Below are positions 1-64,000 of a DNA stretch of 64,000 nt, piece by piece. The position numbers were made by a program, and so were the translations under genes. Source of the stretch: Alphaproteobacteria bacterium (GTDB lineage Bacteria; Pseudomonadota; Alphaproteobacteria; CACIAM-22H2); NCBI GenBank assembly GCA_035457725.1, contig DATIBC010000041.1, positions 260-64,259 of the forward strand, in the 5' to 3' direction. The first letter of the stretch is position 1, and each line of letters starts with the position of its first letter. The notes under the pieces were generated by a model. It saw only the letters and a program-made list of their open reading frames with translations, searched no databases and was not told the origin of the DNA.

Positions 1-400
1 GCGCGGCGATGTGCTGGCCCGCGGGCTCCCCTATATCGTCGCCATGCTGGCTGAGCGAGTGGCCGGCTACGCCTACGCGGGACCCTACCGGACCCGCTCT
101 GCTTATCGCTACACGGTCGAAGATTCGATCTACGTCTCGCCCGACTTCCACCGTCAGGGCGTCGGCCGGGCGCTGCTCGCCGAACTGATCTCCCGCTGCA
201 CGGCGCTCGGATATCGCCAAATGATCGCCGTCATCGGCGACAGCGCGAACGACGGCTCCATCGGCCTGCACGCGGCGCAAGGGTTTGTTCAGGTCGCACA
301 CTTGCCGGCCGTCGGCTTCAAGTTCGGTCGCTGGGTCGACGGCGTGTTGATGCAACGCGCGCTCGGCGAGGGACAGACAACCCTGCCCGCCGCCCGCTGA
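1..400 (+). CDS. GNAT family N-acetyltransferase (phosphinothricin-acetyltransferase-like), 5' partial at window edge
   Basis: ORF 11..400, open to window start. GNAT motif V-x-P-x-x-HRQGVGRALL and acetyl-CoA-binding-like core. Confidence 0.6.
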   Translation, partial: RGDVLARGLPYIVAMLAERVAGYAYAGPYRTRSAYRYTVEDSIYVSPDFHRQGVGRALLAELISRCTALGYRQMIAVIGDSANDGSIGLHAAQGFVQVAHLPAVGFKFGRWVDGVLMQRALGEGQTTLPAAR

Positions 401-437
401 CTCGGGTCGGCATTCGCCCTCGATTCCCGGCGACGAT

Positions 438-1097
438 CTACCGCCGCTCCGGCCAGGCGAGCCAGATGGCCATGGCCCCCAGCGTTCCGCCCATCAGCCA
501 GCGCTGCACGCGCCAAAACGCCGGACGGCCGCGCAACCACTCGCCTAGCGCGCCAAGGCTTAAGGCGATACAGGCGAGATATGCGAAACCAGCGCAAATG
601 AACAGCGTCGCAAGCGTCAGGATTTGCGCCGTCAAATTCCCTTTATCGGGGTTGGCGAACTGCGGCAAGAAGGCGACGAAAAAGATCGCGACTTTGGGGT
701 TGAGCACGTTGGTGATCACCGCCTCGCGATAGACGCGCGCCAATGGCGCCAGTCGCAGTCGGGCGGCATTGCCGGCGTCCGGCGTGAAATCGGACAGCGC
801 GCGCCAAGCGAGATAGAGAATGTACGCCGCGCCGGCGTAACGGACGGCGTCGTAGGCGTACGGCACATAGGCCACGAGACTGGCAAGGCCGAACGCGACG
901 GCGAGCGAGTGGACGACCAGGCCGGTAGAGATGCCGAGCGCCGCGACGAGGCCGGCGCCTCTGCCCTGCGCCATGCTGCGCCCGGCGACATAGAGCGTGT
1001 CGGGGCCCGGCGCCACGATCAATAAGATCGAGGCGACCGCGAAAGCCAGCAATAGCGTCGGATCTGGCAGCACGTGGCAAACTCCCGCGTGCAACAT
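438..1097 (-). CDS. LysE/RhtB family amino-acid efflux transporter
   Basis: 219 aa, multi-TM. LysE-type motifs (ILLIVAPGPD, NVLNPKVAIFFVAFLPQF). Confidence 0.7.
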   Translation of the reverse strand: MLHAGVCHVLPDPTLLLAFAVASILLIVAPGPDTLYVAGRSMAQGRGAGLVAALGISTGLVVHSLAVAFGLASLVAYVPYAYDAVRYAGAAYILYLAWRALSDFTPDAGNAARLRLAPLARVYREAVITNVLNPKVAIFFVAFLPQFANPDKGNLTAQILTLATLFICAGFAYLACIALSLGALGEWLRGRPAFWRVQRWLMGGTLGAMAIWLAWPERR

Positions 1098-1216
1098 CGG
1101 GCAAGCGCCTCGTCGCCGTCAATCCCGCCGTAGCGCGCGGCGGTCGACAAGGCTGGACGCCGGGCGCGCGACGATTCAGACTGAGCGGCTGCAGCGCTGA
1201 TACGCGGGAGATGGCG

Positions 1217-2098
1217 ATGTTATGGCGCCACGGGCGACGGAGCGCGAACATCGAAGACCGGCGAGGCATGGCCGGTGGGCCAACAGGTTACGGTCGCACT
1301 GGGGTGGTCGGAGGCATCGGCGGCCTTGGCGCGGTCGCGATCGTGGTAATTGCCCTGTTCTTGGGTATCGACCCGACGGTGCTGCTCGAAGGCGGGCCGA
1401 TTGGCGGAACACCAGTCGGCTACGCGCCACCCGCCGGCCGTGGCGGCGGCGCGTCCGACGAGCGGAAGGATTTCGTCGCGGTGGTGCTGGCCGATACCGA
1501 GGAAACATGGCACGGCGTGTTCCGCGCCTCCGGCCGTCGATACGAAGAGCCGAAACTCGTGTTGTTCAGCGGCGCGGTGCAGTCGGCGTGCGGTTTCGCG
1601 CAGGCCGCCGTCGGACCGTTTTACTGTCCGGGCGACCGCAAGCTGTACCTCGATTTGGACTTTTTCGAGGATCTTTCGCGACGGTTCGGCGCGCCCGGCG
1701 ATTTCGCCCAGGCTTACGTGATCGCGCACGAAGTCGGGCACCATGTGCAGACGCTGCTTGGCATATCGCAGCAAGTTCACGCGGCGCGCGCGCGGCAATC
1801 TCCCGCCGAAGCGAACGCGATGTCGGTGCGTCTCGAACTGCAGGCGGACTGCTTTGCCGGCGTCTGGGCGCATCACGCCGACCGCGTGCGCGGAATCGTC
1901 GAAAGCGGCGACCTAGAGGAGGCGCTCAATGCGGCAAGCGCCATCGGCGATGATCGGCTGCAGCGCCGGGGCCGCGGCTATGTGTCGCCCGATTCGTTCA
2001 CCCACGGCACCTCGGCGCAGCGCGCGCGCTGGTTCCGTCGTGGCTTTTCCGGTGGCGACCCGCAGGCTTGCGACAGCTTCGCCGTCGACCAACCTTGA
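1217..2098 (+). CDS. YpfJ-family putative zinc metallopeptidase
   Basis: N-terminus MLWRHGRRSANIEDRRG, single TM, HEVGHH zinc motif. Start placed at the third Met of the ORF by analogy to YpfJ N-termini. Confidence 0.65.
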   Translation: MLWRHGRRSANIEDRRGMAGGPTGYGRTGVVGGIGGLGAVAIVVIALFLGIDPTVLLEGGPIGGTPVGYAPPAGRGGGASDERKDFVAVVLADTEETWHGVFRASGRRYEEPKLVLFSGAVQSACGFAQAAVGPFYCPGDRKLYLDLDFFEDLSRRFGAPGDFAQAYVIAHEVGHHVQTLLGISQQVHAARARQSPAEANAMSVRLELQADCFAGVWAHHADRVRGIVESGDLEEALNAASAIGDDRLQRRGRGYVSPDSFTHGTSAQRARWFRRGFSGGDPQACDSFAVDQP

Positions 2099-2125
2099 TC
2101 GGAATCGACCTCGGACGCCGCCGGC

Positions 2126-3451
2126 TCAGTTCGCGACACGATACAGCTGCCAATCGTCGGGAACGCCTTTGAGGGCATGAACGCCGAAATCGTCGAACGC
2201 GATTCCAGACCCGGCGACGAGATCCTTGACGGTGCGCGAGACGACGATGCCGTCGGCGGGCGCCAGCGCCGAAATTCGCGCCGCGATGTGAAGCGCCAGT
2301 CCCGTCACCGCCTCGCCGCGCATTTCGTATTCGCCGGTATGCAGGCCGAGACGAATGCTGAGCCCCAATTCGTGCACCGACGCTCGCACGGCGTCGGCGC
2401 ACTGAATGGCGCGCGCTGGCCCGTCGAATATGGCGACGAACCCGTCGCCGGCGGTGCCGATCTCGCGGCCGCGAAATCGCATCAGCTCGGCGCGAACCGC
2501 GGCGTGATGCGCGTTGAGCAAATCGGTCCAGCGCTGGTCGCCGCGCTCGATGGCCAGCCTGGTCGAATCGACGATGTCGGTAAAAAGAATCGTGCCCAGC
2601 ACGCGATCGCTCGCCGTCACCGGCCGCACGCCGGTGAGAAACTCCTGCACGTTTTGCACGATCGTGTCGGCGCCGACGCAGAACGGCAGGTGATCGTCCG
2701 AATCGTAGACGACGAGTTTGGCCCCAGCGATATTTCCGGCCAAATAGCGGCCATTCTCGACCGACGTCGTGCGATCGCCCTCAGCATGGAGGATCAGCGT
2801 CGGCACGCGGATCGACGGCAGAACATGACGAATGTCGATCTCCAAATTCGCCCTGGTCAGGGCGAGCGCGGCGCTCGGACTCGCGCTTTGACGCAAGAAC
2901 CTCGCCCACCATTGCCGGAAGCGCGGGTCGTTGACCGTCGAGGGCGCCCGGATATCGAGACCGACGGCGGTGCCCCACTCGTGCTCGATCGAATGCAGGA
3001 AGGCATCGATGAAACGTTGGTCGACGCCCGCGGGGTAGTCGGGCACCCTGGTGCGGCGCGCATAGCTGCCGACCATGATCAAGGCGGTGACGCGCTCGGG
3101 GTACGTCGCGGCGAACAGCGCACACATCGGGCCGCCCTCCGAGTATCCGAGGAGCGCCGCGCGTTTCGAGCCGACCGCGTCCATGACCGCGCGTACGTCG
3201 TCCATGCGCTGCTCCAAAGTCGAGACGTCGGTCACCCGGTCCGAGAGTCCGGTCCCGCGCTTGTCGAACAGGATGAGCCGCGAGAACTCGGCGAGGCGCG
3301 TGTAGAAGCGCGCCACATTCGGTTCCTCCCAGAACACCTCGACATTCGAAAGCCAGCCGGGCGCCACCACCAGATCGATCGGACCTTTGCCGACCGCCTG
3401 ATAGGCGATGTTGATCCCGTCGCTGCTCGCGTATCGCGTCTCGGGCGTCAT
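2126..3451 (-). CDS. class III adenylate/guanylate cyclase with N-terminal alpha/beta-hydrolase domain
   Basis: C-terminal cyclase core (ILFTDIVDST, GDGFVAIFDG, GLHTGE). N-terminal alpha/beta hydrolase with GYSEGG nucleophile elbow. Start may instead be 3550. Confidence 0.7.
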   Translation of the reverse strand: MTPETRYASSDGINIAYQAVGKGPIDLVVAPGWLSNVEVFWEEPNVARFYTRLAEFSRLILFDKRGTGLSDRVTDVSTLEQRMDDVRAVMDAVGSKRAALLGYSEGGPMCALFAATYPERVTALIMVGSYARRTRVPDYPAGVDQRFIDAFLHSIEHEWGTAVGLDIRAPSTVNDPRFRQWWARFLRQSASPSAALALTRANLEIDIRHVLPSIRVPTLILHAEGDRTTSVENGRYLAGNIAGAKLVVYDSDDHLPFCVGADTIVQNVQEFLTGVRPVTASDRVLGTILFTDIVDSTRLAIERGDQRWTDLLNAHHAAVRAELMRFRGREIGTAGDGFVAIFDGPARAIQCADAVRASVHELGLSIRLGLHTGEYEMRGEAVTGLALHIAARISALAPADGIVVSRTVKDLVAGSGIAFDDFGVHALKGVPDDWQLYRVAN

Positions 3452-3835
3452 CCGCCAAGACCAATCGAAGCGCCGCGGTTGCGCGGCGGCGGCGTGGACG
3501 ATCCCAAGCCGCGGGATCGCAAGGCTAGACAATTCGCCCGGCTGACTCAACGTCGCCCCGCGGGTTCGATGGTTGCCGCCACAAGCATGCGCGCGCGGGC
3601 TGTCTGGGATTGCTGCGTGCGACTATGATCGGGCGGGGCGGCGAATCGGGAGGACCACCATGGCGAACATCCAAGGCAGACCCCAGCGCAGCGCCCGACG
3701 CTGTTCGCGCGAAGCGGAGCGCGCTTCGCGCATCGATGTTAGCGTGTCGCCCGCCAATCAAGACGTGAAGCGCGGATGGCGGGCAAACTTCAGGCAACTC
3801 GGCACGATCGGCCAGAAACACGGGAGCACGAACGA

Positions 3836-4135
3836 ATGATTCTCGAAATCGCCCAGATCGAAGTGAAAGCGGGCCTCGAAAAGGAGTTCGAAGCAGGCGT
3901 CGCCAAGGCCGCGCCGGTGTTCGCTCGCGCCAAGGGCTGCCGCGGCATGGAGCTGCAACGCTCGATCGAGAAGCCAAGCCGCTACCGGCTGTTGGTCAAA
4001 TGGGAGACGCTCGAGAACCATACCGTCGATTTTCGCGCCTCCGAAGATTTCAAGGTGTGGCGTGGGCTGGTCGGGCACTGCTTCGCCGGCGCGCCGGAAG
4101 TCGAACACACGTCGCAGGTGGTGCACGGGTTCTGA
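3836..4135 (+). CDS. antibiotic biosynthesis monooxygenase (ABM) domain protein
   Basis: About 100 aa, ferredoxin-like ABM pattern (MILEIAQIEVKAG...F...H). Start trimmed to the internal Met. Confidence 0.5.
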   Translation: MILEIAQIEVKAGLEKEFEAGVAKAAPVFARAKGCRGMELQRSIEKPSRYRLLVKWETLENHTVDFRASEDFKVWRGLVGHCFAGAPEVEHTSQVVHGF

Positions 4136-4642
4136 CAGCCGGCGGGCGAGGGCCGGCCGGCGTGACGCTTCCTGGCACGAGGCGGGCAAAAAAATGGGCC
4201 GCACCTTTTGAGCACGGCCCAAGTTTAGGGAGGAAACGCCCGGAATGCGGCCAGGGAGGCCGGATTCCGACGCGGCATCAGGGATGCCGCAGTGCAATAT
4301 TTGAATGGTGCGACGCAAAAATCAAGCATCAATTTATCGCAGTGCAAAATATTTTATGTGTACGAACGACAATCTGGTACAAGATTGAATTGAAAGAGAT
4401 ATTTTTTGGCTACGGTTATATGAGCGTCCGCGGCTTCGCCGCGATGCGGCGACTCGACGCCCGATGGCCTGGTCCTTGGCGAATCCAATTCTTCGCCTAT
4501 TTATGGCTTAATAACAGAGGCTTAGATCGAATTTCCTGGGCACGAGCATTGGATGATCTATAGTCTTCAATAGCGATGGCCCGATTCGCCGGAACGAGTG
4601 GTTGGCGCGTCGGCCAGTACGGCGGTCAACCAGCGGTGGCCC

Positions 4643-5620
4643 ATGAACGATACGACGCCACACCCGCCTGCCCAGCAACCTGTTTCCGGTCTGGTGACCC
4701 CGCGTTTTTCGGGCATACCGACATTCATGCGCTTGCCATTCGCCAGCGACCCCACGACGGTCGACGTGGCGCTTGTCGGCGTGCCGTGGGACGGCGGGAC
4801 GACCAATCGTCCAGGCGCCCGACATGGCCCGCGTGAGATCCGCAATCAGTCGAGCCTGATCCGCCGCGTCCATCCGACCACGCGCGTGTCGCCGTTCACG
4901 CTTGCCCGCTGCGCCGACCTGGGCGATGCCCCGGTCAACCCGGTCGATCTCCTGGACACGCTGTCGCGCATCGAACAGTTCTTCGCCAAGCTGCACGAAG
5001 CCGGAGCGGCGCCGCTCTCGGCGGGCGGCGATCATCTGGTGACGTTGCCGATCTTTCGCGCGATCGCCGGCAAGCGAAAACTGGGCATGGTGCATTTCGA
5101 CGCCCATTCCGACACCTGGGACCGCTACTTCGGCGATTATCGCTACACGCATGGCACGCCGTTTCGCCGCGCAATCGAGGAAGGACTGCTCGATCCTAGA
5201 CGGACGATCCAGATCGGCATCCGCGGCTCGCTCTACTCGCAAGACGACAACGATTGGGCGCTCGCCCAGGGCATCCGCGTGGTCACGATCGAGGAATATT
5301 TCGCGCTCGGGCCGGAGAAGGTGATCGCCGAGGCGCGGCGCATCGTCGGCGATGCTCCGTCCTACATCAGCTTCGACGTCGATGGCCTCGACCCCGTCTA
5401 CGCGCCAGGCACGGGAACGCCGGAGATCGGCGGTTACTCGACGTTCGATGCCCAGCTCATGGTGCGCGGCTTGCGTGGACTCGACATCGTCGGAGGCGAC
5501 GTGGTCGAAGTTTCGCCGCCGCTCGATCCCAGCGGCAACACCGCGCTGGTCGGCGCGACGATGATGTTCGAAATTCTCTGCGTGCTCGCCGAGGCGATCG
5601 CCCGGCGCAAGCGCCGCTGA
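4643..5620 (+). CDS. agmatinase-family ureohydrolase (arginase superfamily)
   Basis: Mn-binding motifs of arginase/agmatinase (GVPWDGG, HFDAHSDT, SFDVDGLDP, GGY). Exact substrate not assignable (agmatine, guanidinobutyrate or other). Confidence 0.75.
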   Translation: MNDTTPHPPAQQPVSGLVTPRFSGIPTFMRLPFASDPTTVDVALVGVPWDGGTTNRPGARHGPREIRNQSSLIRRVHPTTRVSPFTLARCADLGDAPVNPVDLLDTLSRIEQFFAKLHEAGAAPLSAGGDHLVTLPIFRAIAGKRKLGMVHFDAHSDTWDRYFGDYRYTHGTPFRRAIEEGLLDPRRTIQIGIRGSLYSQDDNDWALAQGIRVVTIEEYFALGPEKVIAEARRIVGDAPSYISFDVDGLDPVYAPGTGTPEIGGYSTFDAQLMVRGLRGLDIVGGDVVEVSPPLDPSGNTALVGATMMFEILCVLAEAIARRKRR

Positions 5621-5631
5621 CCCTCGACGAC

Positions 5632-6774
5632 ATGGACGAAGACGCTTCGCGCGCGCGTGCGTGGTGTCGCGCCGCGCGTGCCGAGGGGATCTGGGTCGCC
5701 GAGCTCGGCGGCCGCTGGATCCTTGCCAACGTGGTCGAGCTCGAGCATGACGTCGCGGCCCTGGCGCCCGACGCCGGCGCCGCGGTGCGAATCGACCTTG
5801 GCGGCGTCGAAGCGCTGGATACGGCCGGAGCTTGGCTGATCTATCGCTTGGCGCGACGGCTGGCCAACGTTCCGCACAAGGTCGAAATTTCCGGCGCCAC
5901 CGACGCCCAGACGGCGCTGCTCGAGCGCATGGCGCCCAAGGAGGGTCGCCGCCCGCTCATGCGGCCCTACAATCCGCTGCGCGACATGCTCGAGCGCGTC
6001 GGCGAGGTGACGATCAACGTCCTCAGCCGCGCGCGCGATCTCGTCTCCTTCTTCGGCCTGACGGCAATCGTCTTCGTCCGCGCGGCCCTGCGGCCGCGGC
6101 GGTTGCGCTTCGTATCGCTCTTGAGCCATCTCGAGCGCGTCGGTCTCAATGCGCTCCCGATCGTCGGATTGCTATCGTTTTTGATCGGGGTCGTCCTCGC
6201 TTATCAGGGGGCCGATCAGCTCCGGCAGTTTGGCGCCGAGATCTATACCGTCAATCTCCTCGGCGTGTCGGTGCTGCGCGAAATCGGCATCTTGATGACC
6301 GCGATCCTCGTTGCCGGCCGTTCGGGCAGCGCGTTCACAGCCGAGATCGGCATGATGAAGGTCAACGAGGAAGTCGCCGCCATGCAGACGATCGGCGTCG
6401 ACCCGATGGAAGTCTTGGTCCTGCCGCGCGTGCTGGCGACGGTGATCGCGCTGCCGCTTCTCTGCTTTTACGCCAATATGATGGCGCTCCTCGGTGGCGC
6501 GATCATGTCCTATTTCGCGCTCGGCATCGGCGTCGAGCAATTTCTCGTCCGGCTCAAGGACGCGATCACCGTGTCGACGCTTTGGGTGGGCATGGTCAAG
6601 GCGCCCTTCTTCGCGTTTCTGATCGGCATGGTCGGCTGCTACGAAGGGCTCAAGGTCGAGGGCAGCGCCGAAAGCGTCGGCCGGCTGACGACCAAGGCGG
6701 TGGTCGAGGCGATTTTCCTGGTCATCGTCGCCGACGCCGGGTTTTCAATCCTTTTTTCGTACCTGGGCATCTGA
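5632..6774 (+). CDS. MlaE-family ABC transporter permease with N-terminal STAS-like domain
   Basis: C-terminal ~260 aa MlaE/Ttg2B permease fold. N-terminal ~120 aa anti-sigma-antagonist-like domain. Start at the Met just after the agmatinase stop. Confidence 0.7.
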   Translation: MDEDASRARAWCRAARAEGIWVAELGGRWILANVVELEHDVAALAPDAGAAVRIDLGGVEALDTAGAWLIYRLARRLANVPHKVEISGATDAQTALLERMAPKEGRRPLMRPYNPLRDMLERVGEVTINVLSRARDLVSFFGLTAIVFVRAALRPRRLRFVSLLSHLERVGLNALPIVGLLSFLIGVVLAYQGADQLRQFGAEIYTVNLLGVSVLREIGILMTAILVAGRSGSAFTAEIGMMKVNEEVAAMQTIGVDPMEVLVLPRVLATVIALPLLCFYANMMALLGGAIMSYFALGIGVEQFLVRLKDAITVSTLWVGMVKAPFFAFLIGMVGCYEGLKVEGSAESVGRLTTKAVVEAIFLVIVADAGFSILFSYLGI

Positions 6775-6777
6775 ACG

Positions 6778-7569
6778 ATGGCCGATGCTGGTCCGAGATC
6801 GCCGATCATCCGCCTCAAGGGAATCGTCACGCGCTTCGGCAGCAACGTGATCCACGACGGCCTCGATCTCGACATCAGGCGCGGCGAAATACTCGCGGTC
6901 GTCGGCGGGTCGGGAACCGGCAAGTCGGTGCTTTTGCGCACCATCATCGGCCTGCGCCAGCCCGATGGCGGCACCATCGAGATTCTCGGACAAGACACCG
7001 CGCGGCTCGACGACCGCGGCCGCGCGGCCCTGCGCAGACGATGGGGCGTGTTGTTCCAAGGCGGCGCGCTCTTCAGCTCGCTAACCGTGGCGCAGAACAT
7101 CCGCGTCCCGTTCAAGGAGCACACCAAGCTGCCGGCCAAGCTGGCGGGCGATCTGATTCGCATCAAGATCCAGATCGTCGGCCTGCCCGCCGAGGCCGGC
7201 GCGAAGTTTCCCTCGGAGCTTTCGGGGGGCATGGTCAAGCGCGCCGGATTGGCCCGCGCGCTGGCGCTCGATCCGGAAATCCTTTTCCTCGACGAGCCGA
7301 CGGCCGGCCTCGATCCGATCGCCGCCTCGGCCTTCGACCAGCTCATCCGCGACCTGCAGCGGAGCCTCGGCCTTACCGTGGTGATGATCACCCACGACCT
7401 CGACACGCTCGCCGCCATCGCCGACCGCATTGCGGTTCTCGTCGATCGCCGTGTTAAAGTCGGTACCATGGACGAGTTGCTGGCCGACCCGCATCCTTGG
7501 ATCCACGATTACTTCGCCGGCCCGCGGGGACGGGCCGCGGCCCGAGCGCACGACGTCGAGGCGCGATAG
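6778..7569 (+). CDS. ABC transporter ATP-binding protein (MlaF-like)
   Basis: Walker A GGSGTGKS, signature LSGGM, Walker B ILFLDEPTAGLDP. Confidence 0.8.
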   Translation: MADAGPRSPIIRLKGIVTRFGSNVIHDGLDLDIRRGEILAVVGGSGTGKSVLLRTIIGLRQPDGGTIEILGQDTARLDDRGRAALRRRWGVLFQGGALFSSLTVAQNIRVPFKEHTKLPAKLAGDLIRIKIQIVGLPAEAGAKFPSELSGGMVKRAGLARALALDPEILFLDEPTAGLDPIAASAFDQLIRDLQRSLGLTVVMITHDLDTLAAIADRIAVLVDRRVKVGTMDELLADPHPWIHDYFAGPRGRAAARAHDVEAR

Positions 7570-7572
7570 GCC

Positions 7573-8568
7573 ATGGAGACGCGCGCCAGCTACATACTCG
7601 TTGGAACATTCGTTCTTTCGCTCATCGCCGGGCTGTTCGCCTTCGTGCTGTGGCTCGCCAAGGTCGAATTGAAGGACGAGCGCGTCTATTACTACATCTA
7701 CTTTCCCGGCTCGGTCAGCGGATTGCAGGTCGGCGCGCCGGTGCAGTTTCGCGGCGTGCCGGTGGGCACGGTCACCAGCATCGACATCGACGCCGAGAAC
7801 GTGGAGCTGATCGAGGTGACGGTGGCGCTGAGGGCGGGCACGCCGGTCAAGACCGATTCCGTCGCATCGCTCCAGGCCCAGGGGATCACCGGCCTGAGCT
7901 TCATCCAGCTCTCCGGCGGAACGCAGGGCGCCGAGCCGCTCACTCCCCGGCCAGGCAAGCGCCGCGCGGTCATACCTTCGACTCCCTCGACGCTCGAGAA
8001 ATTCTTCGAGAGCGCGCCGGACTTGATCGCGCGCATCGGCGAGGTGGCGGTGCGCGTCGCGACACTGCTCAGCGACGAAAATATCCGGCATATCGATTCA
8101 ATCATCGACAACCTCGACCGTTCCTCAGCGGCGCTGGCCGTTTCGATGCTCGAAGTGCCGAGAACCATCGACGGTGCGCAAGCCGCGATCGCCGACGCCC
8201 GCGGCTTGATCAGAGATCTTCGCGGAAGCACCGCGAAGCTCGACGCGCTGATGGCCGATTTGCGAGGCTTAGCGCAACGCGTTGGCGGCAACGTCGATCG
8301 CCTGGGCGCGAGCGGCGATCGAACGCTGAACGAGATCGGCGTCACGGTGCAGTCGTTGCAGCGGACCGCGGCGGAGATTGAAAAACTCGTCGCCGATACC
8401 CGAACGCCGCTGCGCGATTTCTCGCAGACCGGTCTATACGAGCTGAACCAGTTTCTGGCCGAGGCGCGGGTCTTGATCGCCGCCTTGACCCGTATCGCCG
8501 CCAACCTCGAGCGCGATCCGGCGCGCTATCTCTTCGGCGATCAACAGAAAGGCTTCGAAGCCAAATGA
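7573..8568 (+). CDS. MlaD-family MCE-domain substrate-binding protein
   Basis: N-terminal TM followed by an MCE domain (YYYIYFPGSVSGLQVGAPVQFRGVPVG), then long coiled-coil tail. Confidence 0.75.
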   Translation: METRASYILVGTFVLSLIAGLFAFVLWLAKVELKDERVYYYIYFPGSVSGLQVGAPVQFRGVPVGTVTSIDIDAENVELIEVTVALRAGTPVKTDSVASLQAQGITGLSFIQLSGGTQGAEPLTPRPGKRRAVIPSTPSTLEKFFESAPDLIARIGEVAVRVATLLSDENIRHIDSIIDNLDRSSAALAVSMLEVPRTIDGAQAAIADARGLIRDLRGSTAKLDALMADLRGLAQRVGGNVDRLGASGDRTLNEIGVTVQSLQRTAAEIEKLVADTRTPLRDFSQTGLYELNQFLAEARVLIAALTRIAANLERDPARYLFGDQQKGFEAK

Positions 8569-9209
8569 TGTCGCGTCGCCCCGTGCTCAAGCAGGCGCTC
8601 GCCCTGGCGTCGATGACGGCGCTGGCCGGCTGCCAAATCCCCGGCGCCGGCGATCCGCCGCAACTCTTTACGCTAACCCCAAAGAGCGCCTTCGCCGCCG
8701 ATCTTCCGACGGTCGAGTGGCAGCTCATCGTCGAGACGCCTGTCGCCGCCGCGGGCCTCAGCACGAGCCGCATCGCGCTTCAGCGCTCGCCGCTCGAGCT
8801 CGACTATTACGCCCGCGCCAATTGGACGGATACGGCGCCGCTGATGGTGCAAACGCTGCTGATCGAGTCGTTCGAGAACAGCAAGCGCATCGTCGCGGTC
8901 AGCCGCGAATCGACGAATTTGCGCGCCGATTACGTCCTCAAGACCGACTTGCGGGAGTTTCAGGCGCAATACGACGGCGCCGGTCCGCCGCTGGTCCACG
9001 TTCGCCTCAGCGGCAAGTTGGTGCGGCTGCCGGATCGGACGATCATCGCCAGCAAAAGCTCGGAGTTGTCGCTTCGCGCCGCCGGCGGCGACATGCAGAG
9101 CATCGTCGGAGCGTTCGACGAGGCGCTCGGCAAGGTCTTGCGCGAGCACGTCGAATGGACGTTGCGCGCCCCGGCCACGACCCGTCGCCATCAAGCCGCC
9201 TCCGGCTGA
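8565..9209 (+). CDS. ABC-type transport auxiliary lipoprotein (DUF330/PqiC-like)
   Basis: Lipobox LAGC after signal peptide. 4-nt overlap with the preceding MCE gene. Typical fourth gene of Mla/MCE operons. Confidence 0.6.
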   Translation: MMSRRPVLKQALALASMTALAGCQIPGAGDPPQLFTLTPKSAFAADLPTVEWQLIVETPVAAAGLSTSRIALQRSPLELDYYARANWTDTAPLMVQTLLIESFENSKRIVAVSRESTNLRADYVLKTDLREFQAQYDGAGPPLVHVRLSGKLVRLPDRTIIASKSSELSLRAAGGDMQSIVGAFDEALGKVLREHVEWTLRAPATTRRHQAASG

Positions 9210-9214
9210 GCGAT

Positions 9215-10249
9215 TCAATAGAAGCTGTCGAAGTGGATCCGCTCCGCGGGCACGCCGCGGCGGCGCAACATGGCGACGCTTGCCTCGACCATTGGCGGAG
9301 GTCCGGCGACGAAGATCTCCGCGGTCGCAAGGACCGCCCCGCCGGCCCGCTCGACGGCCTCGTGCACCATGCCGCGTGCCCCCGGCCAAATCTCGGGTCC
9401 GATGTCCTCGACATTCGACAAGACGACGCGGTAATCGATCGCGGCCTGCGGGGCGGGATCGAAGCAACGGCCAAGATCGACGATGTCCGCCGGGCGGCGT
9501 CCGCCATAGAACAACGTTGCCATCCTGGCGCTTGGGTCTTGGCGTCGTAGCACCGCGCGGAGAATCGACACCATCGGCGATAGGCCTGAGCCGCCGGCGA
9601 TGCAAAGCACCGGCGCGGCGGTCCCGGGCGCAAGAAACGCGTGCCCATAGGGCGCGTCGAGGACGACCGGCATGCCGACATAGGGCGCCTCAAATAACGC
9701 CCGGCCCGCCAATCCGCCTTGCTTGCGCTTTACGATGAACTGCCAAACCCCCGCGGAATTGGCGAGGTTGGCCATCGAGTATGCGCGCCAGCCCGGGACA
9801 TTGGGCAGCGCCAGCAACGCGTATTGTCCGGGCAGGAATTCGGCGACGCCGCCAGCGTGCAGCTCGAATTCCCAAATATCGTGGGTCAAGACGCGCCAAC
9901 GCTCGAGGCGCGCGGCGCGTCGGACGGGGGCTATCGGCGGCTTGCGTGCAGGCTCGAGGCGGACGGCTATCGTCGCCGGCCCCAGCGGAGTCGCCTGGCA
10001 TCCGAGCATGCGATTGCGTTGCCGGTCGCGTTCGCTCCACGCCGGGGCCTCGCGCCACGCCATGTCGAAAGCGCCATCGCGTATCTCAAAGCGGCAGGTA
10101 CCGCACGAGCCGGTGCCGCACTCGTAAGGAAACGGCAGCCCGGCACGGAGCGCCGCCCGCAGCACCGGCTCGTCGGGCGCGCACGAAAACGTCGGTCCGC
10201 CGGCGATCGCGACCACGAAGCCGCCACCGGGCGGCGGCATCTCATTCAA
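9215..10249 (-). CDS. carAd: ferredoxin-NAD(P)H reductase component of Rieske dioxygenase (CarAd-like; plant-type 2Fe-2S plus FAD/NAD domains)
   Basis: N-terminal C-x4-C-x2-C...C ferredoxin (YECGTGSCGTCRFEI) followed by FNR-type flavin and NAD domains. Last gene of the car-like operon. Confidence 0.7.
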   Translation of the reverse strand: MNEMPPPGGGFVVAIAGGPTFSCAPDEPVLRAALRAGLPFPYECGTGSCGTCRFEIRDGAFDMAWREAPAWSERDRQRNRMLGCQATPLGPATIAVRLEPARKPPIAPVRRAARLERWRVLTHDIWEFELHAGGVAEFLPGQYALLALPNVPGWRAYSMANLANSAGVWQFIVKRKQGGLAGRALFEAPYVGMPVVLDAPYGHAFLAPGTAAPVLCIAGGSGLSPMVSILRAVLRRQDPSARMATLFYGGRRPADIVDLGRCFDPAPQAAIDYRVVLSNVEDIGPEIWPGARGMVHEAVERAGGAVLATAEIFVAGPPPMVEASVAMLRRRGVPAERIHFDSFY

Positions 10250-10988
10250 GGCCGAAGACGCGATCGAGACGCATGGCGATCCGAATGTCTCCGCGCAGCC
10301 GCAGCTTTCCCGTCATCAGCGCGAATTTCGGATTGAGCTGCTTGTCGATGATCTTCTCGAAGTTCTCGCGGCTGACCGTTATGGTGATCGTCGAATCCTT
10401 GTCTTCGTTGCTCACCGAATTCGGTTTCGCGAGGCCGTCGACATAGATGATTCCAACCTCGGGAAAGACGAACTTCACCGTCGCATCGAGTCCCGAATCC
10501 GCTCCCACCGATGTGCGGACTCGTTCGGTCAATTCCTGCAACGTCATATCGCTGTTCCTCCCGGGGCTAGTGCCGTGCTCCGTCGCATGGGATTCGATCG
10601 GCCGCGATGGCGCCCGCGCCGCGCGCGCGATCCACACCTTTCCGTCGCGCACCGTGGCGGCGTAGGTGCGCAGGGCCACGGTGCAAGGCGCCGCCGCCGG
10701 CTCTCCGGTGCGTAGGTTGAACGCGCCCGCGTGCCATGGGCATTCGATGATTTCGCCGTCAAGCGTGCCCTCGCTCAGCGACGCCATGCCATGCGTGCAA
10801 GTATCGTCAACGACGTAAAAGGCGCCGCCGGCGTTGAATACGGCGAGCGCCGGCATGCCAGCCACGACGCATTTGCGCCCCGATCCGGGCGCGATGTCGC
10901 CGGTCGCGCACAAGGCGATCAACTCGGAATCAGTCGCGCAACCGTTGGCGCGGCCTTCGGACGCAGAATGCGATGCAAGCGACTCCAT
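10242..10988 (-). CDS. carAc: Rieske [2Fe-2S] ferredoxin (CarAc-like) continuing in-frame into a C-terminal SCP2 sterol-carrier domain
   Basis: Rieske motifs CTHGMASL...CPWHAGAF. Start ATG overlaps the stop of the upstream hydrolase (ATGA). No stop codon before an SCP2-like ~100 aa segment (internal ATG at ~10547 with a GGGAGGA RBS). Confidence 0.65.
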   Translation of the reverse strand: MESLASHSASEGRANGCATDSELIALCATGDIAPGSGRKCVVAGMPALAVFNAGGAFYVVDDTCTHGMASLSEGTLDGEIIECPWHAGAFNLRTGEPAAAPCTVALRTYAATVRDGKVWIARAARAPSRPIESHATEHGTSPGRNSDMTLQELTERVRTSVGADSGLDATVKFVFPEVGIIYVDGLAKPNSVSNEDKDSTITITVSRENFEKIIDKQLNPKFALMTGKLRLRGDIRIAMRLDRVFGLE

Positions 10989-11812
10989 CAGTCGTGCGCG
11001 TTGCGTATGAAGTTCAAGGTCGCCGACGCGAAGTCGCGCGGGTGCTCGAGCATCGCCCAATGGCCGCAATCGGGAATGAAGTAAGCCCAAGATTTCGGGA
11101 TCAGATCGAGCATCCGCATCGCGTCCGAAAGCGGCACCACCTTGTCTTGTTTGCCGTTGATCACCAACGTCGGCGCCTGGACGCGTCGAATGAAGTCCTC
11201 TTCGTAGTAGAGGCCGCCTTGTTGACGCACCCAGCCCATGATATCGCCATACGCGCGGCGCGCATCGGCATCGAGCGCGTTGGTGAAGCGATAATCCACC
11301 ATCTTGTCGTCGATCTTGAACCGCTCGGTGCACAAGACCCGCATCAGCGCGATCATTCCCTCGCGGGTGAAATCGTAATTGATAAGGGGCTTGAGCGAGG
11401 GCGGTAGATGACGCGTGACCCCAGCGCTGCCCATGAGGACGAGGCGTCCCACGATCTCCGGCCGCGACGACGCGACTCCGATCGAGGTGGCGCCGCCCAT
11501 CGAATTGCCGACCAGCGTCGCCCGACGAAGGCCCAACGCTTCCAAGAAGCCCGCGAGATGCTCGTTTCGCGCTTGCTGCGAATAAACGTACTTCTCCGGG
11601 TCGGGCTTGTCGGTCTTGCCGAAGCCGACCATGTCGACGGCGATGACACGTGCTTCCGCCGCGAGCATGGGAATCGTCTCGACCCAATTCGAGTAACCGT
11701 CCGCGCCGGCGCCGCCGCCGTGAACGAGTACGATGGGATCGCCGCTTCCCTCGTCGACGTAGTGCGTTCGAATACCCGCCACATCGATAAACCTACTTTG
11801 CCACGACCTCAT
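10988..11812 (-). CDS. carC: meta-cleavage compound hydrolase (CarC/BphD/MhpC family alpha/beta hydrolase)
   Basis: HGGG oxyanion motif, GNSMGG nucleophile elbow, C-terminal His. Sits directly downstream of the extradiol dioxygenase genes. Confidence 0.8.
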   Translation of the reverse strand: MRSWQSRFIDVAGIRTHYVDEGSGDPIVLVHGGGAGADGYSNWVETIPMLAAEARVIAVDMVGFGKTDKPDPEKYVYSQQARNEHLAGFLEALGLRRATLVGNSMGGATSIGVASSRPEIVGRLVLMGSAGVTRHLPPSLKPLINYDFTREGMIALMRVLCTERFKIDDKMVDYRFTNALDADARRAYGDIMGWVRQQGGLYYEEDFIRRVQAPTLVINGKQDKVVPLSDAMRMLDLIPKSWAYFIPDCGHWAMLEHPRDFASATLNFIRNAHD

Positions 11813-11867
11813 GAGACCTCCTCGAAAGCTCCCCCGTCACGAAATTCTGCGTAACGCGCAACGATGG

Positions 11868-12677
11868 CTAGGCGGCCAGCGCAATACCCCCTACGCCGGT
11901 GAGCCACTGCGGAATGGGTTCGTAGTAGATCTGTTCGCCTGTCCGTCCAGGCAACGTCGCCGCGGCCATGAGCCAGGTGACGATCTCCATGCCCCCGTTC
12001 CCCGACTGCTCGACGATCTCGCCGGGGCTCAGCGACGTCAGTTCTTCCGCCCGGCCGGCGACGATCTTGTCGATGACCATTCGGTCGAACGTCTCGTTTA
12101 CGCGCCCCATGCCGGGTATGTTGACCCAGTGCGACAGGCCGCCTGTCCCCATGACGACGACGCGCTCGTCGGTGGGACGGTGGCGTTCGATCGTCTCGCG
12201 CAGCACTCCGCCCAGCGCATAGCATCGGCCCGGCCTGGGCAATGGCGTCATGTTGATGTTCACGATCAACGGAAGCACCGGCGTCTTGCCGTCCGGATTG
12301 GCGAACATCAACGGCAACGCGACGCCGTGATCGGGGTCGAGTTCCTCGACTTTAGCCAGATCGAAACCGCGCTCCGCCGCGATCTCCACCAAGCTCTCGC
12401 CCAGCGCCCGCGATCCGCGGAAAGGCCGTCGCGGCACTCCCATCTCGCCGAACGGCGTATATGCGTCGGCGACGCCGACCGTGAACGGCGGCTGCAGGGA
12501 AAGATTTATGTTGTACATATGCTCGCTGCTGATCACCACGATCGCATCGGGGGCGAGCGCACGAACGCGCGCGCCGATCTCCCGCAGCCCCTGGAACGCG
12601 CGCTCGGCGCGCTCCTCGACGCCTTGCGGCGAAAAGAGGATGTGCGAGGTAGCGAACGCGCCTACGACCTTACCCAT
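11868..12677 (-). CDS. carBb: class III extradiol dioxygenase catalytic subunit (LigB family; CarBb-like)
   Basis: LigB-type fold and length (269 aa). Paired with the small LigA-like subunit upstream. Confidence 0.75.
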   Translation of the reverse strand: MGKVVGAFATSHILFSPQGVEERAERAFQGLREIGARVRALAPDAIVVISSEHMYNINLSLQPPFTVGVADAYTPFGEMGVPRRPFRGSRALGESLVEIAAERGFDLAKVEELDPDHGVALPLMFANPDGKTPVLPLIVNINMTPLPRPGRCYALGGVLRETIERHRPTDERVVVMGTGGLSHWVNIPGMGRVNETFDRMVIDKIVAGRAEELTSLSPGEIVEQSGNGGMEIVTWLMAAATLPGRTGEQIYYEPIPQWLTGVGGIALAA

Positions 12678-12678
12678 T

Positions 12679-12954
12679 TCATCGCTCCTCGAGCCGGCGC
12701 GTGAATGCGCTCATGTTGATCAGGTCCGCCATTTGCGGGTTCATCGCCATCATCAGATGAACTTGCAGGATCGGGTGGAGCCCGATCGCCGCGAGCGCGG
12801 CCGGATCGCCCGCCGCAAGCGCCCGGGCTTCGTCGCTCGATAGCCCGTGATCGCGGAAAACCGATTCGGGCTCGCTGCGCAACCGGACGACCAGCGCCGG
12901 GTCGCGGCACAATCGCTGCACCAATCGGTTAGCGTTGCTCGATCGATACTGCAT
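12679..12954 (-). CDS. carBa: extradiol dioxygenase small subunit (LigA-like; CarBa-like)
   Basis: 91 aa, LigA/CarBa-like, immediately upstream of the LigB-type subunit with a 1-nt gap. Confidence 0.65.
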   Translation of the reverse strand: MQYRSSNANRLVQRLCRDPALVVRLRSEPESVFRDHGLSSDEARALAAGDPAALAAIGLHPILQVHLMMAMNPQMADLINMSAFTRRLEER

Positions 12955-13030
12955 GTGGGTCGACCTCCGCCGATCGCGGTGGGATTGGCTGCCGCGGCGT
13001 CAATCGCCGTGGCGCGGGCTGCGCCTTCGT

Positions 13031-14203
13031 CTAGATCGTGTGTTCCGGCTTTTGGATTCCGCGATTGCGTCGGCTGGCGAGCTTGCGCCATTCGACGATC
13101 GCCAGATCCGGCTCATAAAGCCGCTCCTCGACCCAACCGACGTCGCCGGCATAAAATGCCTCTCCCGCTTCGCGCGCCCAAACATCGTCATCGTTAAACC
13201 CGTCGAGCGCTAGCGACGACAGCCGCTCGTTGAACTCCTTGTCGAACGCCTTCTCGGCCTCAGGGCCATCGACACGGCGTCCCAGCGTTTGCAGGTAATA
13301 ATGGCTGCCGGCGTCGCGCGAGACGTACCATTCGAATTGGATCGTGTCTTCCTGCGGCCAGGGATCGACCTTGAGCACGCCGGGCAGCCAGATCGAAATG
13401 TTGTTGGCGACTTTCGTCGCGCCAAAGTGCCCCTCGGCGACCTTTTCATCGCCGAGATAGCTTTCGAACACCGGCATCGACAGGTCGCCCAGGAGATCGT
13501 AGACGCCGCTGCGTCCTTCGCTCTCCTCCACCGTGCGGAACGTCTCGACGCCCTCGGGCGGCGCGAAACCGACCGGAAGCGCTAGGTCGTTGCCTGTGAC
13601 GAGCGGCGATTTCTTGTGGATCCAGATATGTCCGGAATCGAACCCGTTCTCGACGCCAAGCCGCCAGTTGGCGTTGACCTGGCGCACCTTGCCGCGGATC
13701 GCCATGTCGGCGTCGAGAAAATCTGGCGGCACGTCGGTCCAAAGCGGCGGCGCCGTGATATCGCCGACGAAAACGAAGACGATCCCTTTCGCTTCCTCGA
13801 CCGGATAGGTCTTGATCCGATGCTTGCCGATCTGCGTGCTCATCGGGTTGGTCAGGATGCCGATCAGTTCGCCGGTGAGCCAGCTATACGTCCAGCCGTG
13901 GTACCAGCAGGTGATGGTGTCGTTGCGAAAACATTCGAGCTTGGCCGAAAAATTTACCCCGCGATGCAGGCAACGGTCCTTCATCGCGTAGACCTTGCCG
14001 TCGATGCGTTTCAACAACAGGTTCTCTCCAAGCAGGCGCAGCGGCCGTATTTCGCCCTCCGCCACGTCGCGGGAAAACACCGTCGGATACCAGTGATTGC
14101 GAAATCCGAGCTTCGCTTCCACGTAGCCGCGCCACCCTTTGACTCTCTCGAGCACCTTGGGGTCCACCGTGGCGTTTACCGGCGGCGCAAACTGCGTCGA
14201 CAT
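13031..14203 (-). CDS. carAa: Rieske non-heme-iron angular dioxygenase terminal oxygenase (carbazole 1,9a-dioxygenase CarAa-like)
   Basis: Rieske CLHRG...CWYHGW. Many blocks recalled from CarAa (RVKGW..Y..AKLGFRNHWYP, NWRL.VENGFD, SIWLPGVLKV, FEWYV, NDDD.WAREA, WRKLAS). ~390 aa as in CarAa. Start at the internal Met with a GGGAGA RBS; upstream ORF portion rejected. Confidence 0.75.
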   Translation of the reverse strand: MSTQFAPPVNATVDPKVLERVKGWRGYVEAKLGFRNHWYPTVFSRDVAEGEIRPLRLLGENLLLKRIDGKVYAMKDRCLHRGVNFSAKLECFRNDTITCWYHGWTYSWLTGELIGILTNPMSTQIGKHRIKTYPVEEAKGIVFVFVGDITAPPLWTDVPPDFLDADMAIRGKVRQVNANWRLGVENGFDSGHIWIHKKSPLVTGNDLALPVGFAPPEGVETFRTVEESEGRSGVYDLLGDLSMPVFESYLGDEKVAEGHFGATKVANNISIWLPGVLKVDPWPQEDTIQFEWYVSRDAGSHYYLQTLGRRVDGPEAEKAFDKEFNERLSSLALDGFNDDDVWAREAGEAFYAGDVGWVEERLYEPDLAIVEWRKLASRRNRGIQKPEHTI

Positions 14204-14236
14204 TCGCCGTCTCCCACGCTGATTGTTAGCACAGAT

Positions 14237-14256
14237 GACAGACAAAAGTGTCTGAC
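14237..14256. promoter_or_regulatory. inverted repeat GACAGACA-AAAG-TGTCTGAC in the carAa/GntR divergent promoter region (candidate GntR operator)
   Basis: 7/8-bp arms with a 4-bp spacer, 35-55 bp upstream of the carAa start codon. GT...AC core typical of GntR/FadR operators. Confidence 0.4.
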
Positions 14257-14475
14257 GATATTGCCCGAGAGTCAAGATCGATACGGCTCTCCGACCCAAG
14301 CTCGACTTCGGACCCGGTGAGGTCCTTGGATGCCAAATTTTGCGCCCGGCATGGCGTCTTTCACCAAGCTTCCTATGGCCCCCTTGTTGTAATATATTGT
14401 CCTGCAATCCAGCCCACGGCGCGGTAATTGCTCTATCTTCGGATTTATCGCGGCGTAAGATCGCAGCGGGTGACC

Positions 14476-15150
14476 ATGGAAAAGAACAAGACGGGCGGCG
14501 CGAAGACGGTCGTCGAGGCAACCATCGAGGCAATCAAGAGCGGAATATTCGAGGGCCGCTATGCGCCCGGTCAACGCCTCATCGAGGCTGACCTGACGCG
14601 GGAACTAAGCGTGAGTCGCGGTCCGCTGCGCGAGGCGCTAGGCCGGTTGGTGGCCGACGGCTTGGTCGAAATTGAGCCCTATCGTGGGGCAATCGTCGCG
14701 CGGCCGTCGCGCGAGGACGTCGCCAACACGCTGCAACTTCGCGAAGTCCTCGAGGGCCTGGCGGCGCGGCTAGCGGCCGAGCGAATCGAAATTGGCGACA
14801 ATCGCAAACGTCTCGTGGCCGAGCGGGACGCAATCGCCAAGAGCGACGCCGGCCTCGAGGTGGCGACGTTCATGAGCGACAATGAGCGCTTCCACGGGCT
14901 GATACTCAAGCTGTCGGGCAACTCGCAACTGGCCCGTCTGGTATCGCAGATGCAACTGCCGACGCTTCAGACGGCTTTTTTCCGGACGATCGACCAGAAA
15001 GTACGTTCGAATTCGCTCGCCCAGCACCGGGAAATCCTGAACGCGATCCTGGCCGGCGATGGCGGCGCGGCGGAGCGCGCGATGCGGACGCACATCGCGC
15101 GCACCAGCGAACTTGCCAAGCGGCTTCCGGACGCTTTATTCGGAGCGTGA
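14476..15150 (+). CDS. GntR-family (FadR/FCD subfamily) transcriptional regulator, divergent from the car-like operon (CarR-like)
   Basis: N-terminal winged HTH (RLIEADLTRELSVSRGPLREAL), C-terminal FCD domain. Position matches CarR of known car loci. Confidence 0.75.
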   Translation: MEKNKTGGAKTVVEATIEAIKSGIFEGRYAPGQRLIEADLTRELSVSRGPLREALGRLVADGLVEIEPYRGAIVARPSREDVANTLQLREVLEGLAARLAAERIEIGDNRKRLVAERDAIAKSDAGLEVATFMSDNERFHGLILKLSGNSQLARLVSQMQLPTLQTAFFRTIDQKVRSNSLAQHREILNAILAGDGGAAERAMRTHIARTSELAKRLPDALFGA

Positions 15151-15172
15151 GTTCGCGCGGCAGCGCCGAAGG

Positions 15173-16174
15173 TCAAAAGCGAATCAACAAACGACCGATG
15201 ATTCGGTCGCCCTCGGGCCGGTTCTCGACTAGATAGTCCTTCTGGTACTTGAGTTCGACCACGGCGCCGATCGGGTGCTGGTATTGGACCTGCGGGCCGA
15301 TGCCGAGAGCGCGGCCGCGAAATCCGCCCAGAAACGGGACGTCATTCACCTCGTCGTCGCTGAATTGGTGATAGTAGTACCCACCGATGCCGACCAAGAT
15401 CTTGCCCCAGTTGAGCTCCCAGCGGTAACCAAAGGAGTAATCGACGAGTATCGCTTCGCCTGAATCGTAGTTGGTCTCCGGATTTTCGAAGTTGATGTCC
15501 AGCGTGATCTTGCTCGACACCTCGAAGCCGCCGTGAAGCCAAGTGAAGGCATAGGCCGGACTGAAGGTGAAATAACCTTGCCCGATGTTGACAAGGCGAC
15601 TTGCCTCGAACGACGCGGTCGGAAAAGTAACATCGAAGCCGACGGCCTGATGGAAATTCGGCGAGTGCCACGCCAGGAGCTGGGTGATGGTGATATCCCC
15701 TACGCCGGTCTTCGATTGGCGGCCAAACGGCGGCTGGCTAAACGCCGCCGCAAGCCCGGCGGCCACCGGCGGCGGCAGCCCAGGAGGAATCGGCGGCGGT
15801 GGATTCTTGATCGAAACGCGCACCACCGGAACGATTAATTGCGTGAGCCAATCGGCGCCGAGCACCTTGAGCCCCGGGTTATAAAGAAAGCGCGCCGCGT
15901 AGGCCTGCGTCTCTAGCTTGAAATTCGGGAAGAGCGGGTCGCCGCTCGAGTTGTTGAAGCGATCGGCGTCGATGAAAATGAACTCATTGGCTAGATACAG
16001 ACCTTCGGGCGGCAGATTGCCGACGCCGATGCCGTTAAGGCCGTTGGGAAACGGATTGCGTCCGGATTCCGTCGCCATGACTGCGCCGCTTGCCAGAAAC
16101 ATTCCGCCGAGCGCCAAGGCTATCGACGTCCGCCATCCGATGGTCGTTTTCCCACCTGTCGACCCAGCCGCCAT
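15173..16174 (-). CDS. outer-membrane transporter of the meta-pathway phenol-degradation (MetA) family
   Basis: Signal peptide, beta-barrel-like alternating pattern, C-terminal aromatic residue. Pro-rich insert NPPPPIPPGLPPP. Confidence 0.6.
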   Translation of the reverse strand: MAAGSTGGKTTIGWRTSIALALGGMFLASGAVMATESGRNPFPNGLNGIGVGNLPPEGLYLANEFIFIDADRFNNSSGDPLFPNFKLETQAYAARFLYNPGLKVLGADWLTQLIVPVVRVSIKNPPPPIPPGLPPPVAAGLAAAFSQPPFGRQSKTGVGDITITQLLAWHSPNFHQAVGFDVTFPTASFEASRLVNIGQGYFTFSPAYAFTWLHGGFEVSSKITLDINFENPETNYDSGEAILVDYSFGYRWELNWGKILVGIGGYYYHQFSDDEVNDVPFLGGFRGRALGIGPQVQYQHPIGAVVELKYQKDYLVENRPEGDRIIGRLLIRF

Positions 16175-16379
16175 CTCGAGGTCCTCCCGTTTCGCCAGTC
16201 TTTTGACGCCGCTGGCTGAGGCTGCCGGCCTCTGTCGACGCGTACGGGACGATGTCCTTGATCGGCGACAACAATTGCCATACGACTGTATGATGCAATC
16301 TTATCCTACAATAGTAGACTATAGTCAAGCCGGCACCGCCGCAGGCGCGCCCACGGCTGGCAACACATGGAGAAATGCA

Positions 16380-16829
16380 ATGGCTGCAAAAACGTTTGCC
16401 CTGGAAGCCGCCGAGACCATCGCCGACACCGCTCTGGCCAAGGGACGTGAATTGCGTTTGGCACCGTTAACGGTGGCGGTGCTCGATGCCGGCGGGGTTC
16501 TTGTCGTGCTCAAGCGCGAGGACGGCTCGAGCCTGCTCCGCCCTGAGATCGCCGTCGGCAAGGCATGGGGTGCGCTGGCGATGGGCGTCGGAACGCGCGC
16601 GATCGCCGCGCGGGCCGCGCAAGCGCCGGCGTTCATTCATGCCGTGACGACGCTCGCCGGCGGACGTTTTGTCCCAGTCCCTGGCGGCGTCCTGATCCGC
16701 TACACGGATGACGAGATCGTCGGCGCAGTCGGGATCAGCGGTGATAGTTCGGACAATGACGAGACCTGCGCGGTCGCCGGAATAGTCGCCGCAGGATTCA
16801 AAGCGGATGCCGGCGGCCCGCCACGATGA
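16380..16829 (+). CDS. GlcG/HbpS-like heme-binding protein (DUF336)
   Basis: ~150 aa with the GlcG signature (AAETIADTALAKG...GVGISGDS.DNDETCAVAGI). Upstream ORF extension rejected. Confidence 0.65.
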   Translation: MAAKTFALEAAETIADTALAKGRELRLAPLTVAVLDAGGVLVVLKREDGSSLLRPEIAVGKAWGALAMGVGTRAIAARAAQAPAFIHAVTTLAGGRFVPVPGGVLIRYTDDEIVGAVGISGDSSDNDETCAVAGIVAAGFKADAGGPPR

Positions 16830-16837
16830 TCGGCGCG

Positions 16838-17293
16838 CTATCGACTATTCGCGCCGGAAACCAGTTCCAAGATTTCGTCGCGATTAATCGCCCAGCGCGC
16901 CCAATCGGCAGGACCCAAGCCGAATCGGTTGCGATGATCGAGGCGGGCGCCATTTTCTACTAGAAAACGGGCGGTCGCAGCGTGTCCGCGCGCGCAAGCG
17001 AACATCAAGGCGGTATTGCCGGCGTCATTGACGGCGTCGATTTGCGCGCCGCGAGCAAGCAGCAGCTTGGCGATGTCGAGCGCGCCTTTCGCCGCAGCTC
17101 GCATGAGAGCGGTGTCACCGTTTTGTCCGCTCGCATTCGGCGGGATTGCAGCGTCGAGTAGTCGTTCGACCGCGGCGAAATCTCCAAGTTCAACGGCGCG
17201 AATGATCTCAGGGTCATGCACAGCGCGGCGATCAAAGCGTGTTCCATGCGCCAACGTCAAGCGGCCCGATGTCGACATGATGGCGACCATCAA
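16838..17293 (-). CDS. ankyrin-repeat protein
   Basis: Three to four ANK repeats (GDTALMRAAAKG..., GNTALMFACARGH...). Confidence 0.7.
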   Translation of the reverse strand: MMVAIMSTSGRLTLAHGTRFDRRAVHDPEIIRAVELGDFAAVERLLDAAIPPNASGQNGDTALMRAAAKGALDIAKLLLARGAQIDAVNDAGNTALMFACARGHAATARFLVENGARLDHRNRFGLGPADWARWAINRDEILELVSGANSR

Positions 17294-17498
17294 TCCTGGC
17301 CATTAGTCCCGCTTGCCAGGGAAAGCCGCGATCTAGATCGGCCGATAGCGCGCTTACACGGTCTACAACCGCTCAGCGAGGCGCGGCCCGACGCATCTTC
17401 GAATCGGCCTTGCTTGACGGACGACCGATACCCGACGCAGTCTCGTCGCTATGATCCGCCGGCGAATTCGCCGGCAGACTTCATGTTACCCTTGGCCA

Positions 17499-17810
17499 AT
17501 GAGCGTCGCCGAGACGATCCGAAACAAGCTCACCGCCGCCTACCAGCCGACGCGGCTCGCCGTCATCGACGAGTCGCATCGCCATACCGGACACGCTGGA
17601 GCGCGTCCCGAGGGCGAAACGCATTTTCGTGTCGAAATCGTCTCGGCCGCCTTTTCCGGCAAATCGCGCGTCGCCCGCCAGCGCGCTGTCTACCAGACGC
17701 TGAGCGACGAGCTTCGCGGCCCGGTCCACGCGCTTGCGCTCAGCACGTTGACCCCTGAGGAAGACCTAGCGCCCCTGCGCAACAGCGGAGTATCCCCAGC
17801 CGACCGATAA
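17499..17810 (+). CDS. BolA family protein
   Basis: ~100 aa, BolA motifs (IDESHRHTGH, THFRVEIVSAAF). Confidence 0.7.
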   Translation: MSVAETIRNKLTAAYQPTRLAVIDESHRHTGHAGARPEGETHFRVEIVSAAFSGKSRVARQRAVYQTLSDELRGPVHALALSTLTPEEDLAPLRNSGVSPADR

Positions 17811-17963
17811 GCGCCGGATTGTTCCGTGGACTGTACAACTGAAACGAGTATAATACTAAAATATCGTATTAAAAGTTGCAATACGGACAAAACTACGGCA
17901 TGATTTGTTCGAGTCGTGTTCTACCTGCGCGGGCAAATGCGCAGGGTAAGGATCCGGGGTATC

Positions 17964-18245
17964 ATGTCGGGCGTTTCGCCGCGCAATGTCCGCATTGGGC
18001 GCCGTCGAACCAGCATGCGGCTCGAGGCGGAATTCTGGTCCGCGCTCGCCGAGATGGCTGATCGCAAAGGCACGACGGCTGCGATGCTTTGCACCGAGAT
18101 TGCGCGTCGACGCGGTAACTACGGACTCAGCGCCGCGGTCCGCGTCGAAGTGCTGAATTTTTTCCGGAGCACCTTCCATGAATCGGCGCCGGTGCGTCCG
18201 CGCAAGCAAAAGACCGGGTCACGAATATCTTCGTCTAGAGCATGA
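17964..18245 (+). CDS. ribbon-helix-helix domain protein (RHH_4 family, often mis-annotated as aryl-sulfate sulfotransferase)
   Basis: SMRLEAEFWSALAEMA...LCTEIAR pattern. Start uncertain (17916, 17964 or 18015). Confidence 0.5.
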   Translation: MSGVSPRNVRIGRRRTSMRLEAEFWSALAEMADRKGTTAAMLCTEIARRRGNYGLSAAVRVEVLNFFRSTFHESAPVRPRKQKTGSRISSSRA

Positions 18246-18551
18246 CCCGCGTCAGCGTAATCATATCGTGCGCCCTCATGGTTTGTCCTTCGCCTCGCAC
18301 GCCCATCCTCATGGTGCGAGCCGCCTCATCGTGCGCGGTCGGCCTCTCCTTCGCCAGGCTCAAGATGAGGCCGGCCGTCGAAGGACGAAACATCGAGGAT
18401 GGACATGCGGCTCAGGATGCCGAGGCTCACCATGAAGACAAATTCATCAGTCCTCGCCCCGGCGCGACGCATGCCTCCCCCTCATCCCGAGCTTGTCGAG
18501 GGACGAAAGGCGAGGGCCAAGGCCGGCGATTCAACCTCGGCGGATCATATT

Positions 18552-19895
18552 CTAGGACGCCGCGTTTAGCGGCAGCGGCGTTCCGGCGTCTCCCTGGGCC
18601 GCTACCCCGGTCGGCGGCGGCATGACGCGCAACGCGACAATCTGATTGCGCTTGCGCCGCAGAATCTCGAACCGATATCCGTAAAAAGTGAACACCTGTC
18701 CGACCTCGGGAATCCGCCGCGCCTCGTGGAGGACCAACCCGGCGATGGTGGTCGCGTGCTGATCGGGCAAGCGCCAGTCGAGATCGCGATTGAGATCGCG
18801 GATTGCCACGTGCCCGTCGACGATATAGCTGCCGTCGGGCTGAGGCCGCACGCCTGGGGCTTGAAACTCGTGTCGCTCGGCGATTTCTCCAACGATTTCC
18901 TCAAGGATGTCCTCGAGCGTGACCACGCCCAGCAGCGCCCCGTATTCGTCGACGACAAGGGCAAAATGCTCCCGCCGGCGGCGAAACGCTTCGAGTTGAT
19001 CGAATAGCGTCGTCGATTCGGGGATGAACCATGGGCGCGCCGCGATCTCGACGATATTGATGGCGTCCGGATTCCCCTCCCGGATGCGCAGCGCCTGCAA
19101 TAGGGCCTTGGCATGCAGTACGCCGACGATGTTCTCCGGCTGCCCGCGCCACAACGGAATGCGGGTGTGCGGGCTCGCCAAAGCCTGCTCGAGTATCGCC
19201 GTCGGCTTCTGGTCGGCGTTGATCGAAAGCACGTTCTGCCGATGCACCATGATCTGCGCGACCTCGACCTCGGCAAGATCGAGAATCGAGCGCAACATCG
19301 CCCGTTCGCGCGGCGCGGCGCGGTCGGGGGCGACGTGCAATTCGATCGCGCCGCGTAGCTCCTCCACCGCGGCTTCGGGGTTGCGCTCGAGCCGGTGCAC
19401 GCCGATAAGGCGGAACAGGCTCCTGGCGATCGCCTGCGTTGCCATCGACACCGGCGCCAACATGCGCACGGCGACGTCGATCGCCGGCGCCAGCGCGAGG
19501 ACGACGCGCACCGGACGGTTGATGGCGAAGGTCTTGGGCATCACCTCGCCGAACAACACGACAAGCGCCGTCATGGCGATGGCCGAATATGCGATGCCGG
19601 CCTCGCCGAACAACTCGATCAGCGCGGCGGTGGCGAAGGCAGAGGCGACAATGTTGACGAAATTATTGCCGAGCAGGATCGCCGCCAGCACGACATCCAG
19701 CCGATCGCGCAGCTTGAGTGTGAGCTGCGCCCGCCGATTGCCCTTGCGCGCCAGCGCATGGAGCCGCGGTCGCGAGGCGGCGGTTAGCGCCGTTTCCGAG
19801 ATCGAGAACAGCGCCGACACGGCGAGCAAAAGGGCGATGACGGTCGCCGACAGCCAAACCGGTCCAGGGATTTGAAAACCGGCTTCCACTGTCAC
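18552..19895 (-). CDS. HlyC/CorC family transporter (DUF21-CBS-CorC_HlyC)
   Basis: N-terminal 4-TM DUF21, CBS pair, C-terminal CorC_HlyC transporter-associated domain. Confidence 0.8.
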   Translation of the reverse strand: MTVEAGFQIPGPVWLSATVIALLLAVSALFSISETALTAASRPRLHALARKGNRRAQLTLKLRDRLDVVLAAILLGNNFVNIVASAFATAALIELFGEAGIAYSAIAMTALVVLFGEVMPKTFAINRPVRVVLALAPAIDVAVRMLAPVSMATQAIARSLFRLIGVHRLERNPEAAVEELRGAIELHVAPDRAAPRERAMLRSILDLAEVEVAQIMVHRQNVLSINADQKPTAILEQALASPHTRIPLWRGQPENIVGVLHAKALLQALRIREGNPDAINIVEIAARPWFIPESTTLFDQLEAFRRRREHFALVVDEYGALLGVVTLEDILEEIVGEIAERHEFQAPGVRPQPDGSYIVDGHVAIRDLNRDLDWRLPDQHATTIAGLVLHEARRIPEVGQVFTFYGYRFEILRRKRNQIVALRVMPPPTGVAAQGDAGTPLPLNAAS

Positions 19896-19898
19896 GCC

Positions 19899-21587
19899 TC
19901 AAGCGGCCACGGCGTCGGCGAGAAGCGCGCGCAACGCGGCGGGATCGACATCGCGAGCGACGAAAGCCTCGCCGATCCCGCGCGCCAGGATGAATATGGC
20001 GGCGCCTCCCCGCGCTTTCTTGTCGTGCGCCATCGACGCGATCAGCGAATTGGCGTCCAGTCGGCCCAAATCGGCTCTCGCCAGCGCCGTTGGCAGCCCG
20101 ACCGCCTCGAGATGCCTGCGAACGCGTTCGGCGTCCCCGGTCGCGCACAGCCCTAGCCGCGCTGAAAGCTCGAACGCCAGCGTTATCCCGATCGCCACCG
20201 CCTCGCCATGCAGCAGCGCCTCGCCAAATCCGGTCGCTGCTTCGAGCGCATGGCCAAACGTATGGCCGAGATTGAGCAACGCCCGCCGACCAGCCTCGCG
20301 CTCGTCGGCGGCGACGATCCGCGCCTTGGCGCGGACTGAGCGCGCCACCGCGAAGGACTGCGCCGCCGAATCGCCGGCCAGCACGCGCGATCCGTTGGCT
20401 TCGAGCCAGGCAAAGAAATCGGCGTCGTCGATGAGTCCATACTTGACGATCTCGGCATAGCCAGCGCGAAGCTCGCGCGCAGATAGCGTCTTGAGCGCGT
20501 CGAGGTCGGCGACGACCATTCTCGGCTGGTGAAACGCGCCGACGAGATTCTTGCCATGGCGCGTGTTGATGCCCGTTTTGCCGCCGACCGAACTGTCGAC
20601 CTGGGCGAGCAGCGTCGTCGGTGCCTGGACATAATCGATTCCGCGCAGCACGAGACTCGCGGCGAATCCGGTGAGGTCGCCGACCACTCCGCCGCCGAGC
20701 GCCATCAGCATGGCGCCGCGATCGGGCTTCAAATCGAGGACGCGCTCGACCAGCGACTGGAGGTGAGCGAAGTCCTTGGCGCCCTCGCCCGGCGCCACTT
20801 CGATCAATTGCGCGGCGACGCCGGCGGCATCGAGCCCGAATTTGGCGCGCGGCCATTGCGTCCGCGCGACGTTGACGTCACTGACGACGATGAGCCGTCG
20901 TTCGCGCAGTAGCGGCAGAACGAGTTGGCCTACGCGGTCGAGCAATCCGGCGCCGATATGAACATCGTAACCGCGCGCCCCTAGCTCGACCCGCACTTGC
21001 GTTACGTTCTCGATCCTGGCCTCGCCGGCAAGATAGCGCCGCAGCGCCTCGGCGACGCGCTCGACGGTCGCCTCGGGCGGTCCATCGACACTTTCGACCC
21101 GAATATCGGCCTGCGCATATATGGGATTGCGCTCGGCCATCAATCGCGACAGAACTTCGCGCGGATCGCCCCGCTTCAGCAGCGGTCGGTTGTTTCGCCG
21201 CGCCACGCGACGCAACAGCAAATCGAGATCGGCGTCGAGCCACACCGAAATGCCGCGCGCCTTGATCTTGGCGCGCGTTTCCGGATCGATGAACGCGCCG
21301 CCGCCGGTCGAAAGCACCTGCGTTGGCGCGTCGAGGAGCCGTTGAACGATCTTTCGCTCGCCCTCGCGGAATGCTTGTTCGCCGAGCGTGTCGAAAATTT
21401 CTTCGACCGACCGGCCGGCCGCCGCCTCGATCTCGTGATCGGCGTCGGTGAATGGCACTCCCAGTCGCTGTGCCAGTCGCCGGCCGATCGCGCTCTTGCC
21501 GGCTCCCATCAGCCCGACGAAGACGATGGTGCGCGGAACGGCGGGCGCGACCGGATCGGCCGGCGTATCCGAATTAGATCGCGCCAT
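19899..21587 (-). CDS. aroKB: bifunctional shikimate kinase / 3-dehydroquinate synthase (AroK-AroB in a single ORF)
   Basis: N-terminal P-loop shikimate kinase (GLMGAGKSAIG). After ~190 aa the full AroB sequence follows with no intervening stop. Confidence 0.75.
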   Translation of the reverse strand: MARSNSDTPADPVAPAVPRTIVFVGLMGAGKSAIGRRLAQRLGVPFTDADHEIEAAAGRSVEEIFDTLGEQAFREGERKIVQRLLDAPTQVLSTGGGAFIDPETRAKIKARGISVWLDADLDLLLRRVARRNNRPLLKRGDPREVLSRLMAERNPIYAQADIRVESVDGPPEATVERVAEALRRYLAGEARIENVTQVRVELGARGYDVHIGAGLLDRVGQLVLPLLRERRLIVVSDVNVARTQWPRAKFGLDAAGVAAQLIEVAPGEGAKDFAHLQSLVERVLDLKPDRGAMLMALGGGVVGDLTGFAASLVLRGIDYVQAPTTLLAQVDSSVGGKTGINTRHGKNLVGAFHQPRMVVADLDALKTLSARELRAGYAEIVKYGLIDDADFFAWLEANGSRVLAGDSAAQSFAVARSVRAKARIVAADEREAGRRALLNLGHTFGHALEAATGFGEALLHGEAVAIGITLAFELSARLGLCATGDAERVRRHLEAVGLPTALARADLGRLDANSLIASMAHDKKARGGAAIFILARGIGEAFVARDVDPAALRALLADAVAA

Positions 21588-21920
21588 GCGTCAGCCGAAC
21601 AAGGCGGCGCGTCGCCTCGCGCGGCTCCGGCGTTGGCGCGTATGCGGCGCTGCGTGGACCGTGGATTGATCGTCTCGATGCGAGCCGATAGACTGCCTCA
21701 GAACTGCCATGTTTGAAATGTAACAGAATCTCACGCCCCTGTCGCGTCCGCTACTGGCATGAAAATGTTTCGTTTCTCCAGATTCTCGGGATCCAAAAGT
21801 TGACGCGACTTCTGGTGTTGATTATCGCGCTGGTCGTGGCCGTGGCGGTCGGTGGCGCGGCGTTTCTCGCCCTGACCGATATTCCTGCGCCGACCCAACG
21901 AATCGAAAAGGTGGTGCCGA

Positions 21921-23720
21921 GTGACAAGCTGCCGCGTTGATCGGCAGCGACGAAGGCTGAGACTCGGCGCCGTGCTGCTGGCGTCGTGGCTCGCCGCCAG
22001 CGCGGCTTCGGCGCAAGTCGGTCCGCCGATTCGCTTGACGCCGCCGCCGCGCAGCGATTCGCCAAGCGCCTCGCAGCCGGCGTCGCCGGAAAGCCCGCGC
22101 CCCGGCGCGATCGAGATCGAGCGCGCGCGCCCGGTCGATTTCGATGCGATCGGTCTCGGCGGCGCCGCGCGCGGCGGCTTACCGCAGGACCTATGGGAGC
22201 GCTCGGATCCGGCGACCATCGACCGTCTGCTCGGCGCGCTTCCGGGCGGCTTCACCTCGAAAGCGGCCCGCGACATTGCGCGGCGGCTGCTGGCAAGCGC
22301 CGCCTCCCCGCCGCGCGGCGCGGCGCCCGCGGCGCCCAGCGAGGGCGATCGCGCCAGCTTTGCGAGTCGGCGCGCCGAGCGCTTGATGGCGATCGGCGAA
22401 ATCGCCGCCGCCATCGACCTCGCGAAGGCGCTGCCTTCGCGGCTCGCCGATGAAGGCGCGGCACGCGTGCAGCTCGACGGACTATGGCTCGCTGGCGACA
22501 ACAACGCCGCCTGCGCGTTCGCGCGCGCCCAGGGCGCCCGTTACACCACGGCCTATTGGTTGAAGTCGGGCATTTTCTGCCAGATGCTCGCCGGCGATCG
22601 CGGCCGAGCCCAACTTGGCCTCAACTTGCTCCGCGAGCAAGGCCAGGAAGATCCGGCGTTCGTCAGGTTGGCGCTCGCCACCGGAACGACCGCACCGCAG
22701 TCGGTCGGTCCGATCAAGGATGTGTCTCCGCTGATGCTGGCGATGCTGCGCGCGACGCGTCATCCGTTGACCGTCGAGCTCACCCGTGGCGCCCCGGTCG
22801 CGATGCTGCCTTCGATCGCCGATAGCCAGGATACGCCGATCGACGTCAAGCTGGCGGCAGCCGAGCGGGCGCTTGCTTATGGCGTGATCGCGCCCGAACG
22901 GCTGGTCGCGCATTACGAATCCGTCGATCTCCGGCCCGGTCAGGTAGCCAACGCGGGCTCGTTCGCGGCAAGCGACAAAGGGCCGCGGGGCCGGGCTGCG
23001 CTTTATCGCTCGGCCAAGGAACAGACGCTCCCAGTCACGAAAGCCGAGGCGCTGCGTCGGCTGTGGTCCAGCGCGGCGACGCCCGAGGCGCGCGCCGCCT
23101 TGTGGCAGGTCGGCGCGCCTTTGGTCCGTGCGCTCAATCCTTCGGCCGAGCTCGCGTGGTTCGCTGACGACGCGGTGCGCGTGTTGCTGGTCTCTGGGGA
23201 CCTCGATGCGGCGCGCGTCTGGGCCGCCTCGAGCCACCTTGCGCCGGCCCCAACGCCTGGAGCGGCCGATGAACGCGCGCCGCTTTGGCCGGTGCAGCGC
23301 CTCGCCGGCGGCGATTCGCTCGCACCCTGGGAACCAGAACAGCTTGCGGCTTGGCGTCGGAGCAACGATCGAATCGCGCGCGAGACGGCGGAGGCGCGGC
23401 GAATCCTGCTGGCGACGCTGTTCGCGGCCCTCGGCGAACCGGCGGCGCCGCAACTTGTGCCGACCATAGACCCGGCTGGGCCGTCATCGCGCAAGACGGA
23501 AATGCCGGATCCGGCGCTGTGGCTGGCGATGCTGTCGGCGGCGTCGGACCGCCGCGCCGGCGAGTCGGCCATCGCGGCGCTGATTATCCTCGGCCCCGAC
23601 GGCGACGCCGACGGCAATCTCTATTCGTTGGGCGCGGCGCTCGCGGCGCTCAAGAACGCGGGGTTCGAACGCGAGGCCCGGGCGCTCGCGGTCGAGGCGG
23701 CCATCGCCGCGGGAATTTGA
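21921..23720 (+). CDS. hypothetical secreted protein, Ala/Arg/Leu-rich, possibly TPR-like
   Basis: GTG start, signal-peptide-like N-terminus (LLASWLAASAASAQ), 599 aa. Coding-like third-position GC. No recognised catalytic motif. Confidence 0.4.
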   Translation: MTSCRVDRQRRRLRLGAVLLASWLAASAASAQVGPPIRLTPPPRSDSPSASQPASPESPRPGAIEIERARPVDFDAIGLGGAARGGLPQDLWERSDPATIDRLLGALPGGFTSKAARDIARRLLASAASPPRGAAPAAPSEGDRASFASRRAERLMAIGEIAAAIDLAKALPSRLADEGAARVQLDGLWLAGDNNAACAFARAQGARYTTAYWLKSGIFCQMLAGDRGRAQLGLNLLREQGQEDPAFVRLALATGTTAPQSVGPIKDVSPLMLAMLRATRHPLTVELTRGAPVAMLPSIADSQDTPIDVKLAAAERALAYGVIAPERLVAHYESVDLRPGQVANAGSFAASDKGPRGRAALYRSAKEQTLPVTKAEALRRLWSSAATPEARAALWQVGAPLVRALNPSAELAWFADDAVRVLLVSGDLDAARVWAASSHLAPAPTPGAADERAPLWPVQRLAGGDSLAPWEPEQLAAWRRSNDRIARETAEARRILLATLFAALGEPAAPQLVPTIDPAGPSSRKTEMPDPALWLAMLSAASDRRAGESAIAALIILGPDGDADGNLYSLGAALAALKNAGFEREARALAVEAAIAAGI

Positions 23721-23722
23721 TC

Positions 23723-24679
23723 GTGGGCCGCCGCGGCCGGCCGCAATCGCACCCGCGTTCGCGCCACCTCGAAGCCTTCCTCGAAATGATGGCCGCCGAG
23801 CGGAATGCTGCGGCGAATACGAAGTCCGCCTACCGCAAGGATCTCGACGACTTCGCGGCTTTTCTCGCCCGACGCGGCCGCGCGATCCATGCCGCCGAAG
23901 CCGCCGATATGCGCGAGTATCTTGCTCGCTCGACCCGCGCCGGGCTTTCGCCGCGCACCATCGCGCGGCGTCTTTCGGCGCTTCGCCAATTTCACCGCTT
24001 CCTGGTCGGAGAAGCGATCCGCGGCGACGATCCGCTCGCCGCTATCGAAGGTCCTCGGCTCGGGCGACCGCTGCCCAAGCTCTTGAGCGAAATCGAAGTC
24101 GCGGCGCTGATCGCCGCGGCTAGCCGAAGCGCGCAGCCGGAGGACAAGCGCCTCCTGGCGATGCTCGAGATTCTTTATGCCGCGGGCCTGCGTGTTTCCG
24201 AATTGACGGCGCTCCGCCTTTCCAACCTGTCGCGCGATCGGCGGTTCATGACCATCCGCGGCAAAGGCGGGAAGGAGCGGCTGGCGCCGCTCAACGGCCC
24301 GGCGCGTGCGGCGATTCAAGCCTATCTCGCGGTGCGTTCGGCATTTCTAGCCGAGGGCGAGCAATCGCGCTTCCTTTTTCCTTCGCGCGGCGCCTCGGGC
24401 CATGTGACGCCGGCGCGCGTGGCGCAACTGCTGAAGCGACTGGCGATCGAAGCCGGCATCGACCCGCGCCGCATCTCCCCGCACGTACTCCGCCACGCCT
24501 TTGCGACGCATCTCATCGACCGCGGCGCCGATCTGCGCAGCGTGCAACAGATGCTTGGCCACGCCGACATTTCGACCACGCAGATTTATACCCATGTCGC
24601 CGGCGAGCGCTTGCGCAAATTGGTGAGCGAGCGCCATCCGTTGGCCAAACGCGGCGCGTCGGTACGCCGAGACCGCTAG
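23723..24679 (+). CDS. xerD: site-specific tyrosine recombinase XerD
   Basis: N-terminal SAM-like core-binding domain (LEAFLEMMAAERNAAANTKSAYRKDL). Catalytic RHxxR...Y (LRHAFATHL...TQIYTHV). GTG start just after the upstream stop; longer ORF rejected. Confidence 0.8.
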   Translation: MGRRGRPQSHPRSRHLEAFLEMMAAERNAAANTKSAYRKDLDDFAAFLARRGRAIHAAEAADMREYLARSTRAGLSPRTIARRLSALRQFHRFLVGEAIRGDDPLAAIEGPRLGRPLPKLLSEIEVAALIAAASRSAQPEDKRLLAMLEILYAAGLRVSELTALRLSNLSRDRRFMTIRGKGGKERLAPLNGPARAAIQAYLAVRSAFLAEGEQSRFLFPSRGASGHVTPARVAQLLKRLAIEAGIDPRRISPHVLRHAFATHLIDRGADLRSVQQMLGHADISTTQIYTHVAGERLRKLVSERHPLAKRGASVRRDR

Positions 24680-24795
24680 CGGCGGCGGCGGGACGCTCAT
24701 CGGACAACTTGCCCGGGGCCGGTCTCCCGGTCTAAACAACTCGATATCCTGTCCTCAATCATCCGTCTCGATCGGTAACCAGGAGCCACCCCGTC

Positions 24796-26565
24796 ATGGC
24801 CGTCCGCAGGAAGTCGTCACCCAAGACCAAGCGCCGAAAAATGGCCAAGCGGCAAGCGCCCGGTCCGACGGCGAAAAGACGCCGTTTGGCGCCGGACACG
24901 AAACGATCGACCAAGAAGACTGCCAAAAAAAGCGGCAGACGCGCCCTGCGCGCGGTGCTTGCGCTGCCTCAAGGGGTCGAGATTCGCGCTCCAGTCCACC
25001 CCGGGTACCGTATGGTCATGACCCCCGAGGCGATCGAATTTATCGTCGATCTCGAACGCAAGTTCGGCGCGACGCGGCGACGGCTCCAAGCCATGCTTCA
25101 AGCGCTGCAGGCCAAGCGCGACGCCGGCGCGATGCCGCATTTTCTCGCCGAGACCAACAATATTCGCGACGCCGATTGGACCGTGGCGCCGCTTCCCGAT
25201 GCATTGCTTGACCGGCGCGTCGAGATCACCGGCCCAGTCGACCGCAAGATGGTCATCAATGCGCTCAATTGCGGCGCCAACGTCTACATGGCCGATTTCG
25301 AAGACGCCACCACGCCGACTTGGGCGAATCTGATCGACGGGCAGATGAATCTGATTGACGCCGTCCGGCGCCGCATCACCTTCACCGATCCTTCGCGCCG
25401 GAAATCGTACAAGCTCGCCGACCAGACGGCGGTGTTATTCGTCCGGCCGCGCGGGTGGCATATGCCCGAGAAGCACGTCCTGGTCGACGGTCAGCCGATC
25501 GCCGGAGCGTTCTTCGATTTCGGCCTGTATTTCTTCCACAATGCTCGCGAGCTGGTGAAGCGCGGTTCCGGACCATTTTTCTATTTACCGAAACTCGAGA
25601 GCCACCTCGAGGCGCGGTTGTGGAACGACGTTTTCAATCGCGCCCAGGACCGGCTCGATATCAAGCGCGGCACGATCAAAGCGACCGTATTGATCGAGAC
25701 CCTGCCCGCCGCCTTCGAGATGGACGAAATTCTTTACGAGCTACGCCAGCATTCGGCGGGGCTCAATTGCGGACGCTGGGATTACATCTTTTCGTTTATC
25801 AAGAAGTTCCGCAACGACCCCGCCGCCGTAATGCCGGACCGCGCCAGCGTCACGATGGCGATACATTTCCTTTCATCCTACAGCCAGCTCCTGATCAAGA
25901 CGTGCCACCGCCGTAATGTTCACGCAATGGGCGGGATGGCCGCCCAGATACCAATCAAGGACGATCCGGTGGCCAACGAGCTGGCGTTGACCAAGGTGCG
26001 CGCCGACAAGGAGCGCGAGGCCAACAATGGTCACGACGGAACATGGGTCGCCCATCCTGCCCTGGTGCCTGTGGCGAAGGAGGTGTTCGATCGGCTGATG
26101 CCGGGACCCAACCAGATCGCGCGTAAGCGGGAAGACGTCCACGTCACGGCCGCCGATCTGCTGCAAGTTCCCAAGGGCGCCATCACCGAAGGCGGTCTCC
26201 GCCAGAACATCAATGTCGGCATCGGCTATCTCGAGGCGTGGCTTCGCGGGACCGGTTGCGTTCCGCTCTACAACTTGATGGAGGACGCGGCGACGGCCGA
26301 GATCTCGCGCACCCAGGTATGGCAATGCATTCGACACGCGGCGAAACTCGACGACGGCCGCACCGTCGACGTCGAACTTTGCCGTTCGATTCTCGAAGAG
26401 GAGCTCGACAAGATTAAGGCGATGATCGGCGCCACGCGTTATGGCAAAAGCCGCTACAAGCAGGCGGCGGCGCTGTTCACCGCCTTGATCGAGGCCGAGC
26501 ACTGCCCCGATTTCCTCACCCTTCCCGCCTATGATTGGGTCATCGCCAACGAGGCCCGGATTTGA
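24796..26565 (+). CDS. aceB: malate synthase A
   Basis: Near-colinear match to AceB blocks (IRDADW, RRVEITGPV.RKMVINALN, GSGP.FYLPK, NCGRWDYIFS, NNGHDGTWVAHP, LMEDAATAEISR). The first ~70 aa are Lys/Arg-rich with lower GC; the true start may be the internal ATG at ~25012. Confidence 0.85.
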   Translation: MAVRRKSSPKTKRRKMAKRQAPGPTAKRRRLAPDTKRSTKKTAKKSGRRALRAVLALPQGVEIRAPVHPGYRMVMTPEAIEFIVDLERKFGATRRRLQAMLQALQAKRDAGAMPHFLAETNNIRDADWTVAPLPDALLDRRVEITGPVDRKMVINALNCGANVYMADFEDATTPTWANLIDGQMNLIDAVRRRITFTDPSRRKSYKLADQTAVLFVRPRGWHMPEKHVLVDGQPIAGAFFDFGLYFFHNARELVKRGSGPFFYLPKLESHLEARLWNDVFNRAQDRLDIKRGTIKATVLIETLPAAFEMDEILYELRQHSAGLNCGRWDYIFSFIKKFRNDPAAVMPDRASVTMAIHFLSSYSQLLIKTCHRRNVHAMGGMAAQIPIKDDPVANELALTKVRADKEREANNGHDGTWVAHPALVPVAKEVFDRLMPGPNQIARKREDVHVTAADLLQVPKGAITEGGLRQNINVGIGYLEAWLRGTGCVPLYNLMEDAATAEISRTQVWQCIRHAAKLDDGRTVDVELCRSILEEELDKIKAMIGATRYGKSRYKQAAALFTALIEAEHCPDFLTLPAYDWVIANEARI

Positions 26566-27545
26566 GCTTCACCGTCATCGAGCAGCAACGGCCGCGGCTC
26601 AATCGCAGCGAGCTCGCGGTTCCCGGTAGCCAGCCGCAGCTTTTCGAGAAAGCGGCGCGGTCGGCGGCCGATATCGTGTTCCTCGATCTCGAAGACGCAG
26701 TGGCTCCCGACGACAAGGAGCGCGCGCGCCAAAACGTTATCGCCGCGCTCAACGATATCGACTGGTCCGGCCGGGCGATATCGGTGCGAATCAACGGTCT
26801 CGATACCCACTATATGTATCGCGATGTCATCGAAGTCGTCGAGCAAGCGGGGGCGCGGCTCGATTTGATGATGATCCCGAAGGTTGGCACGGCAGCCGAT
26901 GTCTACGCGCTCGACATGCTGGTGTCGCAGATCGAGCAGGCCAAGGGTTATCGCCGGAAGATAGGCTTCGAGCTGATCATCGAGACCGCGCAGGGCCTGG
27001 CCAATGTCGAGGATATCGCGCGAGCGAGCCGACGCATCGAATCCCTCCACTTCGGTGTCGCCGACTTCGCCGCCTCGACGCGCGCCCGGACGACCAACAT
27101 CGGCGGCGCCAATCGCGACTACGTCGTGCTCGGCGATCCCGACGCCGCGGGCCGGCGCGAAACCTATTGGGCCGATGTCTGGCACTACGCGCTTGCCCGC
27201 ATCGTCGTCGCTGCGCGGGCGGCGGGCGTGCGTCCGCTCGATGGGCCGTTCGGCGATTTCAACGACGACGCCGGATTCAACGCCGCGGCGTCGCGCGCTG
27301 CGGCGCTCGGGTGCGAAGGAAAGTGGGCGATCCACCCAAACCAGATCGCGCTCGCCAACGCCGCGTTCACGCCGTCGGAAGGCGAAATCGCCAAGGCGCA
27401 CCGCATCCTCGCGGCGATGGAGGAAGCGCAACGTTCCGGCAAGGGCGCCGTGGCGCTCGACGGCCGGCTTATCGACATCGCTTCGATCCGACAGGCCGAA
27501 GCGCTGGTCAAGAAAGCCGAGCAGATCAAGGTGCGCGGTGCCTGA
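26535..27545 (+). CDS. mcl: HpcH/HpaI-CitE family acyl-CoA lyase, malyl-CoA / beta-methylmalyl-CoA lyase-like
   Basis: CitE-family blocks resembling Mcl1 (RINGLDT, MIPKVG.AADVYA, GPFGDFND.GF, GKWAIHPNQ). Possible TTG start at 26562 overlapping the aceB stop. Confidence 0.65.
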   Translation: MGHRQRGPDLSFTVIEQQRPRLNRSELAVPGSQPQLFEKAARSAADIVFLDLEDAVAPDDKERARQNVIAALNDIDWSGRAISVRINGLDTHYMYRDVIEVVEQAGARLDLMMIPKVGTAADVYALDMLVSQIEQAKGYRRKIGFELIIETAQGLANVEDIARASRRIESLHFGVADFAASTRARTTNIGGANRDYVVLGDPDAAGRRETYWADVWHYALARIVVAARAAGVRPLDGPFGDFNDDAGFNAAASRAAALGCEGKWAIHPNQIALANAAFTPSEGEIAKAHRILAAMEEAQRSGKGAVALDGRLIDIASIRQAEALVKKAEQIKVRGA

Positions 27546-27632
27546 GCGCCCACGACGCGCGGTTTTCTCCCATCGCGTGGACTTCTGGCGCCGAGCGATC
27601 GTACCTTTACCGTCGAAGCACCTCCAAGGCGT

Positions 27633-29399
27633 ATGGCCGTGACGAAAGACCTTCACCGCCGGCTCGCCGCGATCCTATCGGCCGACGTGGCGGGTTACAG
27701 CCGTCTGATGAGCGAAGACGAGGCGGCGACGCTGGCTGCCGTTCAAGCGCACCAGAAAGAGCTGATCGAGCCCAAGGTCGCCCAGCACCATGGCCGCATC
27801 GTCAAGTTGATGGGCGACGGACTGCTGGCGGAGTTTCCCAGCGCGGTCGAGGCGGTGCGATGCGCCGTCGAGATCCAGCGCACCATGCATGAGCGAACGC
27901 TCGGGACGTCGCCGCAAAGACGGATCGCCTTTCGGATCGGCATCAATATCGGCGACATAATCGGCGTCGGCGACGACATATACGGAGACGGCGTCAACGT
28001 CGCGGCGCGGCTCGAAGGACTGGCGAAGCCGGGCGGAATCTGCGTCGCCCACAACGTGGTCGATCATGTCAAGGCCAAGGTGGAATTCGCCTTCGAGGAC
28101 AAGGGCGAAAAACAGGTCAAAAACATCGCCAAGCCGATTCGCGTTTTCGAAGTCGTGTTCGATGAGCCGCCCGGGGGCCGCGTATCGCGCGACATCGAGA
28201 ATCCTCCGCTGCCCGACGCGCCTTCGATCGCCGTCCTGCCGTTCGCCAACATGAGCGGCGACCCGGAGCAGGATTTCCTTGCCGACGGCATCGCGGAGGA
28301 AATCATAACCGCGCTCGCACGCCTGCGCTGGTTGTTCGTAATCGCGCGCCATTCGACGTTCGTCTACAAGGGAAGAGCGGTCGATGTCCGCCAGGTCGCA
28401 CGCGAGCTCGGCGTGCGCTACGTGCTGGAAGGCAGCGTCAAGACCGCGGGCTCACGCTTGCGCATCATTGGCCAGCTCATCGACGCCGAGACCGGAAAGC
28501 ACATCTGGGCCGAGAAGTACGACGGTGAGCTCCGGGACATTTTCGCCGTTCAGGACGACATCACCGAGCGGGTCGTGGCGGCGGTCGAGCCGCACCTCTA
28601 TGCCGAAGAGGGTATCCGTGCGTCGAACAAGCCGCCGGAGAATATCGACGCCTGGGGGCTCGTCGTCCGCGCGCTGAGCCTGCTCAACAAACTCGAGCAA
28701 AAGCGGAACCAAGAAGCACAGGCGCTCCTGCGTCGCGCCATCGAGATCGAGCCGAGTTACGCCCGCGCCCATGCATTGCTGAGCTGGGCCATCTGGTGGG
28801 CCTCGCTCTGCTACTGGTATGGCGATGCGCGCGAAGGCTATCGGCAGGCCGCTGCGCATGCCCACGACGCATTGTCCCTCGACCCCAGCGATCCATGGGC
28901 GCGCATGATCTCCGGCCTCTGCCTCAGCACCGCCGGGCACCACGACCGGGCGTTGGGCGAATTGCGGACGGCGCTCAATCTAAATCCAAGCTTTGCCCTG
29001 GGGCACACCGCGTACGGGTGGGCGTTGCTGCGCGCCGGCTCGTTCGACGAAGCGATCGCCGAAACCGGAAAGGCGATGCGCATGAGCCCGTTGGACAGCT
29101 TCTCCGGCTTCTACACCGTCATACACGGGCTGACGCTCTTGGGCGCGCGGCGTTTCGCGGAGGCGCTGCCCTATTTGCGCGCCTCGGTCGCCGCGTTCGC
29201 CGAGTACCCCGGACACTACAACACTTTGATCAGCTGCTGTGGCCACCTCGGCTTGATCGAGGAAGCCAAGGAGTTCATCGCGATCCGCAATCGGGTTGGA
29301 CCCAAGCTGCGCATAGGCGCTTTGCAGATGAATATGAGCACATTTGCCCATCGTGACGTCTTCATCGAAGGGCTGAGGAAAGCGGGCATTTCAGAGTAG
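27633..29399 (+). CDS. class III adenylate cyclase with C-terminal TPR-repeat domain
   Basis: N-terminal cyclase core (LSADVAGYSRLM, KLMGDGLLAEF, GINIGD), TM/linker, then TPR-like repeats. Confidence 0.75.
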   Translation: MAVTKDLHRRLAAILSADVAGYSRLMSEDEAATLAAVQAHQKELIEPKVAQHHGRIVKLMGDGLLAEFPSAVEAVRCAVEIQRTMHERTLGTSPQRRIAFRIGINIGDIIGVGDDIYGDGVNVAARLEGLAKPGGICVAHNVVDHVKAKVEFAFEDKGEKQVKNIAKPIRVFEVVFDEPPGGRVSRDIENPPLPDAPSIAVLPFANMSGDPEQDFLADGIAEEIITALARLRWLFVIARHSTFVYKGRAVDVRQVARELGVRYVLEGSVKTAGSRLRIIGQLIDAETGKHIWAEKYDGELRDIFAVQDDITERVVAAVEPHLYAEEGIRASNKPPENIDAWGLVVRALSLLNKLEQKRNQEAQALLRRAIEIEPSYARAHALLSWAIWWASLCYWYGDAREGYRQAAAHAHDALSLDPSDPWARMISGLCLSTAGHHDRALGELRTALNLNPSFALGHTAYGWALLRAGSFDEAIAETGKAMRMSPLDSFSGFYTVIHGLTLLGARRFAEALPYLRASVAAFAEYPGHYNTLISCCGHLGLIEEAKEFIAIRNRVGPKLRIGALQMNMSTFAHRDVFIEGLRKAGISE

Positions 29400-29545
29400 C
29401 GGGCTGCGGGACGCGCTTCGATGCGCCAGCGCAGCCGACCAGCCGTCTTTCGAACAGAGCTCGTCGCCGCGACGGTCCCCGTGGTCGCCGCGCGGCGATA
29501 CCGCTTGGCGTTTACCGTGACTCCCGGTCCATGATAGGAAGAGCC

Positions 29546-30502
29546 ATGGCGCATTATCTCGAATTCGAGAAACCGATCGCCGAGCTCGAGGGAAAAATCG
29601 AAGAGCTACGGCACCTGACCGGCGCGCACGGGCTCAACATTGCCGAGGAAGTCGGCAAGCTTCAGGCGAAGGTCGACCGTCAGCTACGCCATGCCTATGG
29701 CAGGCTCACCGCGTGGCAAAAGGTACAGGTGGCGCGCCACCCCGATCGTCCGCATTTCGGCGACTATGTCGGTGCGCTGATCGAGGACTTCACGCCGCTC
29801 GCCGGCGATCGGTTGTTCGGCGAGGACACCGCGATCGTCGGCGGTCTGGGCCGATTCTCCGGCCACGCCTGCGTCGTCATCGGCCACGAGAAGGGCGCCG
29901 AGACGGAAGATCGCGTGCGCCACAATTTCGGCATGGCACGTCCAGAGGGCTATCGCAAGGCGCAGCGGCTGATGCGCCTGGCCGATCGTTTCCATCTGCC
30001 GGTGATCGCCTTGGTCGACACTCCCGGCGCCTATCCGGGAGTCGACGCCGAAGCGCGCGGGCAGGCCGAAGCGATCGCGCGCTGCCTCGAGGTCGGTCTC
30101 GATATTCGCGTGCCCTTCCTCGCCGCGGTCATCGGCGAAGGCGGTTCGGGTGGCGCGGTGGCGATCGCCGCCGCCAATCGCGTGATCATGCTCGAGCACG
30201 CCATCTATTCGGTGATTTCGCCGGAAGGCTGCGCGTCGATTCTGTGGCGAAGCGCGGCGCAAGCGCAAGACGCCGCCGCCGCACTCAAGCTCACGGCGCA
30301 GGATTTGCTGCGGTTCGGCGTCGTCGACGAAATCGTCCCCGAACCGCTCGGCGGCGCGCATCGCGATCGCGAAAGGACGATCCGCGCGCTGGGGGAGGCG
30401 ATCGGGCGCGCCTTGCGCGAGCTCAAGGGCGTCAGCGGCGAAACCATCCGTCAGCGCCGGCGCGAAAAGTTCCTCGAGATGGGCCGCCGGGAGCTGGCGT
30501 GA
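29546..30502 (+). CDS. accA: acetyl-CoA carboxylase carboxyltransferase alpha subunit
   Basis: MAHYLEFEKPIAELEGKIEEL N-terminus and the conserved AccA core (GGSGGA, PEGCASILW). Confidence 0.9.
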   Translation: MAHYLEFEKPIAELEGKIEELRHLTGAHGLNIAEEVGKLQAKVDRQLRHAYGRLTAWQKVQVARHPDRPHFGDYVGALIEDFTPLAGDRLFGEDTAIVGGLGRFSGHACVVIGHEKGAETEDRVRHNFGMARPEGYRKAQRLMRLADRFHLPVIALVDTPGAYPGVDAEARGQAEAIARCLEVGLDIRVPFLAAVIGEGGSGGAVAIAAANRVIMLEHAIYSVISPEGCASILWRSAAQAQDAAAALKLTAQDLLRFGVVDEIVPEPLGGAHRDRERTIRALGEAIGRALRELKGVSGETIRQRRREKFLEMGRRELA

Positions 30503-31515
30503 GTCCGGGGCGAGCCTCGGCATCGCTCGAAAACAAGGAGCTGGATCCCTCGGGATTGGCCAAGTCGATCTTGACCGGCGACCGGCGCGCGCTGGCGCGC
30601 GCCATCACGCTGGTCGAATCGACGCGCTCCGACCACCGCGCCAAAGCCGAGACCTTGCTCGCCCGACTGCTGCCGCACACCGGCAAGGCGGTGCGAATCG
30701 GTGTTTCGGGATCTCCCGGGGTCGGCAAATCGACGTTCATCGAGGCGTTCGGACTGTATCTCATCGAGCGCGGTCACCAGCTCGCCGTGTTGGCCGTCGA
30801 CCCGTCGTCGCGCCGTTCCGGCGGCTCCATCCTCGGCGACAAGACACGCATGAGCGATCTGGCGCGCGTCGAGCGCGCTTTCATCCGACCTTCGCCTTCG
30901 GGAGGCACGCTCGGCGGCGTGGCGCGGCGTACGCGCGAGGTCGGTTTGGTCTGCGAGGCCGCCGGGTTTGACGTCGTCCTCGTCGAGACAGTCGGAGTTG
31001 GTCAATCGGAAACCGCGGTCGCCGACATGGTCGACCTCTTCCTGTTGCTGTTGCCGCCGGCCGGCGGCGACGAGCTGCAGGGCCTGAAGAAAGGGATCGT
31101 CGAGCTCGCCGATATCATCGCGGTCAACAAGGCCGACGGCGATCTCAAGGCAGCGGCGGTCCGCGCGGCGGCCGAGTATACCGCGGCAATGCCCCTCATT
31201 CGCGGGACGTTCGAGGGCTGGCGCCCGCCGGTCTTGCAGGTATCCGCGCTCGAGCGGCGCGGCATGCAGGAGGTATGGGAGGCGATCGAGCGTTATCGGC
31301 GAACGCTTGGGCCGGCGCGGCTCGCCGCCAGGCGACGCGCGCAGGCCACCGCCTGGATGTGGAATGAGATCGAGGAGGGATTGCTGGCCGCGCTCCGGGC
31401 CCATCCGCGGGTCGCCAAGCGGCTGGCGGGCTTGGAGGCCCAGGTTTCGGCCGGCGTCACGACGCCGACCGCCGCCGCCCAGGCGATCCTTGCGGCGTTT
31501 CGCAGTGATAAGTAA
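30499..31515 (+). CDS. meaB: methylmalonyl-CoA-mutase-associated GTPase MeaB (ArgK family)
   Basis: P-loop GSPGVGKST, GxxxD and NKAD GTPase motifs. GTG start overlapping the accA stop (GTGA). Confidence 0.8.
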   Translation: MSPGRASASLENKELDPSGLAKSILTGDRRALARAITLVESTRSDHRAKAETLLARLLPHTGKAVRIGVSGSPGVGKSTFIEAFGLYLIERGHQLAVLAVDPSSRRSGGSILGDKTRMSDLARVERAFIRPSPSGGTLGGVARRTREVGLVCEAAGFDVVLVETVGVGQSETAVADMVDLFLLLLPPAGGDELQGLKKGIVELADIIAVNKADGDLKAAAVRAAAEYTAAMPLIRGTFEGWRPPVLQVSALERRGMQEVWEAIERYRRTLGPARLAARRRAQATAWMWNEIEEGLLAALRAHPRVAKRLAGLEAQVSAGVTTPTAAAQAILAAFRSDK

Positions 31516-31676
31516 GTGTTTGAATCGTAATATCATTCACCGCAGCTTGACGGCTGTCCGGTAAGTTCGTACAACGCCCTCGCGCAGCGGGCCGGCCACG
31601 GCCCGCCTTTGTTTCTGGTCGTCCCGCCGCCTGCGCGCCAGGCCTGGATCGCGGCCTCGAAGGGGTCCATCGCGTC

Positions 31677-31973
31677 ATGTCACGTCGCTGCATCGTCACT
31701 GGCAAAGGCGTCTTGGTTGGCAACAATGTCAGTCACGCCAACAACAAGACCAAACGTCGCTTCATGCCGAACCTCCAGCAGACATCGCTGCTTTCGGATT
31801 CGCTCGGCCGTTCGATTCGCCTATGCGTTTCGACGCGCGGGCTGCGGACCATAGAGCACCGCGGCGGCCTCGATGCATGGCTGCTCGGCACGCCCGACGC
31901 CAGGCTCGACAAGATGCTGCGGCGGATCAAGCATCAGATCCAGGAGGCCGTCGCCAAACGCGCGGCAGCCTGA
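31677..31973 (+). CDS. rpmB: 50S ribosomal protein L28
   Basis: [30 protein letters not shown] signature of bL28. Alphaproteobacterial-length form (98 aa). Confidence 0.9.
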
Positions 31974-32012
31974 TCGACGCACAAGAAGAAGCGCCTTTTT
32001 CCGATCCAACTC

Positions 32013-32045
32013 GAAGCCCGCCCTTGGCGGGCTTTCTTGTTGTTC
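32013..32045. terminator. Rho-independent terminator between convergent rpmB and the phytase-like gene
   Basis: GC hairpin AAGCCCGCC-cttg-GGCGGGCTT followed by a T-rich tract (TCTTGTTGTT). Confidence 0.6.
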
Positions 32046-32053
32046 GTCCTGGC

Positions 32054-33067
32054 TCACTCGGCGAGCGCGAAGACGAACAGCACGGTGCGCAAGAGGATCG
32101 AAAAATTGTCGTCGGAGAGGAGATAGATCAGCGTCCTTCCGTCGCTCGCGCGACGCGCCGCGACGCCCTCGAAATTGTCCGGCGCGAGCGGCGAGCCGAT
32201 CTGCCCAAGTTCCTCGCCGACGATCCGCGCGCCAGGGCTGATCGCCACGCGCGGCACCCGCGTAATTCGCGTCGCCAGGCCTGAAAAAACCCCAAAAAGC
32301 CGCTCGATGACGATGACGTCGCCATCGGGCAGCGACGTGGCGCCGGTGGGCTTGAAGCCTTGGCCGGCCATATAGACGATACGCCGCCATTGCCCGGGCC
32401 GCCCGATCCAGCCGATACGCCCGCCCGCGTCGACCAGGTCCTCGGTCAGGGCCAGCAGATTTGATTCATCGAGCCAGGCGAGCGCCTCGATCCCGCCGTT
32501 CGCCGGCGCTTGCGCCAGTTCCGGCGGGGCTGAAAGCAGGCGTGGCGGCTGCGAGAACGGCGGTTCGGCGGCGGGATAGCGAGCCAAGCGGTGATGCCGC
32601 TCGAAAGCAACGATGAAGCCGCCATCGGGTGCACGGGCCAGCGCCTCCGCGTCGGCCTGTCGGCCGGAGAGCCGCTCGCGGCGGGAGTCGATCATCGCAC
32701 CGATCCGCGCCTGAGCGATGCCTACCGGCGCTCCCTTCGCGTCGCTTTGCAGCCGGGCTTCGAGAAAGTGACCGCGATCGGATATGGCGACCAGCCGCTC
32801 GCCCGTCGGATCGATCCATAAATCGGACCAACCGCCGAAGCGGTTGTCATCCGACGACAAGACGATGCCGCCAAGGAAATCGAGGCGTCCGGCGCGCGCC
32901 CGGTCCGGGCTGCCCGGATTGAGCGGCACGACTTCCGTCGTCACGGCGATCGGCGTCGCGGCAGGCGCCGGCGGGGCTGCGTGCCGAGTGGCGAGGCTGG
33001 GCACCGGCGCGCCGGCGATGCAAAGCGTCAGGGCCGCCAGCCAAGTTCGCGCGACCGATTTTTCCAA
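32054..33067 (-). CDS. secreted esterase-like protein of the phytase-like family (PF13449-like)
   Basis: Signal peptide. Motifs such as DRGHF, GIEALAW and LLSDDNF typical of this family. Confidence 0.5.
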   Translation of the reverse strand: MEKSVARTWLAALTLCIAGAPVPSLATRHAAPPAPAATPIAVTTEVVPLNPGSPDRARAGRLDFLGGIVLSSDDNRFGGWSDLWIDPTGERLVAISDRGHFLEARLQSDAKGAPVGIAQARIGAMIDSRRERLSGRQADAEALARAPDGGFIVAFERHHRLARYPAAEPPFSQPPRLLSAPPELAQAPANGGIEALAWLDESNLLALTEDLVDAGGRIGWIGRPGQWRRIVYMAGQGFKPTGATSLPDGDVIVIERLFGVFSGLATRITRVPRVAISPGARIVGEELGQIGSPLAPDNFEGVAARRASDGRTLIYLLSDDNFSILLRTVLFVFALAE

Positions 33068-33148
33068 GCCGATCCACCTCGATATTACGGAGAACGAAAC
33101 GGCGCGGGATGGAAATCCCGCGCCGTCAGTCTAACCGATCGACACCGC

Positions 33149-34012
33149 TCAGGCGGCGCCGTGTTTCTTGAACCAGCCCTGCAGCCTGCGCCAGCCATCC
33201 ATCGCCTTGTCCGCGCGGTAACTCCCGCGGTAGTCGGCATGAAAGCCATGCGGCGTATCGGGATAGAGCACGATCTCGGACGGTTTGCCGGCCGTCCTCA
33301 GGGCGGCACGCATCTTGTCGACGGTATCGTTGGGAATTCCGCCATCGGCGCCGCCATAAAGCCCGAGCACCGGCGCCTTGAGATCGTTGGCAATATCGAC
33401 CGGATGCTTGGGCATGAGTTCGTTGCCTTGACCGACCAGCCGTCCGTACCACGCCACGCCGGCTTTCAGACTCGGGTTGTGGGCGGCGTACAGCCAGACG
33501 ACCCGTCCGCCCCAGCAGAATCCCGTGACGGCGAGCTTTGCGACATTGCCGCCTTCGCCGGCCGACCATCCGGCCGCCGCATCAAGATCGGCCAGCACCT
33601 GCGCGTCCGGCACCTTGGAGACGACTTGCGACAGAATCTGTTGGATGTCGGTGATCTTCGACACATCGCCCTGGCGCGCGTAGAGTTCCGGCGCAACGGC
33701 GAGATAACCGAGCTTGGCGAACCGACGGCACACGTCGCGGATGTGCTCGTGAACGCCGAAGATTTCCTGCACCACAAGCACCACCGGGAAATTCGCGCCC
33801 GATGCCGGCTTGGCGCGATAGCCGGGAATTCGCCCATCGGCGACCGGAATCCTGACCTCGCCCGCGACAATGCCGCTGGTGTCCGTCGTGATGGTTTGCG
33901 CCGATACAGGTCCTGCAGCGACCGCGAATCCCGCGGCAAGCGAAGTGACCACGAAGCCGCGTCGCGACAATGCCACGCTGGATTGTGTCAAGTTGCGAAG
34001 ATCGTCGTGCAT
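33149..34012 (-). CDS. dienelactone hydrolase family protein (Tat-secreted)
   Basis: Twin-arginine signal (SRRGFVV). DLH triad context (GFCWGG nucleophile, C-terminal His). Confidence 0.75.
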
Positions 34013-34141
34013 TCGATACGCCCCATATATTTGCGTTATTCCGACCTACCGGATGCGGCAGGCGGGGAAATGATATGAGGCGAAACGGACGGGTGACCAA
34101 ACACGATTTCGCGACCGCCAACCGGCGATTGCGCGACCTAC

Positions 34142-36010
34142 CTATGCGACGCGCCGGCGCCCGCGCGTGGCGTTCCGCTGCTGCTCTTCCTCGTCGAACA
34201 ATTCCGCCAGTTTTTCCATCATCGTTCCGCCGAGCTGTTCGGCATCGACAATGGTAACCGCGCGGCGGTAATAGCGCGTGACGTCGTGGCCGATCCCGAT
34301 GGCCAGCAGCTCGACCGGGGAGCGCGTTTCGACATACTCGATGACGTCGCGAAGATGCCGTTCCAGGTAGTTGCCGGGATTGACCGATAGCGTCGAGTCG
34401 TCGACGGGCGCGCCATCGGAGATCACCATGAGGATCCGCCGCTGTTCCGGCCTTGCGACCAGACGATTATGCGCCCATAGCAGCGCCTCGCCGTCGATGT
34501 TCTCCTTGAGCAATCCCTCGCGCAGCATGAGGCCCAGCGACTTGCGCGCCCGGCGCCACGGCGCGTCGGCGCCCTTGTAGACTATGTGCCGCAAATCGTT
34601 GAGCCGTCCTGGCCCCGGCGGCTTGCCGGCGGCGAGCCAGCGTTCGCGGCTTTGTCCACCCTTCCAGGCGCGCGTGGTGAAGCCGAGAATTTCGACCTTG
34701 ACGCCGCAACGCTCGAGCGTCCGGGCGAGGATGTCGGCGCTCATCGCAGCGACGGTAATCGGTCGTCCGCGCATCGAGCCGGAATTGTCGATCAGCAGGG
34801 TGACGACCGTATCGCGAAAATCGGTCTCCTTTTCGCGCTTGTAGGACAAGGGATATTCGGGATTGACCACGACGCGCGACAGCCGTGCCGCGTCGAGCAT
34901 CCCCTCCTCGAGATCAAACTCCCATGCCCGGCTCTGCCGCGCCAGCAGGCGGCGCTGCAACCGATTAGCCAACCGCCCGATGACGCTCTGCAGATGCTGG
35001 AGCTGTTGATCGAGATGGAGACGCAGTCGCGCCAATTCGTCGGGATCGCACAGTTCCTCGGCTTCGACGATCTCGTCGAATGCGGTGGTGTAGGCTTTGT
35101 ATGCCGGCTCGTTGGGCTGGTTGGAGAACGGCCCATGCGGCCGCCACCGCCGCCCGGGTCGATCCGGTCCCTCCTCGCCCATTCCGGCGGTCTCCTCGCC
35201 CTCACTGTCCTCGGCCGAGCCCTCGCCGCCCGCATCGATCTCGGCCTCGCGCGTTTCGCCGGACAGCGCGCTTTCGCTCGTCGAATCGGCGCCCTCACCG
35301 CGCTCGCCCGCTTCGGCACCCTGCTGTCCTTCCTCGCCCTGCGAAGGCTCGTCGTCCGGTTCGCTCGCCGCCGCATCCTCCTCGCCGAGATCGAGATCGG
35401 CGATCAGGCGCCGCACGGCTTGGGCGAATGTGTCTTGGTCATCGAGCAGGCGGGCGAGGGCGGCGAGATCGGCGCCCGCTTTCGATTCGATCCATGGACG
35501 CCACAAATCGACCATGCGGCGCGCCTCGGCCGGCGGCGAGGCGCCGGTCATCGCCTCGCGCGCGAGCAGGCTTAGCACCTCGACCAACGGCGCCTGTTCG
35601 CGGTCGGAGATCCGCGCGAAACCCTGGACCCGACAGCGTTCCTCGAGCGCCGCCGCGAGATTCGCCGCGACGCCGCTCATGCGACGCGCGCCCAGTCCCT
35701 CGCAGCGCGCTTGTTCGATGACGTTGAAGATCGCACGCGACGTCTGCCCGCCCGGCTGGCGGCGCTGATGCGTGGCGTCGTCATGATGGCGAAGTCGAAG
35801 CGCCATCGAATCCGCCTCGCCGCGCACGATGGCGACCTCGCCCGGCGGCAACTCGCGTGAAGGCAGCGGCAGCCGCGCCTCGGAGCCGCGCAGCGCCGGG
35901 CCCTCCGGAGCGAAGGTCACGTTGACATCCGGCCGGTGGGAAACAGCGCGCATCGTCGCGCCGGTCACCTGCCGGAAGGCCTCGATCGGTCCGTCGTTCT
36001 GGCGGGCCAT
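34142..36010 (-). CDS. cobT: aerobic cobaltochelatase subunit CobT
   Basis: 622 aa with central acidic low-complexity region and C-terminal vWA/MIDAS domain (DNSGSM). Adjacent to cobS. Confidence 0.8.
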
Positions 36011-36038
36011 CGTCGTCGCCGTCGCGCGGCCGGTGCGC

Positions 36039-37040
36039 TCAGCCCAGACGCGGCTTTTGCCCCGGCCCGACGAACAATTCGGTCCCGAAGCAGCGCTGAT
36101 AGTATTCGGCGACGGTCTGCCGCTCCACCTCGTCGCATTTGTTAAGGAACGTGAGGCGGAACGCGAAAGCGATGTCGTTGAAGATGCGTGCGTTCTCCGC
36201 CCAGGTGATGACCGTTCGCGGCGACATCACGGTCGAGATGTCGCCGGCGATGAATCCGGCCCGCGTAAGATCCGCCAACGCCACCATTGCGCTGATCGTC
36301 TCGCGGCCCTCCTTGGTGTCCCAGCTCGACGCCTTGGCCAGCACGATCTTCATTTCCTCGTCGTGCGGCAGATAGTTCAGCGTGGCGACGATGTTCCAGC
36401 GATCCATCTGCCCCTGGTTGATCTGCTGCGTGCCGTGATAGAGGCCAGTGGTGTCGCCCAAGCCGACGGTATTCGCCGTGGCGAACAGCCTAAACGCGGG
36501 ATGCGGGCGCATGACGCGGTTCTGATCGAGCAGCGTCAACTTGCCTTCGACTTCGAGCACGCGTTGAATCACGAACATGACGTCGGCGCGGCCGGCGTCG
36601 TACTCGTCGAAGCACAGGGCGCAAGGATGTTGCAACGCCCACGGCAGAATGCCTTCGCGAAACTCGGTGACTTGCTTGCCTTCGCGCAGCACGATCGCGT
36701 CGCGGCCGATGAGATCGATGCGGCTGATGTGACTGTCGAGATTAATGCGGATGCACGGCCAGTTGAGTCGCGCGGCGACCTGCTCGATGTGCGTCGACTT
36801 ACCGGTGCCGTGATAACCCTGGATCAGGCAGCGGCGATTGAATGCGAAACCGGCGAGGATCGCCAGCGTCGTCTCGCGGTCGAAACGATAGGCCTCGTCG
36901 ATGTCCGGGACGTGATCGTCCGAATACGAGAAGGCGGGAACCTCCAGATCGCTGTCGATGCCGAAGGTCTGGCGCACCTTCACCTGAATATCGGGCAGCG
37001 CGGTCGCTGGATCGCGTGTCATCGTTTGTATGGCAACCAT
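36039..37040 (-). CDS. cobS: aerobic cobaltochelatase subunit CobS (AAA+ ATPase)
   Basis: Walker [10 protein letters not shown] and Walker B CFDEYD. ~330 aa CobS architecture. Confidence 0.85.
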
Positions 37041-37130
37041 GGTCGAAATCCAATTCCTATCCTGTCTTCTGGCGGCATCCCGCCGACTTGGCGCTATGTC
37101 AAGCGAAGGCGCGTTTTCCGCCGGCTAGGG

Positions 37131-37724
37131 TCAGCCGCCGGCGGCTAGCTTGACTCTATGTCCCTTGAGCAAGGTATACGCCTGATTGATTAATTTTAGC
37201 CGTTCCTCGGCGTTCTTGTCGCCCCCATTCGCATCGGGATGGTGGCGCTTGACGAGCTGCTTGTAACGCGCCTTCACCTCAGCCGGGGTGGCACCACTCG
37301 GCAAGTCGAGAACCGTGAGGGCCTTTTCCTGGGGCGTCCGTGCACGCGGCGGGTGGCGAAACTTATTGAAGTGCGGCGCCAAATTGTCTCCAACCATCCG
37401 CTCGAGCGCTGCGGCGAGGTCCTCCGGTCGAAAGCGGAACATCGGGCCACGTTCGCCCAACTTCCAGCTCGGCCGGCCGCCGACCACATCGTCGCGCCGG
37501 GAACGTTCGATTTCCGCCTGAGTCATACCGCGGTAGTAGTCCCACGATGCGTTGTAGGCGCGGACGTGATCGAGGCAGAACCAGAAATAATCGTTGAGCG
37601 TCGAACGCGAGCGTGGGGCGCGGAATTCGCCGGCCGCCATACAGCCGGGATGATCGCAGCCGCGGTGCTCGCTGCTGCCAAAATCGACCTGAGGCTCCCA
37701 GTATTTCGCTCGACGATAACGCAT
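37131..37724 (-). CDS. J-domain (DnaJ-like) protein
   Basis: C-terminal J domain with HPD motif (YKQLVKRHHPDANGG). Conserved neighbour of cobS in alphaproteobacteria. Confidence 0.7.
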   Translation of the reverse strand: MRYRRAKYWEPQVDFGSSEHRGCDHPGCMAAGEFRAPRSRSTLNDYFWFCLDHVRAYNASWDYYRGMTQAEIERSRRDDVVGGRPSWKLGERGPMFRFRPEDLAAALERMVGDNLAPHFNKFRHPPRARTPQEKALTVLDLPSGATPAEVKARYKQLVKRHHPDANGGDKNAEERLKLINQAYTLLKGHRVKLAAGG

Positions 37725-38066
37725 CGCAGGTTCAACGATATCTCCAGACCGTAAAGTATGAGTATGGCCGCGCGGCGTGACAAGTCGCGCCCGACGCAGG
37801 GCTGAGCCTCACCTTCGTGAGCCTAGTTTCGGTGGACGACTGCCGATCGTGTGCCGGAAGGCATCCGGCCGAAAGCGGCTAACATGCTGAAATTACGAGG
37901 AATACCGCATAACAATCGTGACCCCGTGGCGCGGCCGCGGCTACCGGGCCGCAATGACAAATTGCCGGCGAAGGCACGGCGCCATGGTCGCCCTGAATTC
38001 ACCTCGTGCGTCGCCGAAAGGACTGCCCGGCCGCCGAGCGCCAGGTGGCGGCAAGGCGACTGGACG

Positions 38067-38924
38067 TTAACGGAATGCCGCTTCCGCCGTCATCGCATAT
38101 GCGCCGTCGACGCCGGCCGCCCACAGCCGGGCGGATCGGCCGTCCTCGGCTGGAAGCCCGTTCACCGAGAACGGCGCAGTATCGAAGAGCGGACTAACCG
38201 CGCGAAACGCGAAGCGCACGAGGGCTTCGGATGCGACGTGCGTCGTCGCCAAGTCGAGCAGCAACGTGGCGATCAGCGGGCCGTGGACGATGAGCCCCGG
38301 ATATCCCTCGACCTTGGTGACGTAGGGATGGTCGTAGTGGATCCGATGACCATTGAACGTCAGCGCCGAGTAACGGAACAGCAGTACCGGATCGGGTCGT
38401 ATCATCCGCCGCCATGGCGCGCCCACCGGGGCCGGCGATGGTGCCGCGGCGGGGATGCCGGCGCTCGGCGCGGGGCGATAAACGATATCGTGCTCTTCTT
38501 CCAGCGACAGACCGTTCTCGCCGACGACGCGGTGACGGACCAGGACGAAGACGAGTGTACCGCTCTTTCCCTGCTTGACGGTGACGTCGCCGATTTCGGA
38601 TTCGCGCCTTATGCCTTCGCCGACATGAAGCGGCCGCTGGAACATCAACCGCCCTCCCGCCCACATGCGGCGTGGAAGCGGAACCGGCGGCAGGAATCCC
38701 CCGCGCTGGGGGTGGCCGTCGGGCCCAAGCTCGCTCGCTGGCGCCGCCGGATTGAAGAACATCCAGTGCCATCCGAGCGGCAAGACGTCGCCAGCGGCAG
38801 GGGCGCGCTCCTTGTCAAGGGTCGCTGCCATCGCCCGCACGCGATCCACGGCGACGACGTCTTCAGCCGTTTGGGCGCGGCCGATCCATCGCTTGAGCGA
38901 CTCGAGGTCGGCGCCGCCGTTCAT
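38067..38924 (-). CDS. MaoC-like / double hot-dog (R)-specific enoyl-CoA hydratase family protein
   Basis: Two hot-dog halves. Start ATG overlaps the stop of the upstream CoA-transferase (ATGA). Confidence 0.6.
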   Translation of the reverse strand: MNGGADLESLKRWIGRAQTAEDVVAVDRVRAMAATLDKERAPAAGDVLPLGWHWMFFNPAAPASELGPDGHPQRGGFLPPVPLPRRMWAGGRLMFQRPLHVGEGIRRESEIGDVTVKQGKSGTLVFVLVRHRVVGENGLSLEEEHDIVYRPAPSAGIPAAAPSPAPVGAPWRRMIRPDPVLLFRYSALTFNGHRIHYDHPYVTKVEGYPGLIVHGPLIATLLLDLATTHVASEALVRFAFRAVSPLFDTAPFSVNGLPAEDGRSARLWAAGVDGAYAMTAEAAFR

Positions 38925-40042
38925 GCGAACTCGGCGCGAATCTTGGCGCTGTGCTGGCCCAGCGCCGGAACATCGCCCAACGAAGGCGGTACGCCGACGA
39001 TTTGCGCCGGCGGCGCGGGAATGTCGACCGGGCCGTTCTCGGTCTCGACGCGCACCCGCCGCAATTGCGGATGGCGCGAAAAATCCGCCACCGAATTCAC
39101 CTCGCCATAGGCGATCTGGGCAGCGCGCAAGCGGGCAACGAGCTCGTTGCGATCGAGCGCACCGAAGCTCTCCTGGACTAGCGCATCGACCAAGGCGCGG
39201 TTCCTGACGCGCGCCACGTTGTCCTTGAACTCGGCGCGTGCGGCCAGCGAAGCATCGCCCAGAACCTCGGCGCACATATTCGCCCACTCGCGCTCATTCT
39301 GGATCGAGATGACGATCGGCTTGCCGTCCCTGGTCGTGAACACGCCGTAAGGGGCGACCGAGGGATGCGCAAGACCAACCCGATCCGGGGCCTTGCCGAG
39401 ATAATCATGGTGAAGCAACGGCACGGTCATCCACTCCGCCATGCCGTCGAAAAGCGAGACCTTGATCGCGCATCCCTCGCCGGTGCGGTCGCGGCGAATC
39501 AGCGCCTCGAGGATCGCCATGTAGGCGTACATGCCGGCGCCGATGTCGCAAACCGACACCCCGACGCGCCCTGGCCCTTCAGGCCGCCCGGTGACCGCGG
39601 CAAGACCGGACTCGGCTTGGACCAGGAGATCATACGATTTCATCGCTGCGTATGGGCCTTCGTCGCCATATCCCGAGATGTCGCAAGTAATGAGACGCCG
39701 GAACTCTCGCCGCAGGCCGCTCGAGCCGAAGCCAGCGCGGGCCGCCGCTCCCGGAAGCAGGTTTTGGATGAACACGTCGGCCCGCGCGATCATCCGGCGC
39801 AGCAGTGCGGCGTCGGTATCGTTCTTGATGTCGAGGACCAGCGACTCCTTGCCGCGATTGAGCCAGACGAAATAGCTGGCCAGGCCGCGCGCCGCCTGAT
39901 CGTAGCCGCGCGCGAAGTCGCCCTCGCTACGCTCGATCTTGATGACGCGCGCGCCGGCGTCGGCCAACCGCGAGGAACAGTAAGGCGCCGCCACCGCCTG
40001 TTCGAGCGACACCACCAACAATCCGTTGAAGGTGGGCGTCAT
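38921..40042 (-). CDS. family III CoA-transferase (CaiB/BaiF)
   Basis: CaiB/BaiF family signature (GLLVVSLEQAVAAPYCS..LADAGARVIKIE) and conserved Asp region. Confidence 0.8.
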   Translation of the reverse strand: MTPTFNGLLVVSLEQAVAAPYCSSRLADAGARVIKIERSEGDFARGYDQAARGLASYFVWLNRGKESLVLDIKNDTDAALLRRMIARADVFIQNLLPGAAARAGFGSSGLRREFRRLITCDISGYGDEGPYAAMKSYDLLVQAESGLAAVTGRPEGPGRVGVSVCDIGAGMYAYMAILEALIRRDRTGEGCAIKVSLFDGMAEWMTVPLLHHDYLGKAPDRVGLAHPSVAPYGVFTTRDGKPIVISIQNEREWANMCAEVLGDASLAARAEFKDNVARVRNRALVDALVQESFGALDRNELVARLRAAQIAYGEVNSVADFSRHPQLRRVRVETENGPVDIPAPPAQIVGVPPSLGDVPALGQHSAKIRAEFA

Positions 40043-40043
40043 G

Positions 40044-41204
40044 TCAGTAGGAACGCGGCAGGCCGAGCACGTGCTCGGCCAGATAGGAAAGAATCAAATT
40101 GGTCGAGATCGGTGCCACCTGGTAAAGGCGAGCTTCGCGAAACTTGCGCTCGACGTCGTATTCTTCCGCGAAGCCGAACCCGCCATGCGTCTGCAAGCAC
40201 ATATCCGCGGCCTGCCATGAGGCGTCAGCGGCCAGCAACTTCGCCATGTTCGCCTGCGGGCCGCACGGCTGTCCGGAGTCGAACCGCGCGATCGCCTCGC
40301 GAACCATCAGCGCCGCCGCCTCGCGCGCGGCGTAGGCGCGCGCGATCGGAAACTGCACGCCCTGGTTCTGTCCGATCGGTCTACCGAAGACGACACGCGA
40401 CTTGGCGTAGTCGCTCGCCTTGGCGATGAACCAGCTTGCGTCGCCGACGCATTCGGCGGCGATCAGCATCCGCTCGACGTTCATTCCATCGAGAATGTAG
40501 TGGAAGCCCTTGCCCTCCTCGCCGATCAGGTTCTCGGCTGAGATCTCAAGGTTGTCGAAGAAAACCTCGGTCGCAGCGTGATTGATCATGGCGCGGAGCG
40601 GCCGGACGGTGAGCCCCTTGCCGAGCGCCTCGCGCATGTCGACCAGGAACACCGATAGGCCGTCGGTGCGTTTGTTTGCCTTGTCGCGCGGCGTGGTGCG
40701 GGCGAGCAGCAGCATCAAGTCGGAATGCTCGGCGCGGCTGGTCCATACTTTCTGTCCGTTGACGACGTAGCGCCCTCCCTGTCGTACCGCCACCGTCCGA
40801 ATCGCCGTGGTATCGCTTCCCGCGGTCGGTTCGGTGACGCCGAACGCCTGCAGGCGCACCGCTCCCGACGCGATGAGCGGCAGCCAGCGCGATTTTTGTT
40901 CCTGACTTCCGTGCTTGAGCAGCGTCCCCATGGTGTACATTTGGGCATGGCACGCTGCCCCGTTGCCGCCAGCGGCGTGGATCTCCTCGAGAATCGTCGC
41001 CGCTGCGGCGACGCCGAGTCCGCTGCCGCCGAATTCCTCCGGAATCAACACCGCCAGCATGCCGGCGTCGGAGAGCGCCTTGACAAATTCGCTGGGATAG
41101 CGCCGATCGCGATCGAGCGCGCGCCAATACTCGCCCGGGAAGCCGGCGCAAAGCGACCTCACCGATTCGCGGATCTGCGTCAGCTCCTCCCCGTCGTGCG
41201 CCAT
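40044..41204 (-). CDS. acyl-CoA dehydrogenase
   Basis: ACAD N, middle and C domains (GVTEPTAGSD, C-terminal Q..GG.G). 2-nt gap to the CoA-transferase. Confidence 0.85.
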   Translation of the reverse strand: MAHDGEELTQIRESVRSLCAGFPGEYWRALDRDRRYPSEFVKALSDAGMLAVLIPEEFGGSGLGVAAAATILEEIHAAGGNGAACHAQMYTMGTLLKHGSQEQKSRWLPLIASGAVRLQAFGVTEPTAGSDTTAIRTVAVRQGGRYVVNGQKVWTSRAEHSDLMLLLARTTPRDKANKRTDGLSVFLVDMREALGKGLTVRPLRAMINHAATEVFFDNLEISAENLIGEEGKGFHYILDGMNVERMLIAAECVGDASWFIAKASDYAKSRVVFGRPIGQNQGVQFPIARAYAAREAAALMVREAIARFDSGQPCGPQANMAKLLAADASWQAADMCLQTHGGFGFAEEYDVERKFREARLYQVAPISTNLILSYLAEHVLGLPRSY

Positions 41205-41278
41205 GCGCTGCCTCGATTCCTGTCGATCGGCACCTTATAAACAAACTCGATGCGCATCAAATCCAAAGCGGCATCGGC

Positions 41279-41962
41279 ATGAGCGTTCGCAGCAATCACC
41301 ACGTGATCCGCGAACTTCTGCCGCTCAAGGGCAGGCGCGTGGTCGATGTCGGCTGTGGCGAGGGCGCATTGACACGATTTCTTGCCGGCGAAGGAGCGCA
41401 TGTCGTCGGCGTCGAACCTGGCCCAGCGACGATCGAAAAGGCCCGCGCCGCGCCGCCGGTCGCCGACGAGGAGTTCGTGGCCGGACTTGGCGAAAAGCTT
41501 CCATTTCCGGATGCGTCGGTCGACGCGGTCGTCTACATGAACGCGCTTCATCATGTTGCTGTCGCCGATCAGGAGGAGGCGGTGCGCGAGGCGGGGCGCG
41601 TGCTCAAGCCCGGCGGGTATTTCTTGGTGGTCGAACCGCTGGCCGAGGGGGATTATTTCGAGCTCGTCCGGACGATCGAGGACGAAACCGAGGTCCGCGC
41701 CGCGGCGTATCGCGCGCTCGGCGCGGCTGAACGCGCCGGGCTGAGCGCGGAACGCGAGTTGGTCTATGATGCCCCGGTCAAGTACGCCGATTTCTCGGCC
41801 TTCGAGGCGCGAATGAAGTCGGTCGACCCGGCGCGGGCACCGACAGTCGATCGATTTCGCGAGGATCTGAAGCGCCGCTTTGCCGCCGCGGGCAAAGCAG
41901 GCGCCGACGGTGTGCATTTTCTCCAGCCGACGCGGGCCAACCTTTTCGTCAAATCGGGCTAG
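41279..41962 (+). CDS. class I SAM-dependent methyltransferase
   Basis: Motif I VVDVGCGEG and motif post-II LKPGGYFLVVE. Confidence 0.75.
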   Translation: MSVRSNHHVIRELLPLKGRRVVDVGCGEGALTRFLAGEGAHVVGVEPGPATIEKARAAPPVADEEFVAGLGEKLPFPDASVDAVVYMNALHHVAVADQEEAVREAGRVLKPGGYFLVVEPLAEGDYFELVRTIEDETEVRAAAYRALGAAERAGLSAERELVYDAPVKYADFSAFEARMKSVDPARAPTVDRFREDLKRRFAAAGKAGADGVHFLQPTRANLFVKSG

Positions 41963-42957
41963 CCGGCGCGACGAACCAGCTCGTCGTAGAGGGCGTCGGG
42001 AATCACCAGGCCGTCGACCGCCGCCTTGGCGCGAAGCTTTAGGCGGCGTTCGCCGGGAAGCCGCGCGCCAGGTTGGGCGAGGATCGCGTTGGCCAATTCG
42101 GCGACGCGTTGAGCGAACCCGTGGCCGACGAATCGGATCGGATCGAAGATGAGGAAGAACTGGCCGACCCGCGGCGGCGGACCCTTGGCGTCGAAGAACG
42201 AGCTAGCCTCGTATCCGAACCGTGCGCCGGTCAGCGCCGCGGCGAGGATCTCGGCCATCAGCACCAATGCATATCCCTTGGCGTCGCCCATCGGCAGCAT
42301 GGTGCCTGCCAACGCCGCTTTGGCGTCGGTCGTCGGGCGGCCCTCGGCGTCGAGCGCCCAGCCTTCTGGAATCGCCTCGCCCTTTTGCGCGGCGACCATG
42401 ATCTTGCCACGCGCGACCTTCGACAGCGATAAATCGATGACCAATGGCGGAGCGCCGCGCCGCGGACAGGCGAAGGCGATTGGATTGGTGCCGAAGATCG
42501 CTCGGCGGCCACCCCAGGGCGCGATGCCCGCGGGCGAGTTGCCAAACACCAGCGCCGCCAGCCCGTCGGCGGCCAGCGGTTCGACATGATAACCGGCGGC
42601 TCCGAAATGATGCGAGTTGGTGACCGCAAGCGCGCACACGCCGGTATCGCGAACCAGTATGCGGGCCTGCGCTAGCCCCAGCGCGATCGCGGGAAAGGCA
42701 AAACCATCCGCTGCATCGACAACGAGAACCGCCGGCGCGGTCTGTCGCAGCGTCGGCGACGCCCTGCCATCGACCTTGCCGGCCACGGCCTGATCGGCGT
42801 ACGCGGGAACGCGCGACAGGCCGTGACCGGCGAGTCCGTCGGCCTCGGCGGCGACGAGCGCGCGGGCGACCGCTTCGGCGTTCTCGACCGTGGCGCCGGC
42901 GGCAACGAGCGCTCGCACCGCTAGGCCATGCGCCCGGACGAGCGACAACGCCGTCAT
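41959..42957 (-). CDS. Ldh family-2 (malate/L-lactate/sulfolactate dehydrogenase, ComC-like) oxidoreductase
   Basis: Ldh_2 family blocks (NSHHFGAAGY, GTNPIAFA). Start ATG overlaps the upstream stop (ATGA). Confidence 0.7.
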   Translation of the reverse strand: MTALSLVRAHGLAVRALVAAGATVENAEAVARALVAAEADGLAGHGLSRVPAYADQAVAGKVDGRASPTLRQTAPAVLVVDAADGFAFPAIALGLAQARILVRDTGVCALAVTNSHHFGAAGYHVEPLAADGLAALVFGNSPAGIAPWGGRRAIFGTNPIAFACPRRGAPPLVIDLSLSKVARGKIMVAAQKGEAIPEGWALDAEGRPTTDAKAALAGTMLPMGDAKGYALVLMAEILAAALTGARFGYEASSFFDAKGPPPRVGQFFLIFDPIRFVGHGFAQRVAELANAILAQPGARLPGERRLKLRAKAAVDGLVIPDALYDELVRRAG

Positions 42958-43907
42958 CGGCCACGCTCGGTGAGCGCCTTGCGGACATTCGCTACCGTCA
43001 TAGACGACACCCGGCGATTGGCTTCCTCGGTTACCCCGGCGATGTGCGGCGTCAGCCACAGCCGCGGCGCGCCGACGAAGATCGAGGCCTTGGCCAGAGG
43101 TTCGCTCGCGAACACGTCGAGCACGGCACCGCCGAGTCTGCCCTCCCTGAGCGCCGCGACAAGCGCCGCCTCGTCGACGGTGCCGCCACGCGACGTATTG
43201 ATCAGGATCGCGCCCGGTTTCATCCGCGCCAGCGCCGCGCGATCGACCAAATTGCGGGTCGAAGGCAGCAACGGTACATGCATGCTGACGACGTCGCTGG
43301 TGGCGAGCAACGTCGCAAGGTCGATCGGCGTCGACCCGAGCTCGCGCCACGCCGGATGATCGGCCGAAACGCCAGGATCGTGGGCGACGATCTCGAGCTC
43401 GAAGCCGCGGGCGCGTCGCGCCACGGCGCGCGCGATCTCGCCGAACCCGATCAAGCCGAGGCGCTTGCCGCTCGCTTCGCGAAACATGAGCTCGTTACGC
43501 GGCCATTTCCCCGCCACCACCGCCTCGCTGGCATGCCACACGTCGCGCAACCCGATAAGCATGGCGGCAATGACGTATTCCGCCACCGAGGCCGTGTTGG
43601 CGCCCGAGGCGGGAAAGACGCGGATGCCCCGCCGCGTGCACTCGTCCATGTCGATATTGTCGAGCCCGACGCCGAGACGCCCGATGACCTTGAGTTGCCG
43701 GCACGCCGTGAGCACGTCGCCGCGCACTTGGGTGCGGTTGCGCACGATCAGCGCTGGAACCTCGGCGGCGAGCGCCATGATCTCGCCCGGCTTATCGACC
43801 AATTCGGGATCGTAATAAACGCGAAAATCGCGCGCGAGATCGTCGACCGCCCATGCATCGATGAACTCGGTGATGACGATGTCATGCATGACGGACCGGG
43901 GCCTCAT
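42954..43907 (-). CDS. D-isomer-specific 2-hydroxyacid dehydrogenase (NAD-binding)
   Basis: GLIGFGEIARAVA Rossmann motif and catalytic R/E/H arrangement. Alternative start at 43889. Confidence 0.75.
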   Translation of the reverse strand: MRPRSVMHDIVITEFIDAWAVDDLARDFRVYYDPELVDKPGEIMALAAEVPALIVRNRTQVRGDVLTACRQLKVIGRLGVGLDNIDMDECTRRGIRVFPASGANTASVAEYVIAAMLIGLRDVWHASEAVVAGKWPRNELMFREASGKRLGLIGFGEIARAVARRARGFELEIVAHDPGVSADHPAWRELGSTPIDLATLLATSDVVSMHVPLLPSTRNLVDRAALARMKPGAILINTSRGGTVDEAALVAALREGRLGGAVLDVFASEPLAKASIFVGAPRLWLTPHIAGVTEEANRRVSSMTVANVRKALTERGR

Positions 43908-43989
43908 GACGCAGTGACCATTTACGCCGGCCGAGCTTCGTCCGGCGCTTTGTGTCGGTCAATGTCGTCCCGCTCGGATGGACGCATCG

Positions 43990-45714
43990 TCAGTCCGCGG
44001 CGGCGTCGCGCAGCAGCGTTTCGCCGGGCCGCACGCGCGTGAAGGCTACCGGCCGCATCTCGACGGAAGGATTGCTCCCGCTCATCTTGACGCAGGTATA
44101 AGTCGAGGTTGCAAGGTCCGATGTTGTTGGAAAGTCGTTGCGATAATGCGCGCCGCGCGAATCCTCGCGCGCCAGCGCCGCGGCGGCGATGGCACGGCTC
44201 ACCAGGATCAGGTTCTTGAGGTTGAGCCAATCGTGCCAGGTGAGATTGAACGCGAGCCCGTCGTCGGCCACGCCGATGGCGTCGAGCTCGGCATCGAGCG
44301 CTTCCAGCCTGTCGATGGCCCGCTTGAGTCCGCCGGCATCGCGCGCGATGCCGACCTCCTCCCACATGAGGTCGTGCAACGCCTCGCGCACCGCCTCGAC
44401 ATCGCCAGCGCCGCGCGTGAGCGGCGCGCGGGCGCTCTGGACCGCCTTCTCGATGGCCGCTTCGTCGGCCGCCCGCAGGCGCCCCTTCTCGGCGATCCAT
44501 TTCGCCATTGCGTCACCGGCGATGGCGCCGAAGACAGTTGAATTGGCGACCCCGTTGCCGCCAAGCCGATTGGCACCGTGGACTCCGCCTGTGTCCTCGC
44601 CGGCGGCGAACAGGCCGGGCAACTCCGTGGCGCACGATAGGTCGAAGATCACGCCGCCCATCATGTAATGCGCTGTCGGGACCACCTCGACGCGGCCGGC
44701 GGCGAGGTCGAAACCGCAGTCGGCGCAGCGCTCGACCATGCCCTTGAACTCCTTCCGCACGCGCTCGGCGCCGAGATGCGCCATCTGCAAGTACACGCCG
44801 CCCAGTTTCGTGCCGCCGCCCCGGCGAATCTGGTCGAAGATGGCGCGGCTCACCACGTCGCGGGTCGCGCGTTCGGCCCGCGGATCGTAGGCGGTCATGA
44901 ACCGCTCGCCGTTGCGGTCGAGCAGATGGCCGCCTGCGCCGCGCAGGCCCTCCTCGAGAACTGTGCCGGTCATGCGCGTGTCCGGCCCGGCTAGCAGGCC
45001 GGTGGGATGGAATTGCACCATCTCCATGTCGCGCAGCATCAGGCCGGCGCGTAGCGACATGGCCATGCCGTCGCACGATTTGTCGCCCGACGGCGTATGG
45101 TACTTGTACATCGTCGGACCGCCGCCGGTGGCGAGTAGCACGGCCTTCGCCTCGACGAAAACGAAGCTGCCGCCGCGCATGTCGATGAACAACGCCCCGG
45201 ATATCGCCTCGCCCGTCTCGCTTCTGATCAGTTCGATCGCGCGGTGATCTTCGAGACGGACGATGCCGCGCGCCCAAACCTGCTCGGCCAACCGATTGAC
45301 AATTTCGATTCCCGTCAGGTCGCCCTTGTGAACGGTGCGATCGAAGCTCTGACCGGCGAAAGCCTTCTGGTGAATCGTCCCGTCGGGATTGCGGTCGAAG
45401 AAGCAGCCGAATTCGTTCTCGAGCTCGCGGACCCGAGATTGGGCGCCGGTGACCAGCGCCCAGGCGAGATCCTGATCGTTGAGCCACTGCCCGCCCTCGA
45501 TCGTATCCATGAAATGGCGTTCGACCGAATCGCCCGGCGCCAGTGCCACGTTGTAGCCGCCCTGGACCATCCGCGTGCAGCCGCTCTTGCCGAGCAGGCC
45601 CTTGACGGCAATCGTGATCTTGAGCGCCGGGTCGGCTTGCAGCGCGTGCAGCGCGGCGAAAAGGCCCGCACCGCCGCTACCAAGGATAAGCATGTCGGTG
45701 ACAAGGCGCTTCAC
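43990..45714 (-). CDS. FAD-dependent flavoprotein of the succinate dehydrogenase / fumarate reductase / L-aspartate oxidase family
   Basis: FAD motif ILGSGGAGLFAA, active-site HPTG, C-terminal RLGGNGVANS.VFG. The covalent-FAD His position reads KSGCT (non-covalent type). GTG start overlapping the upstream stop (GTGA). Confidence 0.75.
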   Translation of the reverse strand: MKRLVTDMLILGSGGAGLFAALHALQADPALKITIAVKGLLGKSGCTRMVQGGYNVALAPGDSVERHFMDTIEGGQWLNDQDLAWALVTGAQSRVRELENEFGCFFDRNPDGTIHQKAFAGQSFDRTVHKGDLTGIEIVNRLAEQVWARGIVRLEDHRAIELIRSETGEAISGALFIDMRGGSFVFVEAKAVLLATGGGPTMYKYHTPSGDKSCDGMAMSLRAGLMLRDMEMVQFHPTGLLAGPDTRMTGTVLEEGLRGAGGHLLDRNGERFMTAYDPRAERATRDVVSRAIFDQIRRGGGTKLGGVYLQMAHLGAERVRKEFKGMVERCADCGFDLAAGRVEVVPTAHYMMGGVIFDLSCATELPGLFAAGEDTGGVHGANRLGGNGVANSTVFGAIAGDAMAKWIAEKGRLRAADEAAIEKAVQSARAPLTRGAGDVEAVREALHDLMWEEVGIARDAGGLKRAIDRLEALDAELDAIGVADDGLAFNLTWHDWLNLKNLILVSRAIAAAALAREDSRGAHYRNDFPTTSDLATSTYTCVKMSGSNPSVEMRPVAFTRVRPGETLLRDAAAD

Positions 45715-46322
45715 GCGCGAACGCCCATTTTCGCCAGCGCCGCAGCGCGCCGGCGTTGCGCGGCGGCCTTGACCGTCTCGTAGAGGCTGCCGCCGTGCGC
45801 ATCCATTGCGACAAGCAGCGGGCCGAACTCCTTGACCCGGAATTTCCACAGGCTTTCCGGATTGAGGTCATCGAGATCGACGTCGTCGATCGCATCGATC
45901 CACGTCGTCTCGAGCGCCGCGGTGCCGCCGATGACGGCGAGATAAGCGCCGCCGAAGCGAGCGAACGCCTCGGCCGATTCGGACCCCAGCCCGCCCTTGC
46001 CGATGACCAGCCGTACGCCGTACTGCGCCATCAGCGGACGCGTGAACCGCTCCATACGGGCGCTGGTCGTCGTTCCGACGCACACCGGTGCGTAGCCGGC
46101 AGGGTGGGCGGCCGACGTTTCGACCTTGCGAACGTTCGGCGCGGTGTGAATGACGGCGTGTCCGCGGAGTTCGAAGCGCGTCTTGCGGCCGCGATCGAAC
46201 ATGTGGATCAAGGTGGCGTCGCGGATTCCGAAAAGCGCGCCGTTCAGCGTCACGGTATCGTTTACCCTGAGCGCGCGCACCTCGGCCTCATCGAGCGGCG
46301 TGGCCAAATCGTGATGCGGCAT
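45711..46322 (-). CDS. Fe-S hydro-lyase beta subunit (class I fumarate hydratase / L(+)-tartrate dehydratase TtdB-like)
   Basis: 203 aa. TtdB/FumB C-terminal-domain-like (GKGG..., LVAMDAHGGSLY). Confidence 0.7.
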   Translation of the reverse strand: MPHHDLATPLDEAEVRALRVNDTVTLNGALFGIRDATLIHMFDRGRKTRFELRGHAVIHTAPNVRKVETSAAHPAGYAPVCVGTTTSARMERFTRPLMAQYGVRLVIGKGGLGSESAEAFARFGGAYLAVIGGTAALETTWIDAIDDVDLDDLNPESLWKFRVKEFGPLLVAMDAHGGSLYETVKAAAQRRRAAALAKMGVRA

Positions 46323-46325
46323 CGC

Positions 46326-47216
46326 TCAGAACCCGATTTCGACGCCTCGCGGCGTGAACAGCGCACTGGCACGGCGCGCCGAGTGGCATTGGATGTTGAC
46401 CGCGACTGGATTCATCGTGATATGCGTCGCCGCAAGCTCGACATGCACCGCGAACGCCGTGGCATCGCCGCCAAGACCCTGCGGTCCGATGCCCAGCCCG
46501 TTGACCGCCTCGCTCAGCATGCGCTCCAGCCTCGCCCCTTCGGCGTCGGCGCACACCGAGCCCAATGGTCGGGTCGACGCAACCTTGGCCAGGTGCATGC
46601 ACAGGTCGGACGTGCCGCCCACGCCCACGCCGACGATGGTCGGCGGACAGACCTTGCCTCCGGCCTCCATCACCTTGTCAATGACGAAGGTCTTGATTCC
46701 GTCGGCGCCGTCGGCCGGCACCAGCATCTTCAAGAACGATCCGTTCTCCGAGCCCGAGCCTTTCGGGATCATCTCCAGCCGCAACTCCCGCGGCCGGTCG
46801 GAGAAATCGATGTTGATCACCGGAACGCCCGGCCCGCAGCTCGTATGCGCGTTCGCGCGGGTCAACGGATGAACCACCGACGAGCGAAGCGGATAATCGC
46901 GCGTCGCCCGTTCCACGCCGCGACGGATCGCCTCTTTGAGCTGGGCCCCGTCAACCTCGACGTCGCGGCCGATCGTCACGTTGAAGATTGGGATTCCGGT
47001 GTCCTGGCACAACAAGTTGTCGGTCTTCTCGGCGACCTCGATGTTGCGCACCATCGTCGCCAGGATGGTCTTGGCGGTGGCGTCGGTTTCCGCGGCATCG
47101 AGGCGCGCGAAACCGTGCTTGACGTCGTCCGGGAGCAGCTTGAGCGCGCGGATGTATAGGAGCTTGGCGGTCTCCTCGATCGTCGACGGATCGACGCGAA
47201 GCCGCGCCGGGTTCAT
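46326..47216 (-). CDS. Fe-S hydro-lyase alpha subunit (class I fumarate hydratase / TtdA-like)
   Basis: CQDTG motif plus downstream Cys ligands. C-terminal LGIGPQGLGG block as in TtdA/FumA N-domain. ~297 aa. ATG overlaps the permease stop (ATGA). 5' ORF extension rejected. Confidence 0.7.
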   Translation of the reverse strand: MNPARLRVDPSTIEETAKLLYIRALKLLPDDVKHGFARLDAAETDATAKTILATMVRNIEVAEKTDNLLCQDTGIPIFNVTIGRDVEVDGAQLKEAIRRGVERATRDYPLRSSVVHPLTRANAHTSCGPGVPVINIDFSDRPRELRLEMIPKGSGSENGSFLKMLVPADGADGIKTFVIDKVMEAGGKVCPPTIVGVGVGGTSDLCMHLAKVASTRPLGSVCADAEGARLERMLSEAVNGLGIGPQGLGGDATAFAVHVELAATHITMNPVAVNIQCHSARRASALFTPRGVEIGF

Positions 47217-48103
47217 CGTTGCATGCCCCATTTGCGAACCGTATGCGTCTCGACCGTGCGGAACACCACGCTTTCGACCAGCAGGCCGATGATGATCACC
47301 GCGGTAAGCCCGGCGAAGACATACGCCGTTTCGAGCTGATTGCGGTTCTCGAAGATGAACCAGCCAAGCCCGCCCGAGCGCGACGAGACTCCGAACACCA
47401 GTTCGGCGGCGATGAGCGTGCGCCAAGCGAACGCCCAACCGATCTTGAGGCCGGCGAGGATCGAGGGAAAGGCGGCCGGAATCAGGATTTGAGCCACGTA
47501 GCGAATCCCTCGCAAGCCGTAATTCTGCCCCGCCATGCGCTGCGCCTCGGCGACGGCGAGGAAACCGGTATGCGTGTTGAGCGCCACCGCCCAGAGCACC
47601 GAGTGGATGATGACGAATACCAGGCTCGGGATGCCGAGGCCGAACCAAAGCAGCGCCAGCGGCAACAACGCAATCGCCGGCAACGGGTTGAACATCGCCG
47701 TCAGGGTCGACAGAAGATCGGTGCCGATGCGCGTCGAGACGGCAAGCGCGGTGAACACCGCAGCGAGGAAGATCCCGGCCGCGTAGCCCATGGTGAGAAC
47801 CTGGATCGACGTCCACACGCGCTCGAGCAACGGCCCACGCACGCTGGCGTCCCACAGCGACCAGATGGTCTCGCTGAACGAAGGGAACATCAGCGGATTG
47901 TTGATCGACCGCGAATAGCTTTCCCACAGTATCGTCAACAGCACGAGAATGAACGCGCGCCGCACAGCGGTGATGTTGGTCAGCCGCTCCCACGCCGAAA
48001 GCGGCAGCTCGACGGCGGCGATATTGGCGGCACCGACATTTTCGCGGACGAATTCCGGCCGCACCGGCGGCGACGACCGGGCGGCGGCGCTTGCCTCAGC
48101 CAT
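47213..48103 (-). CDS. ABC transporter permease (NitT/TauT family)
   Basis: Six-TM BPD_transp_1 permease with EAA-like loop. Start trimmed to a Met just upstream of the ATPase stop. Confidence 0.7.
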   Translation of the reverse strand: MAEASAAARSSPPVRPEFVRENVGAANIAAVELPLSAWERLTNITAVRRAFILVLLTILWESYSRSINNPLMFPSFSETIWSLWDASVRGPLLERVWTSIQVLTMGYAAGIFLAAVFTALAVSTRIGTDLLSTLTAMFNPLPAIALLPLALLWFGLGIPSLVFVIIHSVLWAVALNTHTGFLAVAEAQRMAGQNYGLRGIRYVAQILIPAAFPSILAGLKIGWAFAWRTLIAAELVFGVSSRSGGLGWFIFENRNQLETAYVFAGLTAVIIIGLLVESVVFRTVETHTVRKWGMQR

Positions 48104-48938
48104 GAACCTTCGACTCCTCTTCGATGCGCTCGGCGAACAGCATCGCGTGGATGCGGTTCTGGAGCGACATGAAACCCTCTCCTCCCTGCTGTGCATGGCC
48201 GAATTGATGCGCATTGAGCTCGGCACGCACGCGGCCTGGATGCGGACTCATCACAAGGATCCGCGACCCAATGACGATCGCCTCTTCGATCGAATGGGTG
48301 ACGAACAAGACGGTGAAGCGAATCTCGTCCCAAAGCTGCAGCAGCTCTTCCTGCATCTTGCGGCGCGTCAGTGCGTCGAGCGCCGCGAAGGGCTCGTCCA
48401 TCAGCAGGATATCGGGTTCCATGGCCATGGCGCGCGCGATCGCCACGCGCTGCTTCATGCCCCCCGAGAGCATGTGCGGATGGATATCGGAGAACTGGGT
48501 GAGATTGACCTTGTCGATATACGTTCGCGCGCGGGCCTCGGCCTCGCGGCGCGGATATTTTCCCGAGACGAGCATCGGAAACATCACGTTCTGCTCGACC
48601 GTTTTCCACGGCAGGAGTTGGTCGAACTCCTGGAACACCATCATGCGATCGGGCCCCGGCCGTTCGACCGGACGCCCGGCGAGACGTATCGTGCCCTCGA
48701 CCGGTTTCATGAACCCGGCGACGCCCTTGAGCAGCGTCGACTTGCCGCAGCCGGACGGACCGAGAAGGACGAAACGGTCCGCAGGATGGACCCGGAAACT
48801 TACCCGGTAGGTCGCGGTGACGAGATGATCGCGGGTCTTGTACTGCAGTGTGACGCCGTCGACCTCGAGCAATGGCGCCGCGGAATCCGTCGCCGCCGCG
48901 CCATTGCCGCCCGTTCCCGTCGCACTGGCGTCGGCCAT
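48096..48938 (-). CDS. ABC transporter ATP-binding protein (NitT/TauT family)
   Basis: Walker A GPSGCGKST, signature LSGGMKQR, Walker B ILLMDEPFAALD. Confidence 0.8.
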   Translation of the reverse strand: MADASATGTGGNGAAATDSAAPLLEVDGVTLQYKTRDHLVTATYRVSFRVHPADRFVLLGPSGCGKSTLLKGVAGFMKPVEGTIRLAGRPVERPGPDRMMVFQEFDQLLPWKTVEQNVMFPMLVSGKYPRREAEARARTYIDKVNLTQFSDIHPHMLSGGMKQRVAIARAMAMEPDILLMDEPFAALDALTRRKMQEELLQLWDEIRFTVLFVTHSIEEAIVIGSRILVMSPHPGRVRAELNAHQFGHAQQGGEGFMSLQNRIHAMLFAERIEEESKVHG

Positions 48939-49960
48939 CAGCTGCCCAGTTTTTCGTGAACCTCGGGGAAGAACAAATCCTTCCACGAGTCCGGCTTGAC
49001 CTTGATCGAACCGACCCTGGACATGAACTCGACGTATTTCATGACGTTGTTCGGCGTGAGTGTGAAAACATTTTCGGGGTCCTTGAGGATCTTCTCGACG
49101 AACTGCACCGGCAGCCTTGAATTCTCGGCCTTGACCCAAAGCTCCGCCGCGCGTCTCCGGTCGGAGTTGATGAAGATCATGGCCTCTTCGAGCGCGTCGA
49201 GAACCGCGCGATAGGTGCGCGGGTTCTCGTCGTGGAATTTCTGCGTCGTCCAGACCAGGTTGAACGTCGCCGGTCCGCCGAGCACCTCATAGGAGCTGAC
49301 TACGCGGCGGACGCGCTGGTCCTCGAGTTGCTGATACTGGAAGGGGGCGCTGGAAAAGTGCGCCGTGATCTCCGAGCGCCCCGACATCATCGCGCTCATC
49401 CCGTCGGGATGCGCCATCGACACGGTGAGTTTGTCGAGCACGTCGTGCTTGCCTGGCCCGAATTCCTTCTCGGCCGCCATCTGCAGCGTCACGGCCTGGA
49501 TCGATACCTTGACGGCGGGAAGCGCGATACGATCCTTGTCGGTGAAATCCTTGAGCGATGTCACGTCGGGATTGATCGTGTTGAGGTAAATCGGCATCGA
49601 GTTGATCGCCGAAATCGCCTTGACGTTGAGGTTGCCCTTGGTGCGCGCCCAGATCGTCACCAGCGGCCCGACGCCGCCCGCGGCGACGTCGAGGCTGCCG
49701 GACAGCAGCGCATCGTTCATCGGAGCGCCGGCCGAGAGCCGGCTCCACTCGACTTTGATGTCGCCAAGTCCCGACGATTTTGCGTGCTTCTCGATGAGCT
49801 TCCGCTCCTCGATCACCGTCAACGGCAGGTAGCTGACGCCGAACTGCTTGGCGATGCGGAGTTCCTTCGTCTCCTGCGCGGCGGCTTGACCGACGGTGAA
49901 CGCGAGCGCCAAGACGCCGCCCGAAAGCGCAACAGCGCGAAGGGTCCGAAGCAATGTCAT
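48938..49960 (-). CDS. periplasmic substrate-binding protein of NitT/TauT (sulfonate/nitrate/taurine-type, NMT1-like) ABC transporter
   Basis: Signal peptide and NMT1/SsuA-like fold. First gene of the transporter trio. Confidence 0.7.
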   Translation of the reverse strand: MTLLRTLRAVALSGGVLALAFTVGQAAAQETKELRIAKQFGVSYLPLTVIEERKLIEKHAKSSGLGDIKVEWSRLSAGAPMNDALLSGSLDVAAGGVGPLVTIWARTKGNLNVKAISAINSMPIYLNTINPDVTSLKDFTDKDRIALPAVKVSIQAVTLQMAAEKEFGPGKHDVLDKLTVSMAHPDGMSAMMSGRSEITAHFSSAPFQYQQLEDQRVRRVVSSYEVLGGPATFNLVWTTQKFHDENPRTYRAVLDALEEAMIFINSDRRRAAELWVKAENSRLPVQFVEKILKDPENVFTLTPNNVMKYVEFMSRVGSIKVKPDSWKDLFFPEVHEKLGS

Positions 49961-50053
49961 CGTCGATGTCCTCCCTTTGAACTTTATTCCGTCAGCCGTG
50001 CGACCGACTATCCAAGCCGAAGTCTAGCACGCTCGCCGGCCGTGCAAACCACC

Positions 50054-50779
50054 TCAGATGACCAGGGCGACGCCCGAGAACATGAGCAACCACAAGACGA
50101 TGCGGCGGAATTGCGCGTCGTCGACGCGGGCATAGGCCCGCGTGCCCAGCCACAGGCCGAGAGCCAGCGCCGGCAGGGTCGGGAGGAACAGCCATGCGGC
50201 CTCGCGCGTCACGCCGCCGGTGCCACCGAGCCAGGCAAGCGCCAGGAACTGCATCGCCACGATGTAAGGCTGGTAGACGCCGCGCTGCTCGTCCTTGGGC
50301 CAGCCCCGCAGTCCGCACCAGATCGTCGGGATCGCACCGGACAGTCCGGCGAGCCCACCCATTAGCCCGCCGACAAGGCCGATCGCGCCGTCGGCCGCAC
50401 GACCTCCAAAATCCAGCGGCGCCGGCTGCGGCCGCAGCAGCATGTAGCCGCTATAGGCGACCAGGAACACACCGACGCCGAAACGGAACGCCCCGGGATC
50501 GGCGATGCGCAACAGCTCGACCCCGAACGGCACGCCGAGCGCGCCGCCAACCAAAAACGGCCATAACCGGCGCCAGCGAATAGCGTGGCGGAGCGCCGGC
50601 AAAGTAGCGAATTGCGACAGGATACTGCCGGCAAGAATGACCGGCACCGCCTCGATCGGCGGCAGGACGTTGAGCAGCACTCCCGAGGCGACGAGGGCGA
50701 ACGCGAAGCCGGCAAGGCCCGAGGCGAACGCGGCGAGGAAAGCGCCGACAGCGATCGCCAGTCCCACGGCAAGCGTCAC
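50054..50779 (-). CDS. TauE/SafE family (DUF81) membrane exporter, SuyZ-like putative sulfite exporter
   Basis: Multi-TM Gly-rich DUF81 repeats. Start placed at a GTG just after the SdhC-like stop; the ORF may extend to 50863. Confidence 0.6.
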   Translation of the reverse strand: MTLAVGLAIAVGAFLAAFASGLAGFAFALVASGVLLNVLPPIEAVPVILAGSILSQFATLPALRHAIRWRRLWPFLVGGALGVPFGVELLRIADPGAFRFGVGVFLVAYSGYMLLRPQPAPLDFGGRAADGAIGLVGGLMGGLAGLSGAIPTIWCGLRGWPKDEQRGVYQPYIVAMQFLALAWLGGTGGVTREAAWLFLPTLPALALGLWLGTRAYARVDDAQFRRIVLWLLMFSGVALVI

Positions 50780-51156
50780 GCGGGGCTCGTCAGGTTGAGG
50801 AGAAACAGAAGGCCGACGGCGACGCCGAATCCCATGGCAAGCGCCGCCATCGTTTTTTGCCAATCCCGCCAGGCGAGGAACTCGATGGCCAATACGCGGA
50901 GTCCGCCGGCGAGATGGACGGCAAGGAGGATCACCAACCCGGTCTCGATGAGTTTGACCAGCGGCCGTTCCGACCAGCGAAGAAAGCCGTCAAGCGCCGC
51001 CTCCCCCTGCAGTGCCTGGCCAAGCGCCCAAAAATGCGCCGGCAGAAAAAAGGCGAGAAGCACTCCTGACATACGATGCACCAAGAATGCGACATAGTTT
51101 GCGTGCGCGCGGCCACGCCACGCCGACACGACGTGTCCGGCTTTCACAGCTTTCAT
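50776..51156 (-). CDS. succinate-dehydrogenase-type membrane anchor subunit (SdhC-like, cytochrome b)
   Basis: Three TM helices, HRxSG motif (LVHRMSGVLLAF), His in second helix. Confidence 0.6.
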   Translation of the reverse strand: MKAVKAGHVVSAWRGRAHANYVAFLVHRMSGVLLAFFLPAHFWALGQALQGEAALDGFLRWSERPLVKLIETGLVILLAVHLAGGLRVLAIEFLAWRDWQKTMAALAMGFGVAVGLLFLLNLTSPA

Positions 51157-51506
51157 GAGAAGAGTCCGCCGACGGCGCGCCAGCCGAGCCAAGCGAGCGA
51201 TAGCGCCGTGGCCAGGGTCGCGACGTCGAGCGAACGTCCGCGCCAGAGGGTCATTTCGCGAACGATGGCGCGCAGCCCCAATGGCGCGTGGATCGCCACC
51301 GCGAGCACGAAGATCGAATAGAAAGCGAGCCAGCCAAAGCTACCGCGCGTGCGGCCGAGAATCTCCGCGGCGCTGAGGCCCCCGCGCACCGCGAGTACGA
51401 CGGTCGCCAGATGAACCACGACGCAAACCGCCAACACCAGCGCGCTCGCCCGCTGCCCGAGCCACAGCCAAGTTTCGTGCTTTACCGAGACGTCGGTCGA
51501 GCGCAT
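51153..51506 (-). CDS. succinate-dehydrogenase-type membrane anchor subunit (SdhD-like)
   Basis: 118 aa, three TM helices with conserved His (AIHAPLGLR). 4-nt overlap with the SdhC-like gene. Confidence 0.55.
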   Translation of the reverse strand: MRSTDVSVKHETWLWLGQRASALVLAVCVVVHLATVVLAVRGGLSAAEILGRTRGSFGWLAFYSIFVLAVAIHAPLGLRAIVREMTLWRGRSLDVATLATALSLAWLGWRAVGGLFS

Positions 51507-51517
51507 CGCATGGGCTT

Positions 51518-52240
51518 CTACAGCGCGCCCTTGATCGCCGCACGCGCCACTCGGCGCTTCAAGCCGGCGATCGAAGCCGTAGGATTGAGCTGCTTCGGGC
51601 AGTATTCGCGGCACCCCTGCTGACTGTGGCAAGCATGACAACCGGCGTCGCCTGCGACCGCGCCGAGGCGTTCGGCTTGCGCTCCATCGCGAACGTCGTT
51701 GACCAGCGTCCATGCGCGATTGAGCGCGGCCGGTCCCAGGTAATCGGCATTCCAGCGCACGACATCACATGCCGCGTAGCAGACGCCGCAGCCGATGCAT
51801 TCGATCGCCGCATCAGCGGCGGCGCGGTCGTTGGCCGATGGCGGCACCAAGGCGAAGTCGTCCGATCGCGATGCGGCGGGTGAGAAAACCCCCTTGGCGC
51901 GCGTCCATTTCTCGAAGAATTCGGTCATGTCGCAGACGAGATCCTTGATCACCGGAAAATTCCGCAATGGCGCCACGGTCAGCCGGCCGCCCCGTGTCGC
52001 CTTGTCGACATGGGTGCGGCAAGTCCAACGCGGCCGCCCGTTGACGGTCATGGCGCATGATCCGCACATGCCGACCCGGCAAGCGAAGCGATAGCTCAGC
52101 GTGCGATCGAGATGCCGTTGGACCCAGGTGACCACGTCGAGCACTGTCTGGCTTGGCCGCCGCGGCACCACGTACTCGACGAATCGGCCTTCGCTACCGC
52201 CTCGCCAGACCGACACCTGCAATGTCGCTTGCGCGCTCAA
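51518..52240 (-). CDS. succinate dehydrogenase / fumarate reductase iron-sulfur subunit (SdhB/FrdB-like)
   Basis: 2Fe-2S motif CRVGMCGSCAM. 4Fe-4S and 3Fe-4S motifs CIGCGVCYAAC...CHACHSQQGCREYCP. Confidence 0.85.
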   Translation of the reverse strand: MSAQATLQVSVWRGGSEGRFVEYVVPRRPSQTVLDVVTWVQRHLDRTLSYRFACRVGMCGSCAMTVNGRPRWTCRTHVDKATRGGRLTVAPLRNFPVIKDLVCDMTEFFEKWTRAKGVFSPAASRSDDFALVPPSANDRAAADAAIECIGCGVCYAACDVVRWNADYLGPAALNRAWTLVNDVRDGAQAERLGAVAGDAGCHACHSQQGCREYCPKQLNPTASIAGLKRRVARAAIKGAL

Positions 52241-52286
52241 GCGCCTCCTCGCGCGGTTATCTCGCCTTGCCTCCCAACCTGGAAAA

Positions 52287-53495
52287 TCAGGCGCTCTGGA
52301 AGAGCTTGGTCAGCACGAACTCGCGATGGCCAAGCGCCTCGGCGGCGGTCAGCCGGCCGTTGCATGTGCGGATCATGATGTCGATCAGCCGGTCTCCGGC
52401 CTCGTCCAGCGTCATTTCGCGCCGCAGTATCCCTGAGACGTCGAGGTCGATGTGCTCGCTCATCTCGCGTGCGGTTTTCGGATTGGCGGTCAGCTTGATC
52501 ACGGGTTCGATCGGATTGCCGATCACGTTGCCCTGTCCGGTCGGGAAGAGGTGGACGACGAATCCCGCCGCGGCCTGCAGGGTCACGCACTCTGCAGCGG
52601 CGGAAGACGTGTCCATGAAGTAAAGGCCGGGCCCCTTGCCGGGCGATTGCGCCGGCTTGAGGACGTCGATGTATTTCGTTTTCTTGCCGATCTTGGCCAG
52701 GTTGCCGAACGCCTTTTCCTCGATGGTCGTAAGGCCGCCGGCGATGTTGCCCTTGGTCGGCTGCGATTCCGAAAGATCGTTGGTCTTGTGCCGCTCGATC
52801 ATTGCGTTGTAGGCCCGCCATGTGGCGAGGAACTTCTCGCCAATATCCTTGGTTATGCCGCGGCTGGCGCAGACCTTCTCGGCGCCGGTAATCTCGGAAG
52901 TTTCGCCAAAACAGGTGGTGGCGCCGAGCGGATCGATCTTGTCGATGAGATCGCCGACCGTCGGGCACGAGGCGAGACCCGAGGTGGTGTCGCTTTCGCC
53001 GCATTTCGTCGAAACCCACAGCTCGTCGATGCGGCACGGCTCGCGCTGCAACTCGCTCGCCCAATGTAGAAAATCCTTCGCCGCGCGCGAGGCGTCGGCG
53101 ATCGTCTTGAGATCGCCCTTGCCCTCGATGGCGAACCCTGCCACCGGCTTGCCGGTCTTCTTAATTCCATCGACGACGCGGCCCGTCCAGCCCGGCTCGA
53201 TGCCGATAACGACGCACGCGGCGACGTTCGGGCTAGCGCCGGTGCCGATGAGCGTGCGGAAATGAAGTTCGAGGTCCTCGCCGAATTGCAGTCGACCGTA
53301 AGCATGCGGCAGCGCCAGGACGCCCTTGATATTGTTGCCCACGGCCTCGGCGGCGGCGTTCGACAGATCGTCGAGCGGCAGGACGATCACGTGATTGCGC
53401 ACGCCGACGCGGCCGTTGGCGCGCCGGTATCCTTGGAAAGCAAGGTCGCGGCCGTTCGCGCGACGCTTGGCAGGCGCTTTCGCCATGGCTACCAC
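52287..53495 (-). CDS. UxaA-family dehydratase large subunit, (2R)-sulfolactate sulfo-lyase SuyB-like
   Basis: ~400 aa altronate/galactarate-dehydratase C-domain homologue lacking its own SAF domain. Size and split architecture match SuyB (~42 kDa). Confidence 0.6.
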
Positions 53496-53773
53496 CTTTT
53501 GGTCTTGACGTTGTGGACGTGGGCATGCCGGCCCTTGCCGATCGCCGATACGGCGCGGCCGATGTCGTGACCGTACTTGAGCAGCGTCTCGCCCTTCTTG
53601 ATCTCCTTGAGGGCGATTTTGTGGCCGAGCGGAATCGCGTCCAGCGCCTTGAGCCTCACGGTGGAATCGCCCTCCATCACCCAGCCGGTGAGCGCGTCGC
53701 CGGGCTTTATGCCTTCGACGACGACCACGCCCACTGTGTCGGCTTTGTCGTGCACGATAAAATGAGTGGTCAT
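53489..53773 (-). CDS. SAF-domain small subunit of split UxaA-family dehydratase, SuyA-like
   Basis: 94 aa SAF/AFP-like domain (GD.L...M.G...V.L...I..GHKIALK.I..G). Overlaps the large-subunit start. Confidence 0.55.
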
Positions 53774-53907
53774 CTTCTCTCCCGAATCATCCTCGAGACC
53801 ACGGCCGTCGCATCCTGGCGCCGCCAGCTCGCTTAACCGGCGCGGCCAGGACGCAATCATGTAATATTCCGCCGGCGCGTCCAAGGCCACGAATTTCGAG
53901 ATCGTCG

Positions 53908-54327
53908 ATGCACAGCATATTCGTCTACGGCACGCTCAAGCGCGGTTTTCCCAACCACACGGCCATCAAGAAAACGCAGGCTTTCATCGGGCGTTTCCAG
54001 ACCTGCGAGCGGTACGAGCTGGTGCTCACCGCCCCATGGTACTCGCCGGTCATGATCGACGAGCGCGGAGCAGGACACAACGTGGTGGGGGAGGTGTTCG
54101 CCGCCGATGCCGAGGCGCTCGCCGAGTTGGACCGGCTCGAAGGGACGCACTTGCCGACCGGTTATCGTCGCATCGAGGTGCAGGTGCAGAATATCGACAC
54201 TGGCGCGATGATCGTGGCCTGGGTCTACGTCAAGAGTCGGCTGCTAATCGACCAGGTCGTTTCGGCGCCGATGGCCGAATATTCGATCGATCCTCGTTAT
54301 GTACCCCCCTCGCGACGCAGTATCTGA
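53908..54327 (+). CDS. gamma-glutamylcyclotransferase (GGCT/AIG2-like) family protein
   Basis: YGTLKRG N-terminal motif and conserved Glu. Confidence 0.65.
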   Translation: MHSIFVYGTLKRGFPNHTAIKKTQAFIGRFQTCERYELVLTAPWYSPVMIDERGAGHNVVGEVFAADAEALAELDRLEGTHLPTGYRRIEVQVQNIDTGAMIVAWVYVKSRLLIDQVVSAPMAEYSIDPRYVPPSRRSI

Positions 54328-54399
54328 ATGGGTTGCCGCGCCTCGGCGGCGCGGCCTATAGTCCTGCCCGCCCGTCAACCGCCACGGATCCGCCACCAC

Positions 54400-56250
54400 A
54401 TGACCTCGCTTTCCGACTTCACGACGCGTCCCGTCATTAGCGGCACGTTCGGCGTCGTGACTTCGACCCACTGGCTCGCCTCTCAAACCGGCATGAATAT
54501 TCTCGAGAAGGGCGGCAACGCATTCGACGCGGCCGTCGCGGCGGGTCTGGTGCTGCAAGTGGTCGAGCCGCACATGAACGGGCTCGGCGGCGACGCGGTG
54601 GCGATCGTCCAGCGCGCGGGCGAAACGATGCCTTCAGTTATTTGCGGCCAGGGCGTCGCGCCGGCGAAGGCGACGATCGCGCACTATCACGACCAGGGAC
54701 TGTCGCTCGTGCCCGGCACCGGCCTGCTCGCCGCCGTCGTTCCGGGCGCGTTCGACGCCTGGATGATCATGCTGCGTGATCACGGCACCATGACGTTGGC
54801 CGAGGTGATGATGCCGGCGATCCGGTTCGCGCGCGACGGATACGCGTTGGTGGCCGGGGTGACGAACAGCATCACCGGCGTCCGGCAGCTTTTCGAGAGC
54901 GAATGGACGACGTCGGCGGCGATCTACATGCCCGGCGGCAATATCCCGCGGCCGGGCACTTTGTTTCGCAATCCAAAACTCGCCGAAACATATACGCGCA
55001 TTCTGAGCGAGGCTGCGCGCGCCGGCGCCGATCGCGAGAAGCAGATCGAGGCGGCGCGCGCCGCCTTCTACAAGGGCTTCGTCGCCGAGGCGATCGAGGC
55101 CTTCGCCGCCACGACCGAGGCGATGGACGCCTCAGGCGCGCGCCACAAGGGCGTGATCGAAGCGAGCGACCTCGCAGCCTGGCAGGCCACCTACGAAAAG
55201 CCGGTGACGTACGACTATCGCGGCTACACGGTGTGCAAACCGGGGCCATGGAGCCAGGCGCCAGTGTTGCTGCAGGTGCTGGCGCTGCTCAAGGGATTCG
55301 ATATCGCGGCAATGGACACTGTCGGCGCCGATTTCGTCCATACGCTGGTCGAGGCGAAGAAGCTCGCTTATCTCGACCGTGACGCTTATTACGGCGATCC
55401 GGATTTCGTCGACGTTCCGCTCGCGACGCTGCTGTCGGACGATTACAACGACGAGCGTCGCAAGCTCATCGGCGAGACGGCTTCGCTCGAGTTCCGTCCC
55501 GGCCGACCCGATGGGCGTGAACCGCGCCTGCCCAACGTCAAAGCGGCGGCGGTCGCGGCGGCCGGCATTGGCGAGCCGACGCGCGTCGAGCGCGAGACGG
55601 CCGAATCCTACGACCGATCGGGCGGCGCCCTCGGTCTCGCGGCCAGTCGCGCCGCACGCGGTCCGGCGGAGGGTGACACGTGTCATCTCGACGTGATCGA
55701 CCGCTTCGGCAACATGGTCGCAGCGACGCCGTCGGGCGGCTGGCTGCAAAGCTCGCCGGTCGTCCCGTCGCTCGGCTTTTGCCTCGGAACGCGCGCGCAG
55801 ATGTTCTGGCTCGACCCTGACGTGCCTTCGGCGCTTTTTCCTGGCCGCCGACCGCGCACCACGCTCACACCGACACTGGCGCTCAAGGACGGCAAGCCAT
55901 ACATGGCTTTCGGCTCGCCCGGCGGCGACAACCAGGACCAGTGGATCGTCCAGTTCTTCCTTCGCCACGTCGAACACCAGCTTAATCTGCAAGCGGCGAT
56001 CGACGCACCGCAACTGCAGTGCGACCACTGGCAAAACTCGTTCTATCCCCGCACCGCTTCGCCGGGAAAGATCATTCTCGAGGGGCGATTTCCGTCGGCG
56101 ACGATCGACGAGCTCAAGCGCCGCGGCCACGACGTGCAGATCACCGGCGACTGGGCGCTCGGACGCAACTGCGCCGCGGCCAAGGACGGCGAGGTGCTGC
56201 GCGCCGCCGCCACGCCGCGCTTGCAGCAGGCCTACGCGGTGGGGCGCTAG
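54400..56250 (+). CDS. ggt: gamma-glutamyltransferase family protein
   Basis: GGT family blocks (TSTHWLA, GGNAFDAAVAAG, catalytic Thr region TCHLDVIDRFGN). Confidence 0.8.
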   Translation: MTSLSDFTTRPVISGTFGVVTSTHWLASQTGMNILEKGGNAFDAAVAAGLVLQVVEPHMNGLGGDAVAIVQRAGETMPSVICGQGVAPAKATIAHYHDQGLSLVPGTGLLAAVVPGAFDAWMIMLRDHGTMTLAEVMMPAIRFARDGYALVAGVTNSITGVRQLFESEWTTSAAIYMPGGNIPRPGTLFRNPKLAETYTRILSEAARAGADREKQIEAARAAFYKGFVAEAIEAFAATTEAMDASGARHKGVIEASDLAAWQATYEKPVTYDYRGYTVCKPGPWSQAPVLLQVLALLKGFDIAAMDTVGADFVHTLVEAKKLAYLDRDAYYGDPDFVDVPLATLLSDDYNDERRKLIGETASLEFRPGRPDGREPRLPNVKAAAVAAAGIGEPTRVERETAESYDRSGGALGLAASRAARGPAEGDTCHLDVIDRFGNMVAATPSGGWLQSSPVVPSLGFCLGTRAQMFWLDPDVPSALFPGRRPRTTLTPTLALKDGKPYMAFGSPGGDNQDQWIVQFFLRHVEHQLNLQAAIDAPQLQCDHWQNSFYPRTASPGKIILEGRFPSATIDELKRRGHDVQITGDWALGRNCAAAKDGEVLRAAATPRLQQAYAVGR

Positions 56251-56254
56251 CGTT

Positions 56255-56857
56255 TCATCCGCCCTTGGTCTTATACAGCGGCTCGACTTGGCCTACGGCG
56301 AGCCGGCCGCGGCCGGGCTCGGGCGCGGGCAACGGGTCGCATGGCTTGAATGTGGCAAGGCAACGGCGCGTCAGGTCCTGGTATTCGCGCGTCGCGGCGC
56401 CCTTCCAGGCGATCTCCTGTGCCGTCAACTCCCGGACGACGCGCGCCGGCACCCCAGCCACCAGCGTGCGCGCCGGCACCTTGAAATTGGCCTTGACGAA
56501 GGCGAGCGCGGCGACGATCGCCGCCTCGCCGATTTCCGCCCCATCGTTGATCACCGCGTTCATGCCGATCAGCGCGTTCCTGCGAACAACACAGCCATGG
56601 ATGATCGCGCCGTGGCCGATGTGCGACTCGTCCTCGAGGACGGTATCGCTCATCGGGAAACCATGGACCACGCAATTGTCTTGCAGGTTCGCTCCCGCGC
56701 CCATCAGCAGGCGACCAAAATCGCCGCGCATGGCAGCGCCCGGACCGACATAACATCCGGGTCCGACATGCACGTCGCCGATGAGCGTCGCCGTCGGATG
56801 AACGAAGCTCGAAGGGTGGACGACCGGCCGAAACCCGTCGATTTCGTAGAACGGCAT
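56255..56857 (-). CDS. gamma-class carbonic anhydrase-like hexapeptide-repeat protein (PaaY/CaiE-like)
   Basis: Left-handed beta-helix hexapeptide repeats with His ligands. ~200 aa. 5' ORF extension rejected. Confidence 0.7.
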   Translation of the reverse strand: MPFYEIDGFRPVVHPSSFVHPTATLIGDVHVGPGCYVGPGAAMRGDFGRLLMGAGANLQDNCVVHGFPMSDTVLEDESHIGHGAIIHGCVVRRNALIGMNAVINDGAEIGEAAIVAALAFVKANFKVPARTLVAGVPARVVRELTAQEIAWKGAATREYQDLTRRCLATFKPCDPLPAPEPGRGRLAVGQVEPLYKTKGG

Positions 56858-56883
56858 GTGGTTGGCCCTCGCCTTCGACGTCG

Positions 56884-58554
56884 TCACGCCGCGGCTGGGA
56901 TGCGCGACTGTACGACGCGGAAACGATTGGCGACGAAGGCGGCGTCGGTAAGCGACGCATTGGCCGCCGGATTGCAGCCCGTCGCGTGAAAATCGCTGAA
57001 CGCCGCCGATTGGTTGACGAACACGCCGCCGGTCAAGTTGCACGACAGCGCCACACCCGCCTCGGCAGCCATCTCGATGGCTTCGTCCATCAGCCGTGCG
57101 TTGGTCGAATGGACGAGCCCGGTGAGCGCGCCTTTGACGCGCACGCCCTGCATCGCGCGAGCCAAGCTCTCGGCCGTGTTTTCGGTCGCGATGACATAAG
57201 TCACCGGTCCGAAATTTTCCTTCATGTAGACATCCTCGCGCTTGGCGTCGAGCTTGACGACGATCGGCGTCTGCACCGTGGCGTTGGCGAATTGCGGATG
57301 CGCCAACGTGCGCGAGGCGAGAACTACATGCCCTTCGCGCGCCGCACGATCGATGCGCTCGAGCGTCGCCGGGTTCTGGATCGCGCCAAGGATCTCGACG
57401 GCGCGTGCCGGATCGGCGAGTAGCCCGTCAATCGCATCGGCGATCGCGCGCGCCACTTCGTCGAAGCGCTTGTGTCCCTGGTCGGTTTCGATTCCGCCCT
57501 TGGGCACGAATATGTTCTGCGGGGTGGTGCACATCTGCCCGGAGTAGAGCGACAACGAAAAGGCGAGATTGTTGGCCAAGCCCTTGAAGTCGGCGGTCGA
57601 GTCGATCACGACGAAATTGACCCCCGCTTTTTCGGCGAAAAGCGTCGCCTGGCGCGCGTTGCTCTCCAGCCAATCACCGAACTCCGGACCGCCGGTGTAG
57701 TCGATAAGCGCGATCTCGGGCCGCGTCGCCAGCGCCTTGGCGATCGGCGCGCCGACGTCGTCGGCGGCGAGCGTGACGAGATCCGGATCGAAGCCGGACT
57801 CGGCGAGAACGCCGCGCGCGATTTTGACCGAGATCGCCAGTGGCAGGATGGCGTTGGGATGGGGCTTGACGATGACCGGATTGCCGGTCGCCAGGTCGGC
57901 GAAGATCCCCGGGTACCCGTTCCAGGTCGGAAAGGTGGAGCAGCCGATGACCAGGCCAACTCCGCGCGGGACGATTGCGTAGCGTTTGTCGAGACGAATA
58001 GGCTCGCCTTTGCCCTGCGGCTTTTCCCAGCGCGCCACGCCCGGAACGCGGATCATCGCCTCGTATGCGCATGCCGCCGCCTCAAGACCGCGATCTTGCG
58101 CGTGCGGACCTGCCGCCTGGAAGGCCATGACGAAACCCTGGCCCGTGGTGTGCATCACCGCGTAGGCGATGTCGAAGGACGCCCGATTGATACGCGCCAA
58201 AACCTCGAGGCAGACGCCGACGCGCGCCTCCACCCCGGCCCTACGCCACGCCGGCAATGCCGCCTGCGCCGCCCGGATCAGCTTGTCGATGTCCGGTTTT
58301 GGGTAGGTGACCCCCAGCGCGAAGCCGTATGGCGACGTCTCGCCGCCGACGCGGCCGCCGTCGCTTGGTTGATCGAGTTCGAACGGGTGATTGAGCTGCG
58401 CCTCGAAGCGCGCCTTGGCCTCGGCGTTGGCGTGTTCGCCGTAGTTTCGCGGGCTCGGACTCTCCGGATAGGGCGTCCAGTAGCCGCGCTTTGCAAGCGC
58501 TTCGAGCGCCGCCTCGAGCGTGGCGTGGTGTTTCTCGAACAGCGAATGCGACAT
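56884..58554 (-). CDS. aldehyde dehydrogenase superfamily protein, PaaN-like (phenylacetic-acid ring-opening ALDH family)
   Basis: ALDH catalytic Cys (GQMCTT) and ENFGPV. ~556 aa as in PaaN. Subfamily call is tentative. Confidence 0.6.
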   Translation of the reverse strand: MSHSLFEKHHATLEAALEALAKRGYWTPYPESPSPRNYGEHANAEAKARFEAQLNHPFELDQPSDGGRVGGETSPYGFALGVTYPKPDIDKLIRAAQAALPAWRRAGVEARVGVCLEVLARINRASFDIAYAVMHTTGQGFVMAFQAAGPHAQDRGLEAAACAYEAMIRVPGVARWEKPQGKGEPIRLDKRYAIVPRGVGLVIGCSTFPTWNGYPGIFADLATGNPVIVKPHPNAILPLAISVKIARGVLAESGFDPDLVTLAADDVGAPIAKALATRPEIALIDYTGGPEFGDWLESNARQATLFAEKAGVNFVVIDSTADFKGLANNLAFSLSLYSGQMCTTPQNIFVPKGGIETDQGHKRFDEVARAIADAIDGLLADPARAVEILGAIQNPATLERIDRAAREGHVVLASRTLAHPQFANATVQTPIVVKLDAKREDVYMKENFGPVTYVIATENTAESLARAMQGVRVKGALTGLVHSTNARLMDEAIEMAAEAGVALSCNLTGGVFVNQSAAFSDFHATGCNPAANASLTDAAFVANRFRVVQSRIPAAA

Positions 58555-58661
58555 TTTCGGCGGCTCCCATCCGGTTGCGCAGTACGCCATTCGATGCGCG
58601 AATGGCGTTGGGCTCTCTGTGTAGCCCAACCGGCGGCGTGGCGGCAAACGACGCGCCGCGC

Positions 58662-59330
58662 TTAACGCGGCTTAACCCCCAGCTCCATCGCCCGGCGCAC
58701 GGCCTGCGTACGATTGGCGACCGCGAGCCGTTTGTAAACTCGTTGCAGATGGACCTTGACGGTGATTTCCTCGATGGCGAGCCGCTTGGCGATTTCCTTG
58801 TTCGAATAACCCTCGACGAGCTCGGCGAGGACGGCGCGCTGGCGTGGCGTTAGTTGGCCGATCACGTCATGGCCACGGCTTGCCGATTCATGGCGCGGCC
58901 GGCTGCTTGGGCCGAGTTCGCCGAAGCGGTTTTCAGCAGGAACGAAACGCTCGCCATCCAGCACAAGCTTGAGAGCGGTGACGAGCGCCGCGCCGACCAT
59001 GGTTTTGGGAATGAACCCGTTGGCGCCGAGGCGAATCGATTCCGCGACGTCCTCGGGGTCGTCGCTGCCGGAAAGAATCACGATCGGGGTATTCGGGAAC
59101 TCGGCGCGCATTTGGCGCAAGCCCATCAGACCGTCCATTCCCGGCATTTTCAGATCGAGAATGATCATGTCGAGCGGCGCGTTCCGCCGCGCCTGCTCGT
59201 GCGCTTGGGCGAACGATCCGGCGTGCAGCACGTTGACGCCAGCGCCGACGCGTTGGACGTACGGCGTCAGAGCCTCACGCACCATATGATGGTCGTCGGC
59301 GAGAAGAATGCGCAAATTTTCCGCCCGCAC
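58662..59330 (-). CDS. LuxR/FixJ-family two-component response regulator
   Basis: Receiver domain (ILLADDH...DLKMPGMDG...K) and C-terminal LuxR HTH (LTPRQRAVLAELVEGYSNKEIA). Start uncertain (GTG/TTG); ORF may extend to 59381. Confidence 0.75.
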   Translation of the reverse strand: MRAENLRILLADDHHMVREALTPYVQRVGAGVNVLHAGSFAQAHEQARRNAPLDMIILDLKMPGMDGLMGLRQMRAEFPNTPIVILSGSDDPEDVAESIRLGANGFIPKTMVGAALVTALKLVLDGERFVPAENRFGELGPSSRPRHESASRGHDVIGQLTPRQRAVLAELVEGYSNKEIAKRLAIEEITVKVHLQRVYKRLAVANRTQAVRRAMELGVKPR

Positions 59331-59661
59331 CGTTCGATCCCTTTGGCCACCCGTCCGATCAAGTCCGCGATGCGTCGTCAAGCGAACACCGGGACCGGAA
59401 CTTTTAATCGTATTGCAAGATAGATAGCCGATTGGTTGCCGTCTATTGCCCTTTGATTCTGGTCAAATCTGCGTTTATTTTTGAATTTTACAAACTTGTC
59501 GTCGGGAAAGCGAGCCATTCGCCCTCCCGTCGTCCAGCCCCGCCGATCGCCGTCCTGAGGGACATGTCCGTGCAATTTTCTCTCGGCGAGCGCCGAGTAC
59601 CTAAGCGGTTCGCTCACCATCCGCTCGCGCGTGACGCCCGTCGCGTCGCGCCGTTCGCATC

Positions 59662-60381
59662 ATGAGCGTAGGTTTCAGGCGCGCCCGTCAACGGCGGCGG
59701 TTCTTATGGCGCATCGCCTCGGCGTTCGCCATCCTGGCTGCGGTCTGCGCCGCATTGCTGCAAATCTACTGGGCGGGCGAGCGGCATGGACAACGCGAGG
59801 CTGGCGTGCTGTCTGAACGGATGGCGGCGCTCGAGGAGGAAAACCGCCGGTTGGCCGGCGAACGGGTCGAGGCCGATGCGGCGCGCCGGCTCGCTGAAGC
59901 GGCAGTCGCTGCGGCCGAGGAGCGCTACGCGCGGGACATCCCGCGCGACGCGCGCAAGGATCTGCTTGAGCGGATCGATCGGCGCCTTGCCGCCGGCGTG
60001 TCCGCCGAACGGTTGGGCTCGGTCATTGATGTCACGGCGAACGACCGTGTCTGCGACCCGCCGGTGACGCGGCGTATCCTATTGCGTACACCGACCGTGA
60101 CGGGCGGGGGAACCTCGGCGACCTTCGGCGACAACCAGATTTCGGTCAGCGGCGAGGGCACGCCGGCCCGCGACGCCACTAACAATCTCGAAGCTTGGTT
60201 CGACCCCGAAAAGCCGGTGACAATACGTTTCACCCAGCTCGGCGGCGAAGTAATCGAGGCATCGGGGAGGCTGCCGCTGCAACACGCGATGGTCGTCGCG
60301 GGGTTCGAGTATCGATTCACCGTCAATCCATCGGCGCGCGGACTCGTCGCCGTCACCGGGGATCGTTGCCGTCACCCATGA
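59662..60381 (+). CDS. hypothetical membrane-anchored coiled-coil protein
   Basis: N-terminal TM helix, Ala/Arg/Glu-rich coiled coil, C-terminal beta-rich region. No family recognised. Confidence 0.35.
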   Translation: MSVGFRRARQRRRFLWRIASAFAILAAVCAALLQIYWAGERHGQREAGVLSERMAALEEENRRLAGERVEADAARRLAEAAVAAAEERYARDIPRDARKDLLERIDRRLAAGVSAERLGSVIDVTANDRVCDPPVTRRILLRTPTVTGGGTSATFGDNQISVSGEGTPARDATNNLEAWFDPEKPVTIRFTQLGGEVIEASGRLPLQHAMVVAGFEYRFTVNPSARGLVAVTGDRCRHP

Positions 60382-60409
60382 GCATCGGCCGAACGCGGAT
60401 CCGGCGGCG

Positions 60410-61828
60410 TTGACGATGGCGACCAGTAAGCATCGTCTAGGACTGATCGGCGTCGGGGTGATGGGCGGCGGATTGGCGCTCAACCTGGCCGACCACGGCG
60501 TTCGCGTCCTGGTCTATGATCGCGTTCGGCGGGCTGGCGAGCGGCTGGCCGCACAATTCCCGGAGGCCGTTGCATGCGCGTCTTCGCTGAATGAGCTCGT
60601 CGACCGCCTCGAGAGACCGCGCGCGATCCTGTTGATGGTGCCGGCCGGAGACGCCGTCGACGCGGCAATCAGGGAGCTCGCGCCGCTGCTCGCCCGCGGC
60701 GATCTCGTCATCGACGGCGGAAACTCGCATTATCGCGCGACGATTCGCCGCGCCGAACAGCTCCGCGACATGGGCGTTGAATTGCTCGGCATCGGAATAT
60801 CCGGTGGGGTAAGCGGCGCCAAGCATGGCCCGGCGCTCATGGTCGGCGGGAACGAACAGGCGTGGAGCATGGTCAAGGACGTCTTCCAGGCGATCGCCGC
60901 CCGCGGCGCCGATGGCTCTCCGGCGTGCGGATATTTCGGCGGCGACGGCACCGGACACTTCGTCAAGATGGTCCACAACGGCATCGAGTATGCGCAGATG
61001 CAGGCCATCGCCGAGATCGTCGAGCTGCTTCGCCAGCTCAACGGCTTGACGCCGCAGGCCGCCGCGGCGGCGCTGGCGCGATGGAACGCCGGTCCGCTGG
61101 AAAGCTACCTTCTCGATATCACCAGCCAGATCCTCGGTCGCCGCGACCCGCTGACCGGCGGAGCGGCGATCGACGTCATCGCCGACGCCGCCGGGCAGAA
61201 AGGCACCGGCGCTTGGGCGGCCATCGAGGCGATCGAGCTCGGCGTCGCCGCGCCGACGATCGTCGGGGCGGTATTGGCCCGCGCTCTTTCCGCCGAGACC
61301 GCGACGCGCGTGGCGGTCGCGACTTCCTATCCGCCGCCACCGACGGGCCGGGAAGCGATCGACGAAATCGCGCTGGCGGACGCGCTCGTCGCGGCAACGC
61401 TCGCGATCTATGCCCAAGGCATGGCGCTGCTGGCGGCCGCCCGCGCGAAGTATGGCTGGCGATTCGAATTCACGCTGCTGGCCCAAGCGTGGCACGCCGG
61501 CTGCATCATTCGGGCGCCGCTGTTGATCGAACTCGTCGGCGAGACCGACGGGGTCTCGCATGCTCTTCTCGCTCCGCGACTGCGCGAACGTATCGCCGCA
61601 GCCGAGGCTGGATGGCGACGCAGCGTCGCTACTGCGATTGCGGCGGGCGTCGCGGTGCCAGCGCTGGCGTCGTCGCTCGCCTATGTTGATGCGATGCGCA
61701 TGGGTCGTCTGTGGACCGCGACGATCCAAGCCCAGCGCGACTTTTTCGGGGCACACGGCTTGATGCGCGTCGATCGTCCCGGCCGCTTTCACCTCGACGG
61801 CAGCAGCGCCGAAGAGGGCGACTCGTGA
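60410..61828 (+). CDS. gnd: 6-phosphogluconate dehydrogenase (decarboxylating)
   Basis: Colinear with Gnd blocks (GLIGVGVMGGGLALN, GGNSHY, GHFVKMVHNGIEYAQMQ, AGCIIRA, QAQRDFFGAH). Confidence 0.9.
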   Translation: MTMATSKHRLGLIGVGVMGGGLALNLADHGVRVLVYDRVRRAGERLAAQFPEAVACASSLNELVDRLERPRAILLMVPAGDAVDAAIRELAPLLARGDLVIDGGNSHYRATIRRAEQLRDMGVELLGIGISGGVSGAKHGPALMVGGNEQAWSMVKDVFQAIAARGADGSPACGYFGGDGTGHFVKMVHNGIEYAQMQAIAEIVELLRQLNGLTPQAAAAALARWNAGPLESYLLDITSQILGRRDPLTGGAAIDVIADAAGQKGTGAWAAIEAIELGVAAPTIVGAVLARALSAETATRVAVATSYPPPPTGREAIDEIALADALVAATLAIYAQGMALLAAARAKYGWRFEFTLLAQAWHAGCIIRAPLLIELVGETDGVSHALLAPRLRERIAAAEAGWRRSVATAIAAGVAVPALASSLAYVDAMRMGRLWTATIQAQRDFFGAHGLMRVDRPGRFHLDGSSAEEGDS

Positions 61829-62331
61829 TCGTCGTCGTAATGGGCGTGAGCGGCGCCGGAAAAACGACGGTCGGCCGCCTCGTCGCCGCAGCCCTCAACG
61901 CGCGGTTCATCGAGGGCGACGCGTTCCACCCGCCAGCCAACGTCGACAAGATGCGGCGCGGGCAGCCGCTCGACGACGCCGATCGCGCGCCATGGCTGGC
62001 GGCGCTGGGCGAGTTGCTGCGAAGCTACGCCGTGCGCGGCATGACGGCTGTCCTGGCCTGTTCCGCCCTCAAGCGCGCCTACCGCGACGCGCTGCGCACG
62101 GGCGCGCCTGATGCGCGGTTCGTCTTTCTCAAGGGCGAGGAAGCGCAGATCGCCGAACGGTTGAAGGCGCGGGCGGGCCATTATATGCCCGCCACGCTTC
62201 TTGCCAGCCAGTTCGCCGCGCTCGAAGAACCGGCGGCCGACGAACGGGCGATCGTCGTCGACATCGCCGACCCGCCATCCGCCATCGCGCGTCACGCCGT
62301 CGAAGCGCTAGGCGTCGACCCGGTCGCCTAA
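61825..62331 (+). CDS. gntK: gluconokinase (GntK/IdnK family)
   Basis: P-loop VMGVSGAGKTT, DAFHPPANV.KM, LACSALKR. GTG start overlapping the gnd stop. Confidence 0.8.
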   Translation: MIVVVMGVSGAGKTTVGRLVAAALNARFIEGDAFHPPANVDKMRRGQPLDDADRAPWLAALGELLRSYAVRGMTAVLACSALKRAYRDALRTGAPDARFVFLKGEEAQIAERLKARAGHYMPATLLASQFAALEEPAADERAIVVDIADPPSAIARHAVEALGVDPVA

Positions 62332-62460
62332 TCGAGCCAATCGCTTATGCCCGGTAGACCACGGAACCGCCGTCCGTAGGCCTGCCATGCAAGGATAGCA
62401 ACGCCGCTGGCGCTGTGGAGACGGGATAATGTCGCCACCTTCCGACCGGTCGTATCCCCA

Positions 62461-63405
62461 ATGCCAAGTTTCGCGATGCCCACCCCGACCCGCGAGGAGA
62501 TTCGGCGCGGCATCTTCCACATCGTCGCCGCCGTGTTCGTCTTTGCAGTCGTCAACGCCCTCGTGAAATGGCAGGTCGCGACGTATCCCGTCACCGAGGT
62601 GGTCTTCTTTCGCTGCTGGTTCGCGCTCTTGCCCGGCATCGTGCTGATCGCCGCGAACGGCGGCATAGGCGCGCTTCGCACGCACCGGCCGATGGCACAC
62701 GTATCGCGCGCCGCCGTCCAATTCCTATCGATGATCGCGATCTTCACCGCGTTCAAGCTGATGCCGCTGGCCGATGCCGTGGCGATCACGTTCGCCAATC
62801 CGCTGTTCTTGACCGTGCTGTCGATACCATTGCTCGGCGAGAAAGTCGGCGTGCACCGCTGGGCCGCCGTACTCGTCGGTTTTGCCGGGGTGATGATCAT
62901 GGTCCAGCCGGGCCTCGGCGTGCTGGAAAGCGGCGCGCTGTTCGCACTCGCCAACGCGTTTCTCGGCGCCAGCATCACCATCAGCCTGCGGCGCATGAGT
63001 CTGACCGAGACCAGCACCGCCCTGGTCGTTTGGCAGCTCGCCACGACCGCGGTGCTCAGCACCCTGCTGTTGCCCCTCGGATGGATCACGCCGACCCTAT
63101 GGGACGCTGGCGTGATGGCGTTGATCGGACTCGGCAGCGGCGTCGGCCAGTATCTGTGGACCCAGGCGTTCCGCTTCGCGCCGGCTGCTGTCGCGGCGCC
63201 GTTCACCTACACCGCGATGATTTGGGCGATGCTGCTCGGTTTCGCGATCTGGGGCGATGTCCCGACTCCCGCGCTTCTCGTCGGCGCCGTCGTCGTCGCC
63301 GCCAGCGGGCTTTACATCCTCCACCGCGAGACGGCGCGTCGACGCGCAGCACAGCCGACGGCGCAACCGGCAAGCGACATCCGCGCGGCGGGCGGTGACG
63401 ACTAG
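62461..63405 (+). CDS. EamA/DMT-superfamily transporter
   Basis: Ten TM helices with two EamA repeats. Confidence 0.75.
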   Translation: MPSFAMPTPTREEIRRGIFHIVAAVFVFAVVNALVKWQVATYPVTEVVFFRCWFALLPGIVLIAANGGIGALRTHRPMAHVSRAAVQFLSMIAIFTAFKLMPLADAVAITFANPLFLTVLSIPLLGEKVGVHRWAAVLVGFAGVMIMVQPGLGVLESGALFALANAFLGASITISLRRMSLTETSTALVVWQLATTAVLSTLLLPLGWITPTLWDAGVMALIGLGSGVGQYLWTQAFRFAPAAVAAPFTYTAMIWAMLLGFAIWGDVPTPALLVGAVVVAASGLYILHRETARRRAAQPTAQPASDIRAAGGDD

Positions 63406-63435
63406 CGCCACCGCCCCCGGCGCCGCGCGACCTAT

Positions 63436-63449
63436 TTGATCTGCGTCAA
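63436..63449. promoter_or_regulatory. FNR/FixK-type box TTGATCTGCGTCAA upstream of the USP gene
   Basis: Perfect TTGA-N6-TCAA half-sites centred ~80 bp upstream of the uspA-like ATG. Confidence 0.45.
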
Positions 63450-63522
63450 AGCTTGGAGTCAGAACTCGCGATCATATAATTAACCCGATCGGCTGGACGA
63501 CCAACAAACGGGGGAACGCGCG

Positions 63523-64000
63523 ATGGCAATCAAGGACATTCTCGTCTCCGTCGACGACGACGCGACGTCACCGGCGCGAACCGCCCTTGCCGTCAGGTTG
63601 GCCAAGGACCACCAAGCCCGCTTGACCGCGCTTTACGTCAGCATGGCGCCGAGAATTCCTGAGTACGTGCGCGCCCAGCTCCCGCCGACGGTGGCCGAGG
63701 TTCAAGCGTCGCGGATGCGCGAAACCAGCGAGCGTCTCGAAGCCGAGTTGCGCAAGGCCGCCTTGGCGGAAAACCTCGACATCGAATGGCGGGCGGTGGA
63801 GGGCGACATCGTCGCCACGGCGATGCTGCACGCGCGCTATTGCGACCTGACCATCGTCGGCCAGGCCTCGGACGACGCCAACCTCAATCGCGACGTATAC
63901 GCCCGTCTGGGCGAGGATCTCGTCATGGGAAGCGGACGCCCGGTGCTGATCGCCCCGCGCTACGGCAGCTTCGCCAGCTGCGGCGAGAGGATCCTTATCG
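63523..64000 (+). CDS. universal stress protein (UspA family), 3' partial at window end
   Basis: ILVSVDDD..S..A...A..LA..H.A.L.ALYV pattern. GGGGGAAC RBS. Runs off the window. Confidence 0.6.
   Translation, partial: MAIKDILVSVDDDATSPARTALAVRLAKDHQARLTALYVSMAPRIPEYVRAQLPPTVAEVQASRMRETSERLEAELRKAALAENLDIEWRAVEGDIVATAMLHARYCDLTIVGQASDDANLNRDVYARLGEDLVMGSGRPVLIAPRYGSFASCGERILI

Follow-up and report, generated by a model that had tools for sequence, protein, structure and literature searches.

A two-subunit fumarase-type Fe-S hydro-lyase as a candidate 3-sulfoacrylate hydratase in a sulfolactate degradation gene cluster

The window analysed here, a 64,000-nucleotide stretch of contig DATIBC010000041.1 from an Alphaproteobacteria bacterium, carries on its reverse strand genes for a sulfolactate sulfo-lyase, succinate dehydrogenase-like subunits, a sulfite exporter, an ABC importer, a two-subunit hydro-lyase and two dehydrogenases (Table 1). 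The alpha and beta genes of the hydro-lyase lie at exactly the positions (45711-47216) at which a sequence-only reading of this DNA had placed a two-subunit class I Fe-S enzyme. Its account of the surroundings also held, as the importer permease gene is found immediately upstream of the pair, the SdhA-like flavoprotein gene downstream, and the SdhB and anchor genes, which it had called SQR-like, further upstream beyond the importer. The permease and alpha genes join through ATGA, alpha and beta are separated by a 3-nt spacer, and the GTG start of the SdhA-like gene overlaps the beta stop codon in a GTGA junction. These junctions indicate that the permease, alpha, beta and SdhA-like genes are translationally coupled, and an operon structure may be taken as established. 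The alpha gene has a second possible ATG start at 47231, which would give a protein of 301 aa.

Table 1. Genes of the hydro-lyase locus, listed in the order of the reverse strand
Feature	Coordinates	Strand	Domain or family match
SuyA, 94 aa, (2R)-sulfolactate sulfo-lyase orthologue	53489-53773	-	GD_AH domains for SuyA/SuyB
SuyB, 399 aa, (2R)-sulfolactate sulfo-lyase orthologue	52287-53486	-	GD_AH domains for SuyA/SuyB
SdhB-like iron-sulfur subunit, 240 aa	51518-52240	-	Fer2_3, Fer4; TIGR00384 191.6 (cut-off 88)
SdhD-like membrane anchor	51153-51506	-	PF01127; TIGR02968/TIGR02970 for the anchor pair
SdhC-like membrane anchor	50776-51147	-	PF01127; TIGR02968/TIGR02970 for the anchor pair
TauE/SafE-family sulfite exporter	50054-50779	-	PF01925 (1.5e-31)
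ABC importer substrate-binding protein, NitT/TauT type	48938-49960	-	NMT1_2
ABC importer ATPase, NitT/TauT type	48096-48938	-	ABC_tran
ABC importer permease, NitT/TauT type	47213-48103	-	BPD_transp_1
Alpha subunit, class I Fe-S hydro-lyase, 296 aa	46326-47216	-	PF05681 (E=1e-88)
Beta subunit, class I Fe-S hydro-lyase, 203 aa	45711-46322	-	PF05683 (E=2.5e-30)
SdhA/FrdA/NadB-like flavoprotein, 574 aa; proposed 3-sulfopropanoate dehydrogenase subunit	43990-45714	-	PF00890, PF02910
D-isomer-specific 2-hydroxyacid dehydrogenase (2-HADH)	42954-43889	-	PF02826, PF00389
Ldh_2 family dehydrogenase	41959-42957	-	PF02615

With PF05681 in alpha and PF05683 in beta, encoded by adjacent genes, the pair has the domain composition of the superfamily, and its membership is established. 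A PDB sequence search returned the two-subunit fumarate hydratase of M. jannaschii, 7XKY (MjFH), as the top match for both alpha (E=1.6e-70) and beta (E=2.6e-29). In NCBIfam, alpha scored 309 bits against the cut-off of 276 for NF004885, a 'fumarate hydratase' equivalog, and the pair also exceeded the cut-offs of TIGR00722 and TIGR00723, the latter by a beta score of 145.5 against 145.15. The beta subunit reached no equivalog cut-off in that search, its scores for the fumarase equivalogs being 129 for NF004708 (cut-off 269), 97 for NF006253 (244) and 86 for NF005310 (238).

The CQDTG motif remarked on in the sequence-only reading was located at alpha residues 70-74, and the comparison of active-site residues that the reading had proposed was made by alignment with MjFH. 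The cluster cysteines C70, C190 and C277 of alpha correspond to MjFH C60, C182 and C269, and R34, T85, T86, R89 and K109 of beta to MjFH beta R32, T80, T81, R84 and K104, while alpha supplies Q71, D72, R111, H265 and the KGXGS loop (K152-G-S-G155-S156). All ten substrate and catalytic residues of fumarate hydratase (FH) were retained, together with the three cysteines and the loop. Since the first-shell residues are the same as in true fumarases, the sequence is compatible with fumarate or malate as substrate. Alpha Q71, D72, R111 and H265 and the five beta residues were conserved in the window and across the family, and KGSGS was present at alpha 152-156 in the window and in every family member examined. 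Judged by these established residues, the pair is a class I hydro-lyase, with a [4Fe-4S] cluster predicted from its cysteine ligands, and is of the fumarase (KGXGS) type rather than the tartrate dehydratase type.

Among nearby clusters at 50% identity, only one full-length cluster was close (74% identity), followed by others at 53%, 49% and at most 46%. Family-specific changes in beta were G61A, S81C, P84T and W141, of which P84T immediately precedes the catalytic Thr pair, and those in alpha were Asn126 to Ser, THIT[MQ]N and QCHSARR. Beta P84T and G61A and the three alpha changes all adjoin active-site residues, and several signature residues recur in the Rhodococcus version, where overall identity is only about 50%. 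On these alignments the hydratase is a tight, distinct family with signature residues of its own.

Conservation of the gene neighbourhood was assessed in 40 loci, each with at least 8 kb of flank on both sides. FumA and the SdhA-like gene were each present in 39/40 loci, SdhB in 35/40, the two anchors in 34/40 and 35/40, and SuyAB and Ldh_2 in 31/40 each; within 10 kb, SuyAB was absent in nine of the 40. The loci were distributed over Alpha-, Beta- and Gammaproteobacteria, with Burkholderiales and other mainly aerobic Proteobacteria making up most of the hosts, and the module was also found on plasmid pMRAD01 of Methylobacterium radiotolerans JCM 2831 and, as a distant copy, on pRHL1 of Rhodococcus jostii RHA1. 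These two strains, together with Paraburkholderia tuberum STM678 and Thioalkalivibrio denitrificans ALJD, are culturable carriers. The type of transport gene varied among loci (ABC, TctC, TRAP, TauE), with TctC, DctA-like and TRAP carriers in some of them, and in some loci the 2-HADH gave way to a split TPP enzyme, matched best by the sulfopyruvate decarboxylase ComD/ComE. This established synteny, repeated in dozens of genomes, ties the pair to sulfolactate breakdown.

The window SuyB shared 68.0% identity with its counterpart in the hpsN-hpsO cluster of C. pinatubonensis and 68.9% with that in the GntR-SuyAB-exporter cluster of P. versutus, beyond which other UxaA-family proteins fell below 40%; JGI names of close homologues likewise support the assignment. 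SuyAB has been described as a heteromeric enzyme of the UxaA/GarD superfamily that is devoid of the conserved Cys set of that superfamily (PMC6336799). In the window, the small SAF and large subunits were split, SuyB had residues other than Cys at three of the four positions that are Cys in UxaA, and SuyB was close to studied examples. SlcC/ComC-SuyAB-TauE is an established sulfolactate route (PMC12421959), and the 2-HADH and Ldh_2 enzymes are candidates for an SlcC/ComC-like sulfolactate/sulfopyruvate pair. In NCBIfam, Ldh_2 matched L-sulfolactate dehydrogenase best, with 195 bits where the cut-off is 500, and among its PDB relatives the sulfolactate dehydrogenase of M. jannaschii was no closer than the other Ldh_2 enzymes. 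The ABC importer came nearest to the TauB, TauC, SsuA and SaoP types of NCBIfam, without reaching the cut-off of any.

The SdhA-like flavoprotein retained the dicarboxylate-site residues His242, Glu255, Arg286, His354 and Arg399 (E. coli numbering). In 64/64 sequences, however, the FAD-linking His45 was replaced by Cys and the catalytic-loop Thr254 by Glu, so that the protein lacks both the FAD-carrying His and the Thr-Glu pair of complex II. It fell below every NCBIfam cut-off for SdhA, FrdA and NadB, the best match being TfrA at 531 bits (cut-off 718). These substitutions set it apart from a normal SdhA. The His for covalent FAD is absent from NadB and from non-covalent fumarate reductases, and in E. 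coli FrdA the loss of covalent FAD reportedly abolishes succinate oxidation; the lack of this His in the window protein could indicate a reductive function. The invariant Cys at that position could itself carry the flavin. Both anchors, aligned with E. coli SdhC and SdhD, retained the haem-ligand His, and two-subunit, haem-His anchors of the SdhCD type are typical of ubiquinone-linked succinate dehydrogenases.

We infer from this context the substrate, direction and stereochemistry of the hydratase, and lean towards a route in which 3-sulfopropanoate is oxidised to 3-sulfoacrylate, which the alpha/beta enzyme converts to (2R)-3-sulfolactate for cleavage to pyruvate and sulfite. On this view the pair would have been drawn into a sulfonate pathway whose reactions mirror, with sulfo-analogues, the conversion of succinate through fumarate to malate in the TCA cycle. 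The ABC system, replaced in other loci by TTT or TRAP carriers, would import 3-sulfopropanoate, a sulfonate isostere of succinate, and the SdhA/B/C/D-like membrane complex, possibly with a Cys-linked flavin, would desaturate it to (E)-3-sulfoacrylate. Hydration by the alpha/beta enzyme would yield the L-form of sulfolactate, analogous to (S)-malate, with the carboxylate and C2-OH bound to the cluster's unique iron and the sulfonate in the Arg/Arg/Gln clamp that holds malate C4. SuyAB would then split sulfolactate, sulfite would leave via TauE, and the two dehydrogenases would interconvert the sulfolactate enantiomers via sulfopyruvate or provide a branch to sulfopyruvate. The sequence-only reading had proposed a hydratase for an unsaturated sulfonated or substituted dicarboxylate, giving a 2-hydroxy acid for the dehydrogenases and a SuyAB-like lyase, and had listed 3-sulfoacrylate among its assay substrates. 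The sulfonated part of that proposal is favoured by the synteny with SdhA-like, SuyAB and Ldh_2 genes and by the identity of SuyB to studied enzymes, but the substrate is likely to be a sulfo-monocarboxylate and not a dicarboxylate.

The same enzymes might run in reverse, with sulfolactate dehydrated to 3-sulfoacrylate and an Sdh-like quinol:sulfoacrylate reductase forming 3-sulfopropanoate as an electron sink, much as fumarate respiration leads from malate through fumarate to succinate. In favour of this, class I hydratases work freely in both directions, the flavoprotein resembles non-covalent fumarate reductases and NadB in lacking the covalent-FAD His, and TfrA, its best match, is the fumarate reductase of methanogens. 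We nevertheless consider this direction unlikely, given that importers, SuyAB and a sulfite exporter make up the layout of a catabolic desulfonation pathway, that the anchors are of the ubiquinone-linked type, that the hosts are mainly aerobic, and that the Cys offers a possible alternative flavin link. Also improbable, to a similar degree, is an ordinary fumarase that, with the Sdh-like complex, forms an auxiliary succinate-fumarate-malate module merely travelling with sulfolactate genes. While the complete FH active site and KGXGS loop, the NF004885 score of alpha and the inclusion of malate dehydrogenases among Ldh_2 enzymes would all suit such a module, beta lies under every fumarase equivalog cut-off, the family clusters tightly and apart from others, with signature residues of its own close to the active site, and the coupled flavoprotein deviates from all SdhA, FrdA and NadB at two hallmark positions. 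Moreover, the linkage to SuyAB persists across phyla and changes of transporter, and it is hard to see why a desulfonation operon should contain a succinate module.

A slightly more doubtful reading is that the Sdh-like complex supplies a different fumarate analogue, such as sulfofumarate from sulfosuccinate or the product of another sulfonated or alkylated succinate, which is hydrated and then desulfonated by the SuyAB-like lyase. The gene context sets the chemistry, namely desaturation, hydration and sulfite elimination, and not the exact carbon skeleton, and carriers found in some loci (TctC, DctA-like, TRAP) are of kinds that typically transport di- and tricarboxylates; against this, SuyB is a close orthologue of the SuyB of C3 sulfolactate clusters, the ComDE-like genes of some loci point to C3 intermediates, and sulfosuccinate could presumably lose sulfite directly without oxidation. 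L(+)-tartrate dehydratase (TtdAB), the main alternative of the sequence-only reading, is very improbable: close homologues of beta carry the JGI name 'L(+)-tartrate dehydratase beta subunit', and beta shares 39% identity with E. coli TtdB, close to its identity with MjFH beta, but all L-tartrate dehydratases have AGGGC in the proximal loop where the window has KGSGS, the scores for NF006084 (TtdA, 184 bits) and NF006082 (TtdB, 149 bits) miss their cut-offs of 365 and 264, alpha is only 34% identical to TtdA, and neither ttdT nor ttdR is nearby.

The literature searched yielded no account at gene level of the preferred route from 3-sulfopropanoate to pyruvate and sulfite. A sequence from homotaurine through 3-sulfopropanoate and sulfoacrylate to sulfolactate in Roseovarius nubinhibens is attributed to a thesis cited by PMC11489063, and that 2024 paper described bacterial degradation of 3-sulfopropanoate as unreported except in the thesis (PMC11489063). 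A 2026 review states that the mechanism of 3-sulfopropanoate degradation in B. wadsworthia remains unclear. Sources of 3-sulfopropanoate include homotaurine and, in anoxic habitats, sulfoquinovose-derived DHPS. We consider evenly balanced the proposition that the operon carries every step of a 3-sulfopropanoate mineralisation route undescribed at gene level, which by extension would also serve homotaurine, 3-hydroxypropanesulfonate and further C3 sulfonates derived from sulfoquinovose, and that this route is widespread among Proteobacteria of soil and water and present also in Rhodococcus. If true, the hydratase family would be the missing aerobic sink for 3-sulfopropanoate, the substrates of class I Fe-S fumarases would extend to a new class, the sulfonates, and the Sdh-like complex would be a relative of complex II adapted to a sulfonate. 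Routine annotations of window-type proteins as 'L(+)-tartrate dehydratase' or 'fumarate hydratase' would be corrected.

The closest known relatives of the pair are archaeal two-subunit class I fumarate hydratases (MjFH, 7XKY; A. fulgidus beta, 2ISB), which have the same fold and subunit split. MjFH is 45% identical in alpha and 37% in beta, and shares the three cluster cysteines, the alpha Q/D/R/H and beta R/T/T/R/K residues and the KGXGS loop, and the same mechanism would be expected, with carboxylate and hydroxyl on the unique iron, a Thr base and an Asp acid. In contrast to the archaeal enzymes of central metabolism, the window pair is bacterial, lies in a sulfonate-degradation operon and belongs to a separate cluster, with changes that adjoin the catalytic Thr pair and the third cluster Cys, and its proposed substrate is 3-sulfoacrylate and not fumarate. 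E. coli TtdAB belongs to the same superfamily and is likewise a bacterial Fe-S hydro-lyase with two subunits, but differs in its AGGGC loop, its opposite stereospecificity and its neighbouring ttdR and ttdT genes. The known SlcC/ComC-SuyAB-TauE modules of Chromohalobacter salexigens, Paracoccus spp. and Cupriavidus pinatubonensis share with the window operon SuyA, SuyB, TauE, a D-2-hydroxyacid dehydrogenase and Ldh_2. They are devoid of fumarase-like or Sdh-like genes, whereas the window operon has such genes inserted after SuyAB and before the dehydrogenases, as a presumed upstream feeder pathway. The E. coli SdhCDAB complex and fumarase resemble the window system in their succession of flavoprotein, Fe-S subunit, two haem-His anchors and hydratase. 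The window genes, however, are split in the order B-D-C, then transport genes and hydratase, then A, and the SdhA-like flavoprotein, at 34% identity to E. coli SdhA, carries Cys for His45 and Glu for Thr254.

The GC content of the window is about 65%, so that most of its long ORFs are spurious, and the real genes were picked by codon-position GC together with domain searches. These formed one run on the minus strand, from about 53773 down to 41959. Read from the sequence, the permease stop overlaps the start of the alpha gene as ATGA, 3 nt separate the alpha stop from the beta start, and the beta stop overlaps the GTG start of the SdhA-like gene as GTGA; an alternative alpha start is possible at 47231. 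The sequence-only reading had placed a two-subunit Fe-S hydro-lyase between an ABC importer and an SdhA-like gene, and domains, coordinates and junctions proved this correct as written. The importer is TauABC/SsuABC-like and shares the operon with TauE; its solute-binding protein had no solved-structure relative at E<=0.001. The Ldh_2 enzyme was not specifically ComC-like, the sulfolactate dehydrogenase of M. jannaschii not being its specific nearest relative. No regulator gene lies between the gamma-glutamyltranspeptidase gene and suyA in the window, a position occupied by a GntR/UTRA regulator in the compared locus L001.

Features of the window (L numbers denote compared loci)
Feature	Position	Strand	Remarks
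Aromatic-compound degradation cluster	10988-16300	-	LigB-type extradiol dioxygenase, Rieske ring hydroxylase, alpha/beta hydrolase, MetA-pathway outer-membrane protein
Malate synthase group	24736-27545	+	malate synthase (609-aa ORF), HpcH/HpaI-type aldolase or citrate-lyase-beta-like gene, then adenylate cyclase-TPR protein
Acyl-CoA dehydrogenase, family III CoA-transferase, hotdog (Htd2/MaoC-like) hydratase	38067-41204	-	just past operon, beyond methyltransferase; conserved in L001, L014, L043, L059, L022
Methyltransferase	41279-41962	opposite to operon	terminates operon
Ldh_2 dehydrogenase	41959-42957	-	
D-2-hydroxyacid dehydrogenase	42954-43889	-	
SdhA-like flavoprotein	43990-45714	-	
Hydro-lyase beta	45711-46322	-	203 aa, Fumerase_C PF05683 E=2.5e-30
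Hydro-lyase alpha	46326-47216	-	296 aa, Fumerase domain PF05681 E=1e-88
ABC permease	47213-48103	-	
ABC ATPase	48096-48938	-	
ABC solute-binding protein	48938-49960	-	
TauE	50054-50779	-	
SdhC-like anchor	50776-51147	-	
SdhD-like anchor	51153-51506	-	
SdhB-like	51518-52240	-	
SuyB	52287-53486	-	
SuyA	53489-53773	-	
Gamma-glutamyltranspeptidase	54328-56250	+	divergent from operon; equal position in L001, L008, L043

The acyl-CoA dehydrogenase, CoA-transferase and hotdog hydratase, none of which reached an NCBIfam cut-off, could serve a related acid by a CoA-dependent route, and were set aside as pathway members because a methyltransferase on the opposite strand stands between them and the operon and because only 4-5 alphaproteobacterial loci carry them.

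For both hydro-lyase subunits, the best match of solved structure was MjFH, the two-subunit fumarate hydratase of Methanocaldococcus jannaschii (PDB 7XKY), with E=1.6e-70 for alpha and E=2.6e-29 for beta. According to Bellur et al. (bioRxiv 10.1101/2023.06.17.545066), all active-site residues are common to class I fumarate hydratases (FH) and L-tartrate dehydratases (L-TTD), which are told apart by a proximal loop (KGXGS in the former, AGGGC in the latter) and by their opposite stereospecificity; MjFH accepts (S)-malate only. Residues 70-74 of the window alpha subunit read CQDTG and residues 152-156 read KGSGS. Alpha was 45% identical to MjFH alpha versus 34% to E. coli TtdA, and beta 37% to MjFH beta versus 39% to TtdB. 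While alpha cleared the NCBIfam 'fumarate hydratase' equivalog (309 against a cut-off of 276), the one model that beta cleared was the broad TIGR00723 (145.5 against 145.15), and both failed the TtdA and TtdB models. On the strength of the loop, the identities and the NCBIfam scores, the enzyme is classed as FH type and not L-TTD type. A role as L-tartrate dehydratase, which had been offered as the main alternative, was rejected on loop motif, NCBIfam cut-offs and gene context.

All cluster-ligand and active-site residues listed for MjFH (bioRxiv 10.1101/2022.09.03.506457) were kept in the window alpha (C70, Q71, D72, R111, C190, H265, C277) and beta (R34, T85, T86, R89, K109) subunits. A search for first-shell differences indicative of a site for a sulfonate found none, every known FH contact residue being conserved, and as judged by these residues the enzyme is not separable from a true fumarase. 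Only second-shell signature positions told the family apart. When 75 alpha and 83 beta family sequences were compared with MjFH, the A. fulgidus FH beta subunit, Leishmania FH, E. coli FumA and TtdAB, the residues fixed in the family and unlike all references were P68L, N126S, E180D, A267T and S268M in alpha, together with SA in place of AD in C-x-A-D-R, and A37T, G61A, S81C, P84T, S141W and G154N in beta, of which P84T directly precedes the catalytic Thr pair. In a set of 100 diverse representatives, only this family combined NLLCQDT / H[TS]S[CT]G / THIT[MQ]N / QCHSARR. The copy in Rhodococcus jostii RHA1 is only 49-54% identical, yet carries GTTTS.RM, HTAP and THISMN, which argues for functional constraint. 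The second-shell changes would be compatible with a changed substrate, without proving one. When all 1.84 billion representatives of a 50%-identity clustering were scanned, one full-length close cluster emerged at 74% identity; the next lay at 53% and 49%, and a continuum followed at 46% or less.

Close homologues of beta were very abundant in metagenomes, and one scan of GTDB species genomes gave at least 339 relatives, the best 80 of which were 69-88% identical and came from Alpha-, Beta- and Gammaproteobacteria, including Paraburkholderia tuberum STM678, Paraburkholderia sp. C35 and Thioalkalivibrio denitrificans ALJD; Roseovarius nubinhibens ISM is not among these 80. The window proteins were then used in tblastn searches of 40 loci with at least 8 kb on each side. 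FumA-like and SdhA-like genes were each present in 39/40 loci, SdhB in 35, SdhC and SdhD in 34 and 35, SuyA and SuyB in 31 (SuyAB being absent within 10 kb in the other 9), Ldh_2 in 31 and D-2-hydroxyacid dehydrogenase (2-HADH) in 15. Some transporter was found in 36 loci, its type changing between TctC (21), ABC components (12-16) and TRAP (4-5), and TauE was present in 10. The usual order was SuyA-SuyB-SdhB-anchor-anchor-[transport]-FumA-FumB-SdhA-[dehydrogenases], and annotation covers the complete module on pMRAD01, a plasmid of Methylobacterium radiotolerans JCM 2831. A constant core with a changing transporter type is typical of a single catabolic pathway that handles a single imported anion.

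Several loci departed from this layout. A distant, actinobacterial version is carried on pRHL1 of R. jostii RHA1 (L097; record 792877-797630 and 815882-817302), where the FumA/FumB/SdhA/SdhB-like set is 41-54% identical and SuyAB (64%), 2-HADH and Ldh_2 genes lie 22 kb off. In one betaproteobacterial lineage (L004, L005, L006) small genes are inserted at about 5644-6178, 9424-9996 and 10664-11313: a DUF433/DUF5615 pair separates SuyB from SdhB, a chalcone-isomerase-like ORF separates alpha from beta, and an 85-aa ORF with a PIN-domain toxin stands between beta and SdhA. The module repeatedly includes a full-length TPP enzyme of about 540 aa (11/40 loci; L072 12344-13957, L096 11693-13297); NCBIfam matched it best to 2-hydroxyacyl-CoA lyase and acetolactate synthase and less well to Xsc, no score reaching its cut-off, and it might act on sulfopyruvate or sulfoacetaldehyde.

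The identity of SuyB was established through plasmid records, since NCBIfam has no SuyB model and its sole match there, galactarate dehydratase, fell far below cut-off. The window SuyB was 68.0% identical to the SuyB beside hpsN-hpsO, which encode sulfopropanediol dehydrogenases, on a Cupriavidus pinatubonensis plasmid, and 68.9% identical to that of the GntR-SuyA-SuyB-sulfate-exporter cluster on pTAV3 of Paracoccus versutus, all remaining plasmid matches of the UxaA family being below 40%. The window enzyme has separate small and large subunits and retains only one of the four conserved UxaA cysteines, features reported as peculiar to SuyAB within the superfamily (PMC6336799), and close homologues are named '(2R)-sulfolactate sulfo-lyase subunit beta' by JGI. 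These observations point to sulfolactate chemistry as the probable setting. Sulfolactate mineralisation by a system of SlcC/ComC, SuyAB and TauE is established (PMC12421959), and split ComDE-like TPP enzymes, present in 2/40 loci, had sulfopyruvate decarboxylase subunits as best, sub-threshold, matches. SuyAB pairs 83-85% identical to that of the window also occur on contigs labelled Acidoferrales and Limnocylindrales (L092 and L093, both 9714-11167), a conservation between phyla that is striking; they adjoin a GntR regulator and a divergent operon (GFO/IDH/MocA oxidoreductase, creatininase-like, cupin, 2-HADH, SDF symporter). Fum and Sdh genes are absent from those contigs, and SuyAB is thus a mobile unit by itself.

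Since the sulfolactate operon encloses both an Sdh-like complex and a fumarase-like hydratase, the sulfonate isostere of succinate is the simplest substrate to propose. 3-Sulfopropanoate would be converted to (E)-3-sulfoacrylate, this to 3-sulfolactate, and the latter to pyruvate and sulfite. The stereochemistry fits, since an FH-type enzyme yields an L-hydroxy acid and the L-form of sulfolactate is (2R) by CIP rules, the form on which SuyAB and L-sulfolactate dehydrogenase act. We infer the substrate entirely from gene context, and on balance lean towards a 3-sulfopropanoate pathway in which the alpha/beta pair is the 3-sulfoacrylate hydratase, a name equivalent to (2R)-3-sulfolactate hydro-lyase. 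The proposal of a hydratase for a sulfonated analogue thus gained support from comparative genomics, through SuyAB/Sdh-like synteny and SuyB orthology.

The flavoprotein bears on the direction of this route. In an alignment of 64 family sequences with E. coli SdhA, His242, Glu255, Arg286, His354 and Arg399 were kept in 64/64, and the haem-ligand His was kept in both anchors. Invariant across the same 64 were a Cys exactly at the position of His45, the covalent-FAD carrier (GCTRMVQGG), and a Glu for the catalytic-loop Thr254 (LEEGLRG), both changes being found as well in the Rhodococcus copy, which lies at L097 (pRHL1) 15283-16968; another copy lies at L096 13326-15026. Such changes may reflect FAD bound non-covalently or a flavin linked through Cys, and they argue against an ordinary succinate dehydrogenase. 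They leave the direction of electron flow open, and the second-ranked explanation is therefore that sulfolactate is turned into 3-sulfopropanoate as an electron sink.

For the favoured direction, from 3-sulfopropanoate to sulfolactate, a Konstanz thesis, as cited by Chen et al. 2024 (PMC11489063), describes homotaurine passing through 3-sulfopropanoate and sulfoacrylate to sulfolactate in Roseovarius nubinhibens; bacterial 3-sulfopropanoate degradation is otherwise unreported according to the same authors, and the Bilophila mechanism was still described as unclear in a 2026 review. The literature searched contained no gene-level description of these steps, and because culturable strains carry the module, it brings an openly acknowledged gap in sulfonate cycling within reach of experiment. 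Its flavoprotein differs from SdhA and FrdA, in which a histidine binds FAD covalently, in holding an invariant cysteine at that place.
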